Source of the DNA: Candidatus Woesearchaeota archaeon
GTDB lineage: Archaea; Nanobdellota; Nanobdellia; Woesearchaeales; SM23-78
Direction of reading: 5' to 3'
NCBI GenBank assembly: GCA_016933095.1
Contig: JAFGBP010000042.1
Coordinates: 19,691-83,690 of the forward strand
Length of the DNA stretch: 64,000 nt
Part shown: one piece after another, positions 1 to 64,000 of the stretch
Numbering within the stretch: the stretch's first letter is position 1
Layout of the letters: each line of letters begins with the position of its first letter
Program-made: the position numbers and the translations under genes
Notes under the pieces: model-generated
Told to the model about the DNA's origin: nothing
The model's database searches: none
Seen by the model: only the letters and a program-made list of their open reading frames with translations

Positions 1-94
1 TTCTGGAACCAGGTCCTCAAGATACTCTTCCTGGCACTCGTCGTCATAATCATAATCGCGCTCGTAGCAACCCTCTTCAGGAAGAAGAAGGAAG

Positions 95-877
95 GTGACA
101 AGCCAGAAGTGGAGACGTACTACTAAGAGGAGAAAGAAGATGAACAATGAATACAACCGAGAGTTCTCGCTTTCCACAATTGTAGAAGAGAACCTTAGAC
201 TGAGAAATCTCCCTTGTTACCCAGAGCTATCAGTGAATTTGCAGGAGCAGATATATAAAGACATATTCCATGGACTCGCATCAGCTTTCGGAATGATCTT
301 GGCACAACCTCGCTACAGCGTCACAGAAGAGCCTGGAGATAACACCGTAGAACTCCACAAAGAGACAACATACGATCTCCACCCAGCACTAAGATTTACC
401 GTCAAAAGCACCCATAAGATATCGCACGAGAGGAGTTCTGGCATATCGCTTGAAAGAGCTACGGCGTCCGAGATAATAAGATATAATAAAAGATATCTTA
501 AACATGCATTTTCCAAATATAAGAAAGATAACTATTCCGAGCTTCCACAAGCGCTTCAACTCAAAGACATCGCTATAGGAGTAAGAAGCAGGGCAGAGAG
601 GGTCGATGAGTTCCAAGCTTTATATGGAGCCATCACGCATCTCATGAATACAGCAGTGAACAGAGCATTCAACGAATTGTATGAAAGAATAATAATCTTC
701 GAGAGTGCGCTCCAGATATCTGACGAATACCGATTAAAAGGCTTTGGCCCTGATGATAAACATCTTGTCGAATGCATAGGCCGAGATGATAAACATCTTG
801 TAGAATGCATAGGCCGAGATGAGAAGAAGTTGGATGCATACGCACACAAATACGGAGATGCATTAAAGAAATCATAA
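95..877 (+). CDS. hypothetical protein with internal 11-aa tandem repeat (DDKHLVECIGR x2)
   Basis: ORF track; no recognisable domain; 33-bp perfect tandem duplication near 3' end; real start may be the downstream Met (MNNEYN). Confidence 0.4.
   Translation: MTSQKWRRTTKRRKKMNNEYNREFSLSTIVEENLRLRNLPCYPELSVNLQEQIYKDIFHGLASAFGMILAQPRYSVTEEPGDNTVELHKETTYDLHPALRFTVKSTHKISHERSSGISLERATASEIIRYNKRYLKHAFSKYKKDNYSELPQALQLKDIAIGVRSRAERVDEFQALYGAITHLMNTAVNRAFNELYERIIIFESALQISDEYRLKGFGPDDKHLVECIGRDDKHLVECIGRDEKKLDAYAHKYGDALKKS
752..822. repeat. 33-bp tandem direct repeat (2 copies + partial) inside CDS 95..877
   Basis: gatgataaacatcttgtcgaatgcataggccga repeated with 1 mismatch, read directly. Confidence 0.8.
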
Positions 878-920
878 AAAAAGCATGCTAACAAGAAAAA
901 AATTGGGGGAATAGAACAAA

Positions 921-3296
921 ATGAAAAACAACGCGTGGAAAATCCTTATATTGCCAATGATATTGGTACTGACACTGAGCCTCGCAGAGGCTGCACTTTA
1001 CGTAAACGTCGTGACCGACGAGTTCTCGATAGAGAGCCCATACCCGGTCCAGAGCGTCAAGACCTGCCAATGCGGTCTCAGGACTGAAGTGGTCGAGATA
1101 ACCAACCTCGGAGACTTCACGACACTGTTCGACGTGGAACTGTTCTCCCCAATGTCACAGTACATAACGCTCAGCCGAGGCTCATTCTCCCTCAAGCCAG
1201 GCGAAGCGACCAAGATCCACGTGTACATCGACGCGCCATGCGACCTCCCAATCAGCTCATTCTACGTAGTCCAGGTAAGCACCAACTACGGCCGAAGCAA
1301 AGAACTCTACAAGGAGTTCACGAGCCAGAAGTGCCAGAACATCAAGTTCGAGAGCAGCATGCTCAACGATACAATATACCCTGGCGAAGAGGCACAGCTC
1401 GAGATAGAGCTGCAGAACGTCGCAGAATTCACAGACACGTTCAAGATAGTCCCTACAAACAACCTTCCATACGCATGGATAAGCAGGGACTCAGTCACGC
1501 TAGAGCCTGACGAGAAGACCGCGGTAGTCATCCACACAACCCTTCCTCTAGGATCATACGGGGAAGTCGAGCAAGCGTTCAGCATAGAGAGCGAGAAAGG
1601 CAAGAACTCAGCCTTCGGATCAGAGAAGTACGAGATAGTCAAGGACTATGACTTCGCGATCCAGACAGAAGACTTCAAGGTCGATGCCTGCGAAGACGTG
1701 CTGAACAAGCAAGTAATAATGTTCAAGAACCTTGCAAGGACTCCTAACGAGTACTACTTGAGCCTCAAGGCGCCTTACTTCGTCAACCTCAGCCAATACT
1801 CGCTGACCCTTGACGGAGAAGAGGAAGACGCGATTGTCATGAACGTGGCCCCCAGCCAAGCAGACATCGGCAAGTACACAGTAATCCTGGAGGCAAGGAC
1901 CAAGTTCGGCGACGTGGTCAAGACAAAGACCTTTGACCTGAACGTCAAGGACTGCTTCGAGTCGAGCGCAGACATCTCTGAGAGCGGACACGTCAAGGAC
2001 CAGTCATGCACTGGAGAGAAGGAGTACGAGCTCAGGATTGTCAACAAGGGACTCTACGAGGAAGCATACCAGATAGAGGTCGACAGCGAAGGCTGGCTCT
2101 CAGTCTCAGAGGACAACGAGTTCGTGAGGCTCAGGCCTGCGCAGGAAGTCATCGTGCCTATCAAGGCAGTACTGCCTCCTGTCGATGAGACCAAGACCTC
2201 ATTCGTCCTGGTGAAGCAGCTCAGAGCGCCGTACCAGACCCACGAGATAAGGCTGGACATCGAGTCGCTGAGCGAGAGGACCTGCTACAACGTAGACCTA
2301 ATCCAGCAGACCTACGAGATCAACTACGAGACCCCAGTCATCCCGCTGCTCTTGAAGCACACAGGCCTGAAAGGAGGAGAATACTCGCTTGAGCTAGGAG
2401 AGCTTGATTCCAAGTTCGTCAGCCTAGAAGAGGACACAGTCACTTTCGAGCCAGGAGAGTTCAAGGTAATCCACATAACTCCTACGAACCAGTCAGCCTA
2501 CAAGACAGGGACATACCTCAACAAGCTGAGCCTGACAATAAAGCCGACCGACAAGACGATCGACTACGACAGGCAGTTCTGGATAGTCCTCAAAGACAAG
2601 AGCTTCCTCTCAAAGGCATGGTCGTACATAAAGAACTTCAACTACACGAGGATCGGAGTGTGCGGAGCAATCGGCGTGATACTCTTCGTGATCGCACTCA
2701 CCCTTGCAGTCCTGGCAGCTGGCATGAAATCCAACAAGGACCTCAAGATCAAGAGGATAAAGGCGTCAAGGATCAAGAACCTGAAAGTGCTGAACATCAT
2801 CATGACGGCACTGATACTCGCAGGCCTGGTATTCCTGATATTCATGGGAACCCCAGACGAGACAAGGTTCTACGATCAGGGAAGCAACCAGACAGGGCCA
2901 TTGTTCCACGAGTGGAAGCAGAACACCGCCTACAAGCTCAACCTAGACTACTACTTCACAGACCCTGACATGGACGTCCTCGTCTACACTGCAAGCCAGC
3001 CAGACCACATCCAGATAAGGATTGAAGGAAGCATAGCGACGCTCACGCCAGAGCACGGCTGGAGTGGCGAAGAGAACGTAGTCTTCACGGCAAGCGACGA
3101 GAAAGGAGGCATCACAGACAGCGACGTGATGACACTCTCAGTCGTGAAGAAGAACCCAATGGACTTCTTTGACTACTGGAGCCTCTACTGCAAACAGGTC
3201 AACATCGTCCTGATGATGGTGATACTCGCGCTCCTCCTCGTCATAACAGACGTGGTAGAAGAGAGAGGCTACAGGCGATACTTGCCGAGAAGGTAA
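921..3296 (+). CDS. large secreted/surface protein, N-terminal signal peptide and C-terminal TM helices
   Basis: N-term MKNNAWKILILPMILVLTLSLAEA (signal-like); hydrophobic segments near C-term (IGVCGAIGVILFVIALTLAVLAA, IIMTALILAGLVFLIF); many NxS/T sequons. Confidence 0.6.
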   Translation: MKNNAWKILILPMILVLTLSLAEAALYVNVVTDEFSIESPYPVQSVKTCQCGLRTEVVEITNLGDFTTLFDVELFSPMSQYITLSRGSFSLKPGEATKIHVYIDAPCDLPISSFYVVQVSTNYGRSKELYKEFTSQKCQNIKFESSMLNDTIYPGEEAQLEIELQNVAEFTDTFKIVPTNNLPYAWISRDSVTLEPDEKTAVVIHTTLPLGSYGEVEQAFSIESEKGKNSAFGSEKYEIVKDYDFAIQTEDFKVDACEDVLNKQVIMFKNLARTPNEYYLSLKAPYFVNLSQYSLTLDGEEEDAIVMNVAPSQADIGKYTVILEARTKFGDVVKTKTFDLNVKDCFESSADISESGHVKDQSCTGEKEYELRIVNKGLYEEAYQIEVDSEGWLSVSEDNEFVRLRPAQEVIVPIKAVLPPVDETKTSFVLVKQLRAPYQTHEIRLDIESLSERTCYNVDLIQQTYEINYETPVIPLLLKHTGLKGGEYSLELGELDSKFVSLEEDTVTFEPGEFKVIHITPTNQSAYKTGTYLNKLSLTIKPTDKTIDYDRQFWIVLKDKSFLSKAWSYIKNFNYTRIGVCGAIGVILFVIALTLAVLAAGMKSNKDLKIKRIKASRIKNLKVLNIIMTALILAGLVFLIFMGTPDETRFYDQGSNQTGPLFHEWKQNTAYKLNLDYYFTDPDMDVLVYTASQPDHIQIRIEGSIATLTPEHGWSGEENVVFTASDEKGGITDSDVMTLSVVKKNPMDFFDYWSLYCKQVNIVLMMVILALLLVITDVVEERGYRRYLPRR

Positions 3297-3425
3297 GCGC
3301 GAAGCTGATCTAAACTCTTTATCATAGTCTTTCTTTATCTTTCTCAACACCCACACAGATAACGTCTCTGGGATAGAATCAGCTAAGAGAGATCAGAATT
3401 AAGAGTGAAAGAAACCTAGAAGAAT

Positions 3426-4658
3426 TTATTTATTGGCAGAAACCTTTTTGGCACTTTTGGTAGGGAACTGTTGCGCCGCTTCCTGCAAGGCTTCAGTCTT
3501 GATGCATTCCTGAAGAGTATACCACTTATCACGGTCACTTTCCTGGCTCGAATCTGCGAGTACACGGTAACGCCAAGCTTCCTTAGGAGACATGCCAAAC
3601 GGCAGTTGTTCCTCAAAAGGCTTCCATTCATTCGACGTGGTCATGTACCAGTCATCGCGCTCAGCAGGAGTTCCGACACCTGCCCTGATCCTTATGCCCC
3701 AAGCAGTATCTGCAGTGATCCACTCAGGCAATGGTTCCTTGCCAGGTCTCCAAGTCTTAGCGTCGAACACCACGGCAGATGCAGGAGTAGTCTCATAAGC
3801 AGGCTTAGGAGCCGATCCAGCAGACGCTAGCTCAGCCACAGCTTCCGGCGGAGCCACGACCTTGCCATCCACGACTGTCAAAGGCGTGTAAGGCTGGGTG
3901 TCATCAGAAGAATAAATACGAGTAAGCCATTCGCTTGGCATCTCGAAGACTTCGTCTTTCTGCGCTCCGATCATGTAATCATTGTCAACAATCTGGTCAA
4001 CGACAGGAACGGAATCCTGACCCTCGGCGTTGCCTTCAAGGACGAGCTTAGGGTGTCCCAGGAGAGACTTGTCTGGCTTTGGTTCGGGAGGAAGATATCC
4101 TTTCCTTTCAGCCACTTCCTGCCAGCCTTCCCTAGAAAGTACTTGATTGGGAGTGTTTCCCTCATATGCTGTACTAAGGCGATCCTTTGAATAAGCAAGC
4201 TTCTTTGCCAGAGCATCCCATGTAACCGGGTACATCTTAAGACTGGCTCTCAGATTCTCTGGAACGCCAGCCAGGGCCTTGTATGCACGATTAGTAGCGT
4301 CTAGCGCTAGCCTCACTCTCTCCTCAACCTGATTTATCTCAGAGAGCATGACTTCCACAGCACACATCTCTTCAGAGGATAGGGCTCTTTCTTCCAGATT
4401 CATCGCCTGGACTTTCTCAGACTTAGCATCTACATTGGAATTGAAATCGCCGACTGCTTTTGCAAAAGAATCCTGTTCCAGATAGGTCAAGATCTGGCTT
4501 AGAGCCACTCCTTTTGCCCCTCGAACCTTTGCAGATGGATTGACTGCGGAATAGCACCTTTCCTTTAGAATATCGTATGCTGCATAGACTGATGCCGCAA
4601 GCGGCGTTGGCGTCGCATTCTCTTGTGAGGTTTTATCGTCATTCATGTTCAATATCAC
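3426..4658 (-). CDS. hypothetical protein
   Basis: 410-aa ORF, GGTGAT RBS-like motif before ATG, TATA-like tttataaa ~55 nt upstream; no domain recognised. Confidence 0.5.
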   Translation of the reverse strand: MILNMNDDKTSQENATPTPLAASVYAAYDILKERCYSAVNPSAKVRGAKGVALSQILTYLEQDSFAKAVGDFNSNVDAKSEKVQAMNLEERALSSEEMCAVEVMLSEINQVEERVRLALDATNRAYKALAGVPENLRASLKMYPVTWDALAKKLAYSKDRLSTAYEGNTPNQVLSREGWQEVAERKGYLPPEPKPDKSLLGHPKLVLEGNAEGQDSVPVVDQIVDNDYMIGAQKDEVFEMPSEWLTRIYSSDDTQPYTPLTVVDGKVVAPPEAVAELASAGSAPKPAYETTPASAVVFDAKTWRPGKEPLPEWITADTAWGIRIRAGVGTPAERDDWYMTTSNEWKPFEEQLPFGMSPKEAWRYRVLADSSQESDRDKWYTLQECIKTEALQEAAQQFPTKSAKKVSANK

Positions 4659-4785
4659 CTTTTTTTATCTTATGTGAATGTCTTTCTTTATAAAGCTTTC
4701 GGTTTTGTAGCCACTTGTTAGTGACTACAAATAGAAATCGAATGGCATAACATCATCTCGAAGCAGCTATAGGCGGCCTAAAACC

Positions 4786-5052
4786 TTAAAGATAAAGCTC
4801 CATGAAGACCTTCTTGGCCATCATCTCCTTGTTAGTCTCAGTCTTGATCTTCCTGGCAAGCCTGGAATGCAGGAAGACGTCAGAAACCCAGGAATGGAAG
4901 TCATTCTTCCCGGCATTCACGTGATGGGCGAACGCGTCAGGGTTCATGTTCCTGAGGGCGTCAGGAAGCTCCCTCAAATGCCTAATCACGCTGCCGTCAC
5001 AAACGTAAAAATACTTCTCCGCCGGAACGTTTAATATCTCCATTGCATACAT
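4786..5052 (-). CDS. small hypothetical protein (start moved to MYAMEIL Met)
   Basis: ORF track; TATA-like tatttaaata 15-24 nt upstream of this Met suggests leaderless start; longer upstream extension would overlap the promoter. Confidence 0.4.
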   Translation of the reverse strand: MYAMEILNVPAEKYFYVCDGSVIRHLRELPDALRNMNPDAFAHHVNAGKNDFHSWVSDVFLHSRLARKIKTETNKEMMAKKVFMELYL

Positions 5053-5066
5053 AACCCTAAGAAAGG

Positions 5067-5076
5067 TATTTAAATA
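5067..5076 (-). promoter_or_regulatory. TATA-box-like element upstream of CDS 4786..5052
   Basis: tatttaaata positioned ~20 nt upstream of ATG on minus strand. Confidence 0.35.
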
Positions 5077-5153
5077 CTTTACGTGAAAACAGGCCCTGAA
5101 ACGGCACAAATTAAGAAAAAATTAATAAAAACACGAAGTTAACCACAAGCAAA

Positions 5154-6446
5154 ATGAAATTCACATCAATCCAGGAAGCCATGAACAAGGGTTCAGGCAA
5201 GGTAAGCATGCGCGGATGGGTGCACCGAGAAAGAGGGTCAAACAAGCTCAAGTTCATCGTGCTGAGAGACAGCTCGAACATCATCCAGTGTGTGGTCAAG
5301 AAAGACAAGTTCTCCGAGGAGAAGTACGCAGAGGCAGACAAGCTCCAGGTGGAGGCAAGCCTCGAGATACACGGCACTATCAAGGAAGATAAGCGAGCCC
5401 CGACCGGATACGAGGTCGAGGTTGACGATTTCCAGATTGTAGGAGCATGCGACAGCTTCCCCATAAAAGCCGACCAGAACAGGGAGTTCATGGACGACAA
5501 CAGACACCTGACCCTCAGGACGAGGAGGATGACCGCCATAATGAAGATCAGGAGCACCTACGTGCAAGCAAGGGATGAGTTCTACAGGAAGAAAGGATTC
5601 TTCAGGTTCGACGCACCCATCCTGCAACCAAGCCAGTCAGAAGGCGGAAGCACGCTCTTCGAAGTCAAGTATTATGACAAGAAGACCTACCTGTCACAGT
5701 CATGGCAGCTGTACGCAGAGTCCGCCATATTCGCACTCGAGAAGATATATGACATGGGACCCACGTTCAGGGCTGAGAAGAGCAAGACCTCAAGGCACCT
5801 CTCAGAATTCTGGATGGCAGAGATGGAAGCCGCGTGGTGGGACCTCCACCAAGTCAGCGAGTTTGCAAAGGAAGAAATAAGATACTGCATCAAGAAAGTA
5901 GTCGAGGAACGCTCTGACGACCTGAAGACTCTGGAACAAGACCCTGAGAAACTAAGAAAGGTCGTCGAGAAGGATTGGCCGACCATCAAGTACAGGGACG
6001 CATTGCAGATGCTCAAGGAAAAGGACAAGATGGAAGTAGAGTTCGGCAAAGACCTCCGAACCATAGAGGAAGAGAAGCTAGCAAAGCACTATGACACCCC
6101 TGTCGTCGTCACGCACTATCCTGTCGTCGCAATGGCATTCTACAAGCCACGAGACCAAGACTTCCCGGAAGAGGCGCTCTGCTTTGACATGCTATCCCCC
6201 ACAGGGGTAGAAATAGTCGGAGGAAGCCAGAGAAGCCTTGACATCGAGGACATGAAAGAAAGGCTCGTCGAGGCAGGAGAAGATCCATCCTCATTAGAAT
6301 GGTACTTCGACCTCCGACGGTACGGCTCCGTGCCGCACTCAGGATACGGCGTCGGAATCGAGAGAGTGCTCACATGGATCTGCGGCCTGGACTCAGTGAA
6401 AGACGCAATACCATTCCCGAGGACGCCGTTGAGATACAAGCCCTGA
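5154..6446 (+). CDS. asnS: asparaginyl-tRNA synthetase (class IIb)
   Basis: Near-colinear similarity to archaeal AsnRS: FRAEKSKTSRHLSEFWMAEMEAAW, C-term DLRRYGSVPHSGYGVGIERV...FPRTP; 430 aa. Confidence 0.88.
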   Translation: MKFTSIQEAMNKGSGKVSMRGWVHRERGSNKLKFIVLRDSSNIIQCVVKKDKFSEEKYAEADKLQVEASLEIHGTIKEDKRAPTGYEVEVDDFQIVGACDSFPIKADQNREFMDDNRHLTLRTRRMTAIMKIRSTYVQARDEFYRKKGFFRFDAPILQPSQSEGGSTLFEVKYYDKKTYLSQSWQLYAESAIFALEKIYDMGPTFRAEKSKTSRHLSEFWMAEMEAAWWDLHQVSEFAKEEIRYCIKKVVEERSDDLKTLEQDPEKLRKVVEKDWPTIKYRDALQMLKEKDKMEVEFGKDLRTIEEEKLAKHYDTPVVVTHYPVVAMAFYKPRDQDFPEEALCFDMLSPTGVEIVGGSQRSLDIEDMKERLVEAGEDPSSLEWYFDLRRYGSVPHSGYGVGIERVLTWICGLDSVKDAIPFPRTPLRYKP

Positions 6447-6490
6447 TGACGGTTGTTGGGCGGCGACAATAAAAACAGAAACTCCGAGAA

Positions 6491-8095
6491 CTAGTGCAGC
6501 GCCATCTTCTTCATGTTATCCTTATGCTTCTTCTTCTCTTTCTGCCTTGGCGTCAGCCTCTTCTTGCCGCTCTTCTTCACCTTCCCCGCCACTGGTTTAT
6601 GCGCAGGCTGTTTGATGTGACTCACGTAGGCAGCTGCAGCTCCCGAGTCAGCAATGGACAGCTGGTGCATGGCCGGCGAAGCGCTCTTTGCCATGGGCGC
6701 TGGCTTTGACACCGTTGGCTTGTGGTCCTTCGGCGGAGAGCCTTCTGCAATCTTGTCCAGGTGCTCTTGCACGAATCCGAGGTCTGACAACGCTTCCTCG
6801 CAGAACTGCAATGCTCCCTCGTGGAAGTTCTTCACAGGGTCAGAGTCGTTCTTTGCCAAGACGTCGATTATCTTGTCGTTTCCATAGGGATCACGGTCGA
6901 GCTTGAGCAGGCCTGTAAGATCATTGAGATCGAACACCTCAGATTCCTTCTTCGTCGAAACCAATAGGGTGTCCTGAATCTTCTTGAGCAGTCTCACAGC
7001 AGCCGCCTTCCTCCTAGCAGGAGTCTCGTCTTTCAACTCTGTAAACTCGTTGTAATGCTCGGCGTCAACCCTTATCTTCTTCCTCATCGACTCTGTGCCG
7101 CCGCGGCGCACGCTATACACGCGCCCGATGACTGCATTGATGGCCTTGGCCTTATCCTCGATACTCGCCACAAACTTCTTAACGTCATCCTCTGTATCGA
7201 GGACTGCAACTTTGGGCTTGGAAGCGGGCTTCGGCTTAGGTGCCGGAGCAGCTTTCTCCTTTATTATCACAATCTCCTTCTTCTCAACAGGAACCTTTGA
7301 CTCAGTCTCGCTGGTCTCGTGCTCCCTCTCCCTGGTCGTCGTCTCCTCTACCTCTTTTGAACGCGCGTGCTCATGACGCACAAAGGCGTGCTGCAGCACG
7401 AGGATGGCCTCGAAGAGAAGCCCAATCACTATGTTGATGGTGCTAAGAGTCAGGTAGTCGAGAGGGCCAAGAAGCTTGGCCAGCCCCAATACAAGGAAGA
7501 GCCCTGTGAATATGAACGGAAATACCATCAAAAAGCCAGACTCCATGTGATACTTATCGACTAGTACGTAAGTGACGACTATAGTAAGCAGTGCTGGAGA
7601 GAATCCGAGGAACGTGTAGAAAGGCCCGGAGTCAGTTATCAAGCTCAGCACTATCACGCCAATGAACCACAATATCAGAGCGATCACGCAAGTGACCTTC
7701 AACACCTTATCAACGATGATCTCGACCTCATCCTCCTGATGAGTCTCAGTCTCCACTGTCTTCTCGACAGTCTTCTCGTGAGTGGCAGTATGCGATGAGT
7801 GGAGCGGCTGGTGATAAGCCTGCCGTAAAGCATGCATATGAGCCTGCGAACGCATGGACGGATGGGAATGGATCGAACCTGGATGGTGATGCAAGACCTG
7901 ATGAGAAGCATGAGCGGGATGATGGTTGTGAACCGGATGATGATGCGGATGAGATGGAACAGGATTTGCAGGTACGTGGTGGAATGTATGCGGCGTCGGC
8001 AAGATCCTGGCCTCGTCAGCCTTCTTTTTATCCCTTGCAGGGACTTTAGGTATGACTACATCCTCCAAACTGCTGATTCCACCTCTTTTCAACAT
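6491..8095 (-). CDS. membrane protein with histidine-rich N-terminal region and lysine-rich C-terminus
   Basis: N-term HHPVHNHHPAHASHQVLHHHPGSIHSHP low-complexity His tract; central hydrophobic helices; C-term KKSGKKRLTPRQKEKKKHK. Confidence 0.5.
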   Translation of the reverse strand: MLKRGGISSLEDVVIPKVPARDKKKADEARILPTPHTFHHVPANPVPSHPHHHPVHNHHPAHASHQVLHHHPGSIHSHPSMRSQAHMHALRQAYHQPLHSSHTATHEKTVEKTVETETHQEDEVEIIVDKVLKVTCVIALILWFIGVIVLSLITDSGPFYTFLGFSPALLTIVVTYVLVDKYHMESGFLMVFPFIFTGLFLVLGLAKLLGPLDYLTLSTINIVIGLLFEAILVLQHAFVRHEHARSKEVEETTTREREHETSETESKVPVEKKEIVIIKEKAAPAPKPKPASKPKVAVLDTEDDVKKFVASIEDKAKAINAVIGRVYSVRRGGTESMRKKIRVDAEHYNEFTELKDETPARRKAAAVRLLKKIQDTLLVSTKKESEVFDLNDLTGLLKLDRDPYGNDKIIDVLAKNDSDPVKNFHEGALQFCEEALSDLGFVQEHLDKIAEGSPPKDHKPTVSKPAPMAKSASPAMHQLSIADSGAAAAYVSHIKQPAHKPVAGKVKKSGKKRLTPRQKEKKKHKDNMKKMALH

Positions 8096-8133
8096 TTCTA
8101 GGCTTATTGTTATTTAAGCTTTTCGCCGGAAGC

Positions 8134-8256
8134 GGCTCTGTTCAAAATCTCTCGTAGCCCGCCGCGACCGCTTATTAATAACATCCTTTAGCCGAGTCTA
8201 GTCTGATCGTATGGTATTTCGTATGCGCAGCAAGGGGCTACTTTTTGAACAGAGCC
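8134..8256. mobile_element. MITE-like element copy 1 (terminal inverted repeats GGCTCTGTTCAAAA / TTTTTGAACAGAGCC, flanked by 9-bp direct repeat GCCGGAAGC)
   Basis: TIRs and putative TSD (8125-8133 and 8257-8265) read directly; homologous copies at 34909 and 60223. Confidence 0.65.
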
Positions 8257-8423
8257 GCCGGAAGCCAACCAAAAGGCCGTGCCCCCTAGCGCAGCTTACG
8301 ACAGCATGTTCAAACAGAGGAAGAATCGGTTCGATACACGATGAACTGGAGCGCGGAGCGGGGCACGGAAAGAATGCTTAAGCAGGAAAAGAGTTTTAAA
8401 CAAGGCCCCATACCTGACGTATC

Positions 8424-8939
8424 ATGAAAGAGACTTACACTCCTAAGATCGAGGTGCGGAAGGGAAGCATCGCAACCATCAGGGTAGACGCTGTAGTCAA
8501 TCCTGCGAACAGCTTCGGCTACATGGGCGGGGGAGTCGCAGGAGTGCTTAAGGAAGTGGGCGGCCAGGAGATAGAAGATGAGGCGGTAGAGCATGCTCCG
8601 ATTCAAGTGGGAGAAGCAGTGGCTACAACCCCAGGCCTGCTTGTCTGCAAGAAGGTCATACACGCTCCGACGATGCATAATCCTGGTGAATTGACAGATA
8701 CCCATAAAGTAGGGTGTGCTGTGGAGGCGGCGCTTGAGCTTGCTGAGAAGGAGAAGTGCAGGAATGTCGCGATCCCCGGCATGGGAACAGGTGTCGGCGG
8801 CCTTGACAAGAAGGAAGCCGCCAAGGCCATGATAGGGAAGATCAAAGGTAAAAGGTTCGAATACGTCCAGACGATCATATTGATAGATGTCGATGATGAT
8901 ATGGTGGAAGCGTTCGAAGAGGCACTAGGTCACGAGTGA
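8424..8939 (+). CDS. macro-domain protein (ADP-ribose binding / O-acetyl-ADP-ribose deacetylase family)
   Basis: IRVDAVVNPANSFGYMGGGVAGVLKEVGG motif typical of macro domain; 171 aa. Confidence 0.7.
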   Translation: MKETYTPKIEVRKGSIATIRVDAVVNPANSFGYMGGGVAGVLKEVGGQEIEDEAVEHAPIQVGEAVATTPGLLVCKKVIHAPTMHNPGELTDTHKVGCAVEAALELAEKEKCRNVAIPGMGTGVGGLDKKEAAKAMIGKIKGKRFEYVQTIILIDVDDDMVEAFEEALGHE

Positions 8940-8951
8940 GAAAACATACAT

Positions 8952-10170
8952 CTAAGAGCTTAAGAGGTGATCAGTCTCTTTCTTCATCCTCGCCTCGTAC
9001 TCGTATTTCTTCTCGCCGTCTTTCTGCTCATCTGATAGCAGCCGAAGGAGCTCTCTTATCAGCTTCTCTTCCTTCTTCTGGTCGCCGGAGTATCTTGAGG
9101 CGTCCTGCTTCGCTGCGTGCTTCTGTATTAGCTCTGCTTCCAGCTCTTCTGCAGTGCCTGAGTGGACTATCATCTCTGTGAATTCCTTTGACGTGAGCTT
9201 TGACGTGCTTCTCATCACGAAGAACGCTCCTTTGTTGTAAAGGCTCTTTACGAATGACTTGAAGTCAATGTCGGAGGGCTTGCCGCTCTTGAGCTCGCCG
9301 TGGACCTTTACGAGCACTATCGCGTTGTTGAACTCCTTGAGCTTTATTGCAGAGTCGAGCTCGTGGTAGACTTCTTCAGGAGTCTTGTTCTGGGCATCTG
9401 CCTCTATTCGGTAGACGCTCTTGACGTTCAGGGGCTGGTATTCAAGCTCTCCGTCTTCATAGATGTAGAACCCGCCCTTTCCCAGGCTCCATGCCTCGCT
9501 GAAATTGGCAGGGAAGATGGGGCCCGGGTAAACGACATTTTTTCGCTCTGCTAAATCCTTTGCTTCTACTATATGAATGTGACCGCCAGCGTAATAGTCG
9601 AATCCTCTCGGAAACTCGCTTGCGCTTATCCCCCGTATCACTTTCATCTCCGTTGGGAGGAGCTCTTCGACTGTCGTGTGGAAGAGGAATATCTTAGGGC
9701 CCAATGCCTGCTCCAAAGGCTCTATGTCCAGGGAATCGTATTCTTCCTGCTCCAGGCTTCCTTTCCTGCCGCCTATGCCTGTAAGCTTGGCCTTGGTCTT
9801 CGGGTCCTCTGTGAAACTGAGTTTTAGCTTGCCTTCGATAACTTCTCCTTTCATGACGTTCTTCAGGAGCTCTGTCTCTTCGAGGACGTCGAGGATGGTC
9901 TTCCCGCTGGCTGAGTAGTCGTGGCTTCCGGGGACGACGTAGACAGGGATGTGGGCTTGCTTCAGTTTCTTCAGCAGGATGACGGTCTCCTGCAGGTGGT
10001 CTATCGCAGGTACTGCGGTGTTGAAGAGATCCCCTGCTATTATGACGAAGTCGAGTTTCTTCTCGAGAATGACGGTGATGGCTCTCCTGAAGGCTTCGAG
10101 TGAGAGGTTCTTCATGAGCGGGTCTCTCCATGCTCCTATGTGGACGTCTGCTAGATGTGCGAATCGCATA
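8952..10170 (-). CDS. mre11: Mre11/SbcD-like calcineurin-type phosphoesterase (DNA repair nuclease)
   Basis: MRFAHLADVHIGAW...IIAGDLFN...VVPGSHDY motifs; start moved to this Met (ORF-track upstream extension is hydrophobic junk and would overlap TATA). Confidence 0.65.
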
Positions 10171-10190
10171 GGAGGAGGGGAAGCCAGAGA

Positions 10191-10200
10191 GCTATAAAAG
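10191..10200 (-). promoter_or_regulatory. TATA-box-like element (cttttatag on coding strand) ~25 nt upstream of mre11-like start, implying leaderless transcript
   Basis: read directly; no SD-like motif between it and ATG. Confidence 0.4.
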
Positions 10201-10268
10201 ATAATGTGACCACCACGAAGTAGTAAATAAAACGAAAGGTTTATAAATAAGAGAATAATCCAAAAAAA

Positions 10269-10796
10269 ATGAGAAACATAGCAGAACTCATCATCACCAA
10301 TTCGCAGCCCACACCAAAAGCCCTGCACAAACTGCAAGCTCTTAATGACGACGCCCAAATCTACTTCTCACAAGCACAAAACATAGCAATGCACTACATC
10401 GAACAAAGCACCACAATAGCTTTATTCGTACGCAGAAGAGAAAAAGATATCACTAAAACCCAAGAATTGGCGGAAACATCCGAAGGAAAGAAGAAGGAGA
10501 AAGCATACAATACTCAAAAAGAGCTTGAGAAAAGAATAGCAGAAAGAATTAAGACAAGCTTCCAGAATGGAATGGCTATTATCAAGGACTTCCACGAAGC
10601 CAATCGAGATTATCTAGTAGAATTCCTAAAAATACAAGGCATCATGGTATGTTCAGAAGAAGAAGGAGAAGTCAAATACTTCCAATTGACAACAAACCAG
10701 CCCGACCAAAAACCCACCATCCATAATCTAAGGAACAACGCAAAAAATAAAATAAGAGAAGTGGAACTCCTCGTCTCCGCATACCAAAAACCATAA
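10269..10796 (+). CDS. hypothetical protein
   Basis: 175-aa ORF, lysine/glutamate rich; no domain recognised. Confidence 0.4.
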   Translation: MRNIAELIITNSQPTPKALHKLQALNDDAQIYFSQAQNIAMHYIEQSTTIALFVRRREKDITKTQELAETSEGKKKEKAYNTQKELEKRIAERIKTSFQNGMAIIKDFHEANRDYLVEFLKIQGIMVCSEEEGEVKYFQLTTNQPDQKPTIHNLRNNAKNKIREVELLVSAYQKP

Positions 10797-10810
10797 GATT
10801 CTAATAAGGA

Positions 10811-11098
10811 TCAAAGACGCAAAGTGGCCTCTAGGAAACGAAGCTTTTCTTCCGCCTCAATAAATCGAAAAGTTCCAATAAGAGAATTAAGCTTGTCAAA
10901 ATGAGCCTTGAAACTCTCCTTGATAATCTTTTCTCCCTCTTTCTCACCATAACGCTGGAGAATCTTCTCCTCGAATTGCTCGAGTTCTCTCATCAAGACC
11001 TTGGCTTCTGCCTCTTGTTTAGCCAAAGCCTTATCCTGATCCCTAAGCCTCTTCTCCAACACATTCATAGAATATATGTGCCTTTTGAACAATCCCAT
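10811..11098 (-). CDS. small coiled-coil protein
   Basis: 95-aa ORF, heptad-like charged pattern. Confidence 0.35.
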   Translation of the reverse strand: MGLFKRHIYSMNVLEKRLRDQDKALAKQEAEAKVLMRELEQFEEKILQRYGEKEGEKIIKESFKAHFDKLNSLIGTFRFIEAEEKLRFLEATLRL

Positions 11099-11202
11099 TT
11101 TTTCACCTCACAGCATTCACAAAATCGAAAGTGTTAAAATCAAGTCTAATCATAAAGATATAAGTTTATAAACTTTGCCTTATAGGATTAGGTCTAAGGC
11201 TT

Positions 11203-12099
11203 TTGTTTTTTAAAAAGAGGTGCAGCTTGGCAGAAAAGGGCAATCGCGAAAGCATTATCAAACTTTACCGCAAGGCTTGGCTCGGCGGCTACGCCATCGG
11301 GGCTTTCAACTTCTCGACTATGGACCTAGTGCATGGCATACACGAGACTGCCATCGCCATGAAGGCGCCTGTGATCATCGCCACGAGCCAGGGCGAGAGG
11401 AACTTCTTCGGCTGCGAGGAGAGCGTGGCAGTCTACAACGTCCTTAAGGCAAGGCACCCACCTACGATACTGCACGCAGACCACACCAAGACGCTTGAAG
11501 AGCTGAAGAAAGTTGTAGACGCGGGCTACCCTAGCGTCCACTTCGACGGCTCAGGACTCGACTACCTGACTAACTTAGAGCAGACCAGGAAGGCGGTCGA
11601 GTACGCGCACGCCCACGACGTCTTCATCGAGGGAGAGCTCGGAGGAATCCCCGGCGGCTCGAGCCTTCACAAGGAGAGCATCAAGTCCGTCGCAAAGGAG
11701 GAGTACCTGACGCATCCTGAGCAGGCAAAGGACTTCGTCAACAGGACAGGCGTCGACTCGCTCGCCGTGAACGTGGGGAACGCCCACGGCATCTGGAAGG
11801 ATGCGCCGAAGCTCGACTTCAAGAGGATCCAGAAGATAAAGGAGCTTACAGGCAAGTTCTTAGTCCTACATGGAGGTTCGGGAATAAGGCCTATCGATTT
11901 CAGGCGCGCGATCGCCCATGGCATCACGAAGATAAACATCAACACAGAGATGAGGATCGCATTCGAGAAAGCCATAGAGCAGGGACTCGCAGAGCGGACT
12001 GATGACACCCCTTACAAGTACCTGGGACACGCCCACGAAGCCGTGGCAAAAGTAGTGCGTGACAAGATCGTGATATTCAAGTCAGAGAAGAAGGCCTAA
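11203..12099 (+). CDS. fba: class II fructose-bisphosphate aldolase family protein
   Basis: GYAIGAFNFSTMD, ILHADHTKT (zinc His ligands), LVLHGGSG motifs; ~298 aa. Confidence 0.75.
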   Translation: MFFKKRCSLAEKGNRESIIKLYRKAWLGGYAIGAFNFSTMDLVHGIHETAIAMKAPVIIATSQGERNFFGCEESVAVYNVLKARHPPTILHADHTKTLEELKKVVDAGYPSVHFDGSGLDYLTNLEQTRKAVEYAHAHDVFIEGELGGIPGGSSLHKESIKSVAKEEYLTHPEQAKDFVNRTGVDSLAVNVGNAHGIWKDAPKLDFKRIQKIKELTGKFLVLHGGSGIRPIDFRRAIAHGITKININTEMRIAFEKAIEQGLAERTDDTPYKYLGHAHEAVAKVVRDKIVIFKSEKKA

Positions 12100-12226
12100 A
12101 ATAACAAAAAAAAGAGCGCATCAATGGAATGCAATATCCGCATTGAAACGCTGTCAGGGACGCCTCACCCAACATCGTCATGAGCAGGAAAAAGTTTTTT
12201 AAACTGAGAGGTGTTACCTTTCTCGC

Positions 12227-12502
12227 ATGGCATATACTTGGGACCAGTATACGAAGGAAGAACAGGATGAATGGGAGGAGATGAACAGGAAAGCACTGGA
12301 ATCTTATCGCGGATATGAACCAAAAAGCGACAGTATAACTCCCACACACCATATTCATGAGGCAATCCGACCGACATCCTTCGATCCTGAACATCTCATG
12401 CGTTTTAATCTTCTCCATCCGGCCGATAAGAAAATCAAAGCACCAACATCCCTTCTTAAGAAAAGCCTGGATTATCTCGTGAACATTTACCGAAGGCTTT
12501 GA
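12227..12502 (+). CDS. small acidic hypothetical protein
   Basis: tttttaaa TATA-like plus gagaggtg RBS-like motif upstream; preferred over antisense Cys/Arg-rich ORF 12077..12676. Confidence 0.4.
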   Translation: MAYTWDQYTKEEQDEWEEMNRKALESYRGYEPKSDSITPTHHIHEAIRPTSFDPEHLMRFNLLHPADKKIKAPTSLLKKSLDYLVNIYRRL

Positions 12503-12567
12503 ACTTGTCCTGAAAGGGAGCAGGCCATCTTCAGGCATCAAAAAATAAGGGTTATGAGAGAATCGCC

Positions 12568-13554
12568 TCAGTCGAATGGGAAGTAAGCAATCCTCACGGC
12601 GACGTACACGACGTACATCAGTATGAGCATGAACGCACCCCAGCGGTTGAGCTTCTTCTGGTGAGAGAGTATCCATACCAGCAGTATGACTGCCGAGATT
12701 GCCTTCATTGGCAGGTCCCAGAACAGGATTGGGTAAGGAACATAATAAGATGAGATTAGCCCGCCGAGGCCTATGCCGAACAGAGGATTCACGATGTTGC
12801 TCCCTATGAGGGTCCCTACGGCGAGCCCGGTCGCCTTCTTCCTCGCGCTTATGATGGCTGTGAAGAGCTCTGGAAGGGCAGAAGCGACTCCCAATGTCAA
12901 GACCCCGATCAGGCTTCCTCCTACGCCCGTCTTGAGGACGACGTATTCGGTCACGTCCAAGGTTATTATGCTACTGAAGAGAAGCACGAGAAGCCCGGCA
13001 CAGGTCAGCAGGATCTCCTTTATCACGTGGACCTTGCGCTCTTCCTCTGATATCTCCTCTTTCGGCTCTGAGATGTACAGGTAGAACAGGTACACTCCAA
13101 ACAATCCCAGGAGGATGGCTCCATCTATCCTGGATATCTGGCCATCCCATCCGAGCCCCAAGACAAGCAAGGTCGTCACGATGAGCAAGGAATAGCTTGT
13201 CTGCAGGAAGCTCTTCGGGAAATGGACCGTCCCTATTATCAGGATGGCAACCCCAAGGATAAGAGTCTGCTGGACGACGTCCGATCCGATATTCGCCCCG
13301 ACGACAGTCGCAGAAGCGATCCTGTAATCCATATGGCCCGCTAGGATGCCGAAAGACGCGACCAGGTGAGAGCCGATCTCCGGAAGGCTCGTCCCGATGG
13401 AGAGGACCGTAAGGCCGATAAACGTGTTCGAGACCCCGAAGTGATGGGCGATCCTTATCAGCTTGTCGACGACGTAGTTGGCGCTCAATACAAGCACGAC
13501 TATCGCGAGGAAGCCGAAGGCCACGTTGTTCCAGAAAGAATCGAACAGTATCAT
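12568..13554 (-). CDS. Ca2+/cation antiporter (CaCA family, sodium/calcium exchanger membrane region)
   Basis: two alpha-repeat GTSLPE/ALPE motifs (LSIGTSLPEIGSHL; GVASALPELF), ~10 TM helices. Confidence 0.8.
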   Translation of the reverse strand: MILFDSFWNNVAFGFLAIVVLVLSANYVVDKLIRIAHHFGVSNTFIGLTVLSIGTSLPEIGSHLVASFGILAGHMDYRIASATVVGANIGSDVVQQTLILGVAILIIGTVHFPKSFLQTSYSLLIVTTLLVLGLGWDGQISRIDGAILLGLFGVYLFYLYISEPKEEISEEERKVHVIKEILLTCAGLLVLLFSSIITLDVTEYVVLKTGVGGSLIGVLTLGVASALPELFTAIISARKKATGLAVGTLIGSNIVNPLFGIGLGGLISSYYVPYPILFWDLPMKAISAVILLVWILSHQKKLNRWGAFMLILMYVVYVAVRIAYFPFD

Positions 13555-13615
13555 GGGATAAACTGAGAAATGATTATTTAAAAAGTTTATCTTGAAAGAG
13601 AAAATCCTGAAAAGA

Positions 13616-14224
13616 TTACTCTACAGGGATCATCTCGCCGCCGGTGCTCTGGGCAATCCTCTCAAGATCCAGTTGGGTTGACGTTGATACGCCAACCGGC
13701 ACAAAGGAAAGCTTCACGCCGTTCTGCTTTGCATAATCCAGAACCGTCCTGGTAGAGACAAGTTCTTCGTTATTCGCACCATCCGTCAAGGTTATGACCT
13801 TCTCATAAGGCTTCTTCCCCATCACATAATTGATGGAAGTGAGCATGGGCGTGCCGCAATCAGCTTTCACATCCTCAATGAACATGCCATCCTTGCCTCC
13901 GGCACAACCGCTGAAAACATAGACATCAGCCCCGACCGGAAATGGAAACTTCTTCAGGACGTCGATCTTTCTCACGTCCTCTCCTTTATTGTCCTTGATA
14001 ACGTCGCTCATGGAGCCTGATATGTCAAGAAGATAAGCGACTCCGGCCTTCTTATCAGGGTTCGCCTTGTGAAGGGCCTCTGCCACGGGATTATCATAAG
14101 CCTCCATAAGCCCAGGAACAGGCACGACAACCTTAGAAACATAATCCTCTGCCCTGCAAGACATGCATAACCCGGCCGCCAGCAACGACGCCGGAACCAT
14201 CAACTTCGCAACCAAACTCTTCAT
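13616..14224 (-). CDS. secreted von Willebrand factor A domain protein
   Basis: MIDAS DISGSM motif, signal peptide MKSLVAKLMVPASLLAAGLCMSC; start moved to this Met. Confidence 0.6.
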   Translation of the reverse strand: MKSLVAKLMVPASLLAAGLCMSCRAEDYVSKVVVPVPGLMEAYDNPVAEALHKANPDKKAGVAYLLDISGSMSDVIKDNKGEDVRKIDVLKKFPFPVGADVYVFSGCAGGKDGMFIEDVKADCGTPMLTSINYVMGKKPYEKVITLTDGANNEELVSTRTVLDYAKQNGVKLSFVPVGVSTSTQLDLERIAQSTGGEMIPVE

Positions 14225-14443
14225 AACAGCATCACCGAAGCAAAGGAAAGATATGCAGTTTATAAAATAAGCGGAAAACAAGAGAAAAGGTCCGGGAATC
14301 CGATAAACCGAAAGAAATCACAGGACAACAGAAATGCTTACATTTCTGAGTCTACTGACTTCATCACTAGACACACTGGACAATCCCGCGCAACCCTTAA
14401 AAACTCTTCTCCTTCGCCAATCCTGTTTCATCAGGAGGACAAG

Positions 14444-15091
14444 ATGAAAACAGAATTGAGTCCAGAACTGGCAGAGTTTGTAGGCATTGTCATGGGAGAT
14501 GGATATATCTATTTGAATAAAGGCAAGTATCTTCTAGGCATTGTGGGGCATCCAAAAAAAGACAGAGCGCATTTCAAGCACATTAATGATCTTATCATGT
14601 CCCTTTTCCAGCATAAACCTACGATTGTCACAAGAGCCAGAGGATTAAGACTTACTCTTTACTCAAAGCAAGCATGCACTCTCTTAACAAAAGAAATCGG
14701 TCTTGTTCACGGCAAAGGTAAGGGAGAAAACGTGACAATTCCACAAGTATTCCTGAAGGACGATTCTCTTCTTAATAGTTTAATTAGAGGCTTATTCGAT
14801 ACGGATGGTAGCATCTTCACGTCCAACAAGAAAGGAGCACCCGATTATCCCACAATAGAATTGACAACCACAAGCATCCGCTTAGCAGAACAAGTCAGAG
14901 ACATTCTCATAAAAAAAGGCTTCAGGGTGGCTAATGTCCGGAGGTACAAATCAAAAAGAAGCGTTCTGGATACACACAAAGTCTCGTTGTACGGACATAA
15001 GAACATGATGTTATGGAGAGAAATAATCGGATTCTCCAACTCTTACAAGCAAGAGAGATTAAGAAGAATAAGTGGGTCGGGCGTGATTTGA
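14444..15091 (+). CDS. free-standing LAGLIDADG homing endonuclease (two LAGLIDADG motifs)
   Basis: LAEFVGIVMGDGYIY and LIRGLFDTDGSIF motifs; AGGAGGA RBS; ORF visibly AT-richer than neighbours. Confidence 0.8.
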   Translation: MKTELSPELAEFVGIVMGDGYIYLNKGKYLLGIVGHPKKDRAHFKHINDLIMSLFQHKPTIVTRARGLRLTLYSKQACTLLTKEIGLVHGKGKGENVTIPQVFLKDDSLLNSLIRGLFDTDGSIFTSNKKGAPDYPTIELTTTSIRLAEQVRDILIKKGFRVANVRRYKSKRSVLDTHKVSLYGHKNMMLWREIIGFSNSYKQERLRRISGSGVI

Positions 15092-15236
15092 ACACGCGAC
15101 ATTCCGTGCCAGACACCATTCCTGTTATCTGACTCCACGGTCTTCAGCCGTCTAAGCTGCAAATCCGGTTTCCCTGAAATGCATGTGCTCTCCTTAGACG
15201 AGTGATGATCCAGCTCTCAGTCTGAGCTACCGACCC
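15073..15236 (-). tRNA. tRNA-like gene with ~90 nt of insertion(s) (putative intron-containing tRNA; isotype unresolved)
   Basis: 5' GGGTCGG-TA-GCTC..GAGC (acceptor + D arm) and 3' GCGTG-TTCAAAT-CACGC-CCGACCC-A (T arm + acceptor) pair perfectly; the interior does not fold into a single canonical anticodon arm; 3' end overlaps the LAGLIDADG ORF stop by 19 nt. Confidence 0.45.
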
Positions 15237-15284
15237 GTTATGCTAAGTAAAAATAGTTTCTTTATAAAGCTTACTCAAAAAATA

Positions 15285-15674
15285 TTATCGGGCGTTCATA
15301 TCCATATAAGCATATCCCTCGCAGCCATCGGGTTTCAGATGCGCGATGACATCATTTGTTGTGCTGTAACCTACGAAGGACTTTAATCGGTCGCGTAATG
15401 TTTGTCTGCGCGAGAATTCCAGTATGGTTCCATGAAGTATGTTTTTGTATTCTTCAGAAACGTCTTTCACTTGCCAACCCGCCCGCCGGTATCTTTCCAC
15501 AAAATAGCCGCTTAATACACTTCCAGGGATAAGCGTATGTTCTAATACAATGCGTACGGTCGTCTTATCGAGCGGTTTGCCGCTTAACTTTCGTATAAGC
15601 GCCGAATCGACTCTTTCCGTCAGCTCTTGCCATTGTTGTTCCCCGGCCAAAGCTTCTTCTGGTGTCACAACCAT
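15285..15674 (-). CDS. hypothetical protein with codon usage unlike neighbours
   Basis: 129-aa ORF; frequent CCG/GCG/CGC codons contrast with surrounding genes; no domain recognised. Confidence 0.45.
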   Translation of the reverse strand: MVVTPEEALAGEQQWQELTERVDSALIRKLSGKPLDKTTVRIVLEHTLIPGSVLSGYFVERYRRAGWQVKDVSEEYKNILHGTILEFSRRQTLRDRLKSFVGYSTTNDVIAHLKPDGCEGYAYMDMNAR

Positions 15675-15703
15675 TTTCGCATATCCCTCACCTCTTATGA
15701 CAA

Positions 15704-17332
15704 TTAAATGCCCTCGAACTTCTTCTCGCCTGCGAGGAGCTTCCTGATGACGTCCTTCAGCTCGGATGTCTTCACTCTCACCTGCTTCTCAGTGTCCCTG
15801 TCTCGAAGAGTGACTGTCTCTTCCCCTTCGAGCGTCTCGTAGTCGACTGTGATGCAGTAGGCAGTCCCTGCCTCTGCGGCGCGCAGGTATCTCCGTCCGA
15901 TGGCTCCGGTCTCGTCGTAAGAGCATACCATGTCTTTCCTTAAATCCTGGAATATCGCCATCGCGACCTTGACCAGCTCCGGCTTCTTCATCAATGGGAA
16001 GACCGATACTGGTATCGGACTCATCTGGTATGGTATCTTAAGCGTAGTCTTCCCTTCGTCGACCGCTTTCTGGTCGTAGAAGTTGTCCAGGATGGCGAAC
16101 GTCGGCCTGTCAGAGCCGAACGCTATCTCGAGCACGTGAGGGATGTACTTCTCTTTTGATTCCTCGTCGAATGACTTGAGCTCTGTGCCGCTGAACTTGG
16201 CGTGCTGGGTGAGGTCGTAGTCAGTCCTGTCGTGCACTCCGCACATCTCTACCCATCCGAAGCTCTTGGTCTTGACTTCCACGTCCCATGCGTCGTCGGC
16301 GTAGAACGCCTTCTCATCCGGGAAGTGTTGCCTCATCCTGATGTGGCTGTCTGGTATGCCAATGTTCTTGAAGAACTTGTAAGCGAGATTGATTGCCCAG
16401 GCGTATGCCTGGCTCTTGAAGTATTTCTTCTCAAGCGCGTGCTTGAGTGAGATCTTCTTGACTGCTTCTGCTTTCTCCTGGCTCTTGTAGTCCCAGAGCG
16501 GCAGCTCGTCATTTGCGACTGCCTTGAAGCGGTCGAAGTTGTTCTTGAGCTCTTTCTTTATGAAGAACTGCGCTTCTGCCTGCGTGAACTCGCGCCCCCG
16601 TACTACGTGCTGCCTCGGGCTGATCTCGTTCCTGAAGGCTTTTCCGATCTGGAAGACTCCGAAGGCCGGCTTCTTCCTGAAGTAGTCGACATACCTTAGG
16701 AAGGGCAGGTATGTGGTAGTCGCGGTCTCTGGCCGATTGTAGGCTTCTGTGTCGATGCCTATCGTGGTCCTCATCATGAGGTCGTGGTTCTTGATCTCTT
16801 CCTTGAGCGCTCCGCCGCACGACGGGCAGGCAATCTTGTGCTTCTTTATGAAATCCAGGAACTGCTTGTGCTCCTTGAAGTGCCTGGTCTCAGGGTTATC
16901 CCCCAACAGGTGGTCTAGCCTGTGGTTGGCGTTGCATTTTGAACAGGTGATGATTGCGTCTGAGAATCCTGCGAGGTGGCCTGATGCCTCCCATACTTTC
17001 CGCTCCATCACGATCGGGCACTCAACCTCTAAGAAGCTCTCTGATCCAAAGGTCTTCCTGATCATGTTCTCGACGTTGTTCTTGAGGAGCTTTCCTAAAG
17101 GCCCGTATGTGTAGAATCCTGCGACGCCGCCATATATCTCTGGCTCGGGCCCCCAGACAAATCCCTTCCTCTGCAGGAAGCTTACGAGTTCCTGGACAGG
17201 GTCGGCCTTGACAGGCTTAGCTGGCTTTGGAGCGTTCTCAGGCTTTGCCTTGTGCTCTGCCTCGTGTTCCTTGGCGTGCTCTTTGTGAGCCTCCTTGGCG
17301 TGGGGCTCATTCTTATCCGTCATAGAGGTCAA
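15704..17332 (-). CDS. glyS: glycyl-tRNA synthetase, archaeal/eukaryotic alpha2 type, with Lys/His-rich N-terminal extension
   Basis: IYGGVAGFYTYGPLGKLLKNNVENMIRKTF closely matches GlyRS signature; class II motifs; 542 aa. Confidence 0.85.
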   Translation of the reverse strand: MTSMTDKNEPHAKEAHKEHAKEHEAEHKAKPENAPKPAKPVKADPVQELVSFLQRKGFVWGPEPEIYGGVAGFYTYGPLGKLLKNNVENMIRKTFGSESFLEVECPIVMERKVWEASGHLAGFSDAIITCSKCNANHRLDHLLGDNPETRHFKEHKQFLDFIKKHKIACPSCGGALKEEIKNHDLMMRTTIGIDTEAYNRPETATTTYLPFLRYVDYFRKKPAFGVFQIGKAFRNEISPRQHVVRGREFTQAEAQFFIKKELKNNFDRFKAVANDELPLWDYKSQEKAEAVKKISLKHALEKKYFKSQAYAWAINLAYKFFKNIGIPDSHIRMRQHFPDEKAFYADDAWDVEVKTKSFGWVEMCGVHDRTDYDLTQHAKFSGTELKSFDEESKEKYIPHVLEIAFGSDRPTFAILDNFYDQKAVDEGKTTLKIPYQMSPIPVSVFPLMKKPELVKVAMAIFQDLRKDMVCSYDETGAIGRRYLRAAEAGTAYCITVDYETLEGEETVTLRDRDTEKQVRVKTSELKDVIRKLLAGEKKFEGI

Positions 17333-17403
17333 AGAGTCGGGAGGCTTTTATAAAACTTATCACTTTTGGCAATAAGAATGTGAAACGCGCTGGGTTTTAT
17401 CCC

Positions 17404-18093
17404 TTATAAGTCTGGCAGGTAATATCTTCTTATGGCCTGGTAGACGTCTCTTATGAAATTGTTGTATAAGCTCAGATTGGCTTGTCTTATACCCTCCTCT
17501 TCCTCACGGGTTAGTGGGCGGCGGCCTGGTTTTTGTTCAGGAGGCTTTCCGTTCCAGCGAGAAGCTTTCCCAATCTCATGGATCGTCAGCTGGAGATAAT
17601 CATCCTTCTCAGGATTGATCACGCCAAAGGGTGGATTGTCGTTTATGATAAGGTTAATCTTGTCAGAGTTATACTCGATCGTGAGGCCTCCTTCTTGCTC
17701 AGGAGGATGAATGATGGCCACCTGGAGGAGTCTATCTTTCAGCATGGAGGTAACGTCTTTCTTCCCATAGTAATAGTTGTTGAATCCGCTTGCCTTCAGC
17801 GCGTTGTAGTCTTTCCGGTTCAATACGACTAGTGCATCTGTCAGATCACACCCACACCCATGCCTCTGGTGGAAGGCCTCGTAGAATATCTTGATGTAGC
17901 CTATCTTCTCCCCAATGGACATGAAGTCAGAATCCGGGCGGAAGAGCTTTATGTGGGGCGACTGCTTGGCTTCCTCCATAGAGTGCTGGGGCGGCATTCC
18001 TGCATGAAGATTGTTCGTCTTGCTCGCAGAAGCGTTTCCTCCCAGAGAGATCGATCCGATGGCAAGAGCTGCTGATACCAAGTATCTGTTCAT
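17404..18093 (-). CDS. secreted hypothetical protein
   Basis: signal peptide MNRYLVSAALAIGSISLGGNASA; no domain recognised. Confidence 0.45.
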   Translation of the reverse strand: MNRYLVSAALAIGSISLGGNASASKTNNLHAGMPPQHSMEEAKQSPHIKLFRPDSDFMSIGEKIGYIKIFYEAFHQRHGCGCDLTDALVVLNRKDYNALKASGFNNYYYGKKDVTSMLKDRLLQVAIIHPPEQEGGLTIEYNSDKINLIINDNPPFGVINPEKDDYLQLTIHEIGKASRWNGKPPEQKPGRRPLTREEEEGIRQANLSLYNNFIRDVYQAIRRYYLPDL

Positions 18094-18158
18094 ATACGCT
18101 GCTCCCTCACCTCTTGTGATAAATGGAAAATAAGATTAAAATATTTTATGATTCGGGA

Positions 18159-18704
18159 TCACTTCAGCTCTGGCTGGGTGACTTCCCAGTCTACGAACCT
18201 GAAGAGCGGCGCCCTGTTCTTGTTGAGCACTGTTATGGTCAGCTCTCCGGAGTCTGTCTCTCCGAAGCTGTCGGTGCAGACGATGTGGACCTTGTAGGTG
18301 CCTGCATCATCATAGGTCGTCACTGTGACTTTCTTGTCTGTCCATCCGCTGTAGGTGTAGTTCACCGGGTCTTCGTCCACGCAAGTGTCTGGTATGATTA
18401 CCTTCTCTGTCTCGTAGACTGTGATGGTTCCTGGGTTGTTGGTCATCTGGGGTGGCTCGTTTCTCAGGCATGCATCTCCGAGGTCTACCCACCTGTTGAC
18501 TCCGACTCGGACTCCGTCGCACTCTGTCTTTGTGACGTTGCAGCTTCCGTAGCCGTAGTAATAATAGCAGTCTTCCCTTAATGGGTTGTATCTTGTGTGT
18601 GGCACGACGCCCGGAGTGTATTCGTAGCCTTTAGCTGCCCATACTGCGCTTGCCAGTGCCATTACAAGTAGAATGATTGTGATCGTTTTTGTTATGCCGC
18701 TCAT
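18159..18704 (-). CDS. secreted cysteine-rich protein with C-terminal Ig-like/beta-sandwich-like segment
   Basis: signal peptide; CYYYYGYGSCNVTKTEC; YDDAGTYKVHIVCTDSFGETDSGELTITVL. Confidence 0.5.
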   Translation of the reverse strand: MSGITKTITIILLVMALASAVWAAKGYEYTPGVVPHTRYNPLREDCYYYYGYGSCNVTKTECDGVRVGVNRWVDLGDACLRNEPPQMTNNPGTITVYETEKVIIPDTCVDEDPVNYTYSGWTDKKVTVTTYDDAGTYKVHIVCTDSFGETDSGELTITVLNKNRAPLFRFVDWEVTQPELK

Positions 18705-18815
18705 GTTATAACCCCATAAATTATTTACTCAATAGTGGTGTTTTTAATCCTGGAACGAATCCGGTCTTTATAAAGGTTATTGTTTCAGAAGGAAATCTCC
18801 GACATCCTCAAGTCG

Positions 18816-18846
18816 CCCAGGGTCGAACTAAAAGAACTCCGCCAGG
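18816..18846. repeat. degenerate 31-bp copy (26/31) of the 3' end of rfcL (19509-19539)
   Basis: cccagggtcgaactaaaagaactccgccagg vs ctcaggatcgaactcaaagaactccgacagg; the copy carries an in-frame stop; together they bracket the toxin-antitoxin cassette. Confidence 0.55.
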
Positions 18847-18858
18847 TTGAAAGAAATT

Positions 18859-19197
18859 CTAGAAACCCCCCTCCCCAACCGCCTTAAGTATCGCTTTTAT
18901 CTCGTCAATGGTCTTCTGCTGGTGGTTCTTCTTTGACATCTTGACGAACCTTATCAAAAGCTCTTCTATCTTCCCTTTGGAGAAGAGGATCAGCCTGTGG
19001 CCGTCCAGAATAAAATAGAACCTGAAGCTCTCATATTTAAGCTCCCTTATACTCACGCTCCCGACGTGGCCCAGGACCTTTCCTTTTGAAGGGTTTGCCT
19101 TGAGCGCCTCCATGAGAGAATACACCTTCAAGGATTCCTTCTTGAAAGTCTTGTATATCTCATCCCTCAGAGAGTGAAGGACAATGATCTTTATCAT
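18859..19197 (-). CDS. RelE/ParE-family toxin
   Basis: GKVLGHVGSVSIRELKYESFRFYFILDGHRLILFSKG resembles RelE core; ATGA start/stop overlap with upstream antitoxin ORF. Confidence 0.5.
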   Translation of the reverse strand: MIKIIVLHSLRDEIYKTFKKESLKVYSLMEALKANPSKGKVLGHVGSVSIRELKYESFRFYFILDGHRLILFSKGKIEELLIRFVKMSKKNHQQKTIDEIKAILKAVGEGGF

Positions 19198-19400
19198 CGG
19201 CCCTTGAGCTTCAGCCTTGTCCATTCTTTGGCCTCTTCAAGAGAGGAGAACTCGTTCTCGTCGACAAACCGCCTTAGCTCTTCCTGAAGCATTATCGTGT
19301 TGTGCATCCTTCTTATGACGTCATCGTAGTTCTCTGATTTCTTGCCAAAATCAAGCAGCACGTCCCTTGTCTCTCTTGAAATCGATATCGTAGTATTCAT
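19194..19400 (-). CDS. putative antitoxin (small acidic protein)
   Basis: 68-aa ORF directly upstream of and overlapping RelE-like gene; AT-rich promoter-like stretch upstream; start set to first ATG. Confidence 0.45.
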   Translation of the reverse strand: MNTTISISRETRDVLLDFGKKSENYDDVIRRMHNTIMLQEELRRFVDENEFSSLEEAKEWTRLKLKGR

Positions 19401-19484
19401 AATGAGATATAACAATTATATTTATTTATATTTTTCGGTTTCCGCATGAAACCGAACAAGAACCACAATTCTACTTTCGGTGCA

Positions 19485-20711
19485 CTAGCGCTCCAAGTAA
19501 GCCACCTGCTCAGGATCGAACTCAAAGAACTCCGACAGGGCACTCCTACCCTCAGCAGCCCCAGGCCCCTTGCCTTTGAACAGGCTCTTCACATAAGGAT
19601 AAGTCGCCTGGAGCGCCTGCTTACGGCTCGAATGAGTCTTCGCCGCAATCTTCTCGCAAATCGCCTTCTTCTTCATCTGCTTCATGTTAGCAAGCCAAAT
19701 CTTAAGCTTGCGCGTCGTCTGCTTGTAATCCACCTGGCTCTTGTAGCGCTCGTCCTTGGAGACCGCGATCCCAGCCGATAAGAGGTCATAGCAATATACA
19801 TAGAAGCGGTAGTGCTGCCAGCGCATGATCCTGCCCTTGAAGACATCAGCCCTGCTCATCTGCTCAAAACCGCGCGCCAAGTCCTCAGGCCGGAGATACT
19901 CCTTAGGCAGGTTCTCATCCACCCAGAGGAAAATCTCATCCAGGTCCTCTGCCACAGAGTCAAGCGCCTGCCTCGCAACGCCAGGGTCTGACGTCTTGAA
20001 AATCCTAAGAAGAGCATTCTCGATCCTCTCCACGTGCTCGCGGTCGCTCAGGAACTCTACGTCAGCTCGTGTAACTCTCTTGCCGGAATTAGCCACGCTT
20101 TGCAGGTCATTGAGAGCTGCGCGAAAGTCACCGTTGCTCCTGCGGGCCACGATAGACAATGCATCCTCATCGCAAGAAAGCCCCTCGCCCTCGCAAACAT
20201 GCTGCAGAAACGAGACGACATCAGAATGAGGCCTGGGCGCGAACTCTATCATAGTGCAAGCCTTTCGAAGGGCCTTATGCTTCTGGCCGAACGGGTCCTG
20301 GCAAGTCAATATTATAGGGAACCGGCTCTCAGAGATTATCTTGATGAGAGCTGTCAAGCCTCCGCGGTCCTCGCGTCCGGTTACCCCTTCCACCTCATCG
20401 ACAAGGATGATCTTTCCCTTGGAAAACAGGCTCATCTGCTTGGAAGCAGTGCCGACGATCGCCTCGATCTGGTCAGCAGTCCTGGAATCGCTGGCATTAA
20501 CCTCGATGAGCTCCAAACCAAGAGAATGAGCAAGCGCGTACACGCTGCTGGTCTTCCCTGCTCCGCTCAGGCCGTAGAGAAGAAGAGCCTTCCCAGGCTT
20601 GTGCCGCTCGACAAAAGACTTCATCTGGGAGAAAGCCTTGTCCAAGCCCACCAGGTCAGACTCTGATTTAGGAGAATGCTTCTGGATCCAAGGAATGAAA
20701 TCACCACCCAT
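19485..20711 (-). CDS. rfcL: replication factor C large subunit
   Basis: Walker A GLSGAGKTS, DEVEG box, clamp-loader organisation; start moved to MGGDFIPW Met so that TATA (ttataaaatc) sits ~25 nt upstream. Confidence 0.8.
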   Translation of the reverse strand: MGGDFIPWIQKHSPKSESDLVGLDKAFSQMKSFVERHKPGKALLLYGLSGAGKTSSVYALAHSLGLELIEVNASDSRTADQIEAIVGTASKQMSLFSKGKIILVDEVEGVTGREDRGGLTALIKIISESRFPIILTCQDPFGQKHKALRKACTMIEFAPRPHSDVVSFLQHVCEGEGLSCDEDALSIVARRSNGDFRAALNDLQSVANSGKRVTRADVEFLSDREHVERIENALLRIFKTSDPGVARQALDSVAEDLDEIFLWVDENLPKEYLRPEDLARGFEQMSRADVFKGRIMRWQHYRFYVYCYDLLSAGIAVSKDERYKSQVDYKQTTRKLKIWLANMKQMKKKAICEKIAAKTHSSRKQALQATYPYVKSLFKGKGPGAAEGRSALSEFFEFDPEQVAYLER

Positions 20712-20732
20712 GGAAAACAGGACACAAGGGGA

Positions 20733-20741
20733 TTTTATAAC
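20733..20741 (-). promoter_or_regulatory. TATA-box-like element upstream of rfcL (leaderless)
   Basis: ttataaaat on coding strand ~22-30 nt before ATG. Confidence 0.4.
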
Positions 20742-20833
20742 GTTTTTGGGCAAAAACCTTTTAAATGAAGGGCAAAAACCAACAGATATCACAGGGAAAA
20801 CTTTTTATTCAAAGACTAAGAAAAGGTGATAGA

Positions 20834-20986
20834 ATGGTCGTAGAATTCGGAGAGTTCAAAGGAAACAAGATGATAATCCTCAAGAGAGGGGAAGACGAGA
20901 AGTTCCCGTTCTCATTCGGCAAGAACAAGGCAAGGATGATCGTCGAGAACTTCGACGAGATAAAAAGGTTTGCTGAAGAAGAGTAA
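20834..20986 (+). CDS. small protein, possibly PC4-like ssDNA-binding fold
   Basis: MVVEFGEFKGNKMIILKRGEDEKFPFSFGKNKARMIVENF resembles PC4/YdbC pattern (V.EFKG..L.DIR); AAGGTGA RBS 7 nt upstream. Confidence 0.3.
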   Translation: MVVEFGEFKGNKMIILKRGEDEKFPFSFGKNKARMIVENFDEIKRFAEEE

Positions 20987-21142
20987 GAACAATAGAAAGG
21001 GATAAGCAAGATACTTTTCTTTCATCGGCGCGCCGCGTGGCCAGATCAATCGTATGACTATCGCGGCGGTTGATGATAAAAATAGAAGAAATGCAGCCTC
21101 CGGGTTGTGTGCAACACGGGTTAAAAACACAGCGCAATCAAT

Positions 21143-21658
21143 TCATTTAGGCAGTCTGTTCTTTTCCAACAGTTCTTCTGCCTTGTTCAGGAAGTCTATT
21201 GTTTTCTTCTGATATTCCTTCACTTTTTCTGTTGTAAACAGCGTGTTTGTCGCGTAGTTTGCCTGCCTTCTTGTTTCTTTAAGGTTCGCATAGAATTCCG
21301 CATCGGATTTTGTAATTGCTAAGTTTTCTATCAGCTCTGCATCTGCCTTTTTAATCTTGTACTCTTTAATGAGGAACAGCAGCGTCGAATCGTGACTTTT
21401 GGAAGTATATCCTTTGTTTGCAATTAGCGCGAGTGCCGCGTGGTACGCGGCGTAGTACAGCACCACAATAAGCCAATCGTTGAACTCTGACTCGCTCACG
21501 TTTTTCTGGAAGAATTTGAGGTTATGCTTAGCTTTGTCCAGATGGGCTTTTATCAGGCTCGTTGCAAATGGTTCTTTTCTGAGCAGATTATGGTGCTTGT
21601 ATTTTTCAAGTTCATCATTTAGCAATTTTTCATTGTCATAAAATTGTCCGACGTTCAT
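21143..21658 (-). CDS. HEPN-domain protein (putative toxin partner of MNT)
   Basis: 171 aa all-helical; 4-nt ATGA overlap with upstream MNT gene; classic HEPN/MNT operon arrangement; Rx4-6H motif not clearly seen. Confidence 0.5.
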   Translation of the reverse strand: MNVGQFYDNEKLLNDELEKYKHHNLLRKEPFATSLIKAHLDKAKHNLKFFQKNVSESEFNDWLIVVLYYAAYHAALALIANKGYTSKSHDSTLLFLIKEYKIKKADAELIENLAITKSDAEFYANLKETRRQANYATNTLFTTEKVKEYQKKTIDFLNKAEELLEKNRLPK

Positions 21659-22263
21659 TTTTTGATGACCTCGTGATAGAGTTGTTGGTTGAATATTGGA
21701 AAACCAGTTTCTTTTGCCTGACTTACTAGGTGGTCTTTGCCTTCTTTTAACAGTTGCGTATTGGTGAAAGCTAAGCTTAAATTATGGTTGGATCTTGACT
21801 GCACATCTCTTTTCAGGGATTCCATCTGCTGAATTATTTCAGTCTCATACATTTGCTGTAATTTCAGGGTGTTAAACTTGTGAAGCACAACAAGCAAATC
21901 AATGTCGCTCTTCTCAGTCTCAGCTTTTCTGGCGCTTGATCCAAACAAGACCATACTTGCCACCTCATTCGGCGTCTTGCCTACTAACTCCTTTAATGGC
22001 AACCTTATGTTTCGATTTAGCCCATTCAACCGAGTTAGGTCTATTTTTGTGAATTCTATCGCGAATCTTTCTTGGTCAGCCATTGTAAAAAATACGTTTG
22101 CCTTAGTCTTCTGACTTCCCAGAACATTCTTCTTCAACAGGGCGAGAGTTGTGTTTTGTATTGAGCTGTTTGACAAGCCAGTTAGGCTTTTGATCTCATT
22201 AAAATACAACATTTCCTTTTTGGAATCATAAAAAGCCTTGAAAATCTTTTCTTCCGCATTCAT
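21655..22263 (-). CDS. minimal nucleotidyltransferase (MNT) with N-terminal wHTH
   Basis: LFGSSARKAETEKSDIDLLVV = GS..x(9-13)DxD nucleotidyltransferase signature. Confidence 0.7.
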   Translation of the reverse strand: MNAEEKIFKAFYDSKKEMLYFNEIKSLTGLSNSSIQNTTLALLKKNVLGSQKTKANVFFTMADQERFAIEFTKIDLTRLNGLNRNIRLPLKELVGKTPNEVASMVLFGSSARKAETEKSDIDLLVVLHKFNTLKLQQMYETEIIQQMESLKRDVQSRSNHNLSLAFTNTQLLKEGKDHLVSQAKETGFPIFNQQLYHEVIKK

Positions 22264-22282
22264 GATTGCAGGGAGGCGATTT

Positions 22283-22339
22283 CAATTTATATAGTTTGCC
22301 ATTTTTTGGCACAAATATGCCAAATTTTGGCAATATGCG
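22283..22339 (-). promoter_or_regulatory. promoter (TATA atttatatag) plus operator-like palindromes TTGGCAcaaatatGCCAA and TTGGCAatatGC upstream of MNT/HEPN operon
   Basis: read directly; palindrome 22306-22323 perfect 5-bp arms. Confidence 0.4.
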
Positions 22340-22391
22340 TAAGTTTAATAAGAACACCCATTATCACAACAAAATGACGCGGAACGTATAA

Positions 22392-22488
22392 TGCAGCCGC
22401 CGGGATTCGAACCCGAGTCACAGGCTCTTTCCAGATCCAAGAAAGGACCCTTGGGAAGCCCAGATCATAGCCACTAGACCACGGCTGC
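22392..22488 (-). tRNA. tRNA-Gly (anticodon CCC inferred) with ~24-nt intron at canonical 37/38 position
   Basis: acceptor GCAGCCG/CGGCTGC, T arm TCGGG-TTCGAAT-CCCGG, anticodon loop TTCCCAA by linear numbering; 97 nt total. Confidence 0.6.
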
Positions 22489-22494
22489 ATAAAA

Positions 22495-23583
22495 TCATAA
22501 TTTCTTCAGTACGACTCTGTTCTTCATGGCAGCACGTCTTATGGCATTCTTAAAGCTTTCTGTGATGATATCCCTATGGCGCGCGTTGGTGCTGTTGGAA
22601 AACAACCAGTTCTCAGTGCTCTTGATATACGCGCGCACGTCCTCGTCATCCGCACGAAATCCAGGCTCCCATAGTATCCTTCCGATGTTGACGGTCCTGC
22701 ATTTCAGGCAGACGCCGCACTGAGAATCATAAAGCCGGAAGCTCGGAAGCTTCTTCTGCATGTTCTTTCTGTGAGCGGCCTTGAAGCAGTTGGCCGAGAA
22801 GCAGTTGCACACTTCCTTCATCCAATCAGGCTCTTGCTCGTACATGTCACGTATGACGCTCATCTCGCTCCTGTTCTTCCATTTTACCCGGACGCCGAGA
22901 CCCAGCTTCCTAAGGACATCATTAAACATCTTCATGTTGTCTTCCTGTCCCGTGAACAAGGCAAGGTCAGAAGTCTCTCCGAATCCCTCAGTCCATATGT
23001 GCGCCGCGCCAAAGCCATGCGCATACGGAATCAAAATTCCAGTGAGGAACATATCCCTTGAAACCATCACCTTATAGTTCCCGCCGGCCGAACCGTTTTT
23101 CAGCTCCAAAACCTCAAGGTCGAAACCAAACTTCTTGCTCTGCCTAATGGCATATTTCCTCTCGTCAGAGCCGTTTGACTTGTTGAGGCCGGCTATGTGC
23201 ACTGCGAGGACGTTCTCTGCACCGTAGCGCTTCTGGGCGTTCATCAAGTTCCACAAGGAATCCTTGCCTGCTGAGAATGAGACTACTGCTTTTCTGGAGC
23301 TGGTAGATCTTGAATGAAGCGGGTTGTAGGAGCGGCAGTGAATTTCTGGAGGAGTCCTCCCCTCGCTCTTGTACATCTTCCCAATCAAGACCTGCATCGG
23401 CTTTGCAATCGGAAAGTCACTGTAAATCTTTCGGGGCATCCTCGGCCCCAGGAGGTGCATGGCTGCAAACTGCGCAAAATATTCCTCTGCGCCGAAGGGG
23501 TATGTCTTGGCTTGGAGGCGGTCTGTCTCGCCTTTATATGATAGAATGACTTCAAGTCCATTGCTAGCTAACCTTGCATTCAT
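22495..23583 (-). CDS. PP-loop ATP pyrophosphatase family protein with C-terminal Cys cluster
   Basis: SFSAGKDS (SGGxDS-like PP-loop), C-terminal CNCFSANC...CGVCLKC. Confidence 0.6.
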   Translation of the reverse strand: MNARLASNGLEVILSYKGETDRLQAKTYPFGAEEYFAQFAAMHLLGPRMPRKIYSDFPIAKPMQVLIGKMYKSEGRTPPEIHCRSYNPLHSRSTSSRKAVVSFSAGKDSLWNLMNAQKRYGAENVLAVHIAGLNKSNGSDERKYAIRQSKKFGFDLEVLELKNGSAGGNYKVMVSRDMFLTGILIPYAHGFGAAHIWTEGFGETSDLALFTGQEDNMKMFNDVLRKLGLGVRVKWKNRSEMSVIRDMYEQEPDWMKEVCNCFSANCFKAAHRKNMQKKLPSFRLYDSQCGVCLKCRTVNIGRILWEPGFRADDEDVRAYIKSTENWLFSNSTNARHRDIITESFKNAIRRAAMKNRVVLKKL

Positions 23584-23617
23584 TAGCCTTTGAGAAAACT
23601 CATGGAATTTATAAGAC

Positions 23618-24280
23618 TTATTCCTTCTTCTTGGTCAAGCCCCACTTGTCAAGGTAGAACTTGTACTTCTCGAAGTCATTGCTCTCGCGGAACTCTGCCT
23701 TAGCCTTCTTGTCAAGCCTGTTAAGCCACTTGCCTGAGATGCGAAGCACCTCCTTGACCTCCGGAGTGATGGGCTCGGCTTCTGGCTCTACTTCCTCAGG
23801 CATGCCAACCTCGACGTCGTCAGGCTGCTCGCGACCCCCAAACAATGATCTGAAGAACCTCTTAGTCAAACCTTCGCGCTTCTCCTCGAGCTCCTCCTCG
23901 ATCTCATGAGCCGCCTCGATCTGGCGGTCAGTCTCTCGGATCTCCTCCTTCATGTCCTCCAGCTCTGCTTCCTCTTCCTGGATGTCATCATAATCCTGGC
24001 GCCTGCCAAAAAGCCTGTCCAAGAACCCTGGCTTGCCATACACGACGTGCACCTTGTTCGAGCGTATCTGCGGAGCAGAAGGCTCATTCTCATCCTCGAA
24101 TATCTTCGGAAGCCTGATCTTCAGCCCTGAGAACGATTTCCTAGGCTTGATCCTCCTGTTAAGATAATCCCCTAAATCCCTATTGAACAAGTCATGTCTC
24201 GCCATTTCATCCACCCATGAAAAATCCTTAAAATAATCGCCCGCTGCAAACCGCTGGCGCAAGCCGCAAAAGCAGCCCAT
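23618..24280 (-). CDS. acidic coiled-coil hypothetical protein
   Basis: Glu-rich heptads (EEEAELEDMKEEIRETDRQIEAAHEIEEELEEKRE). Confidence 0.4.
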   Translation of the reverse strand: MGCFCGLRQRFAAGDYFKDFSWVDEMARHDLFNRDLGDYLNRRIKPRKSFSGLKIRLPKIFEDENEPSAPQIRSNKVHVVYGKPGFLDRLFGRRQDYDDIQEEEAELEDMKEEIRETDRQIEAAHEIEEELEEKREGLTKRFFRSLFGGREQPDDVEVGMPEEVEPEAEPITPEVKEVLRISGKWLNRLDKKAKAEFRESNDFEKYKFYLDKWGLTKKKE

Positions 24281-24368
24281 CCGCTAATAATTGGAAGTAG
24301 AGCAAAGTGTATTTATATAGTTTTCTTATCGGAGCGAGAACTGAACATCCATATAAAAATAGAAAAGA

Positions 24369-24521
24369 TGGGGCTGCAGGGATTCGAACCCTGATCTTCG
24401 GCTGACTTCAGTGGATAGAGTTGTCATCGCCTTGCGGCTCATCTCTCCAGTGCTGGAGGCCACTATTCTAGCCAGGATGTACCTACCTTGGAATTCCAAG
24501 AATAGCTTATACTACAGCCCC
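24369..24521 (-). tRNA. tRNA gene with ~80-nt intron (isotype unresolved)
   Basis: acceptor GGGGCTG/CAGCCCC + discriminator A, T arm CAGGG-TTCGAAT-CCCTG; interior carries palindromes CTTGGAATTCCAAG and CTCCAGcaCTGGAG. Confidence 0.45.
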
Positions 24522-24657
24522 AAAAGTTTTGATGGTAAGGCAAAAGAACAGAGGGGGTTTTATAAATATTTGCAAAAAAAACAAGCGGCTTCAGGAAACG
24601 TATCTTCAGCGTTACCTCGCCTGCCAAAGCCGCAGAACGTTCAAAAAAAAGAAAGCA

Positions 24658-26073
24658 CTATTTGTCCTTGATCTTCAAACCCAGCTCGTCCATCTGCATG
24701 GTGTGGACGTCCGAAGGCGCGTCGAGCATGAGGTCCCTTGCATCCTTGTTCTTAGGATACGCGATGACTTCCTTTATGCTCTTCTCTCCTGCCATGAGCA
24801 TTATCATCCTGTCAAGACCCAAGGCGATCCCGCCGTGCGGAGGAGCTCCGAACGTGAAGGCGTTCAGCAGGAACCCGAACTTCTTATCGGCCTCTGCCTC
24901 GTCGATCCCGAGGCACCTGAACATCTTGTCCTGAAGCTCGCGCTTGTGAATCCTTATGGAGCCTCCGCCGAGCTCTGTGCCGTTGAGCACGATGTCGTAG
25001 GCGTTGGCCCTGATGCCTGCCTTCTCCTTCTCGTCCTTTGCTTCCATGAGCGCAATGTCTTCCTTCTTAGGAGAAGTGAACGGGTGGTGCATGGCGTAGT
25101 ATCGCTTGTCATCATCGTTCCACTCGAGTAGCGGGAAGTCGACGACCCACTCGAACGCATATTCCTGAGGATCATTCTTGTCCTTGCGAATGTCAGGCTT
25201 GTCGCTCTTATACTTCTCAATAGCCTCTTTGTAAGTCAGCTTCTGGAATGGGATCTTGACATCGACATTCAAGACTTCCTTCCAGACGAACTGCAAGAGC
25301 CTCTCGATGACGTCCTGGATGTCCTGCTGCTCTATGAAGCTCATCTCCATGTCGAGCTGTGTGAACTCAGGCTGACGGTCGGCCCGCAGGTCCTCGTCCC
25401 TGAAACACTTAGCTATCTGGTAGTACTTGTCATAGCCTGCGACCATGAACAATTGCTTGAATATCTGGGGACTCTGGGGAAGCGCGTAGAACTGCTTCTT
25501 CGACACCCTGCTAGGTACAAGATAATCACGCGCGCCTTCTGGCGTAGATTTCCCAAGGACTGGAGTCTCGAGGTCAATGAACCCTTCCTTGTCGAGGAAT
25601 TTTCTTATGGCGATGCACACCTTGCTCCTCAGCATGAGGTTCTTCTGGAGCCTCTTCTTCCTGAGGTCAAGGAACCTGTACTTTAGCCGAACATCCTCAC
25701 TCGACTCGACTTTCTCGTCCAGCTCCAAGGGAAGGGCGTCTGCAGCGTTCAATATCTCTATCTCCTTTGCAGACAGCTCCACTTCTCCTGTCGCCAGCTC
25801 TTTCCTCACCTGGTTCTCTGGCCTCTTTTTTACCTCACCCACGACCCTGATCACGCTCTCTCTCCTGATCTCTCCGAATTCCTTCGTGAGAGCAGGGTTT
25901 ACGAACACTTGGGTCGATCCGTATCTGTCTCTTAGAATTATGAAGCTTAGCTTGCCTTGTATCCTCTGGGAGTCAACCCAGCCGCAAAGAGTGACTGTCT
26001 TTCCGGCGTCAGAGCCCCTGAGTTCTCCGCAAGTATGTGTCCTTAACATCAGGGCAAGATAGTAAGTGCCCAT
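24658..26073 (-). CDS. aspS: aspartyl-tRNA synthetase, bacterial type lacking the GAD insertion domain
   Basis: FRDEDLRADRQPEFTQLDMEMSF (motif 2 bacterial AspRS), GGGSIRIH, HGGIALGLDRMIMLM; DKPDIRK runs directly into WVVDFPLLE; 471 aa. Confidence 0.85.
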   Translation of the reverse strand: MGTYYLALMLRTHTCGELRGSDAGKTVTLCGWVDSQRIQGKLSFIILRDRYGSTQVFVNPALTKEFGEIRRESVIRVVGEVKKRPENQVRKELATGEVELSAKEIEILNAADALPLELDEKVESSEDVRLKYRFLDLRKKRLQKNLMLRSKVCIAIRKFLDKEGFIDLETPVLGKSTPEGARDYLVPSRVSKKQFYALPQSPQIFKQLFMVAGYDKYYQIAKCFRDEDLRADRQPEFTQLDMEMSFIEQQDIQDVIERLLQFVWKEVLNVDVKIPFQKLTYKEAIEKYKSDKPDIRKDKNDPQEYAFEWVVDFPLLEWNDDDKRYYAMHHPFTSPKKEDIALMEAKDEKEKAGIRANAYDIVLNGTELGGGSIRIHKRELQDKMFRCLGIDEAEADKKFGFLLNAFTFGAPPHGGIALGLDRMIMLMAGEKSIKEVIAYPKNKDARDLMLDAPSDVHTMQMDELGLKIKDK

Positions 26074-26176
26074 TTAAGAAGTTTACTAAAAAAGACAAAC
26101 TATTTATAACATGAATCGCAAAAAGAAAAACAGTTTAGGAGAAGACAGGATGCCATATGGCATCTGAGGTATCAAA

Positions 26177-26614
26177 ATGAACATCAAGTATAACATCAAG
26201 TATATTTATTTCACGGTGATTACGCTGATTTTCCTGGGAGGCTGCAGTGCATCCACGAGCACGGCATATTACAAGGGCATAGAGAGCGCAGGACCACTAG
26301 AGACCTGCGCGGAATACCAGGATGACGCCTGTGGATTGTTCTCCTGCATGGTCGACATGTGCTGGTGCGACGACTCCAGATCGAAACCCATCCTCTACGA
26401 GAAGGAAAACACCATCATTTCCAACGAGGAACAGGCCGTTGCGTACGTGCAGGAATACTTGAAGCTTGAAGATAAGAGCGAAACCTTGGCCAAAAGCGCA
26501 GTGAAAATCAACAACGTATTCTACAACGTCTTCACGGAAGACACGACAGGATATGAAGAAGCCTTTACTCTGGCAGTGGACGGGACCATACTAAGGACGA
26601 CCTGTGGAGTATGA
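26177..26614 (+). CDS. Cys-rich putative lipoprotein
   Basis: signal + LGGCSAS lipobox-like; 145 aa. Confidence 0.45.
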   Translation: MNIKYNIKYIYFTVITLIFLGGCSASTSTAYYKGIESAGPLETCAEYQDDACGLFSCMVDMCWCDDSRSKPILYEKENTIISNEEQAVAYVQEYLKLEDKSETLAKSAVKINNVFYNVFTEDTTGYEEAFTLAVDGTILRTTCGV

Positions 26615-26664
26615 TATCCGAGATATCCGAAGACATCCTCAAAACAAAGACAGAAAAACCCATC

Positions 26665-27522
26665 TCAGCGCAGTATCTTCACGTCGCAAGTCGCGCTCTC
26701 CTTGAAGTCCTCTGCGTCGCTCGCGGTCCCGACTATGACGCCGTAGTGCATCGGGATCGCGACCTTGCACTTCTTGAAGATGGCAGTCGCCTGGGCAGCT
26801 TCCTTGGCGCTCATCGTATAAGTCCCTCCGACCGGAAGAAGCGCGATGTCCGTCTCTATCTGCTGCATCTCAGGTATCAGGTCTGTGTCACCCGCGTGGT
26901 AGACACGGACGCCATCCATCTCCAATATGAAACCCACCCATCCGTTCTCTTTTGGATGCGTGTTCTTGTCCACAGTATATGCCGGGACTGCAGTCACTTT
27001 CTCATCACCAAGATCAATCGTCTGCCCAACGCTTATCAGCATTATCTCCTTGACTTGAAGGCCGCTCAGCTTGCTCTGGCAGTCAGGCACCGTGATGATC
27101 ACAGTCTCGGGCTGTATTATCTTCTCTACGTCCTTTATGCTGCAATGGTCGTAGTGAGGGTGGGTGATAAGAATATAGTCTGCTTTCTCCAAGCCTTGTC
27201 CTCCCTCCACAAGCTGGAAAGGGTCGATGTAGAATACGCGCCTGTTCTTGATCTTAACGCCAGCGTGGCCTGTCGACTCGATGTCAAGCCCCAGTATCTT
27301 CATGTCATCTTCACGTCCTGAGATTGTGATATTGTCCTTGGCATCACCATTATTTAAAGTTAATGAATTCCGTGCATCAGAGGCTCCTGATTCCTGATGA
27401 ACGCATCCTACGAGGCCGAATACAAAGATGAGCAACACGACAAATAGCGTGACAAGTCTCGTGACGGGCCACTCAAGCATCCAAACACATCTTACCATCA
27501 GAGACTTATAGCGCTTCTTCAA
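26665..27522 (-). CDS. metallo-beta-lactamase fold hydrolase with N-terminal TM/signal
   Basis: YILITHPHYDHCS (HxHxDH motif). Confidence 0.75.
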   Translation of the reverse strand: MKKRYKSLMVRCVWMLEWPVTRLVTLFVVLLIFVFGLVGCVHQESGASDARNSLTLNNGDAKDNITISGREDDMKILGLDIESTGHAGVKIKNRRVFYIDPFQLVEGGQGLEKADYILITHPHYDHCSIKDVEKIIQPETVIITVPDCQSKLSGLQVKEIMLISVGQTIDLGDEKVTAVPAYTVDKNTHPKENGWVGFILEMDGVRVYHAGDTDLIPEMQQIETDIALLPVGGTYTMSAKEAAQATAIFKKCKVAIPMHYGVIVGTASDAEDFKESATCDVKILR

Positions 27523-27576
27523 TAAAAAGTTTTATATATTCTCCTCAGGAATGAAGACAAGGGGTGGACTGGTTAA

Positions 27577-29931
27577 TTGAAGAAAGACACCTTTGAGGTA
27601 ATTATGGCTGTATTCGTCCTAGTCACCATTCTAGCTGGTGCCTTGATTCTCATGCCCGTCTTCACGCTCGCGACTGGCAACATCACTTGCGAGTTCGTCC
27701 TAGGAACCAGCTGTCCTGGTGATAGTGTGAAGCTGATAGGCGTGCAGAATGACACTGGCGGCTTCAACAACGCGCACGCCCAGAATTATACTGTCGACAC
27801 GTATGCTTACTCCTTATGCTGCAACACGACTAACGCGAGCATCACGCTGAACAACACCTGCGAGACAGAGCCCGTAATCAAGTTGAGCGCAGAGACCAAC
27901 GCTCATATTGAGGAGGGAAATGGAACGTTGTATACTGGTGGAAACTGCGTAGCCCGTACAGACACTGACGACACAGACTTTTCAGCAGGGACGAGCTCTA
28001 ACATGGCAGTCCAGGGAACTGGGACAAACGCGAACCTGACAAGCAGCGATACGAGCGGAAGCTTCAGCATGTTAATAGATGGGTTAAAGACAAGGAAGTG
28101 GTACAACATCACGGTCTCGACCGAGGCGTATTATGGACTTGAGACAGGAAGATGGAGTGATGACGGGCCAGGAGCAAGCCTCCCTTCGATCGATACGACA
28201 AGCTTGATAGCGCTCTGGCACTTGAACAATGAGAGCGCGTATGACGAGAACGACACGCAAGTGTATGACTTCTCAGGGAGCAACAACAATCTTACTAATC
28301 TGAGCAACGTGCAAATTACGAGCTTCGGGCAGTTCGACAAGGCCTACGAATCAAGTGGTGCAGACGGACAACTCTGTAAGGATGGAGGTATAGGCCTTGA
28401 GGATGAGTACACAATCTTAATGTGGATATACCCAAACACCTTGGGAGCGAACGACAACTTCATAGGAACGTACGGAGGAAGCGGGAGCGGCACAGAATGG
28501 CTCTTCAGGATTAACGACACAGGGCTTGCCACGAGCTTACAGTTCTATGATGGAAACAACGTGGGAGGCACCCAAGAAGTCCTTAGTGTGGGCGAATGGC
28601 AGATGATCGGCGCCAGAGGCAACACCACCAACATCACACTCTATCACGACGGGGTGCGGGTGGAGGAAGGAGTCCTTACCTCTTCGTTATCAAGCACAAG
28701 GACGCTGTGCATCATGGACCTGCCGGCGGCTGAATACGAGTTTGACGGCCGGATGGATGAAGTCGCGATATGGAACCGTTCTCTTTCAGAAGAGGAGATA
28801 ATGAACTTCTACCGTAGAGGCGCCTTTAGGCTCAACCTCTCAGTCAGGAGCTGTGACGACGCCTCCTGCTCTGGAGATTCATACACCCAGATAACCGACA
28901 CGAGCTTTATGAGCTCAAAAGTCGCAACAGGCGAGAGTGACAACAGGTACTTCCAATACTTGCTTGAGTATTCTGACAACTCATCAGTCTACAACATATC
29001 GGTGAATGACATCTCTGTCGATTACTGCGACGCATCCATATCCGCATGCCTTGCAAGCAATTTCCAGGCAGTATACTGTTCCTACACGAGCGGGAGCTGC
29101 TCGGGCACCCAGAACTGCGTGCTTACGATGGCGAGCAGCGAGGGCTATAACGGGACCAATGCCCACGTCGGGAACTGCAGCACTTATTCGTACAAGGCCT
29201 GCTGCGGTCTATTGAACTACCCGCCAGAGCAGCCCACCACCACATATCCGATCGACGGTAATGACACTGTGAGTGAGAGGGGGCCTAACTTCAACTGGAC
29301 AAACGTATCAGACCCTGAAGGGGATGACGTGACTTTCACGATCAACCTGACTTGCGGGGCTGGATGCTCCTGCGCCGACATCGGAGTAAGCGGCATAAAC
29401 CAAACCAACTACTCTTATGGAGGATACTTGTGTGTTGACGTGAATTACAACTGGACTGTGAGCGCGTGCGACAGCTACGGCTCCTGCAACACGTCCGAAC
29501 AGTCAAACTTCACGATCCCGAGCGTGCTAGACTTCATAATGATAGCCAACGGCACGGATTTCGGCACGCTGAGCCCTGGCCAGACGAATGACACGACCAA
29601 CAACGACCCCATCCCACTGGTAGGAAGGAACCTAGGTAACGTCCTGATCAACGCGACCATAAACGCGACAGCGCTCTACACCTCGGTAGGAATGGACACG
29701 ATCTATTTCAGGTACTTGGCGGCTGATAATGAGACTGGCAGCATAGTGACGGCGTGCTCGCAAACCACGTTCGCCAACATGGACACAGCAGAGAAGAATG
29801 CCTTCTGCAACTTGTCATTCGAGAATGCAAGCGACGAGGTCAGGATAGACTTTGAGATCACCATCCCGCCAGACGAGCCTCCAAGGGATACTAACAGCAC
29901 GATAGAGATAATTTACGTAAGCGCCGAATAA
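27577..29931 (+). CDS. large surface protein with LamG/concanavalin A-like lectin domain, heavily sequon-rich
   Basis: N-terminal TM/signal; DGRMDEVAIWNRSLSEEEIMNFY (LamG_3-like); dozens of NxT/S sequons; Cys-rich. Confidence 0.6.
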   Translation: MKKDTFEVIMAVFVLVTILAGALILMPVFTLATGNITCEFVLGTSCPGDSVKLIGVQNDTGGFNNAHAQNYTVDTYAYSLCCNTTNASITLNNTCETEPVIKLSAETNAHIEEGNGTLYTGGNCVARTDTDDTDFSAGTSSNMAVQGTGTNANLTSSDTSGSFSMLIDGLKTRKWYNITVSTEAYYGLETGRWSDDGPGASLPSIDTTSLIALWHLNNESAYDENDTQVYDFSGSNNNLTNLSNVQITSFGQFDKAYESSGADGQLCKDGGIGLEDEYTILMWIYPNTLGANDNFIGTYGGSGSGTEWLFRINDTGLATSLQFYDGNNVGGTQEVLSVGEWQMIGARGNTTNITLYHDGVRVEEGVLTSSLSSTRTLCIMDLPAAEYEFDGRMDEVAIWNRSLSEEEIMNFYRRGAFRLNLSVRSCDDASCSGDSYTQITDTSFMSSKVATGESDNRYFQYLLEYSDNSSVYNISVNDISVDYCDASISACLASNFQAVYCSYTSGSCSGTQNCVLTMASSEGYNGTNAHVGNCSTYSYKACCGLLNYPPEQPTTTYPIDGNDTVSERGPNFNWTNVSDPEGDDVTFTINLTCGAGCSCADIGVSGINQTNYSYGGYLCVDVNYNWTVSACDSYGSCNTSEQSNFTIPSVLDFIMIANGTDFGTLSPGQTNDTTNNDPIPLVGRNLGNVLINATINATALYTSVGMDTIYFRYLAADNETGSIVTACSQTTFANMDTAEKNAFCNLSFENASDEVRIDFEITIPPDEPPRDTNSTIEIIYVSAE

Positions 29932-29990
29932 GAGAGCGCAATGAGAAGAAGAGAAAAAGACGATCACTAAACAGCTGAGATGATAAAAAT

Positions 29991-31193
29991 ATGAGAATAA
30001 GCAGCATCACCAAAAAAAACGTGAAGAACACCTTCATCATCGCGTTCATCATAGCCTTGATGCTCTCTCTCACAGCATCGGCATCGGCTCTTGGAGTTAG
30101 CCCTGCGAAGAAGACAGTTTACTTTGAGCCCAACCAGACAGTTGAACTTAATTTCAAAGTGATAAACTCGGACGCTCTGGACGTGCCAGTATTCCTCAAC
30201 GCCCTGGGAGACCTCCAGGATCGCATGTTCTTCTCCGAAGGGAATAAGCTATTGTTGCAGAAGGACGTCGGGATTATGAGCTTCAAGGTGTTCCTGAATC
30301 TTCCGGAAGAGATGAGCCCGGGAGTACATACGACTTACATCAAGCTGACGCCGCAGTTCCCAAGCACAGGCAACATGCTAAGGGCGTTTGCAGCGCCCAT
30401 GATCCCAGTGTTGGTTAGGGTTCCTTATCCCTCTAAGTACGCAGAGGTAGACCTTGCAATCCAGGAAGTTGATGAGGGGACTGCAGTCCCAGTGCTTTTA
30501 GAGTTTGACAACCTGGGTTCTGAGGACATCGCGGTGGCAGAGGGAAGCGTGACCCTTATTAACCTGGCAGAAACTGGAACGGCAGGTGAAGAGAGCTTGA
30601 TAGGAAGCACTGCAGTGCTTGAATGCCCGAAGATTAGCGTCGGCGCCAACTCTTACGGAAAGACGGCATGCGAGCCGACCCAAGCCTTGAGGAGCGGGGA
30701 ATACCTGGCACAGGTAAGATCCCATTATGATAACACCCATGTAGACTTCGACCGAAATGTTAGCATAGGGAAGCCAATAGTCCGCGTAACCCACCTAGCC
30801 ACGCGAAACATCTTAACGAAGAGGATAAACACAGTCGTGTTCGGAGTCCGCAGCGAGTGGAACAGGGAGCTCCTAGTGACGGGGTTCATAAGGATCGACG
30901 GATTCCAGACTGAGATGCCTCTCGTCACCCTGGCACCAGGAGAAGAGAAGGAAGTCATAGGCTACTTTGATGCGACAGACACGACGCCAGGGCTCAAGAA
31001 CATGAGCATCATGCTCGGATATGCAGACCAGATCAGGACAGAGGATTACCTTGTAAGCATTGAGGAGGGAGAGCCTGAAGCTGAGCCGCCTACAAGGCTC
31101 ATAGGGAACATGATCCTTGCAGTGGCCATAATCGTAGTCCTGGCTGCAATCGCGATAATGCTGAAGAACGTTCTCAGGAAGAAAAGGGAGTAG
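29991..31193 (+). CDS. cell-surface protein with signal peptide and C-terminal membrane anchor
   Basis: N-term hydrophobic signal, C-term LIGNMILAVAIIVVLAAIAIML + KKRE. Confidence 0.5.
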   Translation: MRISSITKKNVKNTFIIAFIIALMLSLTASASALGVSPAKKTVYFEPNQTVELNFKVINSDALDVPVFLNALGDLQDRMFFSEGNKLLLQKDVGIMSFKVFLNLPEEMSPGVHTTYIKLTPQFPSTGNMLRAFAAPMIPVLVRVPYPSKYAEVDLAIQEVDEGTAVPVLLEFDNLGSEDIAVAEGSVTLINLAETGTAGEESLIGSTAVLECPKISVGANSYGKTACEPTQALRSGEYLAQVRSHYDNTHVDFDRNVSIGKPIVRVTHLATRNILTKRINTVVFGVRSEWNRELLVTGFIRIDGFQTEMPLVTLAPGEEKEVIGYFDATDTTPGLKNMSIMLGYADQIRTEDYLVSIEEGEPEAEPPTRLIGNMILAVAIIVVLAAIAIMLKNVLRKKRE

Positions 31194-31323
31194 AGGCGAA
31201 AGCCAACAGAACTAACATCGGGGATTTCGAAGTAAAACTCCTAAACTTAGAGGATTAACATCCTTAACTTTCGCCTCGTAGAGGCGAAAGCTTTAAATAA
31301 CCCCGAGCGCAGTAATCCATAGC

Positions 31324-31881
31324 ATGGCAGATAGTGTTTTCAGAGGCACATTAGGATTCTTCATGGACCTTGGAATATATGATGTAGTCCTGCCATTCCT
31401 GCTCGTGTTCACTATCGTCTTCGCCATCCTTGAAAAGACAAAGGCCTTCGGCCTTGAGAAGATAGGCGACAGGGAATACACGAGGAAGAACCTAAACGCG
31501 ATGGTTGCCTTTGTCGCGGCTTTCTTTGTCGTGGCCTCAGCTCAGCTCGTTGCCATTGTGAACGAGGTGCTAGCCAACACCGTCCTTCTACTGCTCGTTT
31601 CCATTTGCTTCCTGCTACTTGCAGGATCCTTCCACAAAGGAGACAAGGAATTTGCCCTTGAAGGAGGATGGAACACCGCATTCATGGTCATCATGTTCAT
31701 AGGCATAGTCCTGATATTCTTCAATGCAGTGGGGTGGCTGCCCATCATTTGGGAGGCCATATTCTACAAGTTCGACTCTGTAACAGTTTCATCCATCATA
31801 CTCATAATTGCGATTGTCGCCTTTATGTGGTATATTACCGGAGGGGTGGGCCCAAAGGAAGAAAAGGACAAGAAGAGCTAG
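31324..31881 (+). CDS. 4-TM membrane protein, paralog 1 of a tandem triplet
   Basis: shared N-terminal core DVVLPFLLVFTIVFAILEKTKAFG with the next two genes. Confidence 0.55.
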   Translation: MADSVFRGTLGFFMDLGIYDVVLPFLLVFTIVFAILEKTKAFGLEKIGDREYTRKNLNAMVAFVAAFFVVASAQLVAIVNEVLANTVLLLLVSICFLLLAGSFHKGDKEFALEGGWNTAFMVIMFIGIVLIFFNAVGWLPIIWEAIFYKFDSVTVSSIILIIAIVAFMWYITGGVGPKEEKDKKS

Positions 31882-32013
31882 GTACCACGAGCCTAGTGGC
31901 GCGTAAGCGAATCTTCCAAGAAAACAGAAAAATCGTTATTCAACGTCATCAAACCAAAAATATATAAATCCTGGATGAGAAAAACCAAGGTGGGCAAAGG
32001 AGGTTAATGAAAA

Positions 32014-32604
32014 ATGGCTTTCCAAGACTTTTTTTACACGCTGGAAATGTGGGGCGTCATGGATGTGGTGCTCCCGTTCATACTTGTATTCACGATAGTC
32101 TTCGCGGTCCTTGAGAAGATCAAGATACTGGGCGAAGGAAAAAGGCAGTACAACACTGTATTCGCTCTTGTCATGGGCGCAACCTTTGTCATGCCGCACA
32201 TAACAGGATCCTATATAGAGCTTATTGGGTTCGACCCGGTAGTTGTGCTCAACCAATCCTTGCCCCAAGTCTCCATTATCGTCGTGGCCATCATCATGGT
32301 CCTTCTTATAATAGGGGTCTTTGGTAACCAGATCGACTTTGCGGGAACACCTCTATCAGGTTGGATAGTCATATTGGCCTTCATCGCAGTCGGGCTCATA
32401 TTTGGCAGCGCCGTCGGATGGTTCTACCTCCCGGACTGGCTCTACTTCCTGAGGGATCCGGAAATACAGTCCCTTGTCGTGATGATACTAGTGTTTGGTA
32501 TCATAATCTGGTTCGTCACGAAGGAGGACAGCAAGGACAAGAAGAGGACGTTTGGCGACATAATTCAGGAGACCTTCGGAAGCCCCATGATAAAGAAGAA
32601 GTGA
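32014..32604 (+). CDS. 4-TM membrane protein, paralog 2
   Basis: DVVLPFILVFTIVFAVLEKIKILG; same architecture. Confidence 0.55.
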   Translation: MAFQDFFYTLEMWGVMDVVLPFILVFTIVFAVLEKIKILGEGKRQYNTVFALVMGATFVMPHITGSYIELIGFDPVVVLNQSLPQVSIIVVAIIMVLLIIGVFGNQIDFAGTPLSGWIVILAFIAVGLIFGSAVGWFYLPDWLYFLRDPEIQSLVVMILVFGIIIWFVTKEDSKDKKRTFGDIIQETFGSPMIKKK

Positions 32605-32723
32605 TCATGGAAAGTGATGGCTGGAGCTGGATAATAAGTAGTTAATTAAAAGCAAATTATTTTTATTTTAATAACCATTTTAATTTGTCAAAATCCTCAT
32701 TTAAGCAGGCAAGAGAAATCTAG

Positions 32724-33365
32724 ATGGCAACGCTACTTGATGTTGGAATACTGGAACACTTCGGCTCGATATTCGTAGTCATAATCCTCTTCGCGATCGT
32801 ATTCGGGATTCTGGAGGCGAAGAAGCCTTTCGGAGATGCCAGCAAGGGTTTGAATGCAATCCTAGCGCTCTTTGTAGCGGCCTTATTTCTGGTATCAAGT
32901 GAAGCATCAGGGATGATAAAGGTCTTGGTGCCTTGGTTTGTCGTCGTCATAATATTCATCTTCTTTGTCATGCTAATGTTCAGGATGTTCGGCGTAGAGG
33001 ACAATACGTTCGTGAAGGTCGTCGGGACATCCCAAGTCTATATCTGGATAATAATCTTCGCCATTCTTGTAATGATGGGAGCGTTGGGAAATGTCTTTGG
33101 TCAAAGCTTCCTCGAGGCAGGCGGCGGAGGAAACACAGTCATAGGCCAGCCGTCTTCAGGTGCGGAAGTAGTCATTGGACCTGACGGAGAACCCGTTTCC
33201 ATTCCAGTGAGTACTGCAAGCGCGAGCACAACGAGCACCACGACAAGCAACTTCACAGTGAACCTCATGAACACGCTTAGGCATCCAAAAGTCTTAGGGA
33301 TGATCTTTGTGCTGCTGACCGGCGCGTTCCTGATGATATTCCTGACAAAGCCTGTCTCAGTATAG
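32724..33365 (+). CDS. 4-TM membrane protein, paralog 3 (with Ser/Thr-rich insert)
   Basis: FVVIILFAIVFGILEAKKPFG; extra STASASTTSTTTSN segment. Confidence 0.55.
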   Translation: MATLLDVGILEHFGSIFVVIILFAIVFGILEAKKPFGDASKGLNAILALFVAALFLVSSEASGMIKVLVPWFVVVIIFIFFVMLMFRMFGVEDNTFVKVVGTSQVYIWIIIFAILVMMGALGNVFGQSFLEAGGGGNTVIGQPSSGAEVVIGPDGEPVSIPVSTASASTTSTTTSNFTVNLMNTLRHPKVLGMIFVLLTGAFLMIFLTKPVSV

Positions 33366-33422
33366 TTCTGAGTTTTGCATCGAAAACTGCATAGAGAAAG
33401 AAAACCAAAAAGCCTTATCCCT

Positions 33423-34016
33423 TTATTTCTTCTTAAGTCCCTGAGTAATCCGATTGAGCTCGTTCACGTTCTCTGTGAAGACAGGCAACACCTTGGCAAA
33501 TACGCGCTCCATGGCCTTGATCTCGGCCCCGACCGCCAAAATGTTCTTGTCATACTCGCCGACCTTCCCAATGATGGCTTGGTGGAGCTTGTCAAAGCTC
33601 TCCTGCAAGGTGTCGATGCGCTGGTTGATCTTGATAATCTTGGAATCCACCTCACCCTTCCAATCCATGAGTCCCGAGAAGTCTTTGGAGACAGCGTTCC
33701 ATTTCTCCTCGACGATGCTCTCTATCATCTCATCTATCTGCTCATCCATGGGCTCGTCAGCGCCCACGGCTCCCGCAGCATCGGGAGGAGGAGGCTCATC
33801 AGGCCCGCCCATAGGCGCGCTTCCCATGTCAGGGACTGGAGATCCTGGAGCAGCGCCTCCGACCAGATCTGCCTGGTTGAGAGCATCAAATATCTGTGTA
33901 GAACTATAGCCGTTCCTCTGAAGGGCCTGGACGATTTGGTTGTTGTCAAAACCTCTAGATCTTAAAGTCTTCACCTGGTCCACTGGAAGGTCTGAAGGCC
34001 TATTGAATGATGCCAA
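33423..34016 (-). CDS. UBA-like N-terminal domain + coiled-coil protein
   Basis: QIVQALQRNGYSSTQIFDAL UBA-like; Pro/Ala/Gly linker; C-terminal heptads. Confidence 0.5.
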   Translation of the reverse strand: MASFNRPSDLPVDQVKTLRSRGFDNNQIVQALQRNGYSSTQIFDALNQADLVGGAAPGSPVPDMGSAPMGGPDEPPPPDAAGAVGADEPMDEQIDEMIESIVEEKWNAVSKDFSGLMDWKGEVDSKIIKINQRIDTLQESFDKLHQAIIGKVGEYDKNILAVGAEIKAMERVFAKVLPVFTENVNELNRITQGLKKK

Positions 34017-34252
34017 TTATGAAACACCTCTTGTTTTCCACCATGCGTGGAAAGTTTTCCCTCTTAACAAGTCATCTTGATTTATCGGGTATATAAAATT
34101 TTTGATGTTGCAAGGGGTGCGTCCAGAAAGGCCGCCTCGCGTAGTCTGATGGTGATTTGTAGAGATGCGTCTACACTCGTTTGCAACACGAAAGAAAGGA
34201 TGCGGACGAAGCGCGGCCAGGAGACTCTGGACGCACCCGATGTTGCAAGTTC

Positions 34253-34858
34253 CTATCTTCGCCTGCGAACAGGAGGTTTTGCACGCACCCTCTGGGCAAC
34301 GGCTAGGCGAGGAGCAGGCTTGGAAGCAGAAGATGATTCCGACTTTGGAGCTGTTGAAGCCGGAGAACCAACAGGCGAATCATCAAAAGAAGAAGGTAGC
34401 GTCCTTAATATTATTCCTTTCTCCTCGATTAGGCGATCAAACTCCTTCCTTGTCAGGAACTCCATAGGCTGCCACATGTCAAGGTAGCGCTCAATCACTT
34501 TGAACTCCTCTTTCTTCGTGAGGTTCTTCATCTCATTGTTAATCAGCATGAGCTTGTCCATGATGTCCTTTAGCTCGTGCTTTAGGTCTAGGATGTCATC
34601 GTTTATCATCTTCAAGTCTTTGGAAAGGCCTCTCTCCAGCTCTATCATGCCGCCCTCGGAGACCTGGCTCTTGTTCCTCATCAGCACGAACCGCTCTTCA
34701 AGAATCCTTAAGTTGGCACCTATAGTGTTCACGTCTTTCCCCATCTTCTCGAAGGCATCCATGGTAGCAGGCATCTTCTTTACGGGCTTAGCGCTTGGCC
34801 TTTGCGGTGGAGGCGGAGGCACTCCTGCCATTGGAGGAGGCGGGATATTCTGGTTCAT
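34253..34858 (-). CDS. proline-rich N-terminus + coiled-coil protein (weak paralog of 33423..34016)
   Basis: MNQNIPPPPMAGVPPPPPQRP; coiled-coil core similar in pattern to neighbour. Confidence 0.5.
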   Translation of the reverse strand: MNQNIPPPPMAGVPPPPPQRPSAKPVKKMPATMDAFEKMGKDVNTIGANLRILEERFVLMRNKSQVSEGGMIELERGLSKDLKMINDDILDLKHELKDIMDKLMLINNEMKNLTKKEEFKVIERYLDMWQPMEFLTRKEFDRLIEEKGIILRTLPSSFDDSPVGSPASTAPKSESSSASKPAPRLAVAQRVRAKPPVRRRR

Positions 34859-34908
34859 GATAGTATCGACTCCTGGATTCAGAGTATTTAATATTTTTGG
34901 AAAAGAGA

Positions 34909-35125
34909 GGCTCTGTCAAAATCTCTCGTAGCCCGCTGCTACCGCTCATCAATAACGTCCTCGAGCCGAGTCTAGTCTGACCGCATGGCATTTCGTAGGC
35001 GCAGCCAGGGGCTACTTCTCTCGTAGCCCGCTGCTACCGCTCATCAATAACGTCCTCGAGCCGAGTCTAGTCTGACAGCATGGCATTTCGTAGGCGCAGC
35101 CAGGGGCTACTCTTTGAACAGAGCC
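34909..35125. mobile_element. MITE-like element copy 2 with internal ~95-bp tandem duplication; flanked by GGAAAAG direct repeats
   Basis: same TIRs as copy 1 (left TIR lacks one T); interior segment ctctcgtagcccgctgctaccgctcatcaataacgtcctcgagccgagtctagtctgac.gcatggcatttcgtaggcgcagccaggggctac present twice. Confidence 0.65.
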
Positions 35126-35329
35126 GGAAAAGCGAAGGCTTTTCCAGACAAAGAACGAAGTTCTGCTCTGGGAAAAAATGATGTCAAAAGACGTCAGAAG
35201 AGGGGCAAAAGATTTATATAATCTCAAGCTCAGGAGAGAGATATCAGTTAGCTTTAGCTATAACATCGCTGGGCTGACGGAAAAGAAGAGGAAAAGGGAA
35301 AATTAACAGCAAAAGAGGTTGGAACTAGA

Positions 35330-37645
35330 TTGGTTGATGATAAGGAAGGCAGGAAGCCAGGCATACCTTACAGGATCGACCATGTGGGAGAAGACACTAT
35401 CCTGAAGGTAGACTGCGAGAAGCTGAACACCATCCCTTCCATAGAGGACAATGCCAACATCATGTCTTTCGTGGTCGAGAGGCTCATCGAGAACAAGGCC
35501 GCGACAAAGATCGTCTTCAGCCAGAAACGCGAGTACGAGTATGACTATGCTCAGACGAGGATCCTTGCAGAGCTAGCCTCAGTCTACAACAAGCTGATCA
35601 AGCAGAAGGAGCTCTTCAGCTACGAGAACCTTAACATGAAGCTGCGAAGCCGCGAGGCTGCCAGGTTCTACACCCAGATCCACAACCTGATATTCGATGT
35701 CTTGAAGAAGGACCCGGCGACCGCGTACGTCGAGCTCCGTCGGATGTATAGGCATGAGAAGATACTCTTCGAATCCGAGGAGAAGGAGAGGGGGCAGAGC
35801 ATAGAGTCATACAAGCTCTTCACGCACACCCTTGCTTATTTCATAGAGGAGCTTGACAAGACAAGACTCATTACTATCCTAAAGCCTTACCTGGCAGGCC
35901 ACAAGCCTTATGACAGGGAAGTGTACAGGAAGATATTCACCCCTAACATCAAGCCTGATTTCTTGTTCACAAAACTCATGGCTACCTATCCCAAAGGTGC
36001 GGTGGAGCTTGACAACTACAAGATCGGTCAGAGTGAGGTCGTGATCTTTGAGCTCGAAGACAACGTCCAGTACCTCTATCACATAACTCCTCCGGAATTC
36101 AAGCTGAAAGAGGAGCATTACGAGATCCTAGACATTGCGAGGAACATAATCTCTGAGCACAAGCCAACGAGGCAGGAGTTCATAGACCCTACGAGGATGA
36201 GGGAGGTATTCTTCAACGTAGGCCAGGACTTGATTGAAGAGCTTTCAGGGTATCGCAAGGTTAAGATAACTCCGGATGAGATCAAGGATCTCACGATGAT
36301 ACTTATCAGGTACACTGTCGGATTCGGCCTGATAGAAGTGCTTCTCGAGGATCCGAAGATTCAAGATATAACATTCAACAGCCCTGCAGGGCAGAGCACG
36401 ATATTCCTCGTCCACCAGGACTTCGGAGAGTGCAAGACTAACATAATACCGACGATCCCTGACAGCGAGAGCTGGGCGTCGAAGCTCAGGATGATAAGCG
36501 GCCGTCCCTTGGATGAGGCCAACCCGATCCTTGATACTGAGATCGAGATCCCGGGCGTAGCAAGGGCGAGGATCGGAGTGATAGCTCCGCCGCTGAACCC
36601 TTTCGGGATCGCTTATGCTTTCAGAAGGCACAGGGACAAGCCCTGGACCCTTCCGTTGTTCATCAAGAGCAGGATGATAAGCACGCTGGCTGCCGGCCTC
36701 ATCAGCTTCATAGTCGACGGCAACAGGACTATACTCGTTGCGGGGACTAGGAGCGCGGGAAAGACCAGCGTCGTTGGCAGCCTGCTCGTAGAGATTATGA
36801 GGAAGTACAGGATCATAACAATTGAGGATACGTTGGAGCTTCCTACTGACAGCCTGCGGGCCATGGGATACAATATCCAGCCGATGAAGGTGGCAAGTGC
36901 CTTCACGAAAGGCACTACAGAAGTGCCTGCAGATGAAGGTATCAGGACAACCTTGAGACTTGGAGATTCGGCCCTTATTGTTGGAGAGGTAAGGAGTACG
37001 GAAGCAGCTGCGCTATATGAGGCCATGAGGGTCGGCGCTCTTGCTAACGTAGTCGCCGGTACGATCCATGGTGACAGCCCTTATGGAGTGTTCGACAGGG
37101 TAGTAAACGACCTCAAAGTCCCTAAGACCAGCTTCAAAGCGACAGACATAATAATAGTCTCTAATCCTATCAGGAGCCCTGACGGAATACACAAGTGGAG
37201 GAGGGTGACGCAGATCACCGAGGTCCGGAAGGAATGGGAAGACGATCCGCTGCGGGAGAAGGGTTTTGTCGACCTCATGAAATATGACTCGAAGACAGAC
37301 CAGCTAGAACCGACCGATGACCTGATAAACGGAGACAGCGACATTCTCAAGGCCATTGCCGGAAACGTGCGCGAGTGGGCCGGCAGTTGGGATGCTGTCT
37401 GGGAGAACATAACCCTCCGCGCAGACATGAAGACCGCAATTGTGAAGGCTGCAGAGGAGGAGAACAACCCTGACCTTCTAGAGGCTCCTTTTGTCATCAA
37501 GTGCAACGATTACTTCCATAAGATATCAGAGAAGGTGAGAGCCAGGTATGGCAAGCTTGACAGCGAGAGGATACTCTTCGAATGGAAGGAGTGGCTGAAG
37601 AAAGAGCTTAAAGCCAAGCAATCTAAGAAATCGTTTGAGAGATGA
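35330..37645 (+). CDS. type IV filament / archaellum-type secretion ATPase (FlaI/GspE/VirB11 family) with long N-terminal extension
   Basis: Walker A GTRSAGKTS, GEVRSTEA, QDITFNSPAG; TTG start with AGAGGT RBS; 771 aa vs ~540 for typical FlaI. Confidence 0.8.
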   Translation: MVDDKEGRKPGIPYRIDHVGEDTILKVDCEKLNTIPSIEDNANIMSFVVERLIENKAATKIVFSQKREYEYDYAQTRILAELASVYNKLIKQKELFSYENLNMKLRSREAARFYTQIHNLIFDVLKKDPATAYVELRRMYRHEKILFESEEKERGQSIESYKLFTHTLAYFIEELDKTRLITILKPYLAGHKPYDREVYRKIFTPNIKPDFLFTKLMATYPKGAVELDNYKIGQSEVVIFELEDNVQYLYHITPPEFKLKEEHYEILDIARNIISEHKPTRQEFIDPTRMREVFFNVGQDLIEELSGYRKVKITPDEIKDLTMILIRYTVGFGLIEVLLEDPKIQDITFNSPAGQSTIFLVHQDFGECKTNIIPTIPDSESWASKLRMISGRPLDEANPILDTEIEIPGVARARIGVIAPPLNPFGIAYAFRRHRDKPWTLPLFIKSRMISTLAAGLISFIVDGNRTILVAGTRSAGKTSVVGSLLVEIMRKYRIITIEDTLELPTDSLRAMGYNIQPMKVASAFTKGTTEVPADEGIRTTLRLGDSALIVGEVRSTEAAALYEAMRVGALANVVAGTIHGDSPYGVFDRVVNDLKVPKTSFKATDIIIVSNPIRSPDGIHKWRRVTQITEVRKEWEDDPLREKGFVDLMKYDSKTDQLEPTDDLINGDSDILKAIAGNVREWAGSWDAVWENITLRADMKTAIVKAAEEENNPDLLEAPFVIKCNDYFHKISEKVRARYGKLDSERILFEWKEWLKKELKAKQSKKSFER

Positions 37646-37719
37646 AATACCGACGAGATATGCATAAGAGACACTATCAAGATACTCGAATACCAGGAAA
37701 CACAGGACTGATTTGAAAA

Positions 37720-39993
37720 ATGCCTTTTGAGAACATGGATGAGCTTCGGAAGAAGTATGAGAGCAAGCTAAAGGGCAGTTTCGGCGAAGAGCCGGGATTC
37801 AGCTCGAAGAAAAAGAAGGATAAGTCTGGCGGAGAGCCAGATGCAGATGATGATCAGAGCTATATCTCAAGTGATTATTACAATTTCAAGAAAGAGAGTG
37901 TGCCTGCCCACTTCACGCTTTATGAGAAGGCGTGCAACCTGGCAGAGCAGGTCCTCAAGATCGAGCCTGACAAGGCTAAGATTGCCGAGATGAAAGAGGC
38001 CATAGAGACCTGCCACCTGCAGATCACTCCTGCCGGCGCGACGAGCTTCTCCATCCTCATGCCGCTCATCATTGCCCTTGTCACAATAACCCTCACTTAT
38101 CTTGTTCCCGCACTTCTCTACCCTGGCAAGGAGAGCATGTTCTTTGTTGTATTCTCTCTCTTTGTGGGGCTCGGCATGATACTGCCGCTGCAGAAGCTCC
38201 CTTTCTTCCTTGCGAACAGCTGGAGGATGAAGGCAAGCAACCAGATGGTGCTGTGCGTGTTCTACGTCGTCACGTACATGAGGCACACGAGCAATCTGGA
38301 GCGGGCTATCAGCTTCGCATCAGACCACCTGACCCCTCCCTTGTCGCTCGACCTGAAGAAGGTACTCTGGGATGTCGAGAGCGAGAAGTTCAGCAGCCTG
38401 AAGGAGAGCCTTGATGAATACCTCCAGACATGGAGGAAGTTCAACATGGAGTTCGTCGAGGCCATACACCTCATTGAGTCCTCGCTCTACGAGTCGAGCG
38501 AGACGAGAAGGCTGAACGCGCTTGATAAGTCCTTGAACGTCATCCTTGACGAGACCTATGAGAAGATGCTCCACTACGCCCACAACCTGAAAGGGCCTCT
38601 CTCAGCGCTTCACATGCTTGGCATCATCCTTCCCATCCTCGGCCTTGTCATCCTGCCATTGATGGTGAGCTTCATGCCCGAAGTGAAGTGGTATCATCTC
38701 GTCTCGCTCTACAACTTTGTGCTTCCGGCGCTCGTGCTCTTGCTATCGAAGAGCATCTTGTCGACAAGGCCTACAGGATACGGAGATACGGACATCTCAG
38801 AGAGCAATCCTGAGCTCCGCAAGTACAGGTACATCCTGATACCTATCGGGAAGCTGGAGATAAAGATAAGCCCGCTCATAGTCGCAGTGATAGTGTTCGG
38901 GATCCTTTTCCTCATCGGGACGTTCCCTCTAATACTCCATGCATCCAATCCTGATTTTGACATAGTGCTTACTGCAAAGGGCCTAAAGCAGATATCCACT
39001 ATCAATGATCCTGAGGCAACGCATTACTTCCTGGGATACAGGAACGAGATAATCGCAGGCACTGTGACTGACACTCGCATCGGTCCGTTCGGCCTCGGTG
39101 CCTTGATCCTCAGCATTGTCTTCGTCGTGGCGTTCGGAGTTAGTACAGGTCTTTATTACAGCCTCAAGAGCAAGAACGTGATTAAGATTCGGGATCAGTC
39201 GAAGAAGCTTGAGCAGGAGTTCGCCGCCGCCCTCTTCCAGCTAGGCAACCGTCTGGGAGATGGCCTTCCCGCAGAGATTGCGTTCAACAAGGCTGCGGAA
39301 GTAATGGAGGGGACTGTGAGCGGCAAGTTCTTTGAGCAGGTAAGCATGAACATAACCAAGCTTGGCATGAATGTCGAGCAGGCCGTCTTCGACGAGAAGA
39401 AGGGAGCGCTCATCTATTATCCTTCGAATCTCATCGAGAGCAGCATGAAGGTGCTCGTTGAGAGCAGCAAGAAGGGTCCTATGGTAGCGAGCCAGGCTCT
39501 TATCAACGTCTCTGAATACATCAAGCAGATCCACAGGGTCGATGAGAGGCTAAAGGATCTCATGGCTGACATCATCAGCGACATGAGGAGCCAGATCAAG
39601 TTTCTGACGCCTGCCATCGCCGGCATCGTCGTCGGGATCACCAGCATGATCACCCAGATAATCGGGAACCTGTCCAGGAGGCTCGGCGAGTTGGCTACTG
39701 AGGCAAGCCAGGCCGGGAATGTAGGCGCCGGAACGAGCCTGCTGTCTATGTTCGGGACTGGAGTCCCGACTTATTTCTTCCAGATAATGGTAGGCATGTA
39801 TGTCTTCGAGATTACTTTCATAATGACCCTGATGATCAACGGCATAGAGAACGGGAGCGACAAGCTAAGCGAGAAGTACATGCTCGGATCCAATCTAAAG
39901 AACACAATCTTGACATATGCTTTCATCACTCTTGCTGTTTCGATACTGTTCAACATGGTCGCGGGTTCGATCCTTTCCAGCATGCAGGGATGA
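37720..39993 (+). CDS. large polytopic membrane protein, putative FlaJ/TadC-like platform protein
   Basis: multiple TM clusters separated by large soluble domains; immediately downstream of ATPase; family assignment by context only. Confidence 0.5.
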   Translation: MPFENMDELRKKYESKLKGSFGEEPGFSSKKKKDKSGGEPDADDDQSYISSDYYNFKKESVPAHFTLYEKACNLAEQVLKIEPDKAKIAEMKEAIETCHLQITPAGATSFSILMPLIIALVTITLTYLVPALLYPGKESMFFVVFSLFVGLGMILPLQKLPFFLANSWRMKASNQMVLCVFYVVTYMRHTSNLERAISFASDHLTPPLSLDLKKVLWDVESEKFSSLKESLDEYLQTWRKFNMEFVEAIHLIESSLYESSETRRLNALDKSLNVILDETYEKMLHYAHNLKGPLSALHMLGIILPILGLVILPLMVSFMPEVKWYHLVSLYNFVLPALVLLLSKSILSTRPTGYGDTDISESNPELRKYRYILIPIGKLEIKISPLIVAVIVFGILFLIGTFPLILHASNPDFDIVLTAKGLKQISTINDPEATHYFLGYRNEIIAGTVTDTRIGPFGLGALILSIVFVVAFGVSTGLYYSLKSKNVIKIRDQSKKLEQEFAAALFQLGNRLGDGLPAEIAFNKAAEVMEGTVSGKFFEQVSMNITKLGMNVEQAVFDEKKGALIYYPSNLIESSMKVLVESSKKGPMVASQALINVSEYIKQIHRVDERLKDLMADIISDMRSQIKFLTPAIAGIVVGITSMITQIIGNLSRRLGELATEASQAGNVGAGTSLLSMFGTGVPTYFFQIMVGMYVFEITFIMTLMINGIENGSDKLSEKYMLGSNLKNTILTYAFITLAVSILFNMVAGSILSSMQG

Positions 39994-40035
39994 GGGTTTT
40001 GATAGATGTCATTGTTTGAGGGCTCTGCAGAAAAA

Positions 40036-40073
40036 GTGCCGCGGGGGAATCTTCGATTCCTCGTGCCAGAAAA
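40036..40073 (+). terminator. hairpin GGAATC-TTC-GATTCC followed by T7 tract
   Basis: read directly downstream of 37720..39993. Confidence 0.4.
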
Positions 40074-40317
40074 ACCTTTTTTTCCCGGCGCCTAGCGTGG
40101 TCTGCAGTTCAACAGCCGGCAGCAAAAGACTCTGTGGCTGCAACCAATGAGGGGTCGAACAGAGCCCGGCATGAAAGAAATTCTACAGGGCCTTGTTGGA
40201 GACAGGGTCGATAATGCAAAAAAATGCAAAGAACTAGGCTCTTAGGGAATCTTTTGCTTCACGTAGGAGGGATATGAGTTCTTCTTGCTAGTTTTCGGGC
40301 GAAGTCCACCCATCCTC

Positions 40318-40665
40318 TTATCTGTGGAGGATGTCGCAGAAGCATTTCATCTTATTGTACATGCATACAGGATAGGGGCTGTGCAAGTCAGAAAGGAGAA
40401 TGCTGTTCAATACTGTAAGCTGCTCGCAGACCTTCTTTCCTTTTGATGTAATCTTATACTTCCCGGCAGTATTCTTTGTTAGCAATCCTATGTGCGTAAG
40501 CTCTTTCAGCCGAGAGGCGAGAAGGGTTGGGTTTATCATCCTTTTGGAATACAGGAGCAGTTCATTGTAGCTCCGATTTTTCTCATTTACAAGCTCTATC
40601 AAAACAAGAGTGTATTTTTTTCCTATGAGCTTGTAAAAGCTGTTCCACACACAATCTTGAACCAT
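40318..40665 (-). CDS. HxlR-type winged-helix transcriptional regulator
   Basis: 115 aa, Cys near N-term, pattern YKLIGKKYTLVLIELVNEKNRSYNELLLYSKRMINPTLLASRLKELTHIGLL; AT-rich gene. Confidence 0.65.
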   Translation of the reverse strand: MVQDCVWNSFYKLIGKKYTLVLIELVNEKNRSYNELLLYSKRMINPTLLASRLKELTHIGLLTKNTAGKYKITSKGKKVCEQLTVLNSILLSDLHSPYPVCMYNKMKCFCDILHR

Positions 40666-41128
40666 GTATATCTGCCTTTCTCTCTGCCGTTCTCCCTTTT
40701 CAAAAAACGTGGATTCGTATTAAAAAAAAAAAAAAAAGTTGCCGCCATTTGTAATGGTATCGTTTCGTGAGCGCTTGGTTTTCTCCAAACACAACTAACT
40801 ACAATATTGTGTAGTGCTACTTTAAAAACTTTTCTGCCTAGAAAAAGATAATAAGTGGATATATAAAGAGATTCATGTATTTAGTAATATAGTTATAGAT
40901 ATTAGATTCACAAAAGAGAGGTGCCCGCGCTTGTCGAAGAAAGAACAATGCAAAGCAATCATGGCAAAGCTTTTCGGTCCCGCTTCAGCCGCGTTAGTTG
41001 ATAGCATGCCAGAAGATGAATGCGTTGCCAAATGCAAAGCAAAAGTGACTGCTTTCTTAGGAGCCGACAAGGCAAAGGAATTTGACTCAATAAGCTAGGA
41101 AGATAGGGAAAAAAGAGGATTAAAAAAC

Positions 41129-42022
41129 ATGGATTCTGGTCTGGAAATTCTTAATCTCATTTGGGTGCAAGGGCAAACCTGTGGCGGAGATTCCATGGCA
41201 ATCATGGATACAGAGCGGCCTGACCTTCTTACATTCCTCTCACAAAACAAAATAAAGCTGCTTTATCACCCCATTCTCCACCCAGTCGACGGACCAGAGG
41301 CAAAGAAACTCTTTGAAGACTGCAAGGAAGGAAGAACAAAAGTAGACATTTTCATATTCGAAGGCACAATCCCGACAAAAGAAGGATGCGGAGACTGGCC
41401 TGGAACCGACATTAAGACCCTTGTAAAAGACCTTGCGTCCAAAGCAGGAATCACGATCGCGCTAGGAACCTGCGCGTCGTTCGGAGGAATCCCTTCGGCG
41501 CCTCCCAACGAGTCAGGATCAGTAGGACTCCAATTTCACGGCCACAAGAAAGGCGGATGGCTGGGAGAGAACTACATCTCAGAGCAAGGCGCTCCCGTCA
41601 TAAATATTCCTGGATGCCCTGCACACCCAGACTGGATCATAAGAACAATTCAAGCTTTTGTGTTGGAAAAGCCAGTCATTTTGGACGACTACAACAGGCC
41701 CAAAGACTTTTTCGAGGAGAAAGCCCACAGAGGATGCAAGCAATGCGAGTTTCACGAGCGAGGGCTGTGGGCAGAGGAGTTCACAGAGACAGGATGCCTG
41801 GCAGCAAAGCTTGGATGCAAGGGAAGGACCACGAACGCAGACTGCAACGTGAGGCTCTGGAACGGCGTTTCCTCCTGCACCAGGAGCGGAGCCCCGTGCA
41901 TAGGCTGCTGCGATCCAGGATTCCCCATCTCAATGACACCCTTCAACAAGGAAACCTTAAACCTGCCAGAGGACGTCAGATCCCTTGCGAATGAGAAGAA
42001 AAAGATCCTATACGGAGATTAA
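41129..42022 (+). CDS. [NiFe]-hydrogenase small subunit (three Fe-S clusters, no Tat signal); proximal-cluster CxxC replaced by C-G-G-D
   Basis: WVQGQTCGGDS, GTCASFGG, IPGCPAHP, H..C / C..C..C distal and CIGC medial cluster ligands all present. Confidence 0.9.
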   Translation: MDSGLEILNLIWVQGQTCGGDSMAIMDTERPDLLTFLSQNKIKLLYHPILHPVDGPEAKKLFEDCKEGRTKVDIFIFEGTIPTKEGCGDWPGTDIKTLVKDLASKAGITIALGTCASFGGIPSAPPNESGSVGLQFHGHKKGGWLGENYISEQGAPVINIPGCPAHPDWIIRTIQAFVLEKPVILDDYNRPKDFFEEKAHRGCKQCEFHERGLWAEEFTETGCLAAKLGCKGRTTNADCNVRLWNGVSSCTRSGAPCIGCCDPGFPISMTPFNKETLNLPEDVRSLANEKKKILYGD

Positions 42023-42040
42023 TATCATGGAGACGATGAG

Positions 42041-43570
42041 ATGGAAGAAGATATGACTGAAAAGGACATGACAAGCACCCCGACAAACTGGATTGAAGGA
42101 GACCTTACAGTTGAGATTACAGTCAACGCCCACAACAAGATAGCCGATGCAAAAGCCATGGGATTGATGTATAGGGGGCTGGAAAACATCTTCATCGGGC
42201 AAAGGCCGTTTGACGCCATGAGGATGAGCCAGAGGGCTGACGCCGCTTGCTCCACGGCGAATGGGACTGCCGGAGCCCTGGCCATTGAGAGGATGATGGG
42301 GTTCAAGCCTCCAAGGAATGGACAGCTCATCAGGGATATAGTGCTCGGGGCCAGCATTGCAGCAAACCACCTCACTCATTTTTATTTCACCTTGGGCCCC
42401 GGATTAGCAAGCCCTGAATACAAAAAGTTCAAGATGCATCACGAAATGCAAAAGAGATTTGACCCATCAAAAAGCGCGCTTCTCAAGGACGTGTTGAGAA
42501 AGGCAAGGATGCCGTTGCATAGGGCCATCGCGATTTTCGGCGGAAGATCATATCACCCCATGCACGCAGTGCCAGGAGGAGTATGCAGCATCCCAAAGTA
42601 CTCTGATCTGGCAGCGGCCAGTACAAGCGTCGCAGGCGCCAAGGAATTTTTGGAAGAGAACTTGCTTGGCGGGGTGAAGATGGAAGAATGGGCCAGGATA
42701 AGGACCGCCGACGAGCTCCTTGAACTACTAAAGGACAAGGCGTTTGCTGATTCAGACATCGGGCTTTTCATCAGGTATTCTCAGGAAATAGGACTTCACA
42801 AACTAGGCGAAGGAACCCACAACAATTTCTTGTCCTTCGGATTCGGAGAGAACAAGCATAATAACGGCATTGATAGCAGTCCCGATTCATGGCTCTTCAA
42901 ACCCGGATACGTGGAGAATGGCCAGTACCACGACCTAGACATCCAGCACATAACCGAAGATACTTCCCACTCTTATTATGAGACTGAAAGGGACTGGAGA
43001 AGCCCCCAGCACGGCATGACAAAGCCTATCCCAAGGAAAGAGGGAGCTTACAGCTGGGTCAAGTCTCCCAGATACTTTGGCAGAGCCTGCGAGGTAGGAC
43101 CGCTTGCAAGGCAGATAGTAAATGCAGACCTGCTCTGCATGGACTTAGTAAAGACCTTTGGGGTGAACACGTTCACAAGAACCCTGGCAAGGTTCCGCGA
43201 GATAACCCTTATAGTCCCAAAGCTCAAAGAGTGGATTGCAGAGATCGAATTGGAAAAGCCATTCTACAAACCATTCCCCGAAGTCAGCAACGGCTCCGGA
43301 TACGGCCTGGTGGAGTCCCCTAGAGGGGCTCTTGGCCACTGGATAAACATAAAGGAAGGCAAGTGCACAACATACCAGATGATCAGCCCTATCGACTGGA
43401 ACGCCTCGCCAATAGACTCTAACGGGGCTCACGGCGCCCTAGAGCAGGCCCTGATCGGCTGCAGGATAAAGGACAAAGACAGCCTCATTGAAGCCTCTCT
43501 TGTCGTGAAGGGCTTTGACTCCTGCATTGCCTGCTCAATACGGCCTGCCGCGCCAGGTGATGAGGAATAA
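42041..43570 (+). CDS. [NiFe]-hydrogenase large subunit-like protein; L1 motif RxCGxC degenerated to R-A-D-A-A-C; C-terminal DSCIACSIR retained
   Basis: colinear with HyaB-type large subunits (MYRGLE..GQRPFDA...QRADAACSTAN...LIRDIV...HFY); C-terminal two Cys present. Confidence 0.85.
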   Translation: MEEDMTEKDMTSTPTNWIEGDLTVEITVNAHNKIADAKAMGLMYRGLENIFIGQRPFDAMRMSQRADAACSTANGTAGALAIERMMGFKPPRNGQLIRDIVLGASIAANHLTHFYFTLGPGLASPEYKKFKMHHEMQKRFDPSKSALLKDVLRKARMPLHRAIAIFGGRSYHPMHAVPGGVCSIPKYSDLAAASTSVAGAKEFLEENLLGGVKMEEWARIRTADELLELLKDKAFADSDIGLFIRYSQEIGLHKLGEGTHNNFLSFGFGENKHNNGIDSSPDSWLFKPGYVENGQYHDLDIQHITEDTSHSYYETERDWRSPQHGMTKPIPRKEGAYSWVKSPRYFGRACEVGPLARQIVNADLLCMDLVKTFGVNTFTRTLARFREITLIVPKLKEWIAEIELEKPFYKPFPEVSNGSGYGLVESPRGALGHWINIKEGKCTTYQMISPIDWNASPIDSNGAHGALEQALIGCRIKDKDSLIEASLVVKGFDSCIACSIRPAAPGDEE

Positions 43571-43897
43571 AGGCCAAAGGCTCTGCATCTGACCGCATCC
43601 GTATGGCCTCTCTTGATTCCCACCTCCTCACTTCTTTTTCCCGGAGGCGTTGTAGAATTTCATCGTGCTCTGCTCACATCGAACGCCAAACCCAACATGG
43701 TTACGAGTATTCTTCAGTCGCTTATTCTCACTGAATGCTCGATTTGAGGTCACTTTATTCTACAGAGATACAGAGACTTTCCAGGAAAAAGATTTATAAA
43801 GCCGATTAATAAGATTTAGAGAGTATCTAGAGGAAGTGCTATCGAGGGTAAAATTAAAGATAAAGTATAATAAAGCAAAGGTAAAAGGGTAAATTAC

Positions 43898-45772
43898 ATG
43901 GCGGGATGGACATCTTTCATAACAGGACAGTTCCTAGATCCAAAACTGTTGCCCTACGCCGCGGGACTAGTGCTGATTTTCATCCTATTCTATTTCATCA
44001 AGCCAAAGCCCAAGCAGTTCGTCATGCCAACCCTAATGTTCCTGTTCAAGGATATGGGGCGCCACAGGACCGCCAACATCCTAAGAAAGCTCATCACGAA
44101 CATACTTTTCATAATGCAGCTCCTCATAATCGTCTTCATAGCCTTCTCGAGCGCCAAGCCATTCATAGACGTTAGCAAGGAAACCCTGTTCAAGAACACA
44201 GTCATAGTGCTTGACGCGAGCGCGAGCATGAAGGCTCCTTACCAAGGAGAGACCCGTTTTGAGGAAGCCGTAAGGATTGCGAAGGAGAACCTTGGAAGCA
44301 TCAACACCCTCATACTTGTCAAAAAGATCCCTGAAGTCTCCCTCGTAGACGAGACTGCCGGTAAGGTTAGAAGCATCATATCCGAAATGGAAGCCACAGA
44401 CTCACCCACCAACCTGTATGCTGCCATAAGCACTGCAGGAACTTATGCAAAGGCAGACTCAAGAATAGTAGTGATAAGCGACTTCATCGATACGGGTTCA
44501 GAAGCAGACCTGAACACCATCAAGAAGACCATAGAATCTCAGGGAATAAAAGTTGATTTCCTCAAGGTAAGGTCGCCTGTGCCGAACGTCGGGATCGTTG
44601 ACCTGACAGTGTCTGACTCCAAGACAACAGCGGTTGCCAAGAACTTCAACCCTGAAGAAGCAAGCGTGCGCCTGAAAATAAACGATTTGAGCGAGGAGAT
44701 GATCATTGCAGGCGGATCAAGGGAAATATTCTCCTTCACGACGCCTCCGTTGACAAGCAAACTAGAGCTCGAAGTCTTGTCCGGAAATGACGAGTTCAAG
44801 CTTGACAACCAGGCTTACATAAGCGCTCCTGGCGAGGACAAGAAGAAAGTCTTGTTCATAACAAACAACGCCGACTACAAGAAGACGTTCATATACAACG
44901 CCTTGGACGTCATGAAAGGAGTTGAGCTGACAGTGGCCATCCCTCCAAAAATACCTGCGCTTGGAGAATTTGACCTTTACTTCTTCAAGGATATAGACCC
45001 CAACCTCCTCTTGCCAGGGACCTACACTGGCATAAAGAAGGAAATTGAAACTAAGGGAAAGGCCGCCGTAGTCATGGCCCAGACAAACCTCCTCGCCATC
45101 AACTACCAAGGCATACTTCCGGTCGTGCCTTCGACTCTTGAAAAGGGCGATGCAATAAACATAATCACGACAGGAAACGAAGGCATCATGAGCGGACTCG
45201 AGCTAGGAGTCACCAAGAAATACTTTGGAGTCGAGAGCATAGAGGGAAGAACCCTTTCTGTTCTTGCAAGTAGCGAGTACAAGGTGCCCATCATAGCTTT
45301 CAACAAGATGGGGGAGGGAAAAGTCGTGTATTACGGGATACTTGACGAGGACGTGGAAGCCGAGACCTTCTTTGCGAAGAGTCCTGCATTCTTTGTCTTC
45401 TGGAAGAGGACTGTTGACTTCATCACCAACACTCCTTCAGTCAAGAACCTGAACTACAGGACAGGAAGCTATATCTCATTCCCAGAGGAGCAAACAATCC
45501 AGACTCCAAAGGGAAAGATAAAAACTAATGAGCTCGTGCTTGACCAGACAGGCCTCTATACCTTGCAGGACAGGACCATTGCGATCAACCTTGCCGACGA
45601 AAAAGAGTCTGACATCGGAAAAGAGGAGACAGAAGAGAGCAGGTCTTATGTAAAGGAAGGCGAGCGTTTTAAGGAGAAAGTCCCTTATGAGCTCACAGAT
45701 AACCTGGTGTACGCCGCGATTATCCTCCTGATCCTGGAACTCATTTACGTGAAGCTGAGAGGTGACTTTTGA
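43898..45772 (+). CDS. BatA-like membrane protein with vWA domain
   Basis: N-terminal TM helices, VLDASASM MIDAS motif. Confidence 0.7.
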   Translation: MAGWTSFITGQFLDPKLLPYAAGLVLIFILFYFIKPKPKQFVMPTLMFLFKDMGRHRTANILRKLITNILFIMQLLIIVFIAFSSAKPFIDVSKETLFKNTVIVLDASASMKAPYQGETRFEEAVRIAKENLGSINTLILVKKIPEVSLVDETAGKVRSIISEMEATDSPTNLYAAISTAGTYAKADSRIVVISDFIDTGSEADLNTIKKTIESQGIKVDFLKVRSPVPNVGIVDLTVSDSKTTAVAKNFNPEEASVRLKINDLSEEMIIAGGSREIFSFTTPPLTSKLELEVLSGNDEFKLDNQAYISAPGEDKKKVLFITNNADYKKTFIYNALDVMKGVELTVAIPPKIPALGEFDLYFFKDIDPNLLLPGTYTGIKKEIETKGKAAVVMAQTNLLAINYQGILPVVPSTLEKGDAINIITTGNEGIMSGLELGVTKKYFGVESIEGRTLSVLASSEYKVPIIAFNKMGEGKVVYYGILDEDVEAETFFAKSPAFFVFWKRTVDFITNTPSVKNLNYRTGSYISFPEEQTIQTPKGKIKTNELVLDQTGLYTLQDRTIAINLADEKESDIGKEETEESRSYVKEGERFKEKVPYELTDNLVYAAIILLILELIYVKLRGDF

Positions 45773-48222
45773 TGGGAATGCTCGGAATCACAAGCTTCCT
45801 CAATCCTGAAGCGTATTATCTTCTCATACCGGCGGCGGCCATACTCGCAGCTATAATCATGTTCAACTTCGTCTCTAACGAGATAGGCAACAGGAAAGAG
45901 AGGGGGAGCACAAGAATCATGATCTTGATATCAAAGATGATTATATTAACGCTCCTTATAACAGCCCTTGCACACCCTTACGGCGAAGTCACAATGACAA
46001 GCCAAGGGGATCCGAAGATCGTGCTTCTCGTCGATAACAGCAGCTCGATGAAGCTGCTGGAAACAAGGTTTGTCGAGAGCCTAAAGGCGAGATTCGAAGG
46101 AGAGTTTCCTGTCGTGTTGAAGTACATCGGGTCAGAGAAAGAGTCGGCCATAGGTGAGGAGATACTGAATTACCTAGAGAAGGACACGAACATCCTCCTC
46201 ATATCAGATGGGCAATCAAACTCAGGCGCCTCACTTGATGAAGTGGCCTTGCTTGCAGCCAACCTTAACAGCACCATAAGCGCTGTCAGCCTCTCTGAGA
46301 GGAACTCTGAAATAGGTGTCTACATCACGGGCTCTGACTCTAGCGTGAAGGGAGTGAACAATACTTACGTCGTCCACCTAATCAATCCAAAGGACGAGAA
46401 GGCAAACTTGAGGGTGCTCATAGACAACGAGGAGATAATTAACCAGGAAGTTAAGGGAGACTATTACTCGTTCCAGAAGAGCTTTGATGAAGGCACGCAC
46501 AAGATCGTCGCAGAGGTATCGTCGCTATCTGACTTCTTCCTTGAGAACAACCGGTTCTACAAGACCGTGAGCGTCGTGAAAAAGCCCCGAATTCTCCTAG
46601 TGCAGGACTCGTACGATCCTGTGGAGCAGATCTTCAACGGGCTATACGAAGTCACAAAATCAGACCGAATACCGGATAACTTGGACGAGTATTACGCCAT
46701 CATCCTGAATGATATGCCAGGCAGTGTTAAAGGGACTGAGAATCTTGCAGACTACCTCATAGACAAGGAAGGAGGGTATTATGGGAACGGGCTCTTTGTC
46801 ATCGGAGGATTTGACAGCTTCGACCGTGGAGGGTATAAGGGATCCGTCCTTGAGTCATACCTGCCAGTAACCGTGGGCAAGGCTGCAAAGAAGAGGGGAT
46901 CAAGCAACATCGCGATCGCAATTGACTTTTCAGGCACCACAGGCACCAGATGGTACTGCCCTAACCCTCCAGAAGTCGGGTGCAGGAAAGGAGAATGGGT
47001 TGAGGAAAAATCAGACGTCCAGGAAGTCAACAAGGCATTGGCATCAAGCATCATAAAGAGTCTTGGACCTGACAATACTGTGGGTGTCAGCATCTTCAGC
47101 AGCCAAAGCGGCACAGTGCAGGAACTAGCCCCGCTGTTCATGATCAAGGAGGAGCTGCTTGACAAGATCGCGAGGATTCAGCAGCCACCAGGACAGTCAT
47201 TCTTCAACATCGGACTGACAGGAGCATATCTCCTGCTGAAGGATCATGTTGGCAGCAACAACATCATACTTATAACCGACGGCCAGACAGGAAGTGATGA
47301 GATTAAGAAGACTACGATTGATACGGCAAAGACCCTAAGCGAGCGGGGCGTGAAGGTTTACGTGGTAGGCACTGGAAGGAGCGTGAACGATGCCTTCCTC
47401 AAGGACATCGCATACAACGGCCGAGGAGTATACTTCCCGGCTGACAAGTCCAATAATTTGAAGATACTCTTTGGCGAAGCCGCAGAGAGCAAGTTTGGGG
47501 AGGTATTTGACCTGTTCATCCTCAACCCTTATCACTTCATAACCCAAGGGCTTGCGCTTGACGCATCACTTTATGGCTTCAACCAGGTCATTCCGAAGAG
47601 CAACGCGATAACGCTTGTCACGACCCAGCACGGGGAGCCGGCGGTCACAGTCTGGAATTACGGCCTAGGACGTGTAGCCACCCTTAACGTGTTCAGCGGA
47701 AACAACAACCTAGGAGAGCTCATGAATAGCAGGAACTCAGTCCTCCTAACGAGAATCACTAACTGGGTCATAGGAGACCCGCAGAGAAAGGAGGATTATT
47801 ACGTCACAATATCAGACGCACGCGTGAACAAGCCTACCGATGTCATAATCAAGAGCGTCAAGTATCCTGATACTGAAGGAATCACCCTGACGAAGATTGG
47901 AGAGAACCAGTACAAGACAATAGTAACTCCTGAGGAAACTGGATTCAGCAGTATCATAGGAAAGGAATACGCTATTAACTATGAGGAAGAGTTCCAAAAC
48001 GTCGGAATGAACTCGAAAATGGAAGCAATAGTAGGCATGAGCGGCGGAAAGCTCTTTGAGCCTAAGGACGTGGATGAGATGATTGACTTTGTCAAGTCAG
48101 TCTCAAAGAAGACAAGACGGGAGAGGACCACGATCGTCTGGCCCTTCTTGATAGCAGCCGCCTGCGTATTCCTGATAGAATTGTTATATAGGAAGATCAG
48201 GGAGTATCGCCTAAACGGGTAA
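45769..48222 (+). CDS. membrane protein with two vWA-like domains and C-terminal TM anchor
   Basis: LLVDNSSSMK and IAIDFSGTTG MIDAS-like motifs; 4-nt overlap with upstream gene. Confidence 0.65.
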   Translation: MMGMLGITSFLNPEAYYLLIPAAAILAAIIMFNFVSNEIGNRKERGSTRIMILISKMIILTLLITALAHPYGEVTMTSQGDPKIVLLVDNSSSMKLLETRFVESLKARFEGEFPVVLKYIGSEKESAIGEEILNYLEKDTNILLISDGQSNSGASLDEVALLAANLNSTISAVSLSERNSEIGVYITGSDSSVKGVNNTYVVHLINPKDEKANLRVLIDNEEIINQEVKGDYYSFQKSFDEGTHKIVAEVSSLSDFFLENNRFYKTVSVVKKPRILLVQDSYDPVEQIFNGLYEVTKSDRIPDNLDEYYAIILNDMPGSVKGTENLADYLIDKEGGYYGNGLFVIGGFDSFDRGGYKGSVLESYLPVTVGKAAKKRGSSNIAIAIDFSGTTGTRWYCPNPPEVGCRKGEWVEEKSDVQEVNKALASSIIKSLGPDNTVGVSIFSSQSGTVQELAPLFMIKEELLDKIARIQQPPGQSFFNIGLTGAYLLLKDHVGSNNIILITDGQTGSDEIKKTTIDTAKTLSERGVKVYVVGTGRSVNDAFLKDIAYNGRGVYFPADKSNNLKILFGEAAESKFGEVFDLFILNPYHFITQGLALDASLYGFNQVIPKSNAITLVTTQHGEPAVTVWNYGLGRVATLNVFSGNNNLGELMNSRNSVLLTRITNWVIGDPQRKEDYYVTISDARVNKPTDVIIKSVKYPDTEGITLTKIGENQYKTIVTPEETGFSSIIGKEYAINYEEEFQNVGMNSKMEAIVGMSGGKLFEPKDVDEMIDFVKSVSKKTRRERTTIVWPFLIAAACVFLIELLYRKIREYRLNG

Positions 48223-48370
48223 TTGATGATAGAGTGGCAGGACGCATTAGCAAGGGCGAGGATGCAAGGAGAAGATTAGTGAGCAAATGCGCCAAACCAA
48301 TCGAAAATAGCCAAAAAATAAAAAGAGGCAAAGACAATCATAACGTGGAACGATGCGTGAAGGTGATTAG

Positions 48371-48883
48371 ATGAGCGAATTCATGGGAAAAAAGATAAAT
48401 TTCTTCCTTGTGATAATGATAATGCTCGTACTGTGCGGGATGGGCATGCTGAGCATTTACTACCAAGTCACTTTCAAGAACTTTGACAAGAGATTCCAGG
48501 ACCTGAACCAGGACTACGGCTCCTGCCAGCAAAACCTCACTTACGCAGTGAGCACGCTCCAGCAGACCATCAGGAACCTTAACAATACAGAGAGCGACAT
48601 AAGGAAGTATGACACTCTCTACGAGCAAAAGGCACAGGAACTCTCTGACATTGAAAGCACACTCAAGGAAACCCAGACTAAGCTGCAGAGCGAGACTATG
48701 TTCAAGGAGCAGTTCAAGAAGAAGGCTGAGAACTATGAAAAGCAGATCCTTGAACAGACAGAGGAGCTGGAGGAGATTCGAAAGCAGAACAACGCGCTGC
48801 AGTTCCAAGTAAACGTCCTTAACGAGAGGGTAGAATGCCTTGACGAGGAGATAGAGAGCTATGAATACACGTGCTATGAATGA
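48371..48883 (+). CDS. membrane-anchored coiled-coil protein
   Basis: N-terminal TM, long heptad region. Confidence 0.45.
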   Translation: MSEFMGKKINFFLVIMIMLVLCGMGMLSIYYQVTFKNFDKRFQDLNQDYGSCQQNLTYAVSTLQQTIRNLNNTESDIRKYDTLYEQKAQELSDIESTLKETQTKLQSETMFKEQFKKKAENYEKQILEQTEELEEIRKQNNALQFQVNVLNERVECLDEEIESYEYTCYE

Positions 48884-48960
48884 GTGAGGAAAAGACTGAC
48901 AAAGCACATCTTAGCCGTGACGATTGGATTATGGCTTTATCTTTCCGATAAAGGGAGAAA

Positions 48961-49764
48961 GTGGAAGAGATGAACAAGGTAAGGATATTATTCAACGAGG
49001 TGAAATTTGAGCTGCTAAAGGTAAGCCTGATGAACAGTTTCCTGGACGCGCTCATGATGTTCTTCCTCATATACTTCGTCATCTCACTCTTCAACGTGAA
49101 GCTTGAGTACGCCCTTACCATCCCTGGGATCATAAGCTTCATATTCTTCGTGGCGACGTTCATCAAAAGGACTCAGAACAGCAGGCTTAAGGATATGGAG
49201 AAGGCCAACCCGCAGCTGCGGGAGATCCTTAGGACGGCGCACGACAATCAGGAAGAGGACAACATCCTGGTCCAGGCACTTTTTAGGGACTTAAAGGAGA
49301 AGCTCAGGAACGCGTCGTCAGGAAACCTTATAGACTCGAAGAAGATAACGACGAGGGTGATAAGCGCGATCACGATCGTCTTCCTCATCTTGTTCCTATC
49401 AACCGTCACGATTAACATTCAAAAGATTGACATACCATTCGACAAGCTCAAATTCCTGACAGACTTAGACGCAAAGGAAAGGACTGAAGGCAACATCACA
49501 GAGCTGGTGTTCAACCAGACGGACGTGATATACGGTGATGCAAGCATCGCAAAGCTCGGGAATGACGTCGTGAACATCAAGGTGAACCCGACGATAGGCG
49601 AAATCGACCTTACAAAGACGAGCGAGGTAGAGGAAAAGGAGCTTGTAAGCGGGGCAATCCCCCAGGAGATCAGCATAAGCTCGGACGCTTACAGCAACCA
49701 GCAGATACTTGAAGAGGCAGAGGCTGCGGTGAACTACAGCCAGAGGATCAGCAAGATATCATGA
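48961..49764 (+). CDS. hypothetical membrane protein
   Basis: several TM segments; no domain recognised. Confidence 0.45.
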   Translation: MEEMNKVRILFNEVKFELLKVSLMNSFLDALMMFFLIYFVISLFNVKLEYALTIPGIISFIFFVATFIKRTQNSRLKDMEKANPQLREILRTAHDNQEEDNILVQALFRDLKEKLRNASSGNLIDSKKITTRVISAITIVFLILFLSTVTINIQKIDIPFDKLKFLTDLDAKERTEGNITELVFNQTDVIYGDASIAKLGNDVVNIKVNPTIGEIDLTKTSEVEEKELVSGAIPQEISISSDAYSNQQILEEAEAAVNYSQRISKIS

Positions 49765-49843
49765 TGACAGATGGAGGAATAGACTAATGCTATCAGCAGC
49801 AGGATCATGATGCAACAGATGATATTGGAGGAGTGATGTAAAA

Positions 49844-50806
49844 ATGGCAAATGCAAAAGACCTTGAAAGCGTAAAAAATATTGAGAAGCTCAAGGAGACG
49901 TTCAACAACATAAAAAGCGAGATAGGAAAGATTATCGTGGGGCAAGAAGAAGTGATAGAACAGATCCTGATAGCAATCCTGTGCGACTCAAACGCCTTGC
50001 TGGAAAGCTACCCTGGACTCGGAAAGACAACGCTTATCAAGACCATCAGCCAGATAATGGACTTGGGATTCAGCAGGATACAGAACACGCCTGACCTCAT
50101 GCCCTCAGACATTATAGGGACGTACCTTATCGATGAGGACAAAGGAAAGAAGGTGTTCAGGTTCCAGAAGGGGCCTATATTCGCGAACACCATCCTCGCA
50201 GACGAGATCAACAGGGCGACCCCGAAGACGCAGTCAGCCCTCCTAGAGGCCATGCAGGAGAAGCAGGTCACGGTCGGAAACCAGACTTTCGAGCTCGACA
50301 AGCCGTTCTTTGTCCTGGCAACTCAGAACCCGATAGACATGGAAGGGACATACCCGCTGCCCGAAGCACAGGTCGACAGGTTCCTCCTCAAGATCCTTGT
50401 AAATTATCCGACTTTCGAGGACGAGTTTGAGGTCATGAACAGGTTCACCAAGACGCACGTGAAGACAGAGGTGAAGACCCTTCTTAGCAAGGATTCTGTC
50501 CTGTTATTGCAGAACCTCACGAGGCAGGTCCCTATAGCTGATGACATCAAGAAGAAGGCCTTGAAGATCGTCCACAAGACCAGAAGCAACAAGGACCTCA
50601 TAGAGTACGGAGCTTCACCCAGGGCCAGCATCGGACTCATACTCGCCGCCAAGGCCAAGGCACTAGTCAACGGCCGGAAGTTCGTGAGCGAGAAGGACAT
50701 TGAAGAAATGGCATTCCCAGTCCTGCGTCACAGGCTAATCCTGAGCTTCAAGGCAGAGAGGGATGGAAAGACAGCGGACGACGTGATAAGGGAACTGCTG
50801 AAATAG
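49844..50806 (+). CDS. MoxR-family AAA+ ATPase
   Basis: ESYPGLGKTTLIKTIS, ILADEINRATPKTQSALLEAMQE, VLATQNP. Confidence 0.9.
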   Translation: MANAKDLESVKNIEKLKETFNNIKSEIGKIIVGQEEVIEQILIAILCDSNALLESYPGLGKTTLIKTISQIMDLGFSRIQNTPDLMPSDIIGTYLIDEDKGKKVFRFQKGPIFANTILADEINRATPKTQSALLEAMQEKQVTVGNQTFELDKPFFVLATQNPIDMEGTYPLPEAQVDRFLLKILVNYPTFEDEFEVMNRFTKTHVKTEVKTLLSKDSVLLLQNLTRQVPIADDIKKKALKIVHKTRSNKDLIEYGASPRASIGLILAAKAKALVNGRKFVSEKDIEEMAFPVLRHRLILSFKAERDGKTADDVIRELLK

Positions 50807-50914
50807 ACCGCGACCCAAACCTGCATCCAAGCAGCTCCACGTTCCGTCCCCATGGCAACTCGTCTGACGCAACCGAGTCTCGATACAGTCTGAACAGGCA
50901 ATGACAGACTTCAC

Positions 50915-51805
50915 TTGGTGGAGCTGCTTGCAAAGGTAAAGAAGAGAAGAAAAATGATCGACACCGCATTCCTAAGGCAGCTTGACCGCTTCCACCTAGT
51001 CCTCAAGAAGAGAGTGCTCTCCAACTATCAGGGAGAGAGGCAAAGCCACGCGCAAGGGTCAGGCCTGACGTTCGCAGACTACAAGGACTACGTCCCAGGA
51101 GACGACTTCAGGAACATCGACTGGAAGGTGTTCGCCAGGACCAACAAGCTCTACATCAAGAAGTACGAGGAGGAAAGGGACTTGTCAGTCCACATAATAG
51201 TGGATGCCAGCAGCAGCATGGACTACGGGAAGCAGATAAAGAAGTTCGAGTACGCGAGCATGATAGGCATAGGGTTCGCCTACATGGCGCTCAAGAACAA
51301 CGAGAAGTTCAACTTCTCGACTTTTGCAGACCAGCTCAACTACTTCAAAGCTAAGAAAGGAATGAACCAGCTTCTCGAGATCATAAAGAGGCTTGAGAAG
51401 CAGAAGATAACCGGGAACTCGAAGCTTGAAGGCGCGTTCGAGGAATACAAGAAGTTCATGCACAACAAGGGATTCGTCGTGGTGATATCAGACTTCCTAT
51501 ACGACCTCGAGGAGATAAAGAGCGTCATATCAAGGTTCACGAAACACGAGGTCGTGATAATCCAAGTACTAGACCCTGAGGAAAGGAAGCTTGCGCTCTA
51601 CGGCGACGTGATGCTCGAGGACAGCGAGATGCACACGAAGCTGCGCACGTTCATATCCAACAGGCTGCTCAAGAACTATAGGGAGAAGCTCGAAGGCCAC
51701 ATCTACTCGATAAAGGACGCGTGCGAGAAGATGGGAGCAGACTTCATAAGCATAACATCCGACAGGCCGATATTCGAAGCATTCTACGCTGCGCTGAAAG
51801 TATGA
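50915..51805 (+). CDS. DUF58 family protein (MoxR partner, vWA-like)
   Basis: QGSGLTFADYKDYVPGDDFRNIDWKVFART, IVDASSSM. Confidence 0.85.
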   Translation: MVELLAKVKKRRKMIDTAFLRQLDRFHLVLKKRVLSNYQGERQSHAQGSGLTFADYKDYVPGDDFRNIDWKVFARTNKLYIKKYEEERDLSVHIIVDASSSMDYGKQIKKFEYASMIGIGFAYMALKNNEKFNFSTFADQLNYFKAKKGMNQLLEIIKRLEKQKITGNSKLEGAFEEYKKFMHNKGFVVVISDFLYDLEEIKSVISRFTKHEVVIIQVLDPEERKLALYGDVMLEDSEMHTKLRTFISNRLLKNYREKLEGHIYSIKDACEKMGADFISITSDRPIFEAFYAALKV

Positions 51806-51963
51806 GAGTAAAGCATGGAAACAGCAGACCTAAAAGGCAAGGCATCAAACATACTGACTAGTTAACATTCACCAATAATTTTCTTTCCTCAGCACTCCAA
51901 ACCAAGCGAAGCATACGATGACAACGGGCCATTTAAGCGCCGAAAAGCCATCTTTCTTTTTAT

Positions 51964-52005
51964 TATACCTACATTAAACGAAATATTTAAATAAGCGTAG
52001 GTATA
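51964..52005 (+). promoter_or_regulatory. 9-bp perfect inverted repeat TATACCTAC...GTAGGTATA bracketing an AT-rich TATA-like core just upstream of fic
   Basis: read directly; ends 11 nt before ATG 52016. Confidence 0.4.
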
Positions 52006-52015
52006 ACTGTCTTTC

Positions 52016-52981
52016 ATGGTCCACGTGCAAGAAAGGAAATTAAAGGGGAAGTCTTACCTGTATCTTGACAAATCCATAAGGATCGGAGGGAAAGTATTCA
52101 AGATATCAAAGTACCTCGGGGTGAAGGCAGACTTATCAAAAGCCAGAATAAACGATGAGATGAAGAAATTCTCATTGGAACTTGATGAAAAGATAGTCTC
52201 GTACCTGACGAAGCACATTGAAAATAATTTCAAGATCCAATATCCGTTAATACAAGAGGAAGTCAGGAAAATCGAGGAGATGAACCTGAAGTACAAAGAG
52301 ATAAAGAGATCATTAACCAGAAGCGACTGGCTGGACATAAAAAAGAGATTCATAGCAAATTTCATTTTCGAATCCAATGCATTGGAAGGCAATTCATTGA
52401 CATTGAAGAACTTCTCAGAGATAATCTTTGAAAACAAAACGGCCGCCTCAACAGACCTTCGGGAGGTTTATGATGCAAAGAATTCCTATGCTGTCTTTTC
52501 AAAACTGTTCAATGAAAGAAAAGAAATGAGCGAGGCCTCTATTCTGGGCATTCACAGGATGATAATGAAGAACATAGACGAAAGGACCGGATACAAGAAG
52601 ATTCCAAACGTAATCCTAGGAAGGAACATGGAGCTAACCATCCCTGAAAACGTTCCGGAAGAGATGAAAAAACTGATCAGATGGTATGAGGAAAACAACA
52701 AGCTTCACCCATTAGAGCTTGCCTTCAAGTTTCATCATAAATTCGAAAGAATACACCCCTTCGCAGACGGCAACGGCCGTGTGGGAAGAATGCTGCTCAA
52801 CCACATCCTCATCAGAAAAGGATATTATCCTATAATAATAAGGAAGAGCCACAGGAACAGGTATCTGAAAGCCCTTAGAGCGGCCGACCTGGGAAAGTCC
52901 ATCCCATTAATGAGATTCGCCCTGGAACAAGCAAAAGAGACTTACAGGAAATTCTTCGAAGTTTACTACAACTATCTATGA
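52016..52981 (+). CDS. Fic family protein, class II (intramolecular inhibitory SxxxEG motif N-terminal to Fic core)
   Basis: HPFADGNGRVGR Fic motif; ESNALEGNS inhibitory motif; AT-rich gene. Confidence 0.88.
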   Translation: MVHVQERKLKGKSYLYLDKSIRIGGKVFKISKYLGVKADLSKARINDEMKKFSLELDEKIVSYLTKHIENNFKIQYPLIQEEVRKIEEMNLKYKEIKRSLTRSDWLDIKKRFIANFIFESNALEGNSLTLKNFSEIIFENKTAASTDLREVYDAKNSYAVFSKLFNERKEMSEASILGIHRMIMKNIDERTGYKKIPNVILGRNMELTIPENVPEEMKKLIRWYEENNKLHPLELAFKFHHKFERIHPFADGNGRVGRMLLNHILIRKGYYPIIIRKSHRNRYLKALRAADLGKSIPLMRFALEQAKETYRKFFEVYYNYL

Positions 52982-53026
52982 CCTAAGCGACAAAAAATCA
53001 CCACAAAAGAATTTATCAAGGATGGC

Positions 53027-53353
53027 TCAGCGCCTCTTCTTATGAGAAGCCATTGCCTGACCCTTCTCCTCAAGCTCAATCTCAATTCCGCCGATCCAGC
53101 CGGAAAATAAGTTATAGAACACTGAACCGAGAAGGCCTGCTATGAAACCCATAACCGCGTACTGGACCGGGAGCAGAAGAACTATCCAAAAACCCATGCT
53201 AAGCAAGGGATCAGGACCAGACGCCACAGCAATTGAAGGGTCGACGACCTGCATGACAGCCACTATGATCCCGAGGATCAAGCCCATAACAGCCATGAGC
53301 AAGGCCTCTATCTTTGCAAAACTCATAACACCAATCCTTTTTATGACAACCAT
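53027..53353 (-). CDS. small membrane protein
   Basis: 108 aa, 3-4 TM helices. Confidence 0.45.
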   Translation of the reverse strand: MVVIKRIGVMSFAKIEALLMAVMGLILGIIVAVMQVVDPSIAVASGPDPLLSMGFWIVLLLPVQYAVMGFIAGLLGSVFYNLFSGWIGGIEIELEEKGQAMASHKKRR

Positions 53354-53502
53354 CTTGTTGACCTCCGGAAACTCCTTATCAAAGGAGCATAACAGATAAA
53401 TACCCTACAATCTGTTCCGTGGCGAAAAGGATATAAATGTTGCGGTCCGAGATAGAAATGAATAGCGGATTAGCGCGGAGAGTTTTCACCTATTAAACGG
53501 TT

Positions 53503-55104
53503 GTGAGCCATATGAGCGAAAGACATGTAGCGTTAGTTTCATATGCCAATGTGAGTTACGGAGGGAAAGTAAGAGGACCAGTCCCGAGCGGACTCATGCT
53601 AGAAGGCACGCCGCATCTTGCCGGCCGGCTTCTAAAAGAAGGCTATATTCCCAGGATCTTTGATTTCAACAGCGTGCGAGGGGTCAGACGCCTCGCAGAA
53701 TCAGGCAGCGAAGCTTATGAAAAGGAATGCGCTCAAGAGATCATATCTTATGCGCGCGAGCATGAAGCTAAACTTGTCGGGTTCACTCTTTACAGCAATG
53801 GTTTCAAAGGCACGGTAAGGATAGCTGAGATGGTAAGAGAAACGCTTCCCGGAATATTCATCATGGGAGGGGGACCTCTGACAACTTGGGTGGAGAAGGC
53901 CATCTTCCGATACACCGACGCATTCGACGTCTTATGCATCGGGGAGGGGGATCTGTCCCTTCCCCGCACAGCCGATTCAATCTATGATGGAAGCATGTCG
54001 TTCTCGGATGCTCCCAACCTATTATTTAAAGACGGAAGCAGAACAAGAAGAGAAGTGACCAACATCTCTGAATTGCCATTTCCAACATATGACCCTCAAT
54101 TCTATCCTGACATAAAACATAAGATACAAATACCTGTATGCAGAGGAAGTGTCGGGTGCCGCTACGGCCAATGCTCTTTTTGCATCCAGCCAAAGACTGA
54201 CGGACCCTTCAGGATCCGGAACATCGATAACCTGCTGCAGGAGATATATTACCTAAAAGAAGAGCACTCATTCAGCAGGATCAGGCTCAGCGATCCCAAC
54301 CCTCCTCCAAAAGAGATGGTCAGGATTGCAGAGGGAATCGAGAGCCGGTTTCCAGGACAGATGAAGGTCTCTTCTTTCAATTATGCGGATGCACTGTATA
54401 ACTTTGAGAAGACAAAAAAGATCCAAGCAGGGGCGTTTGTAGGCATCGAATCATTCGACTTTGAAACGCTCCTAAAGCTGAACAAGACAAGGAACCCAGA
54501 GAAGTACGTGCGGGACGCCACGAGTCTTATTGAAACGGCGAAAAAACAGGGCATCCCCTCGGTCGTGGCCATAATAGTTCCTGTGGCCAACGACACGATC
54601 CGGAGGATAGAATATGATTATAACATGGTAAAGGAGCTCAACCCGGACTTTGTCGTGGGTGTGGCGCTTGGACCCTTGCCAGGGACACAGGATTATTTCT
54701 CTGCCTTGAACTTAGGAGAGGAATCTGGCATAAGGCTCAGTCCAGACTATGAGCATGAGCTGATGTTATGGGAACTTGACTTGCTTCAGCCTCCGTCGGC
54801 ATGGAGCCCTCCTCCCTGGGAACTGAAGGTCGACGGAAAGTTCTGCGGGAACCCTTTCCTGATAAATCACAAGCATTTCCTTGGAAAACTGATTGAAGAG
54901 GGATTCGAACCGGTAGCGGATGAAATTGTGCTCATGGCAGACCTTTTCTATAACGGTCTTCCAACAGAACAAAACGAACGTCGCCAGAAGATAATCCATT
55001 TCAACAAGGAGATCCGGAAAAGCATCGCTACCTCTGATTATGAGAGCCTGGAAAAGATCGTCACGGTGATAAACCACAATCAAAAGTCATCTCTGCGCCG
55101 CTAA
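53503..55104 (+). CDS. B12-binding-domain radical SAM family protein (putative)
   Basis: N-terminal Rossmann-like B12-binding-like region; Cys cluster CRGSVGCRYGQCSFC in place of canonical CxxxCxxC. Confidence 0.5.
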   Translation: MSHMSERHVALVSYANVSYGGKVRGPVPSGLMLEGTPHLAGRLLKEGYIPRIFDFNSVRGVRRLAESGSEAYEKECAQEIISYAREHEAKLVGFTLYSNGFKGTVRIAEMVRETLPGIFIMGGGPLTTWVEKAIFRYTDAFDVLCIGEGDLSLPRTADSIYDGSMSFSDAPNLLFKDGSRTRREVTNISELPFPTYDPQFYPDIKHKIQIPVCRGSVGCRYGQCSFCIQPKTDGPFRIRNIDNLLQEIYYLKEEHSFSRIRLSDPNPPPKEMVRIAEGIESRFPGQMKVSSFNYADALYNFEKTKKIQAGAFVGIESFDFETLLKLNKTRNPEKYVRDATSLIETAKKQGIPSVVAIIVPVANDTIRRIEYDYNMVKELNPDFVVGVALGPLPGTQDYFSALNLGEESGIRLSPDYEHELMLWELDLLQPPSAWSPPPWELKVDGKFCGNPFLINHKHFLGKLIEEGFEPVADEIVLMADLFYNGLPTEQNERRQKIIHFNKEIRKSIATSDYESLEKIVTVINHNQKSSLRR

Positions 55105-55725
55105 TGGAACCGGCTTGTCTGTCAATTTCGACAGGTCGAACTTGAACTTCTCAGGCAGCTGCCTCTTGATAAGAGAATCTTTCAGATTGAACTCGCTCTT
55201 GTTCTTTATCACGAATTCGCAGTATGGCTTTCCCTGGGCGATGCATTGCGTCTCAATGCAGATCAGATCTTCATTCTGAGTCATCTCTCTAAGAAGAGAA
55301 GTCATGCCTCCGCGGAACAAGACATCTACAGGATATTTCTGTAAGCCGAAAGTCTTCAGGTATTCCTTCGCATAAGTCGACTGGGCCCTCAAGATGTACT
55401 GATTCTTCTCAGTATCGACATGAACCAGATCCACAGTCCCCGCACCTATCATCTCAGCATGACCCTGCTGCATCTCCAATGCTTTCTGAGGAGAATAACC
55501 AAACCGCTTGATCATCATCTTAGCGCCCATCTTCGTCTGGATCTCCAGTATCTTATAGAATACATCGCTGCCTTTCTTCCCGAATTCCTCTTCCAGCAGC
55601 TTATGGACGATCACCATCACGTTCAATGACAACAGGTAGCCCGGAGATCCCAGGACCATAAGATATCCTCCTGCTTCATGCTTAATCTGCTTCTCGAAAA
55701 GCAATTTTCTCATAAAAGGATGCAT
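55087..55725 (-). CDS. V4R domain protein
   Basis: C-terminal C..ETQCIAQGKPYCEF pattern typical of V4R small-molecule-binding domain. Confidence 0.5.
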   Translation of the reverse strand: MHPFMRKLLFEKQIKHEAGGYLMVLGSPGYLLSLNVMVIVHKLLEEEFGKKGSDVFYKILEIQTKMGAKMMIKRFGYSPQKALEMQQGHAEMIGAGTVDLVHVDTEKNQYILRAQSTYAKEYLKTFGLQKYPVDVLFRGGMTSLLREMTQNEDLICIETQCIAQGKPYCEFVIKNKSEFNLKDSLIKRQLPEKFKFDLSKLTDKPVPLAAQR

Positions 55726-55729
55726 ACGA

Positions 55730-57157
55730 TCACCTCCTCAGATCAATGATCTTTTTGAGTTTTGTTTTTGATTCATTGAATAGCCTGCCAGGTTCCACCA
55801 GCTCTATCTGCGCCGGAGGGCAAAATTCTATGATATTGACAATTTGAGAGTACTCAAGCGAAGAGTTAGACAGAGCCTCATTGAATTTTCTGGAAAATGC
55901 GGATTCCATCTCGCGTTTTTCCCGTTCATTGGCAACTTCTTTCTCCACGTAGATGACCATGGCGTCCGAGAAGACGCCATCATTCTCATCTGACTTCCGA
56001 GTGAGCGTCAACTGGTATTTGTCCTCAAATCCTGCTAACTCGGCGGCGCTGTGGATCTGATCAGGATATATGTTGGCTCCTCCATACTGGAAAGTATCAT
56101 CGTACCTTCCCTTGATACGACTGATCAAAGGCAGGTTGAGCCCGCAGCCGCAAGATCCGTTCGGTTCCCCTTTTGAGATCAGATCTCCCATCCGATACCT
56201 GACAATGGGAATCGCCCTTTTTAAAAGGTTCGTTACCACCATGATACCTTCCTTCTGAGGCTCGTCTATAGGTTCTAACGTTTCCTTATCAAGGACTTCC
56301 ATGATCAGGTTCGGAGAATACCAATGCATCCATCCGGATTCCCTCAGGTGATCACATTCGGAAGCAGCGCCATATATCTCGGCACAGCCATAGAGATCAG
56401 AGACAGAAGTCTTGAACAGACGCTCATACCGTTTCCTGTCCGTCTCGGAAAAAGGCTCTCCCGCAAGGACTATCCTCTCAAGACCTAAAGAAGAGATATC
56501 CATTTTAGGCGACATCTTCTTCCAGAAAAACGACAGAAAAGAAGGATAGGTAATCAGATATTTCGGCTTCATGGTAAGCAGCTCTTCAACATGCCAATCG
56601 AACGGGAGATGAATCCCGGCAGTGACAGTCGGGCCGATCAAAGAACATGCGTTGAGTGAGAAAAACTGACTAGGCCATGGACCGCAAGGAAAGAGAGAAT
56701 ATATCTTTCCTCCGGCATCATCGCCGCCATTTGTCTTATAGTATCCCTTCACTCCGGCCAAGAAATTCATGACTGCCGTCTGGACAAAAATGCCCTCTTT
56801 CTCCTGATTGGTCACAGGTATCCTCTTGCATTTCCCTGTGGAACCTGACGTCTGAAGAAACCTCGCGATCTCGTGTTCAGGCACAGAATGAAACTCGTCA
56901 ATCGGATCATCAGTTATGTCTTTGGAAGTGACAATCGGCAGTCTGGTGATGTCAGAAGAGGATTTGATGTGTTTCGGAGAGACACCATGCAGATCCATCA
57001 TGCGCCTATAACGAGCATTGTTATTGTAATGGAAATCCACCAATCCGACAAAAGTCTGAGATTGGGATTCGGCGATGGTCTTTGAGTCTGTGTTTTTCAG
57101 CCGGTCCAACTCGTCTAAGAGCAACTTATCCATAATACACCTCTTATTCTCTTGCAA
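55730..57157 (-). CDS. phenylacetate-CoA ligase-like / coenzyme F390 synthetase-like adenylate-forming enzyme
   Basis: TSGSTGKCK AMP-binding P-loop; PaaK-like length. Confidence 0.65.
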   Translation of the reverse strand: MQENKRCIMDKLLLDELDRLKNTDSKTIAESQSQTFVGLVDFHYNNNARYRRMMDLHGVSPKHIKSSSDITRLPIVTSKDITDDPIDEFHSVPEHEIARFLQTSGSTGKCKRIPVTNQEKEGIFVQTAVMNFLAGVKGYYKTNGGDDAGGKIYSLFPCGPWPSQFFSLNACSLIGPTVTAGIHLPFDWHVEELLTMKPKYLITYPSFLSFFWKKMSPKMDISSLGLERIVLAGEPFSETDRKRYERLFKTSVSDLYGCAEIYGAASECDHLRESGWMHWYSPNLIMEVLDKETLEPIDEPQKEGIMVVTNLLKRAIPIVRYRMGDLISKGEPNGSCGCGLNLPLISRIKGRYDDTFQYGGANIYPDQIHSAAELAGFEDKYQLTLTRKSDENDGVFSDAMVIYVEKEVANEREKREMESAFSRKFNEALSNSSLEYSQIVNIIEFCPPAQIELVEPGRLFNESKTKLKKIIDLRR

Positions 57158-57184
57158 CTCTGCATTTAATTCAGTCGTCTAATA

Positions 57185-57964
57185 TCATTTAGAGGTCTCA
57201 TCAAAATCGTGCACAACCAATCCCTTGGATCCAATCTCCACAGGATGTATGTCCTCATCATTCTGCACATGCCTCATCTTCCTAACGAGCAGGCTTCTCG
57301 AGTACCGTCCACCCATAGACTCAAAACTCATATGGATTATTCCATCACATAAGAACTCTGATACCGAGTCTCTCGAGTATGCTTCTGATCCTTGCTCGAT
57401 CTCGGAGATTAGCATCGTCGTTATCTCGAGGTCTTGCAATTCACCTATTAGCATGTAGATGAATCTTTTGAGCAGGAAGTCTCCGCTGAGGGTCGGCGCG
57501 TATATGTTGTCTGGCATTATAAGGTCTCTGAGGAACAGGTCGTTTATCGCAGCGTATATGGGGGCGTTTATCGAGAGCGTGGAGAGCGAGTCTATGACTA
57601 GCCTTTTTATCTTGAAGTCTTTCACGTAGGATAGTATCTGGTCGAATGTGAGGTGGTCTATCTTCTTGACGGGTATGCATACGATGTGGAGCAGACCAGT
57701 AGCTTCCAGGGCCTTCAAGTCCCATCCGAACTGTGATGCTTGCCGGATTATGGAGTCCTTGTTCTGCTCAAAGCTCACGTACATGCTTGGTTCTTTGAAC
57801 TTTGAAGCGCCGTTTATTATGTACTGCAAGGAGAAGATGGTCTTTGCGGATCCTGGAGTTCCGCAGAGCAGTATGTTAGATCCGGCAGGGAATCCGCCTT
57901 GCACGAGCTTGTCGAATCCTGGGATTCCTGTCTTGCTCCTCTTAATCATGGTTGCTCTTTTCAT
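57185..57964 (-). CDS. KaiC-like (RecA-superfamily) single-domain ATPase
   Basis: GIPGFDKLVQGGFPAGSNILLCGTPGSAKT; start set to Met whose ATG overlaps the upstream stop (ATGA). Confidence 0.75.
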   Translation of the reverse strand: MKRATMIKRSKTGIPGFDKLVQGGFPAGSNILLCGTPGSAKTIFSLQYIINGASKFKEPSMYVSFEQNKDSIIRQASQFGWDLKALEATGLLHIVCIPVKKIDHLTFDQILSYVKDFKIKRLVIDSLSTLSINAPIYAAINDLFLRDLIMPDNIYAPTLSGDFLLKRFIYMLIGELQDLEITTMLISEIEQGSEAYSRDSVSEFLCDGIIHMSFESMGGRYSRSLLVRKMRHVQNDEDIHPVEIGSKGLVVHDFDETSK

Positions 57965-58683
57965 GGTCCCACCTGTATTCCTTCGTCTGTTATCTTGAAC
58001 CCGTGGATTCCTCCTTTGATGGAGGATCGCCTCATCTTCTGGACTTCCAGCGTCCTGAGGAAGGACTTTCCTATGGATCGTATGTCTAGTTTCACAACTC
58101 CGTCGCAAAGGTATTCTGATATTCCATCGCTCGTGACGGTGGGCTCGTCTCCAAGCCCTGAGACGTATATTGTGGTCGTGGGTATATCTTTTAGTATCGT
58201 GACGAGGTTGTAGACGAGCTGCTTTGGGGTGTTTGACACGCGGATCTTATCTTGGTAAAGGATGCTGAATTTCTTGTCTCCAGCCAGGAAGAATGGGCTC
58301 ATGGCCAGCAAGGTCAGGTTGTCAAGGGCCATCCTCTCTGCCTTGACCTTTCCTGCCTCCTCAAACACCTTGATGACGAAGTCTCTGTCAACGTCCTCTA
58401 TCTTCAGGGCGTATATCTTCATCAAGCCTTTTCTCATGTATTTCTTGACATCCCATCCTAGCTTTATGCATTGCTCTATGAGTTGCTCTTCTGTCTGGTC
58501 AAAACTGACAAAGAGCCCTGCCTCTCCCATCACGGCGCCTTTATAGATGTATTCCAGGGACATGATGGTCTTTCCGGACCCTGCTTTGCCGAAAATCATC
58601 ACGTTTGATCCTTTTATGAATCCTCCTCCTGTCAGTTCATCCAAACCCTCGATTCCTGAACTAATTCGTTTCATTAGCATCAC
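57961..58683 (-). CDS. KaiC-like single-domain ATPase
   Basis: GIEGLDELTGGGFIKGSNVMIFGKAGSGKT. Confidence 0.8.
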   Translation of the reverse strand: MMLMKRISSGIEGLDELTGGGFIKGSNVMIFGKAGSGKTIMSLEYIYKGAVMGEAGLFVSFDQTEEQLIEQCIKLGWDVKKYMRKGLMKIYALKIEDVDRDFVIKVFEEAGKVKAERMALDNLTLLAMSPFFLAGDKKFSILYQDKIRVSNTPKQLVYNLVTILKDIPTTTIYVSGLGDEPTVTSDGISEYLCDGVVKLDIRSIGKSFLRTLEVQKMRRSSIKGGIHGFKITDEGIQVGP

Positions 58684-59134
58684 CAGCCACTATGAGCTCC
58701 TGCCTTAGCAGGTTTTCCTGTTGCTTTTCAAGAGTCCCTTTTGAGACTTGTACTATAAACACGCAGCCGTACTCGGCGGCGAAGTCATGAATCGTCTGTA
58801 TGAGGTGAAGCACGTCTTGGAAGGAGTTGAAGCTTATCAAGTATTCTACGCATAGCAGGAGGACTGCGCCTCCGAAGTTGTCCTTCATGAAATGCTCTAG
58901 GTCATATGAGAGCTGCTCGATGTCTTGCGGCGCCAGGTGGGCTTCTGAAGTGTTTATGTTAGTGATCCACTTGGTCCGGATATCCTTTCCTTTGATATAA
59001 GCATCTTCTTTCTGGGGGTGCACGCGCCATACCACTAGGCCTTTTGTCTTAGGGTTGAGAAGTTCTGAGAATTGGGCAAACACCCTGTCAAAGTTATTCT
59101 CGAATATAAGGTATGACTCCCCGTGCTTAAACAT
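58661..59134 (-). CDS. DUF835-like protein (KaiC-associated)
   Basis: GESYLIF...LLLCVEYLISFNSFQDVLHLIQTIHD fits DUF835 pattern from memory. Confidence 0.5.
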   Translation of the reverse strand: MFKHGESYLIFENNFDRVFAQFSELLNPKTKGLVVWRVHPQKEDAYIKGKDIRTKWITNINTSEAHLAPQDIEQLSYDLEHFMKDNFGGAVLLLCVEYLISFNSFQDVLHLIQTIHDFAAEYGCVFIVQVSKGTLEKQQENLLRQELIVAGDANETN

Positions 59135-59351
59135 CTCTTAACCTCTTTTTCACTTTGCGGTCTCTTATGATCTTTTTTTGCCTCTTTTGATGCTGAAGAA
59201 AAAAATAAAAACAAAAAACTTCAACTCGCCCTGCATGCCGTGCCTGTACGCAAAATTTGCGTGTGCAGTTATCTCTGCGCTTCAAATCCCTGTGCGCGTC
59301 GAATCCGTATGTCGGTACAGACGCTGGTCCTAGAGATTCTTGCACGTGTAG

Positions 59352-60065
59352 CTAATGATCCATTAGTTTCAACAGCTTTATGCCTGATTCTGAGATGTCG
59401 AGGAGGAATTGCTCTTCGCTGTGCTTGCATCCTCTCATCTTTACGACCTGCAGAGTTTTTCTCAGCCTGTAGTTCTTCTCTATGTGATCCAGGTATATGA
59501 TGCCGTCGCATATGAACTCCTCCACTCCAAAGTTCGAGTAGCGCCTTGCGCCGGGCTCTACTTCTGAGACGAGGATCGCAGAGCACCCTTTGAAGAGGAG
59601 CAGGTTGCCAAGGTCAAAGAGGAACTTCCTCACGTGGTCAGGGTCGTCGAAGCGCTTGCATATGGCGCTTATTGAGTCGATGACCAGCCTCTTGGGCTTG
59701 TACCTGTCGAGCTGCTCGTATATAAAGTTCAGCACGTCTACTGACTTGAATACTGACTTGTCAGGATTGTCCGCCGGGATGGCGGTTCGCACGTCTACGA
59801 GCACTAGCTTGTTCTTGTTGATCCAATCCTCGTTAAAGAAGGAAAAGGACTTGAAGTTCTCAACCAGCTTTAGGTCTTGCTCGTTTAGCGACAGGAAGAG
59901 GGTTTTTTCGTCCATGTTGGAGCATGCGCCGCATAGGAACTGCATTGTGAGGGTGGTCTTTCCCGTCCCTGCGCTTCCTGCTAGGAGTATGATGTTCTTC
60001 TCAGGTATTCCTCCGTCAAGAATCTTGTCCAGATCTTCAATGTATGTCTTAATCTTTTCTACCAT
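59352..60065 (-). CDS. KaiC-like single-domain ATPase
   Basis: IEDLDKILDGGIPEKNIILLAGSAGTGKTT. Confidence 0.8.
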   Translation of the reverse strand: MVEKIKTYIEDLDKILDGGIPEKNIILLAGSAGTGKTTLTMQFLCGACSNMDEKTLFLSLNEQDLKLVENFKSFSFFNEDWINKNKLVLVDVRTAIPADNPDKSVFKSVDVLNFIYEQLDRYKPKRLVIDSISAICKRFDDPDHVRKFLFDLGNLLLFKGCSAILVSEVEPGARRYSNFGVEEFICDGIIYLDHIEKNYRLRKTLQVVKMRGCKHSEEQFLLDISESGIKLLKLMDH

Positions 60066-60222
60066 AACTGCACCTCTGTTTAAAGTTGAACAGTACTCTT
60101 ATGAATTACTCTAATCTTATGAATACATCGAATGCTCCAAATGCTTCGAACGAATATTCAAAACGCTAATATGAGCATCTTTGGAGGGAATCATTTAATA
60201 ATTTTACGTATTTTTCCGGAAT

Positions 60223-60336
60223 CTGTTCAAAATATCCCCTAGCCCGCTGCGACCGCCCAGCCATCACATCCTTTAATCGAGTCTATCTTAACCGCGCATG
60301 AGTCATGATGCACAGCCAGGGGCTGCTTTTTGAACA
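60223..60336. mobile_element. MITE-like element copy 3
   Basis: CTGTTCAAAA...TTTTTGAACAG TIRs; interior related to copies 1 and 2 (tagcccgctgcgaccgc...cgagtcta...cagccaggggct). Confidence 0.6.
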
Positions 60337-60430
60337 GAATTGTATTTTCCCGAAATATTTTAGACAAAGGGGTATTATTCAAAAATCATGCAAAACAATA
60401 CCATCCAAACCCACGCAAGCTTTATCACAC

Positions 60431-61222
60431 TCATTTCTTCTGGCGAGTAGAAAAGAAGTACCAGACCGCAAGCACGAACAAGACAAAAAGCGATCCTGCA
60501 AGGAACCAGAAAGCCATTGAGAAAGGCTCAGAATGGGGAATCGAAGAAGCCAAAGGAGCAACGTGAGGCATGACAGCATCTGCAACAGGCCTCGCAGCCT
60601 CATTGCCGCCAGACTTTACAACTTCCTGGACAGCACCGTCAACCATTGCTTGGGCTGCCCCTCCACCAGTGGCGCTCGCAGACTCAACCGCCAAATCTGC
60701 GGCCTCATCAGCAACAGAGCGGACCAATAAGGGAGCTGCTTCAGGAGCCAATTTCCCAGCTGCAGAGTCGGCATAGCCAAATGAAGCAAGCTTGGAAGAA
60801 ACCCTGAAAAATCCAAGATTGAACTTCTCAACGATATGGATTATCCCAGCAACACCGAGAGAGACCAAGGCAATCGGAAGCAAGCCTTTAAGCTTATCCT
60901 TGAAGGACTCGACATTCGCCTTCTTAGGAGCTATAATTATCAGCTTGTTGGCAAGGGAATAATGCAGTACTTCTTTGCCCTTTTCTGAATAATGAAACTC
61001 TTCAGTCTGGACAAGATTTGCCTTGAGAAGCGCCTGAAGATTGTAATGCACAGTGGAAAGCGGGACCTTTAGCCTCTTTGAAAGCTCAGTCTCAGTCGCA
61101 GAATCCTCCTCCTTGCTCAAGAAGTCCAGAATCTTCCTCGCAGTGTCATTACTCATCACCTGGGCGAGCGCCTTTGACTCTGACTCCTCCAGGGAAACAA
61201 GCAAAAAAGGGTCTTTCTTCAT
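60431..61222 (-). CDS. ArsR-like winged-helix protein fused to C-terminal membrane segments
   Basis: N-term HTH (ETELSKRLKVPLSTVHYNLQALLKANLV), Ala-rich linker, terminal TM helices. Confidence 0.55.
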   Translation of the reverse strand: MKKDPFLLVSLEESESKALAQVMSNDTARKILDFLSKEEDSATETELSKRLKVPLSTVHYNLQALLKANLVQTEEFHYSEKGKEVLHYSLANKLIIIAPKKANVESFKDKLKGLLPIALVSLGVAGIIHIVEKFNLGFFRVSSKLASFGYADSAAGKLAPEAAPLLVRSVADEAADLAVESASATGGGAAQAMVDGAVQEVVKSGGNEAARPVADAVMPHVAPLASSIPHSEPFSMAFWFLAGSLFVLFVLAVWYFFSTRQKK

Positions 61223-61342
61223 CCTGAGTCTCAGAGAGTGTCTTGTATATAAATAATTTTATATGGCTTCAATCCTGGTCGAAGCAATAACATCAAAAGG
61301 ACCCAAAGCACAAACCTGCTTTTTACGCTATTACGAGAAGAC

Positions 61343-63250
61343 TTACAGTTTCTTGCCTGAGAAATCCCTCTTCATCACAAAAGTCTTCTTCTCCTGGCGA
61401 GAATTCCTAAACTTCCGGGCATAAATCTCCTCTGGAGCAGGCTTCTTCACAGGGAGAGTGATGAAGAAAGTCGTACCTACGTCAAGGGCGCTCTCAAGCC
61501 TGACAGTGCCTCCATGAGCCTCGACAATGTGCTTTAGGATAGAGAGGCCGAGGCCCGTGCTCTCAAACTCACCAGTCCTTACGTTCTTGTCGATCTGATA
61601 GAAGCGGTCAAACATGTGCTCCAAGTCATCCTCAGATATTCCCCGCGCATTATCCTCGACAGATATTAGTATATCACCTTCCTTCTTCAGGACGCAATTG
61701 ATGCGAATAACAAGTCTCCTTGTACTCTTGTATTTTATCGAGTTGCTAATAAGATTCTGGAAGATCTCCTTCAGGCGCATGCTATCGGCGTCGATGACAA
61801 GCTTCTTCGGACAGGTAACCTTCACCTTGCCCTTAACCTCGCGAAGCTTGGGAGAAAACTCCTTCACAGTTTCTCTGATGAGCTTCCCAATGTCGACTGG
61901 CTCCCAGAAAAGCTTGGCCTTGCCGGCCTCAAATCTTGAGAGCTCCAGAAGCTCGCATATTATGGAATTCAAGTAGTCTGTGCTTCGAAGGACGATCTCT
62001 AAAGTCTCCTTCTGCTTGGCGTTGAGCTTCCCGAACGACTCATCATAGAGAAGCTGGTTGTAAGCACGCACCGCCGTAAGCGGGGTCTTCAGCTCGTGAG
62101 AGATGTTTGAGAAAAGCACCTCTTTCAATACATCCGTCTCCAGAAGCTTGTTGTTTATCTCAAGCACCTCATTAGCCTGTTCAGCAATCGACTTTTGGGA
62201 CTCCTCAAGCATTGCGAGGAGTATGTTAATGTTATTGCACAGGCCGCAAATCTCATCTCGACCGCGCATCTTCAGCATCCCCTCATCGCACTCAGCGCGC
62301 TTTGACAAGTCCTGAGTCTGTATGACCTTGGAGAAGAAATCATAAAGACCTTTTAGACGGCGAAGGATCACTATGCGAATGAAAAAGTATATGGCAGTCA
62401 GCAATATCAGCAGTCCTGCAAGCATAAAGGCTGTAAACCATGCGAACATCTGGTTCTCGTGCGCGGTCAAATCCCTTGGACGGGTAATCTTGATTATGGC
62501 TCCAGGCCTGTCATAGAAGTCCTGGACTAGCAAGTAGCCGTAGAAAGATCCTTGATCGGAATAAGTAAAAACCTCATCTCCTATCCTAAGATTCTCCTTT
62601 GCCATCCAGAAGTCCTCTGCCATGGAGGGATCGTTAAAATTCCTGATATCAACGTCCAGAAGGAGCTGCATCTCAAGGTTAGAAATGTAATGGTGCAGGT
62701 ACTTAGCAAACAACAGCACTCCGTTCGCCGGGCCCGAATCATCGGACTTCAGGATGGGCCTGGCCACGAAGAGTATAGAGCTGTTCGCGCAGGTCAGGAG
62801 CCCTGATTGGATTTCTGCCTGGCTCCTGTCAAATCCTAATCGCAAGACCCTTTGGCCTCCAAATTCCTTTGCAAAGAGATTTTCGCAGGAATAGGAATCA
62901 TCAGCATACAGCTCTTGCACAATGTGCCCTGACTTATTGGCCAGGATGAACATGTCAATGTCCAGCAGCGCCAGGGTCTCGTCATTCAGGTTCGAGCTGA
63001 TATAATCCTGATTCTTATCTTCTACAAAATTGTATGAGTCATCCCATTGCGACCAGTCGGCAAGGCGGTAGTCGATGTTCTCGAGCATTATCTTCACCTG
63101 GTTAGAAGTTCGGATAAGGTCTCTGTTAAGGAAATCCTCTTCAAGGTTTGCAAAGGAGGACCTTATGAACAGGAAGTAAGCCAATCCGAGCAGCACGAAG
63201 CCTGTAAGCACTATCGACATGAAAACCAAAGTCTTAAGCCCGAGCTTCAT
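61343..63250 (-). CDS. sensor histidine kinase with two TM helices and extracytoplasmic sensor domain
   Basis: H box HELKTPLTAVRAY, G boxes DNARGISEDDLEHMFDRFYQ and GTGLGLSILKHIVEAHGG. Confidence 0.9.
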   Translation of the reverse strand: MKLGLKTLVFMSIVLTGFVLLGLAYFLFIRSSFANLEEDFLNRDLIRTSNQVKIMLENIDYRLADWSQWDDSYNFVEDKNQDYISSNLNDETLALLDIDMFILANKSGHIVQELYADDSYSCENLFAKEFGGQRVLRLGFDRSQAEIQSGLLTCANSSILFVARPILKSDDSGPANGVLLFAKYLHHYISNLEMQLLLDVDIRNFNDPSMAEDFWMAKENLRIGDEVFTYSDQGSFYGYLLVQDFYDRPGAIIKITRPRDLTAHENQMFAWFTAFMLAGLLILLTAIYFFIRIVILRRLKGLYDFFSKVIQTQDLSKRAECDEGMLKMRGRDEICGLCNNINILLAMLEESQKSIAEQANEVLEINNKLLETDVLKEVLFSNISHELKTPLTAVRAYNQLLYDESFGKLNAKQKETLEIVLRSTDYLNSIICELLELSRFEAGKAKLFWEPVDIGKLIRETVKEFSPKLREVKGKVKVTCPKKLVIDADSMRLKEIFQNLISNSIKYKSTRRLVIRINCVLKKEGDILISVEDNARGISEDDLEHMFDRFYQIDKNVRTGEFESTGLGLSILKHIVEAHGGTVRLESALDVGTTFFITLPVKKPAPEEIYARKFRNSRQEKKTFVMKRDFSGKKL

Positions 63251-63311
63251 ACTGCTTACTTCAACCTCTTTTTTTAAGTCACTGGTAAATGCTGGAGACT
63301 AACACTTGACC

Positions 63312-63689
63312 CTACTTCTTCTTCAGGAGTTTCTTGACGCTTTCGATCAGGTCTTCATTCTTGAAAGGCTTTGCGATGAACTTATCACAAGCCTGAATCT
63401 CAGGGTCCCACCTCGCATGATCTATCCTGGCTGATAATATGATGACTGGAAGGCTCTTTGTCTGCGGATCATTCTTAAGCCTTTCCAACACGTCTCTCCC
63501 GGGAAGCTTTGGCATCATCAAGTCCAGGATGACAAGATCGACTCCTTTGCTCTTAACAAGATCCAATACCTTGTTGCCGTCATCTTCCTGCAGGACGAAT
63601 ATGTCGTGAGGTTCAAGGATGTTCCTGATCGCATCTCCGATAAAAGCAGAGTCCTCTACTACTAAGACAGTCTTAGCCAAAAAATCCAC
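63312..63689 (-). CDS. stand-alone CheY-like response regulator receiver
   Basis: VLVVEDS, VILDLMMP, conserved Asp/Lys positions; 125 aa. Confidence 0.88.
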   Translation of the reverse strand: MDFLAKTVLVVEDSAFIGDAIRNILEPHDIFVLQEDDGNKVLDLVKSKGVDLVILDLMMPKLPGRDVLERLKNDPQTKSLPVIILSARIDHARWDPEIQACDKFIAKPFKNEDLIESVKKLLKKK

Positions 63690-64000
63690 CTCCCTAAGCT
63701 AGGCTATTCCAGCCTGCTAAATAGGCAAAATTCCCTCAATAAGACCCTCCTTGAGAATTCACATTTATTAATGCTTCGGTGAGCCAGCAAACAGTCCATT
63801 CAGCCTCTCCTCCTCAACTTCCAATTATACTTATACTTCCCAATAAAATTCCAAATAAATATCCATAAAGCTTCCACTCAAATTTAAGCTTCCACTCAAA
63901 TGGAAACCTACAAGAGATTTAAATACGAGGTATGCTTAAATGACGACAACAAACCATAGAGCGGCGCATGATCCGAACAAGAACCGAAACAGCGCCGGGC

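Follow-up and report, generated by a model that had tools for sequence, protein, structure and literature searches.

Results

Gene content of the window

The 64,000-nt stretch of woesearchaeotal DNA analysed here, which we call the window, carries genes for aminoacyl-tRNA synthetases, an aldolase, a [NiFe] hydrogenase, a pilus ATPase and a KaiC cluster, and three of its intergenic regions hold copies of one repeated element of about 123 bp. The gene content, together with an intron-bearing tRNA gene, is what one would expect of DPANN chromosomal DNA, and the product of the gene next to copy 1 of the element is 100% identical to the hypothetical protein JW711_03515 from a 'Candidatus Woesearchaeota archaeon' MAG of sample SRR13394437. 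That tRNA gene (22392-22488, minus strand) has a 28-nt insertion, an intron, in its anticodon loop, which is an archaeal hallmark; it scores 42.9 bits against Rfam and was missed by ARAGORN in bacterial mode. Beside it, on the minus strand, an ORF with a HEPN domain (21143-21658) shares 4 nt with a nucleotidyltransferase ORF (21655-22263), and the two look like an MNT/HEPN toxin-antitoxin pair. A LAGLIDADG_3 homing-endonuclease-like domain is encoded by a free-standing ORF at 14444-15091 (plus strand), which neighbours the gene of a class II aminoacyl-tRNA synthetase (15704-17332), an arrangement that recurs in relatives (contig L142, 15071-15892; contig L143, 5410-6114). The small and large subunit genes of the [NiFe] hydrogenase lie at 41129-43570 (plus strand), and the related MAG L008 carries the hydrogenase maturation genes hypA/C/D/E and hycI. 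Finally, a cluster at 55087-63689 comprises three KaiC-like ATPases, a DUF835 protein, a V4R protein, an AMP-binding enzyme, an HTH_20 regulator, a CHASE4 histidine kinase and a response regulator, and is conserved and syntenic in the related contigs L138 and L140.

Copies, ends and coding capacity of the element

An all-against-all repeat search of the window returned one family, with units at 8148-8257, 34922-35031, 35017-35126 and 60233-60342, that is, four core units at three intergenic loci. An nhmmer profile of these units matched them with E values of 1e-38 to 1e-45 in the 64-kb window, and the profile search found no further copies there beyond the three loci. A first-pass annotation of this DNA had described three intergenic copies with terminal inverted repeats (TIRs) of about 14 bp, and all three were recovered. 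The best preserved is copy 1 (8134-8256, plus strand; 123 bp; profile E value 1.2e-44), whose 14-bp TIRs at 8134-8147 and 8243-8256, GGCTCTGTTCAAAA, agree without a mismatch, so that the ends as a pair read GGCTCTGTTCAAAA ... TTTTGAACAGAGCC. Copy 2 (34909-35125, plus strand) extends to 217 bp, with a 1-nt deletion in the left TIR and one mismatch in the right; its core carries the internal duplication of about 95 bp already reported for it, which proved to be a head-to-tail tandem of 95-bp units (34922-35111, 2.0 copies, 98% matches). Copy 3, recognised by its profile match and its inner TIRs, is the most diverged. The locus had been correctly picked out, and its extent, originally given as 60223-60336, is better drawn at about 60219-60341 (plus strand); the inner TIRs CTGTTCAAAA/TTTTGAACAG are intact and the outer 4 nt are degenerate, leaving boundaries good to within about 4 nt. 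Copies 1 and 2 are 88% identical, and copy 3 is 72-74% identical to either. A length of 123 bp lies within the size range of MITEs (below about 500 bp), and the TIRs of copies 2 and 3 are near-perfect.

The interior of the element is GC-rich and largely self-complementary, and its lack of coding capacity, as first proposed, is borne out: the ORFs that overlap copy 1 are of 24-56 aa and none is conserved among the copies, and the 95-bp duplication of copy 2, not being a multiple of 3, breaks any reading frame. Among the approximately 55 ORFs of the window none has a transposase or integrase domain. The neighbouring genes of the three loci are mutually unrelated and the copies intergenic, and we therefore rejected the possibility, which the first-pass annotation had named as one that would overturn its reading, that the copies are parts of a single duplicated gene fragment.

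Predicted fold and the possibility of an RNA gene

As anticipated, the element is predicted to fold into a long hairpin with paired termini: for copy 1 the end-to-end fold has an energy of -44 kcal/mol, with z scores of about -4.3 on the plus strand and about -4.0 on the minus strand. Such a fold is what one would expect of a structured small-RNA gene family, or of cis-regulatory RNA hairpins, giving an RNA of about 120 nt with a cellular function, and a small-RNA gene family was the alternative raised alongside the transposon when the element was first described. Copy 3 is predicted to fold better on the minus strand (-48 kcal/mol) than on the plus strand (-32 kcal/mol), which suggests G:U pairs there and would suit an RNA; this is a single case, however, and strand-biased transitions could explain it equally well. 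Against an RNA gene, the sole match in the window at the Rfam gathering threshold was one tRNA, and even at E values up to 10 nothing overlapped the element. Covariation folding, a check suggested at the outset, also spoke against it: the RNAalifold covariation term was positive, that is, unfavourable, on both strands (+1.9 and +1.6 kcal/mol; low power, with only three independent sequences). A single pair showed compensatory change, whereas copy 3 breaks 9-10 of the 34-37 pairs, and we saw no sign of selection acting on the structure.

Direct repeats flanking the copies

For each copy we took the best-scoring direct repeat that abuts both ends of the element and set its score against those at 20,000 random pairs of sites. 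Copy 1 is bounded by GCCGGAAGC on the left (8125-8133) and on the right (8257-8265), identical at 9/9 positions and flush with the TIR ends, just as first noted. The flanks of copy 2 had been described as GGAAAAG; a repeat is indeed present, and in place of an offset 7-mer it reads flush over 10 nt, GGAAAAGAGA (34899-34908) against GGAAAAGCGA (35126-35135), with 9/10 matches between the two sides (GGAAAAG[A/C]GA). Copy 3, whose flanking repeats had been thought less clear, has a flush match of 10/11 between GTATTTTTCCG (60208-60218) and GTATTTTCCCG (60342-60352). The fraction of random sites reaching these scores was 1e-4 for copy 1, 6.5e-4 for copy 2 and 1e-4 for copy 3, in each case below 0.1%. 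A flush repeat, different in sequence from copy to copy, thus bounds every copy, as expected of the target-site duplications (TSDs) of a MITE, and a lack of TSDs at the second and third copies, which had been set down as a result that would count against the transposon, did not materialise.

The duplication is exactly 9 bp, the length typical of the IS903 group, in the intact copy 1. Copies 2 and 3 read 10 and 11 nt flush, and a 9-bp fit with 8/9 matches needs a change of 1-2 nt at a junction: in copy 2 it involves a 1-nt ambiguity at one junction, and in copy 3 it is obtained as TATTTTTCC/TATTTTCCC if the ends are placed at 60218 and 60342.

Host promoters beside the copies

Next to the left end of every copy lies a TATA-like box (16-20 nt from that end, with ATTTAA starting 22-26 nt before it), which at first sight would favour a transcribed RNA gene. 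Read on the minus strand, though, the sequence beside each copy is an A-rich BRE followed by TTAAAT, that is, a core promoter directed toward the leftward gene, with the BRE on the element side and the box pointing away from the element. These promoters lie at 8110-8124 for gene 6491-8068 (CGAAAAGC TTAAATAA), adjoining the TSD of copy 1; at 34885-34898 for gene 34253-34858, adjoining the repeat of copy 2; and at 60192-60209 for the KaiC-like gene 59352-60065, adjoining copy 3 (all minus strand). We rejected the TATA-like box as a part of the element or as its own promoter and regard it as host sequence because the same promoters are conserved in relatives that lack the element, as detailed below.

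All three copies are in the same orientation relative to these promoters, 7-11 nt from the TATA box and at the upstream edge of the BRE, an arrangement available at only 0.7% of the intergenic positions of the window. Insertion at this edge could reflect a target preference for the T-run of the BRE or the survival of those insertions that spare the core promoter, and three sites fit either. On the other side, the right flanks of copy 2 (35140-35153) and copy 3 (60356-60369) have TTTTnnAGACAAAG in common, starting 15 nt past the element end. This too is host sequence, because a counterpart, CCTTTGATTA, is present on the other strand in an element-free relative, and the right-flank motif AGACAAAG, considered as a piece of the element, was likewise rejected on the strength of its presence in a relative without the element. 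The likeness of two unrelated target sites on both sides may reflect a target preference.

The gene downstream of the first promoter, 6491-8068 (minus strand), appears to be N-terminally short in its GenBank model (448 aa); a Shine-Dalgarno sequence, AAAGAGGTG, and a TTG start at 8068 (EDVVIP...) match the start of the orthologue in L008. The intervening region of this gene is His-rich and of low complexity.

Empty orthologous sites and distribution

The orthologous regions of related Woesearchaeota were fetched through the neighbouring proteins, and at all three sites (the comparison with related genomes that had been called for) the same host promoters were found with the element missing. 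At the copy 1 site, contig L008 (JW826 MAG; 9940-10003) keeps the promoter as GCCGAAAAGCTTATATAAAG, together with the Shine-Dalgarno ribosome-binding site and the start codon of the orthologue. At the copy 2 site, contig L142, whose pilus ATPase is 78% identical to that of the window, keeps the promoter in GAGTATTTAATATTTTTGGAAA, identical at 22/22 nt to the left flank up to the duplicated target, and continues into an ordinary spacer with no element; a second, divergent promoter at this locus (CAAAAGATTTATATAATC) is likewise conserved there. At the copy 3 site, contig L138 (JW826 MAG) has a KaiC protein 77% identical to that of the window, the gene order HTH - KaiC, and the promoter in the form ACGTAAACTTATTAAATGAT...CTCCAAGGATGCT; it aligns over the junction of copy 3 and the promoter without the element (TTCCG...ACGTAAA.TTATTAAATGAT...CTCCAA.GATGCT), and its KaiC-upstream intergenic region is 176 nt long against 365 nt in the window.

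A profile search of 140 kb of related loci found no copy of the element. An exact scan for the core pattern TAGCCCGCNGCNACCGC...GAGTCTA in 185,579 species genomes, JGI metagenomes and IMG/VR gave only unrelated matches, one at a high-GC bacterial locus and one further chance match. Scans of viral contigs with the right-end motif, the paired inner TIRs and the 14-mer gave chance matches in phage genes and no paired ends enclosing a transposase, and BLAST of the element against plasmids and phages returned nothing relevant. Because the sites are empty in the relatives and the 140 kb and the pattern scans hold no copies, we regard the element as a lineage-specific insertion.

These empty sites, the decisive evidence in our view, also bear on the RNA gene, since they indicate an insertion and not an ancient RNA gene; flanking duplications, moreover, are not expected of gene paralogues. 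With no Rfam match, no covariation, a promoter facing the wrong way and relatives that do without the element, we consider a functional small RNA highly improbable, and the least probable of the explanations weighed here.

Among the contigs retrieved outside the window, the profile matched only three independent Logan contigs from the same genome (L007, L010 and L137; SRR13394437), and all of these end inside the element, at window positions 8161, 8185 and 60295, reaching copy 1 from both sides and copy 3 from one side; nucleotides 8162-8184 lie outside both contigs that reach copy 1. Such ends are expected at a repeat, where assemblies break, and they suggest branching of the assembly graph from further copies or variants in the sample.

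Candidate relics

Three further sites had been listed as related fragments. At 8306-8318, where a fused-TIR footprint had been seen, there is just a 7-8-nt resemblance to the inner TIR that has no statistical support, and an excision footprint was rejected: cut-and-paste footprints keep the terminal nucleotides and not the inner TIR.

The degenerate copy placed at about 40010-40148 fared better in its termini, once shifted to 40021-40166 (plus strand): GGCTCTG on the left and GAACAGAGCC on the right are in the correct convergent arrangement, of which chance alone would give about 0.2 7-mer pairs and fewer counting the 10-mer match. The likeness of the interior to that of the element was not significant (p about 0.07), flush-repeat scoring found no flanking direct repeat, and the ends are unpaired in the best predicted fold. 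The spacer between the convergent genes at this locus is 324 nt in the window against 8 nt in relatives, and extra DNA has thus been gained here; 40021-40166 is possibly an old relic, or else belongs to a second family that has these ends.

The third site, a TIR-related palindrome near the KaiC-like gene, does exist, at 60076-60093 and not at 60082-60099. This sequence, CTGTTTAAAGTTGAACAG, looks like a fusion of the two inner TIR arms and overlaps the KaiC-like gene's ribosome-binding site. It occurs nowhere else in the window, and 100 shuffles yielded no such palindrome. It is missing from the orthologous KaiC leader in L138, which is shorter by about 65 nt, and it may be a collapsed relic. 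The added length in the window lies in the 5' leader at 60094-60160, where a 10-nt direct repeat, TCTTATGAAT, occurs at 60098-60107 and 60116-60125, 8 nt apart; the pair could be a footprint-like or a slippage structure.

Similarity of the ends to known insertion sequences

The inverted repeats of the IS903 group are of the GGCTTTGTTG... type, to which the ends of the element may belong. The element end GGCTCTGTTCAAAATCTC agrees with the IS903B inverted repeat GGCTTTGTTGAATAAATC at 13/18 positions (binomial p about 1e-4 at fixed register, for a comparison chosen among many insertion-sequence groups). IS903B, a member of the IS5 family, duplicates 9 bp of its target (PMC10569121). The target motif of IS903 is WTTYA-N9-TRAAW (PMC2577343), and at copies 1-3 its left half-site agrees at 4/5, 4/5 and 3/5 positions. 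The right half-site does not follow the motif, with agreement at 2/5, at most 1/5 and 3-4/5, respectively, a soft criterion applied to three sites.

Discussion

We found in a woesearchaeotal genome a family of short intergenic repeats that is, with high probability, a non-autonomous transposon (MITE) mobilised in trans, as the first-pass annotation had proposed. We favour this reading because the element has TIRs, TSDs at three of three copies and no conserved coding capacity, and because the orthologous sites in relatives are empty; several mutually unrelated loci are occupied in the window, and at each the element is missing from the related genomes.

One could envision its spread as follows. 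A transposase encoded elsewhere would bind both 14-bp TIRs and cut at the element ends; the ends would then be joined to a target cut with a 9-bp stagger, and repair of the stagger would leave the 9-bp flanking duplication. Copy 1, with perfect ends and a perfect duplication, would be a recent insertion; copy 2 would be slightly older and would have acquired its internal 95-bp duplication later by slippage; and copy 3 would be old and decaying. All three insertions at the upstream edge of the BRE/TATA region would have left the promoter intact, perhaps through a preference for the T-rich flank of the BRE.

The end sequence and the duplication length would be those of an enzyme of the IS5 family, similar to the IS903 group, and, judging from 18 nt of the end and the duplication length, we consider an IS903-like DDE transposase acting in trans slightly more probable than not. 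Some IS4-family groups typically make duplications of variable length, and flush repeats of 9, 10 and 11 nt could accordingly point to an origin from, or mobilisation by, a different transposase family, such as an IS4-family ISH8-like enzyme or another archaeal DDE transposase with 9-11-bp duplications. The symmetric target motif of IS903 is unmatched on the right side and no partner is seen in the window, both of which agree with such an origin. However, the sole undecayed copy has exactly 9 bp, and the ends start with GGCT.TGTT and show the similarity to IS903B and ISAba12 described here, whereas IS4-family ends usually start with CA; we thus regard a different transposase family as possible, though rather unlikely.

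The closest described analogue is MITEAba12, an element of 113 bp with 16-bp ends (GGCTTTGTTGCACAAA) and 9-bp duplications that is mobilised by ISAba12 in Acinetobacter (PMC6382973). Its ends, which ISAba12 has as well along with the 9-bp duplication, agree with the GGCTCTGTTCAAAATC of our element at 10/16 positions, and at 8/9 of the first nine. Both are non-coding, of similar length (113 and 123 bp), carry 9-bp TSDs and lie in AT-rich intergenic DNA near promoters. The identity of MITEAba12 to its parent insertion sequence is confined to the ends, and that of our element would be likewise. In contrast to our element, MITEAba12 has a bacterial host, is 78% AT and has a demonstrated co-resident parent; outward sigma-70 promoters would have no relevance to an archaeal host. 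IS903 and IS903B themselves have in common with the element the 9-bp duplication and the T-rich left target flank, alongside the 13/18 match of the inverted repeat, but IS903, at 1,057 bp, is an autonomous bacterial insertion sequence with a DDE transposase, whereas the element has no gene; the hosts belong to different domains of life, and the right-flank target motif is not reproduced here.

Within the archaea, DPANN included, small TIR-bounded, intergenic, non-coding and lineage-specific repeats of this sort are established, and a census with MITE-Tracker, which unlike the present analysis gives no anatomy for individual families, counted about 105 MITEs per Mb in a Woesearchaea genome, among the most MITE-dense of archaeal genomes (PMC11602168). 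Palindromic elements derived from IS200/IS605 (PATEs) have no TIRs or TSD and carry subterminal hairpins, and we rejected such an origin for an element with TIRs and flanking duplications. On the MITE reading the element is a new member of a kind well known in archaea, and its position at the promoter edge is its sole unusual feature.

Alternatively, this position could be taken as the mark of a REP/ERIC-like intergenic palindrome, spread by recombination or maintained by the host for a role at promoters (as a protein-binding site or an insulator), and not, or no longer, a transposon. The uniform orientation and spacing of the copies relative to the TATA box of a leftward promoter would suit such a role, as would the short TIR-like palindrome where the KaiC-like gene has its ribosome-binding site. 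Like the element, ERIC and Correia (CREE/NEMIS) elements are imperfect palindromes in intergenic DNA, about 100-150 bp long, which fold from one end to the other, lie beside promoters and are capable of co-transcription as hairpins; they are bacterial, and the likeness is a functional analogy only. Correia elements have 26-bp TIRs and a TA duplication. Each copy in the window, by contrast, has a distinct direct repeat of its own abutting the inverted repeats, which is the mark of transposition by a staggered cut; the copies are decaying and not conserved, as their falling identities, broken pairs and internal duplication indicate; and the relatives run the same promoters without the element. 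We consequently see little likelihood in a host-maintained palindrome, only marginally more than in an RNA gene.

A transposon that specifically targets the upstream edge of archaeal BRE/TATA promoters, perhaps by recognising DNA bent or bound by TBP/TFB, is a more speculative extension of the MITE reading, and on three insertions we think it doubtful. If it were true, a reduced DPANN genome would harbour a mobile element that seeks out promoters. Such an element could rewire divergent promoters or act as an insulator between them, and its hairpin and TIR motifs could be co-opted as regulatory sites, as the palindrome at the KaiC ribosome-binding site might suggest.

At the practical level, the element accounts for oversized intergenic regions in this MAG and fragments metagenome assemblies, with Logan contigs ending within its copies. 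For the organism, the transposon reading would mean that a DNA transposon system with recent activity persists even in the compact genome of a DPANN archaeon that depends on a host, and at least one copy of the non-autonomous family still looks mobilisable. The resemblance of its ends is a hint that IS5/IS903-like enzymes operate in Woesearchaeota, and its consistent placement just upstream of three conserved core promoters, at their very edge, offers a small lead on how archaeal transposons may choose their targets.

Follow-up and report, generated by a model that had tools for sequence, protein, structure and literature searches.

A conserved seven-gene cluster of Woesearchaeota with a predicted type IV filament-type ATPase-platform core and five uncharacterised accessory families

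The seven-gene cluster of a Candidatus Woesearchaeota contig described here (Table 1) is best described as a known machine in a lineage-specific form that includes five uncharacterised accessory families. It encodes the ATPase F together with G, a platform resembling EpsF, OutF, PilC and TadC, and sequence and modelled structure therefore place the F-G core in the superfamily of type IV filaments (TFF); two features of that superfamily, an ATPase with the four motifs and an adjoining platform fold, were found. The core is probably of the "subclade 4F" type already noted in nanoarchaea, an assignment inferred from context (CetZ nearby, a statement in the literature) rather than from a tree. Its probable role is to build or drive a fibre on the cell surface, and it is probably not a machine of a new kind. 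The filament is predicted, not observed, because a motif scan detected no class III signal pilin-like gene in the locus or in the window (the whole 64-kb stretch of DNA that was analysed), and no lookalike of an A24 prepilin peptidase (PibD/FlaK/EppA) was found among the membrane ORFs of the window.

A preliminary description of this DNA had listed seven ORFs, among them a 771-aa ATPase and a 757-aa platform-like membrane protein, and all were verified at the positions and lengths that it gave. It had taken the locus for a type-IV-filament-type system other than a standard archaellum operon. The identities of F and G bear this out, and no archaellin or FlaF/G/H set adjoins them, so that part of the interpretation stands; other observations and parts of the reading had to be revised, as detailed below.

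Table 1. Genes of the cluster (positions within the window) and the basis of their description.
Gene	Description	Position	Strand	Basis
A	first of the three tandem paralogs, a small polytopic membrane protein, 185 aa	31324..31881	+	ORF, paralogy
B	second paralog, 196 aa	32014..32604	+	ORF, AlphaFold model
C	third paralog, most diverged, 213 aa	32724..33365	+	ORF, paralogy
D	soluble protein, 197 aa	33423..34016	-	ORF, 34 orthologs aligned
E	soluble coiled-coil protein, 201 aa, Pro-rich N-terminus	34253..34858	-	ORF, 40 orthologs
F	secretion/pilus-type ATPase, 771 aa	35330..37645	+	Pfam T2SSE, NCBIfam, PDB matches
G	predicted divergent T2SSF/TadC/FlaJ-type platform, 757 aa, ~9 TM segments	37720..39993	+	AlphaFold/Foldseek, hhalign

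Sequence comparison identifies F as a PilB/FlaI/CpaF-type ATPase. After a conserved N-terminal region come an N2 domain of the FlaI/GspE/CpaF-like type and a RecA-like core containing Walker A, Walker B, Asp box and His box (GTRSAGKTS, IITIEDTLEL, LIVGEVRSTEA and GTIHG). F matches Pfam T2SSE above the cutoff (E = 1.2e-12). Its best NCBIfam match is FlaI (4e-33), followed by TadA (TIGR03819, 7e-30), both under the equivalog cutoffs (for FlaI, 115 bits against 550). Structures matched in PDB include 2oap (afGspE, 9e-26), CpaF (8rkd/9e24, 1e-18) and FlaI (6e-16), as well as PilT and VirB11. The VirB11/GspE/FlaI-type core noticed earlier, with intact GTRSAGKTS and GEVRSTEA motifs, is thus a T2SSE/FlaI/CpaF core. 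The N-terminal extension is real and conserved, but it measures about 200-235 aa rather than the roughly 250 aa first proposed, because the alignment with afGspE 2oap begins at residue 235 of F, and that with FlaI 4ii7 pairs residue 326 of F with residue 121 of FlaI. Sequence and profile searches with this region returned no Pfam or PDB match.

G lies 74 bp 3' of F and appears to be a highly diverged T2SSF/TadC-type platform, its homology to T2SSF being drawn solely from structure and transitive profile comparison. The AlphaFold model (pLDDT 77.7, pTM 0.72) shows two helical-bundle domains on the cytoplasmic side and, at about residues 372-454, an inserted beta-hairpin, and the cytoplasmic domains of EpsF, OutF and PilC(-N) match it with a Foldseek probability of 1.00, TM scores of 0.70-0.75 and rmsd of about 3 A. 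These bundles and the predicted membrane segments agree with the earlier view of G as a polytopic platform-like membrane protein. Searches with G itself gave no Pfam (T2SSF none at E<=0.1), NCBIfam or PDB sequence match. Nevertheless, among Pfam families T2SSF (PF00482, gathering threshold 25.2 bits) ranked first, though below threshold, in 9 of 36 G orthologs (best E 0.014) and in 19 of 35 halobacterial relatives. Additionally, hhalign aligned the G family with halobacterial proteins named "T2SS F family/TadC" over about 550 columns (99.5-99.7% probability, E 8e-27). A HMMER profile of the family did not reach mainstream T2SSF, yielding 1231 matches in 1.84 billion representatives, and no internal repeat or duplication was detectable in G by sequence. 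The preliminary description had named a profile placement of G outside T2SSF as evidence against its reading; when run, the searches did not overturn it: they missed the Pfam threshold, and Foldseek (1.00) and hhalign (99.7%) put G with that family. More than 3359 homologs of G, 56-76% identical, occur across Woesearchaeota.

The paralogy of A, B and C, proposed from the sequence alone, was confirmed by BLASTP (A-B, E 7e-18 over the full length; A-C, 1e-06; B-C, 4e-06), and each forms a separate orthologous group among related loci. Group A occurs in 33 of these loci, always first in the A-B-C order, group C is positionally conserved, and the 338 homologs of B are all unnamed proteins of Woesearchaeota or Nanoarchaeota. 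Four TM helices had been counted in these proteins; the prediction is instead an N-terminal amphipathic helix and five TM helices, as in the model of B (helices 2-13, 15-36, 44-64, 75-104, 114-133 and 149-173; pLDDT 79, pTM 0.50). Their charges follow a positive-inside pattern, and the predicted orientation is N-out/C-in. B has Lys-rich sequences in the loop after TM1 and in its C-tail, and C carries a Ser/Thr-rich insert with a sequon between its last two TM helices. In ortholog alignments TM1 hardly varies in A and B and bears charged residues, the conserved motif of A being DVVLPFLLVFTIVFAILEKTK; Asp, Glu and Lys at the TM1 ends are invariant in A/B/C. The DVVLPF...LEK core described as common to all three holds for A and B, but the version in C has diverged. 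No Pfam, NCBIfam or PDB match was obtained for A/B/C, either as single proteins or as ortholog sets (PDB returned hydrophobic and coiled-coil noise). Foldseek found no fold match for the B model in PDB or BFVD, and the searches revealed no channel or stator family that A/B/C resemble. Since no sequence or fold relative was found for them and their predicted topology is N-out with five TM helices, A/B/C are unlikely filament subunits. Five TM helices with an Asp at the start of TM1 had raised the idea of a cryptic A24 prepilin peptidase; it was rejected, there being no conserved second Asp, no GxGD and no Peptidase_A24 match. The possibility that A/B/C are platform fragments was likewise dismissed, as hhalign found nothing.

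Neither a TM segment nor a signal sequence is present in D or E, and both are predicted to be cytoplasmic. D begins with a small three-helix N-domain that is UBA-like; a Pro-rich linker joins it to a conserved helical/coiled-coil C-half with the pattern KIGEYDKNI..GxEIKAMEKVFxKVLPxFTENVxEL. The UBA-like domain noted earlier is borderline: UBA_3 scores 20.8 bits where the cutoff is 20.4, and only 9-10 of the 34 D orthologs match UBA or UBA_3. Searches of Pfam and NCBIfam with single proteins and ortholog sets returned coiled-coil families but no real family for D or E, and in PDB neither had a match beyond noise, which for D was of the coiled-coil kind. Weak FlaC_arch matches (best E 0.0063) occurred in 12 of the 40 E orthologs amid many generic coiled-coil matches, and in none of the D orthologs. 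The weak paralogy that had been suspected between D and E is not significant (BLASTP E 0.97, hhalign probability 3.7%); all that they share is a suggestive colinear C-terminal motif. They had also been called divergently oriented, which is true with respect to F but not to each other. Of the accessory genes, E, which diverges from F, has the tightest linkage to it, still adjoining F in three loci without A-D.

At least 570 stretches of species-representative genomes contain relatives of the module, and the cluster is kept across hundreds of tiny symbiotic Woesearchaeota. Among the 42 related loci with enough flank, 26 have the strict colinear order A-B-C/D-E/F-G with fixed orientation and tight spacing, at G identities of 55-76%; median gene spacing inside the sub-operons of related loci is 6-62 bp. 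The remaining 16 keep F-G or G without A-D, so the link of A-E to F-G could be looser than that of an obligate complex. The module is surrounded by housekeeping genes (AspRS, ProRS-like, RFC, GTPase); the flanking AspRS and MBL genes are likewise syntenic, without a functional link. Families A-E are confined to the clade bearing the woesearchaeal F-G type, and their homologs were not detected in halobacterial or more distant DPANN versions (A-E HMMs run on two halobacterial loci). We found no description of this accessory set in the literature. The spacer between E and F contains a 95-nt tandem repeat, for which neither an Rfam match nor a significant fold was obtained.

Canonical class-III-signal pilin-like genes do stand beside G or F in three related DPANN/Woesearchaeota loci. 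One (L089) has a pilin-like leader RKGQ|MSLEMIIGLIILLVV, in another (L057) KRG|/KKG| leaders begin three genes that diverge from G, and in the third (L064) KRG|VQMSMNLIVSLII lies directly 3' of G; these calls are made on N-terminal motifs alone, Pfam giving nothing. The large sequon-rich surface proteins upstream of the cluster (27577..31193) had been suggested as its cargo. They are not conserved neighbours, their homologs being upstream in only three related loci and having Sec-type N-termini. U1 (784 aa, Laminin_G_3), considered as a giant pilin or cargo, was rejected on the same grounds.

The best overall explanation, which we hold to be rather likely, is a pilus-type motor F-G with A-E as accessory machine parts, building or driving a surface fibre. 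A hexamer of F would dock on the two cytoplasmic bundles of G, and ATP hydrolysis would drive G to insert pilins with class III signals into the fibre, and perhaps also to extract them. The pilins would be encoded elsewhere in the genome, as with related loci, and the fibre might serve attachment to a host or surface, or uptake. A-E would be parts of the machine and not of the fibre: A/B/C may form a hetero-oligomeric membrane collar around G, with their conserved extracellular loops toward the envelope, and D and E a cytoplasmic scaffold contacting F, possibly via its extra N-terminal domain. The role of D/E could then be analogous to that of archaellum ArlX/ArlCDE or bacterial PilM/N/O, an analogy of location, topology and synteny only.

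The motor could alternatively have been repurposed, F-G and A-E forming a pilin-free machine in the membrane that secretes, takes up DNA or metabolites, or mediates cell-cell contact with a host, and in which A/B/C supply a conduit or a stator-like element. We regard this as unlikely. It would fit the lack of pilin and peptidase genes in the locus and the window, the strong conservation of G (56-76% over more than 3000 clusters) in a module amid housekeeping genes, and the almost invariant, charged TM1 of A and B. Precedents are the published TFF remnants thought to have changed in function, namely subsystem 4D (preprint 10.64898/2026.04.22.720090) and Thermoproteales systems. However, the same F/G families have pilin-like neighbours in related loci, archaeal TFF pilins are commonly encoded away from the core (PMC4858521), and A/B/C resemble no channel or stator family. 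Doubtful, too, is the proposal that A/B/C and D/E constitute an undescribed envelope-spanning adaptor, a hetero-oligomeric five-TM collar with a cytoplasmic coiled-coil ring, turning the motor into a device that needs no pilins, serves host contact, secretion or uptake, and is near-universal and possibly essential in Woesearchaeota. There is little likelihood that A-E are merely syntenic, with an unrelated membrane or cytoskeletal function, and that the machine is F-G only. The 16 loci without A-D, the lack of A-E from halobacterial and distant DPANN versions and the equally syntenic AspRS and MBL flanks would agree with such bystanders, but the arrangement of all five with F-G is fixed in 26 loci, the divergent E-F pairing persists where A-D are gone, and the five families are restricted to the clade with the woesearchaeal F-G type.

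The locus is not an archaellum, and even a degenerate or divergent archaellum operon is extremely improbable. FlaI is the best NCBIfam match of F, and FlaC_arch appears weakly among the E orthologs; the FlaI score nevertheless falls far below the equivalog cutoff, F is nearer to a halobacterial non-archaellum ATPase than to FlaI, and separate flaB/H/I/J/K genes have been reported in Woesearchaeota MAGs (PMC11606122). No archaellin, ArlF, ArlG or ArlH is adjacent, and none was matched by the locus proteins in Pfam or NCBIfam. Two KaiC/RecA-like genes lie about 18 kb from the locus. The preliminary description had itself seen the small membrane paralogs as structural subunits replacing prepilins, which we consider very improbable. 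Three tandem paralogs do occupy a place typical for pilin genes, and a Gly conserved in all three just before a long hydrophobic helix loosely recalls the class III cleavage site. Against this, A/B/C have five TM helices and no pilin-like or other extracellular globular domain, their predicted N-out orientation is the opposite of that of prepilins, position -2 lacks a basic residue, and canonical pilin-like genes exist in related loci. To our knowledge, there is no precedent for a five-TM protein being pulled out of the bilayer into a fibre.

Woesearchaeota are among the most widespread DPANN archaea. We know of no member that is well characterised in culture. The module is one of their best-conserved non-housekeeping loci. 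The probable link of its core to a defined pilus subsystem and the recognition of five clade-restricted accessory families provide concrete targets for cryo-ET interpretation, complex prediction and annotation, the last because all locus proteins that carry a source name are currently labelled "hypothetical". Pfam-based screens miss the G family entirely, and surveys of DPANN surface machinery therefore probably undercount it. Should the motor prove to be a pilin-independent adaptor device, it would be a core piece of the DPANN symbiotic lifestyle.

Like F-G, the archaellum motor (ArlI/ArlJ) pairs an ATPase with a two-domain polytopic platform, and cytoplasmic coiled-coil accessory proteins are co-encoded in both, E being faintly FlaC-like. 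The archaellins, the ArlF/G stator and ArlH are missing from the locus, and D and E, unlike ArlX, have no TM anchor. F has a long N-terminal domain, whereas archaellum ATPases represent the minimal form. The bacterial Tad/Flp pilus (CpaF/TadA, TadB/TadC) has a similar ATPase core, about 28% identical between F and CpaF, and a T2SSF-type platform, but G is a single, unsplit two-domain platform and the locus has no Flp pilin, TadZ, secretin or TadE/F/G.

By sequence comparison, the nearest relative of the F-G pair is a halobacterial ATPase/TadC pair, which fits the "subclade/subsystem 4F" of archaeal type IV pili (Makarova et al. 2016, PMC4858521; Sivabalasarma & Albers 2026, preprint 10.64898/2026.04.22.720090). 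The published 4F set contains pilins of the PilA family (arCOG02981/arCOG10216) along with an S-layer-like protein and a coiled-coil protein, arCOG07564, and the 4F ATPase occurs in nanoarchaea without identified pilins (PMC4858521). The loci compared, of Haloterrigena turkmenica pHTUR04 and Halapricum desulfuricans, contain pilin-like DUF7382/DUF7311/DUF7283/DUF7285 genes, with CetZ about 8 kb away, which matches the published descriptions. As in the woesearchaeal locus, ATPase and platform are adjacent in the same gene order, the ATPase (38-41% identical to F) has an N-terminal extension and the platform falls under the Pfam T2SSF threshold. G is longer by about 150-190 aa, owing to an N-terminal extension and the beta-hairpin insert. 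The halobacterial loci have none of A-E; beyond the shared ATPase-platform pair, the woesearchaeal module has the three paralogs with five TM helices and a pair of soluble coiled-coil proteins.

The seven genes, carried on a Candidatus Woesearchaeota (DPANN) contig, form a conserved module in which a secretion ATPase (F) and a platform protein (G), kin to a pilus-type pair of halobacteria, are accompanied by three small membrane-protein paralogs (A, B and C) and two soluble coiled-coil proteins (D and E). The reading of F-G with A-E that has the best support, at moderate confidence, is a type IV filament machine peculiar to this lineage. All seven ORFs announced in the preliminary description are present, with unchanged boundaries. 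NCBI entries JW711_03695 and JW711_03670, from a 93-kb contig, are 100% identical to G and B, respectively, and the source-named homologs of both proteins are all labelled 'hypothetical'.

Positions of the module genes and of other elements in the window
Feature	Position	Strand	Length
A, membrane paralog	31324-31881	+	185 aa
B, membrane paralog	32014-32604	+	196 aa
C, membrane paralog	32724-33365	+	213 aa
D, coiled-coil protein	33423-34016	-	197 aa
E, coiled-coil protein	34253-34858	-	201 aa
F, ATPase	35330-37645	+	771 aa
G, platform protein	37720-39993	+	757 aa
Repeat element, third copy	~8140-8255
tRNA	22392-22488	-	97 nt
Region with aspartyl-tRNA synthetase	24658-27522
Repeat element, tandem duplicate	34922-35111		95 nt per unit
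Hydrogenase-like, BatA/VWA-like and MoxR-like ORFs	41129-43570, 43898-51805
KaiC/RecA-like ATPase, sensor-kinase-like and response-regulator-like genes	57961-60065 and 61343-63689	-

F is a secretion/pilus ATPase. It matches Pfam T2SSE (1.2e-12), its nearest NCBIfam models are FlaI (4e-33) and TadA (7e-30), both far under the equivalog cutoffs, and its PDB sequence matches include afGspE (2oap, 9e-26), CpaF (1e-18) and FlaI (6e-16). The alignment with afGspE begins at residue 235 of F and that with FlaI (from FlaI residue 121) at ~326, indicating ~200-235 extra N-terminal residues; the extension described earlier thus exists, although it is shorter than the roughly 250 residues proposed. This region shows 57% mean column identity among orthologs and gave zero matches in Pfam and PDB. 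In two related loci (L020 and L071), the longest ORFs holding the F homolog reach 1279 and 1267 aa, reflecting either a fusion with an upstream gene or an artefact of extension to the first in-frame start.

The sequence of G matched nothing in Pfam, NCBIfam or PDB. Its link to the GspF/PilC/TadC/FlaJ platform fold is supported in three ways: AlphaFold modelling with Foldseek, sub-threshold T2SSF matches and halobacterial homology. The model, built with 36 orthologs as input (pLDDT 77.7, pTM 0.72), comprises some nine TM helices plus two helical bundles on the cytoplasmic side, and Foldseek matched it to cytoplasmic-domain structures of EpsF (2vma/2vmb/3c1q), OutF (5nbg) and PilC (2whn) with a probability of 1.00, target TM-scores of 0.66-0.75 and an rmsd of ~3 A. 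T2SSF recurs below the Pfam threshold in 9 of the 36 orthologs. Of 1.84 billion representative proteins, the G-family profile retrieved only 1231; the family is thus discrete, and HMMER alone does not connect it to mainstream T2SSF. The model places four beta-hairpins around an extra helix at the junction of the protein's two halves (residues ~372-454); this segment is gapped in the alignment to the halobacterial relatives, interrupts the match to the profile in many of the 640-700-aa representatives and may be an extracellular add-on peculiar to the Woesearchaeota form. On a distant DPANN contig (L089, 25-6863), two G-family platform paralogs of 740 and 711 aa flank the ATPase in divergent orientation, an arrangement reminiscent of the 'two platform proteins' in TFF system 1 and in subsystems 4A/4B.

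A tblastn search of plasmids with the F core led to the halobacterial relatives: a Haloterrigena ATPase showed 40.6% identity, and the runners-up were CpaF proteins (~28%). The 'secretion system protein' encoded downstream of the Haloterrigena ATPase is a homolog of the G family (hhalign 99.5%, single sequence), and the comparison of the G and halobacterial platform families yielded 99.7% (E 8e-27, 547 columns). Members of the latter are named 'type II secretion system F family protein' or 'TadC' in NCBI/UniRef, and T2SSF is the top Pfam match in 19 of 35. Pilin-like DUF7382, DUF7311, DUF7283 and DUF7285 genes are present at these loci, one with the leader '...AIEG/LPIRLVIALVVGVAAL', and a CetZ tubulin is encoded ~8 kb away. 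Both features fit 'subclade/subsystem 4F' (Makarova et al., PMC4858521), for which co-localisation with CetZ2 has been noted (Sivabalasarma & Albers 2026 preprint, 10.64898/2026.04.22.720090). From homology and gene context, we infer that F-G is probably the nanoarchaeal branch of the 4F clade.

The paralogy of A, B and C is borne out by BLASTP (A-B 7e-18, A-C 1e-06, B-C 4e-06). Each forms its own orthologous group, and the order A-B-C is kept in related loci. In the model of B (68 sequences; pLDDT 79, pTM 0.50), an amphipathic helix at the N-terminus precedes five TM helices, rather than the four TM segments initially assigned. Lys-rich stretches in the loop following TM1 and in the C-tail, together with a Ser/Thr-rich, sequon-bearing insert between the last two helices of C, fit a predicted N-out/C-in topology. 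Conserved residues concentrate in TM1 (DVVLPFLLVFTIVFAILEKTK) and the predicted extracellular loops. No relatives were found via Pfam, PDB sequence profiles or Foldseek against PDB or BFVD.

D and E contain no TM segment and match coiled-coil-type families only. The UBA-like N-domain proposed for D proved borderline, and E resembles FlaC_arch faintly (12 of 40 orthologs). The D-E paralogy is not significant; their colinear C-terminal motifs (AMEKVFxKVLPxFTENVxEL in D, KVLEKYxxxWxPxxFVTRxEVEKI in E) are suggestive. The divergent E-F spacer holds a 95-nt unit in tandem duplicate (99% identical), with a third copy in another intergenic region (roughly 85-90% identical, by eye). With its terminal inverted repeats (GGCTCTG(T)TCAAAA...TTTGAACAGAGCC) and inner stem (GTAGCCC...GGGCTAC), the element resembles a MITE or else a small structured RNA; it has no Rfam match, its fold z-scores reach just -0.9 and -1.25, and none of the 87 loci examined contains it. 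Elsewhere in the window, a tRNA detected by Rfam (42.9 bits) and missed by ARAGORN is probably an intron-containing archaeal tRNA.

The surface proteins encoded upstream (784 aa with Laminin_G_3; 400 aa, bearing a Sec signal plus a C-terminal anchor), regarded earlier as possible cargo or S-layer components, lie outside the conserved module; their position is shared by only three close relatives, and their homologs begin with Sec-type N-termini. Aspartyl-tRNA synthetase is encoded just 5' of the module in many Woesearchaeota (L001, L003, L012, L021, L049, L062, L087), often with a metallo-beta-lactamase-fold gene, and also upstream in one distant DPANN locus without A-E; the synteny of the module with this housekeeping gene is unusually stable. 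Downstream of G, past a small HTH-like gene, lie ORFs resembling [NiFe]-hydrogenase small and large subunits (by eye), then BatA/VWA-like membrane proteins and a MoxR-like ATPase. Dozens of related records (L006, L008, L012 and others) titled 'uncultured Methanosarcinales archaeon' (binchicken/SRP co-assemblies) hold the Woesearchaeota-specific module at 55-66% identity, and the taxonomy assigned to these MAGs appears to be incorrect.

Relatives of G are encoded on at least 570 stretches of species-representative genomes, as located by a pattern scan; 80 loci were kept among the matches listed, all from Woesearchaeota or Nanoarchaeia-type MAGs. Among the 42 whose flank 5' of G spans at least 7.3 kb, the complete colinear module occurs in 26, F-G only in 12 (three of which retain E) and G alone in four; three DPANN loci at a greater distance lack A-E. 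Between neighbouring genes, the median gap is 26 bp (A-B), 6.5 bp (B-C), 62.5 bp (D-E) and 11 bp (F-G). Several other readings have to be weighed. That A-E are merely unrelated syntenic neighbours of F-G is improbable. It is still less probable that A, B and C are unconventional filament subunits: their predicted topology is the reverse of a prepilin's, and the extracellular globular domain is missing.

A motor repurposed to work independently of pilins is the strongest of these alternatives, yet unlikely. A motif scan and a membrane-ORF inventory revealed no pilin candidate or A24-like peptidase in the 64-kb window. In some relatives, class-III-signal, pilin-like genes adjoin the core, called from N-terminal motifs alone and with no Pfam match: candidates after the F and G paralogs in L089 ('RKGQ/MSLEMIIGLIILLVVAAVVI', 'MKG/FKSVQEAIFTVSV'), three genes divergent from G in L057 and one directly 3' of G in L064. 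A divergent archaellum is very improbable. Two KaiC/RecA-like genes (GKAGSGKT, GSAGTGKT) lie ~18 kb downstream of the locus with sensor-kinase-like and response-regulator-like genes (all by eye), and whereas the archaellum component ArlH is KaiC-like, these two are unlinked to the locus.

On the filament-machine reading, the module would assemble pilins encoded elsewhere; F and G would be surrounded by a hetero-oligomeric membrane collar of A, B and C and by a cytoplasmic scaffold of D and E. The F-G core type has been on record in nanoarchaea since 2016, noted there without identified pilins (Makarova et al., PMC4858521); the searchable literature yielded no account of the conserved module or its five accessory families. 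The halobacterial loci carry pilin-like DUF genes and lack A-E, whereas the Woesearchaeota module carries A-E, whose putative collar and scaffold would be functional analogues of ArlX/ArlCDE or PilMNO.

Follow-up and report, generated by a model that had tools for sequence, protein, structure and literature searches.

A candidate pseudoenzyme derived from a cytosolic, group-2-like [NiFe]-hydrogenase in one Woesearchaeota genome

Introduction

What becomes of a [NiFe]-hydrogenase when its large subunit lacks one of the four cysteines that hold the cofactor in all enzymes of this type (PMC12134894)? The question is raised by a gene pair in a 64 kb stretch of DNA, analysed as a whole and referred to here as the window. 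An initial annotation, made from the sequence, left three options: a divergent hydrogenase with altered nickel coordination, a hydrogenase-like sensor and a non-catalytic derivative. On balance, the pair probably encodes a lineage-specific, hydrogenase-derived pseudoenzyme under partial selection, that is, a heterodimer with a functional Fe-S subunit and a large subunit that would be devoid of the standard cofactor. A non-catalytic relic or a repurposed derivative is the most likely outcome, rather than a new kind of hydrogenase. The large-subunit variant is known from one metagenome-assembled genome.

Identity of the gene pair

The two genes and the motifs considered below are as follows.

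41129..42022, + strand: [NiFe]-hydrogenase small subunit, 297 aa; Pfam Oxidored_q6 and NiFe_hyd_SSU_C
41180..41191, + strand: small-subunit proximal-cluster motif C18-G-G-D21, aligned to clade relatives and Huc
42041..43570, + strand: [NiFe]-hydrogenase large subunit with a degenerate active-site shell, 509 aa; Pfam NiFeSe_Hases, E = 3e-72
42233..42262, + strand: N-terminal Ni-binding motif RADAACSTAN, residues 65-74; R[SAT]CGVCP[VI][SP]H in the clade
43517..43570, + strand: C-terminal Ni-binding motif DSCIACSIR (residues 493-501), tail PAAPGDEE and stop codon; DPC[IL]SC[SA][IV]H in the clade

As judged from sequence, both proteins are true [NiFe]-hydrogenase subunits and stand nearest to the cytosolic group 2a enzyme Huc. 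The best solved-structure matches are the large (7UUS/7UTD, E = 3.5e-70) and small (E = 1.5e-70) subunits of Huc from M. smegmatis. The pairing of a PF00374-fold large subunit with an Fe-S small subunit is evident from Pfam, from the PDB matches and from AF2 modelling, the large-subunit model being a confident one (pLDDT 89.9, pTM 0.90). Every sequence feature described in the initial annotation is present, and both ORFs are intact although synonymous sites are saturated relative to the sister genes.

The closest relatives belong to a DPANN clade (Woesearchaeota, Pacearchaeota and Nanobdellota), with which the window large subunit shares 50-62% identity and the small subunit 53-73%. This clade forms one cluster at 50% identity, with the next representative 38% identical, and identity to bacterial group-2 proteins is about 32-39%. 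Named matches include HupV, HupU and cyanobacterial and actinobacterial small subunits. Only 17 residues, without an RR motif, precede Cys18 of the window small subunit, which therefore has no Tat signal, and the cytosolic location first proposed for the enzyme is upheld. With no Tat signal and with its nearest sequence relatives in group 2, the window pair falls within group 2, an affinity drawn at group level from sequence matches, and the clade as a whole appears to be cytosolic and group-2-like. Clade members share with the window an HxlR-like gene, a 54-aa ORF upstream and the small-subunit ligand set; unlike the window protein, the other large subunits retain the full set of four Cys, the His and ~15 residues of tail.

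The small subunit

The small subunit keeps GTCASFGG, PGCPAHP, H200, C203, C223, C230, C239, C250, C257 and C260, all of which are invariant in the clade. The initial annotation had described the GxCAxxGG and GCPxxP motifs and the medial and distal cluster ligands as intact, and every one of these ligands is found; indeed, all Fe-S ligands are retained. Departures occur at two of 89 clade-invariant columns, a number equal to that of its relatives. Conservation of the small subunit with all of its Fe-S ligands indicates that selection still acts on the pair. The NCBI gene model of this subunit is truncated.

The proximal-cluster motif, C-G-G-D in the window, reads C-x-G-D or C-x-G-N in all 35 readable clade relatives (CDGD in 30, CDGN or CEGN in five). 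Asp is also frequent at this position in bacterial group-2 relatives. The small-subunit Asp is, on this alignment, the ancestral and ordinary state of the whole DPANN clade. Cys-to-Asp substitutions in both subunits, the headline of the initial annotation, thus do exist but are unrelated, one being the clade norm and the other peculiar to this genome. An Asp ligand to the proximal [4Fe-4S] cluster is known in FrhG of the F420-reducing hydrogenase. The comparison that had been drawn with FrhG holds insofar as a carboxylate replaces Cys at the proximal cluster in both, but the match is weak (E = 5e-4) and the pertinent precedent is group 2 (CxGD/N) rather than group 3a.

The small subunit is 73% identical to its sister protein (P0122) and itself occupies a long branch (0.25 compared with 0.092 for the sister); the terminal branches of both window subunits are ~2.7 times those of the sister. 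The long small-subunit branch may reflect some relaxed constraint on the enzyme as a whole, or a lineage that evolves fast.

Replacement of the Ni-binding motifs of the large subunit

In a HMMER alignment, RADAACSTAN lies opposite RICGICGGSH of the Huc large subunit (7UUS/7UTD), which places Asp67 at the first Cys, retains the second Cys as Cys70 and places Asn74 at the His. The same register is obtained in a MAFFT alignment of 120 sequences. The motif originally read from the sequence, with Asp at the first Ni-ligand Cys and Asn at the His, is therefore correct, with no shift of the alignment and no Cys at the first position. The changes comprise C67D, G68A, V69A, P71S, S73A and H74N; relative to the closest relative, seven of the ten motif residues differ, six of them at clade-invariant or near-invariant sites. 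In E. coli HycE, interaction with HypC requires residue C241 (PMC12134894). Read from the sequence, none of the alternative frames of the motif DNA encodes CxxC. In HycE numbering, C241 is the first Cys of the N-terminal pair.

The C-terminal motif carries the substitutions P494S, S497A and H501R. Its description as a retained DxCxxC (DSCIACSIR) stands for both Cys, although the clade-conserved Pro, Ser and His are changed and the tail is lost. Where the clade has a conserved tail of ~15 residues, the window protein ends in an unrelated, non-conserved tail of eight, PAAPGDEE. No remnant of the ancestral tail was found 3' of the large-subunit stop codon. A candidate remnant in another frame downstream of the stop, "GIKAKGSASDRIRMAS", resembled the sister's "AVGAKKARIRIDPGL" and was rejected, as 701 of 1000 shuffles reached the DNA-alignment score.

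Three of the four cysteines expected of a catalytic [NiFe]-hydrogenase are thus present, with Gly68, His74 and Pro494 also replaced. The catalytic residues that remain are Cys70, Cys495, Cys498, Glu19 (in the IEG motif), Arg45-Gly-x-Glu48, Arg428-Gly429, His433 and Asp493, and the His that contacts the proximal cluster (His166 in Huc) is retained as His172. Other invariant residues are lost at 12-23, 105-121, 143-171, 426-449 and 490-501. Among them is the position of Asp121, which, from motif spacing, we take to be the active-site "canopy" Asp of E. coli Hyd-1. AF2 pLDDT was discarded as a probe of the active site: it is low at residues 14-20 and 496-509, but likewise at 10-15 and 484-503 of the canonical sister protein P0002.

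Distribution of the changes across the clade

RxCGVCPxxH is kept by all 37 clade large subunits that are 50-62% identical to the window protein, and DPCxSCxxH with the ~15-residue tail by all 39, the window protein alone differing. The substitution of the large subunit exceeds chance, as this protein is the only one of 38 clade sequences without the N-terminal motif, and no characterised close homologue with the same substitutions was found. Of 126 columns invariant in the other 36 clade members, the window large subunit differs at 29, compared with three of about 100 in the next most deviant sequence. These departures are clustered, with 21/61 at residues 1-200, 0/36 at 201-400 and 8/29 at 401-509 (Fisher p = 1.4e-5). 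Mean identity to the clade over the same three regions is 0.53, 0.59 and 0.54, respectively, compared with 0.715, 0.616 and 0.65 for canonical members. As dS relative to relatives is undefined or above 1.5 (saturated), regional dN was used in place of dN/dS; it is 0.305 in the N-terminal third, compared with 0.165-0.197 in canonical pairs, and is not raised in the middle third.

The window large subunit branches within the clade as the sister of canonical P0002, a position that indicates divergence in place and not the arrival of a foreign paralogue. Recombination with such a paralogue was also rejected for the two divergent thirds, both of which are closest to P0002 (0.58 compared with a mean clade identity of 0.53-0.54). 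A single sequence nested in an otherwise canonical clade is not a divergent group, and the option of a divergent hydrogenase fails in that form. Degenerate large-subunit homologues are found elsewhere, in 10 of 119 representative clusters.

Genomic context

Two further genes lie upstream of the pair.

40318..40665, - strand: HxlR-like winged-helix regulator, divergent from the hydrogenase genes; Pfam HxlR, E = 1.4e-4, 22.1 bits against a cut-off of 20.8
40931..41098, + strand: conserved protein of 54-55 aa with three Cys and a TTG start; 67-81% identical by tblastn to small ORFs in the relatives' loci L001, L002, L004 and L006

The divergent HxlR-type regulator in AT-rich DNA had been noted at the outset; its Pfam match is above the cut-off and it lies in a lower-GC stretch (GC 0.42 at 40-41 kb). 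Homologues occupy the equivalent position in L001, L002 and L006 (tblastn E = 1e-10 to 1e-25). The 54-aa ORF, which the initial annotation did not mention, is 83% identical to that of L002 by blastp. Its family comprises 23 DPANN proteins, some of them beside HxlR and Cache/HAMP genes with no hydrogenase there, and the protein was dismissed as a hydrogenase-specific accessory subunit, a role in which its conservation would have spoken for retained function, because it occurs also where the hydrogenase is absent.

Searches of the whole 64 kb window by tblastn with proteins of DPANN relatives gave no HycI, HypA-F, NikR or CbiM/Q (all matches E > 0.01), and a Pfam scan of the main ORFs (mostly at least 110 aa) between ~21 and 61 kb gave no endopeptidase, cytochrome b or diaphorase. 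The claim that none of these partners or hyp genes lies within 20 kb is borne out. Neither a second large subunit nor any Nuo or Mrp-like gene was found in the window, and the nearest histidine kinase (CHASE4, 61343..63250) is 18 kb away on the opposite strand. In three of the four relatives examined, which are more distant than P0002, HycI-HypCDEAB lies directly downstream; NikR is near in all three, HypF is within the fetched flank of two and CbiMNQO is also near some. Relatives' loci adjoin che and Cache/HAMP genes. However, the P0002 locus (L002) shares with the window the gene order SSU-LSU-BatA-VWA-170 aa-DUF7502-MoxR-DUF58 and has no adjacent hyp genes, although its motifs and tail are canonical. 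The "orphan" status given to the pair is thus accurate as to the absence of hyp genes from the window, but it does not mark the defect.

Interpretation and alternatives

The gene pair represents, in one Woesearchaeota genome, the orthologues of a conserved cytosolic group-2-like [NiFe]-hydrogenase of the DPANN clade. In this lineage, the large subunit has most likely lost the standard NiFe(CN)2CO cofactor pocket: the first Cys, normally a terminal ligand of Ni and the residue on which docking of the HypC chaperone depends in E. coli HycE, is replaced by Asp, and the conserved C-terminal maturation tail is absent. The small subunit, with its ligands for three Fe-S clusters, and the middle third of the large subunit are conserved. 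Most likely the heterodimer is still formed, with the large subunit serving as a structural partner and the Fe-S subunit remaining functional, and H2 turnover is lost or badly impaired. Of the three options first considered, that of a non-catalytic derivative is the best supported, by the motif loss, the clustered departures and the intact small subunit. Against the loss of the cofactor stands the persistence of three of the four Cys and of other catalytic residues, and an altered metal site is conceivable, given that Asp can bind metals. Any argument from missing hyp genes is weakened by the canonical sister, which likewise has none adjacent, and such genes may lie outside the window.

That the pair is simply decaying, as unitary pseudogenes whose function is lost and whose stop codon or frameshift is yet to come, is a considerably less probable reading. 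It would account for the many invariant large-subunit residues that are gone, for the lengthened terminal branches of both subunits (~2.7-fold relative to the sister), for the missing maturation tail and for a 64 kb window devoid of hyp genes. Degenerate homologues of the large subunit are no rarity (10 of 119 representatives), and DPANN genomes are generally reduced. However, neutral loss should strike conserved sites evenly, and not leave 0/36 departures at residues 201-400 and 2/89 in the small subunit. Every Fe-S ligand is kept, both ORFs are intact, and dN (0.18-0.31) is far below the saturated dS relative to the sister, such that a complete loss of function would need to be very recent. 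An unlikely reading is the opposite one, a working hydrogenase or other small-molecule catalyst with a remodelled metal site, its Ni bound by the Asp67 carboxylate instead of the Cys thiolate. Asp is well able to bind metals, the electron relay of the small subunit is undamaged, selection seems to act on the pair, and Cys70, Cys495, Cys498, Glu19, Arg45-Gly-x-Glu48, Arg428 and His433 are all kept. Nevertheless, the change is not one swap, as seven of ten motif residues and ~20 more invariant residues around both motifs are altered; HycE uses the first Cys to dock HypC, the cleavable tail is absent with no maturation genes nearby, and the state is found in no relative, and so gives no sign of a stable, selected new site. 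The more specific proposal of a metal centre held by Asp67, Cys70, Cys495 and Cys498, performing H2 or other small-molecule redox chemistry and possibly formed without the Hyp/endopeptidase route, is slightly more doubtful again. If true, a carboxylate Ni ligand would be seen for the first time in a natural enzyme of the [NiFe]-hydrogenase type.

A sensor of H2 or redox state similar to group 2b HupUV/HoxBC, signalling through the HxlR-like regulator or chemotaxis-type transducers, is very improbable. In its favour, the locus is conserved in having the regulator and the small Cys protein, che and Cache/HAMP genes adjoin it in relatives, and the short large-subunit C-terminus recalls sensory hydrogenases, whose large subunits lack a C-terminal tail. 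To our knowledge, however, all four Cys and a requirement for Hyp maturation are common to the known sensory hydrogenases. Group-2b-like homologues retain CGICSVSQ and DPCMVCTVH (ending ...CTVH), and canonical clade members have the tail and HycI, as catalytic enzymes do; here the first Cys is lost, no histidine kinase is linked and the window shows neither kinase nor transducer next to the pair, and the regulator and small protein occur also without a hydrogenase. A sequencing or assembly artefact of the metagenome-assembled genome is scarcely credible, even though there is a single source sequence with no second recovery in protein, genome or metagenome collections (the JGI metagenomes gave no close relative) and the NCBI small-subunit model is truncated. 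Errors do not yield codon changes by the dozen, all in frame and many of them at two nucleotides, in two regions of a collinear gene that still groups with its sister and whose neighbours are 65-91% identical to the sister contig in identical order.

Comparison with known systems

As the closest match of known structure, the group 2a enzyme Huc (PDB 7UTD/7UUS; cyanobacterial HupSL) resembles the window pair in lacking a Tat signal and in having a non-Cys fourth residue in its proximal-cluster motif (CSGN, compared with CGGD). Huc carries three [3Fe-4S] clusters (PMC10017518). It differs in its full RICGICGGSH and DSCLVCTV motifs and normal [NiFe] site, the first Cys being absent from the window protein, and no HucM-like partner accompanies the window pair.

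Large-subunit homologues with only some of the cysteine motifs are also found in HupK/HoxV, which are non-catalytic (PMC3534401; PMC12134894) and act as scaffold proteins in the maturation of O2-tolerant hydrogenases. These are extra paralogues beside a functional large subunit and hyp genes, whereas the window protein occupies the true large-subunit position beside a small subunit. A scaffold role was rejected on this gene context, as the protein is sister to P0002 and the window holds no hypC/hypD or second large subunit. The homologue P0383, which reads FGFCGGSH with the first Cys missing and whose gene directly precedes HypC-HypD and has no small-subunit partner, may be an example of the HupK/HoxV type.

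A precedent for large-subunit folds that have dispensed with the Ni-binding Cys and function beside an Fe-S small-subunit homologue is provided by NuoD/Nqo4 of complex I and by Ehr; HydDB leaves out Nuo and Ehr as non-H2-metabolising homologues (PMC5037454). Those proteins are of membrane-bound group 4 origin and belong to multi-subunit ion-pumping complexes, unlike the window pair, which has no membrane subunits nearby. The NuoD and FpoD models match the window large subunit weakly, over residues 19-115 only (E = 1e-7 or worse), and a derivative of this type was rejected, as neither group-4 ancestry nor antiporter-like neighbours are seen.

Implications

If retained under selection, the pair would be a natural case of a heterodimeric group-1/2-type [NiFe]-hydrogenase becoming a pseudoenzyme with its Fe-S subunit intact, a small-scale parallel to the origin of complex I subunits from group 4 hydrogenases. 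In addition, the pair supplies a naturally occurring Cys-to-Asp change at the HypC-docking and Ni-ligand position, one that is open to biochemical test. Annotation pipelines and metabolic reconstructions of DPANN archaea will score the gene as a hydrogenase, and H2 turnover is probably absent. The accounts consulted of hydrogenases in Woesearchaeota and other DPANN cover either group 3b [NiFe] together with [FeFe] enzymes or [FeFe] together with hybrid ones, and do not mention the type described here. The wider DPANN clade may merit more attention than its window member, comprising cytosolic, group-2-like enzymes that have their own hyp set in three of the four loci examined and often lie beside chemotaxis genes.

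A divergent hydrogenase gene pair in a DPANN clade

The two hydrogenase subunits are encoded by co-directional reading frames, both of which are intact:

41129..42022 (+), hydrogenase small subunit, 297 aa, Pfam Oxidored_q6 and NiFe_hyd_SSU_C
42041..43570 (+), hydrogenase large subunit, 509 aa, Pfam NiFeSe_Hases

Both are divergent family members, since every NCBIfam hydrogenase model matches them below its curated cut-off. The best solved-structure match of each is Huc, the cytosolic group 2a [NiFe]-hydrogenase of Mycobacterium smegmatis (E about 1e-70); group 1 enzymes, led by the periplasmic [NiFeSe] type, come next. In the public annotation, the small subunit (P0121, 275 aa) begins at Met23, so that the stretch 41129..41194 is left out and C18-G-G-D21 with it. 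The alignments of all small-subunit relatives (294-298 aa) begin at or before residue 3, in support of the 297-aa form.

The closest relatives of the pair form a clade of cytosolic, group-2-like DPANN enzymes (large subunits P0002-P0038, small subunits P0122-P0157). Of four relatives whose loci were examined, three carry their own HycI-HypCDEAB. This clade is a single cluster at 50% identity, the next representative being 38% identical. Two papers on Woesearchaeota/DPANN hydrogenases describe group 3b [NiFe] and [FeFe] types, or [FeFe] and hybrid types, with the group-2-like type unmentioned in either, and the clade may be an undescribed [NiFe] subgroup. A neighbour-joining tree places the window large subunit deep within it, as sister to P0002. 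The terminal branches are 0.389 for the window large subunit versus 0.142 for its sister and, at the same ratio, 0.25 versus 0.092 for the small subunits. By identity, the large subunit lies approximately 8 points (about three standard deviations) beyond the divergence predicted from the small subunit. No closer relative was found in a 5.8-billion-cluster protein set, GTDB representative genomes or JGI metagenomes.

Metal-ligand motifs of the two subunits

The initial annotation reported Cys-to-Asp substitutions at metal-ligand positions in both subunits. Both Asp residues are present, yet they are not comparable: as judged from the alignments, only the large-subunit change departs from the clade. 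The small subunit does contain C18-G-G-D21, with GTCASFGG, PGCPAHP and all later Cys/His ligands kept, and is without a Tat signal, as first described. Among its 36 relatives (53-73% identity), the 35 with a readable proximal motif have CDGD (30), CDGN (4) or CEGN (1). CxGD or CxGN is found in many bacterial group-2 relatives and CSGN in Huc, so Asp is the normal state of the clade. In Huc, the non-Cys fourth residue accompanies three [3Fe-4S] clusters (PMC10017518).

In the large subunit, residues 65-74 (RADAACSTAN) pair with RICGICGGSH of Huc in a HMMER alignment, and the register is identical in a 120-sequence alignment, which disposes of a possible shift of the motif. In agreement with the original reading, Asp67 therefore stands in place of the first N-terminal Cys and Asn74 in place of the motif His, whereas the second Cys survives as Cys70. 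The equivalent motif is R[SAT]CGVCP[VI][SP]H in all 37 clade relatives (50-62% identity), leaving the window protein as the sole exception. It is again the sole exception at its C-terminal motif, DSCIACSIR as reported, followed by PAAPGDEE; all 39 relatives with a visible C-terminus have DPC[IL]SC[SA][IV]H. A conserved tail of approximately 15 residues, present in most of these 39, is gone. A frameshift remnant of this tail was suspected but found no support. Residues of the active site that are kept include Glu19, Arg45-Gly-x-Glu48, Arg65, Cys70, His113, Arg428-Gly429, His433, Asp493, Cys495 and Cys498.

Extent and clustering of the large-subunit losses

When each clade member was scored at columns invariant in all other members, the window large subunit departed at 29 of 126, the next worst member at 3 of 100. 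The small subunit departed at 2 of 89, a value equalled by several relatives. The large-subunit losses are unevenly distributed: residues 1-200 account for 21 (of 61 columns) and residues 401-509 for 8 (of 29), against none of the 36 columns in residues 201-400 (Fisher p = 1.4e-5).

Clade-invariant sites lost from the window large subunit
N-terminal strand before the IEG motif: I12, D13, R17, A23
Cys motif: C67, G68, V69, P71, H74
Residues 105-121: N105, V108, S109, M117, W118, D121
Residues 143-171: L143, H147, F170, P171
Residues 426-449: A426, I447, T449
C-terminal motif: R490, P494, S497, H501
Elsewhere: V43, V200, D403

Judging by motif spacing, the lost Asp121 presumably corresponds to the Asp known as "canopy" in E. 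coli Hyd-1. The N-terminal third, which is the best-conserved part of canonical members (71.5% mean identity), is the worst in the window protein (53%), whereas the middle third is normal (59% versus 62%). The same reversal is seen in dN: the N-terminal third is at 0.305 versus 0.165-0.197, the middle third at 0.23 versus 0.26-0.33. For the pair, dN is far below dS, which is saturated. AlphaFold2 confidence does not separate the large subunit from its canonical sister: pLDDT is 89.9 and 89.3, respectively, and the two models have their two uncertain segments in common. At the level of sequence, the large subunit has lost its active-site shell in a clustered manner, a change unique to one genome.

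Genomic context

The following features flank the pair:

40318..40665 (-), HxlR-like gene, divergent from the hydrogenase pair
40931..41098 (+), conserved three-Cys protein of 54-55 aa, started by TTG and preceded by GAGGTG, shorter than the 60-aa ORF cut-off
43898..51805 (+), BatA/VWA, VWA, 170-aa, DUF7502, MoxR and DUF58 cluster, collinear with L002 (51-91% protein identity)

The divergent HxlR-type regulator noted initially is real. The reported absence of maturation and partner genes was also confirmed: a search of the 64 kb window found no hyp, endopeptidase, NikR or Ni/Co-transporter genes, and Pfam scans of the main ORFs found no cytochrome b or diaphorase. In the loci of more distant relatives (L001, L004/L005, L006), the order is 54-aa ORF-small subunit-large subunit-HycI-HypC-HypD-HypE-HypA-HypB, with NikR near all three, an HxlR-like gene upstream in L001 and L006, HypF in the flanking sequence covered for both L004 and L006, and CbiMNQO in that covered for L006. 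L002, the locus of P0002 and the closest relative, shares exactly the window's order from the HxlR-like gene through the 54-aa ORF and both subunits to DUF58. Hyp genes do not lie alongside there, and its large subunit is fully canonical nonetheless. The hyp genes must therefore have been separated off before the active site was lost, and their separation does not account for that loss.

The 54-55 aa protein has no Pfam match and belongs to a family of only 23 members, all on DPANN-type contigs. It adjoins HxlR-like and Cache/HAMP genes both with a hydrogenase (L001, L002, L004, L006) and without one (L013, L014, L015), the latter ruling out a hydrogenase-specific protein. Chemotaxis genes (CheA, CheW, CheB, CheY, CheC, CheD) or Cache/HAMP transducer genes immediately adjoin the hydrogenase operon of relatives (L001 1..8194; L004 1..8369; L002 1..1161). 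Gene order may simply have been conserved, or H2 metabolism and taxis may be functionally linked in these archaea.

A probable non-catalytic derivative

The first N-terminal Cys, at the position of Asp67, is by HycE numbering what we take to be HycE C241. All [NiFe]-hydrogenases use four Cys, and HypC docking onto HycE requires C241 (PMC12134894). Loss of a Cys from this set, at the presumed HypC-docking residue, contradicts a still-canonical enzyme; the wholesale replacement of the motif, together with loss of second-shell residues and the conserved tail, agrees with this. Uniform neutral decay is likewise contradicted: the large subunit shows no losses in its middle third, the small subunit remains conserved down to each of its Fe-S ligands, neither reading frame is broken and dN is far under the saturated dS. 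On these grounds, a hydrogenase-derived pseudoenzyme is favoured, with somewhat better than even confidence, in which the Fe-S small subunit would stay functional and the large subunit, lacking the standard cofactor, would be kept to support it structurally.

Plain decay, with the reading frames so far unbroken, is unlikely but a serious alternative. It is improbable that Asp67 and the three remaining Cys form a remodelled metal site that is still catalytic; a sensor role is very improbable and an artefact scarcely credible. The initial interpretation is supported in part: among the three readings it offered, an altered-Ni hydrogenase, a sensor and a non-catalytic derivative, the pair is most likely a non-catalytic derivative rather than a new catalytic class.

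Other homologues with incomplete Cys sets

Among the 119 nearest representatives covering the N-terminal motif, 10 also lack at least one Ni-binding Cys (P0283, P0286, P0301, P0329, P0354, P0362, P0377, P0379, P0380 and P0383). All are rare, with absent or generic names; in three, the motif is FGFCGGSH, in which Phe replaces the first Cys. P0383, which belongs to these three, is encoded directly upstream of HypC-HypD and beside CO-dehydrogenase genes, with no small subunit (L016 8001..11017, on a 1.87 Mb contig), and resembles the HupK/HoxV scaffold proteins (PMC3534401). Incomplete-Cys large-subunit homologues therefore recur, and the window case is a lineage-specific example in a true large-subunit position.

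Other features of the window

A 97-nt tRNA at 22392..22488 (-), matched by Rfam (42.9 bits) and missed by ARAGORN, probably contains an intron; tRNA introns are common in archaea, and the find is consistent with archaeal DNA. Overlapping ORFs at 57185..58108 (-) and 57961..58683 (-) both match the KaiC-type ATPase domain; together they may represent one two-domain KaiC-like gene that has been split or frameshifted. Another KaiC-like gene, the third, lies at 59352..60065, separated from them by DUF835. Two class II aminoacyl-tRNA synthetase paralogues (Asp/Lys/Asn type), at 5154..6446 (+) and 24658..26073 (-), are less than 20 kb apart.
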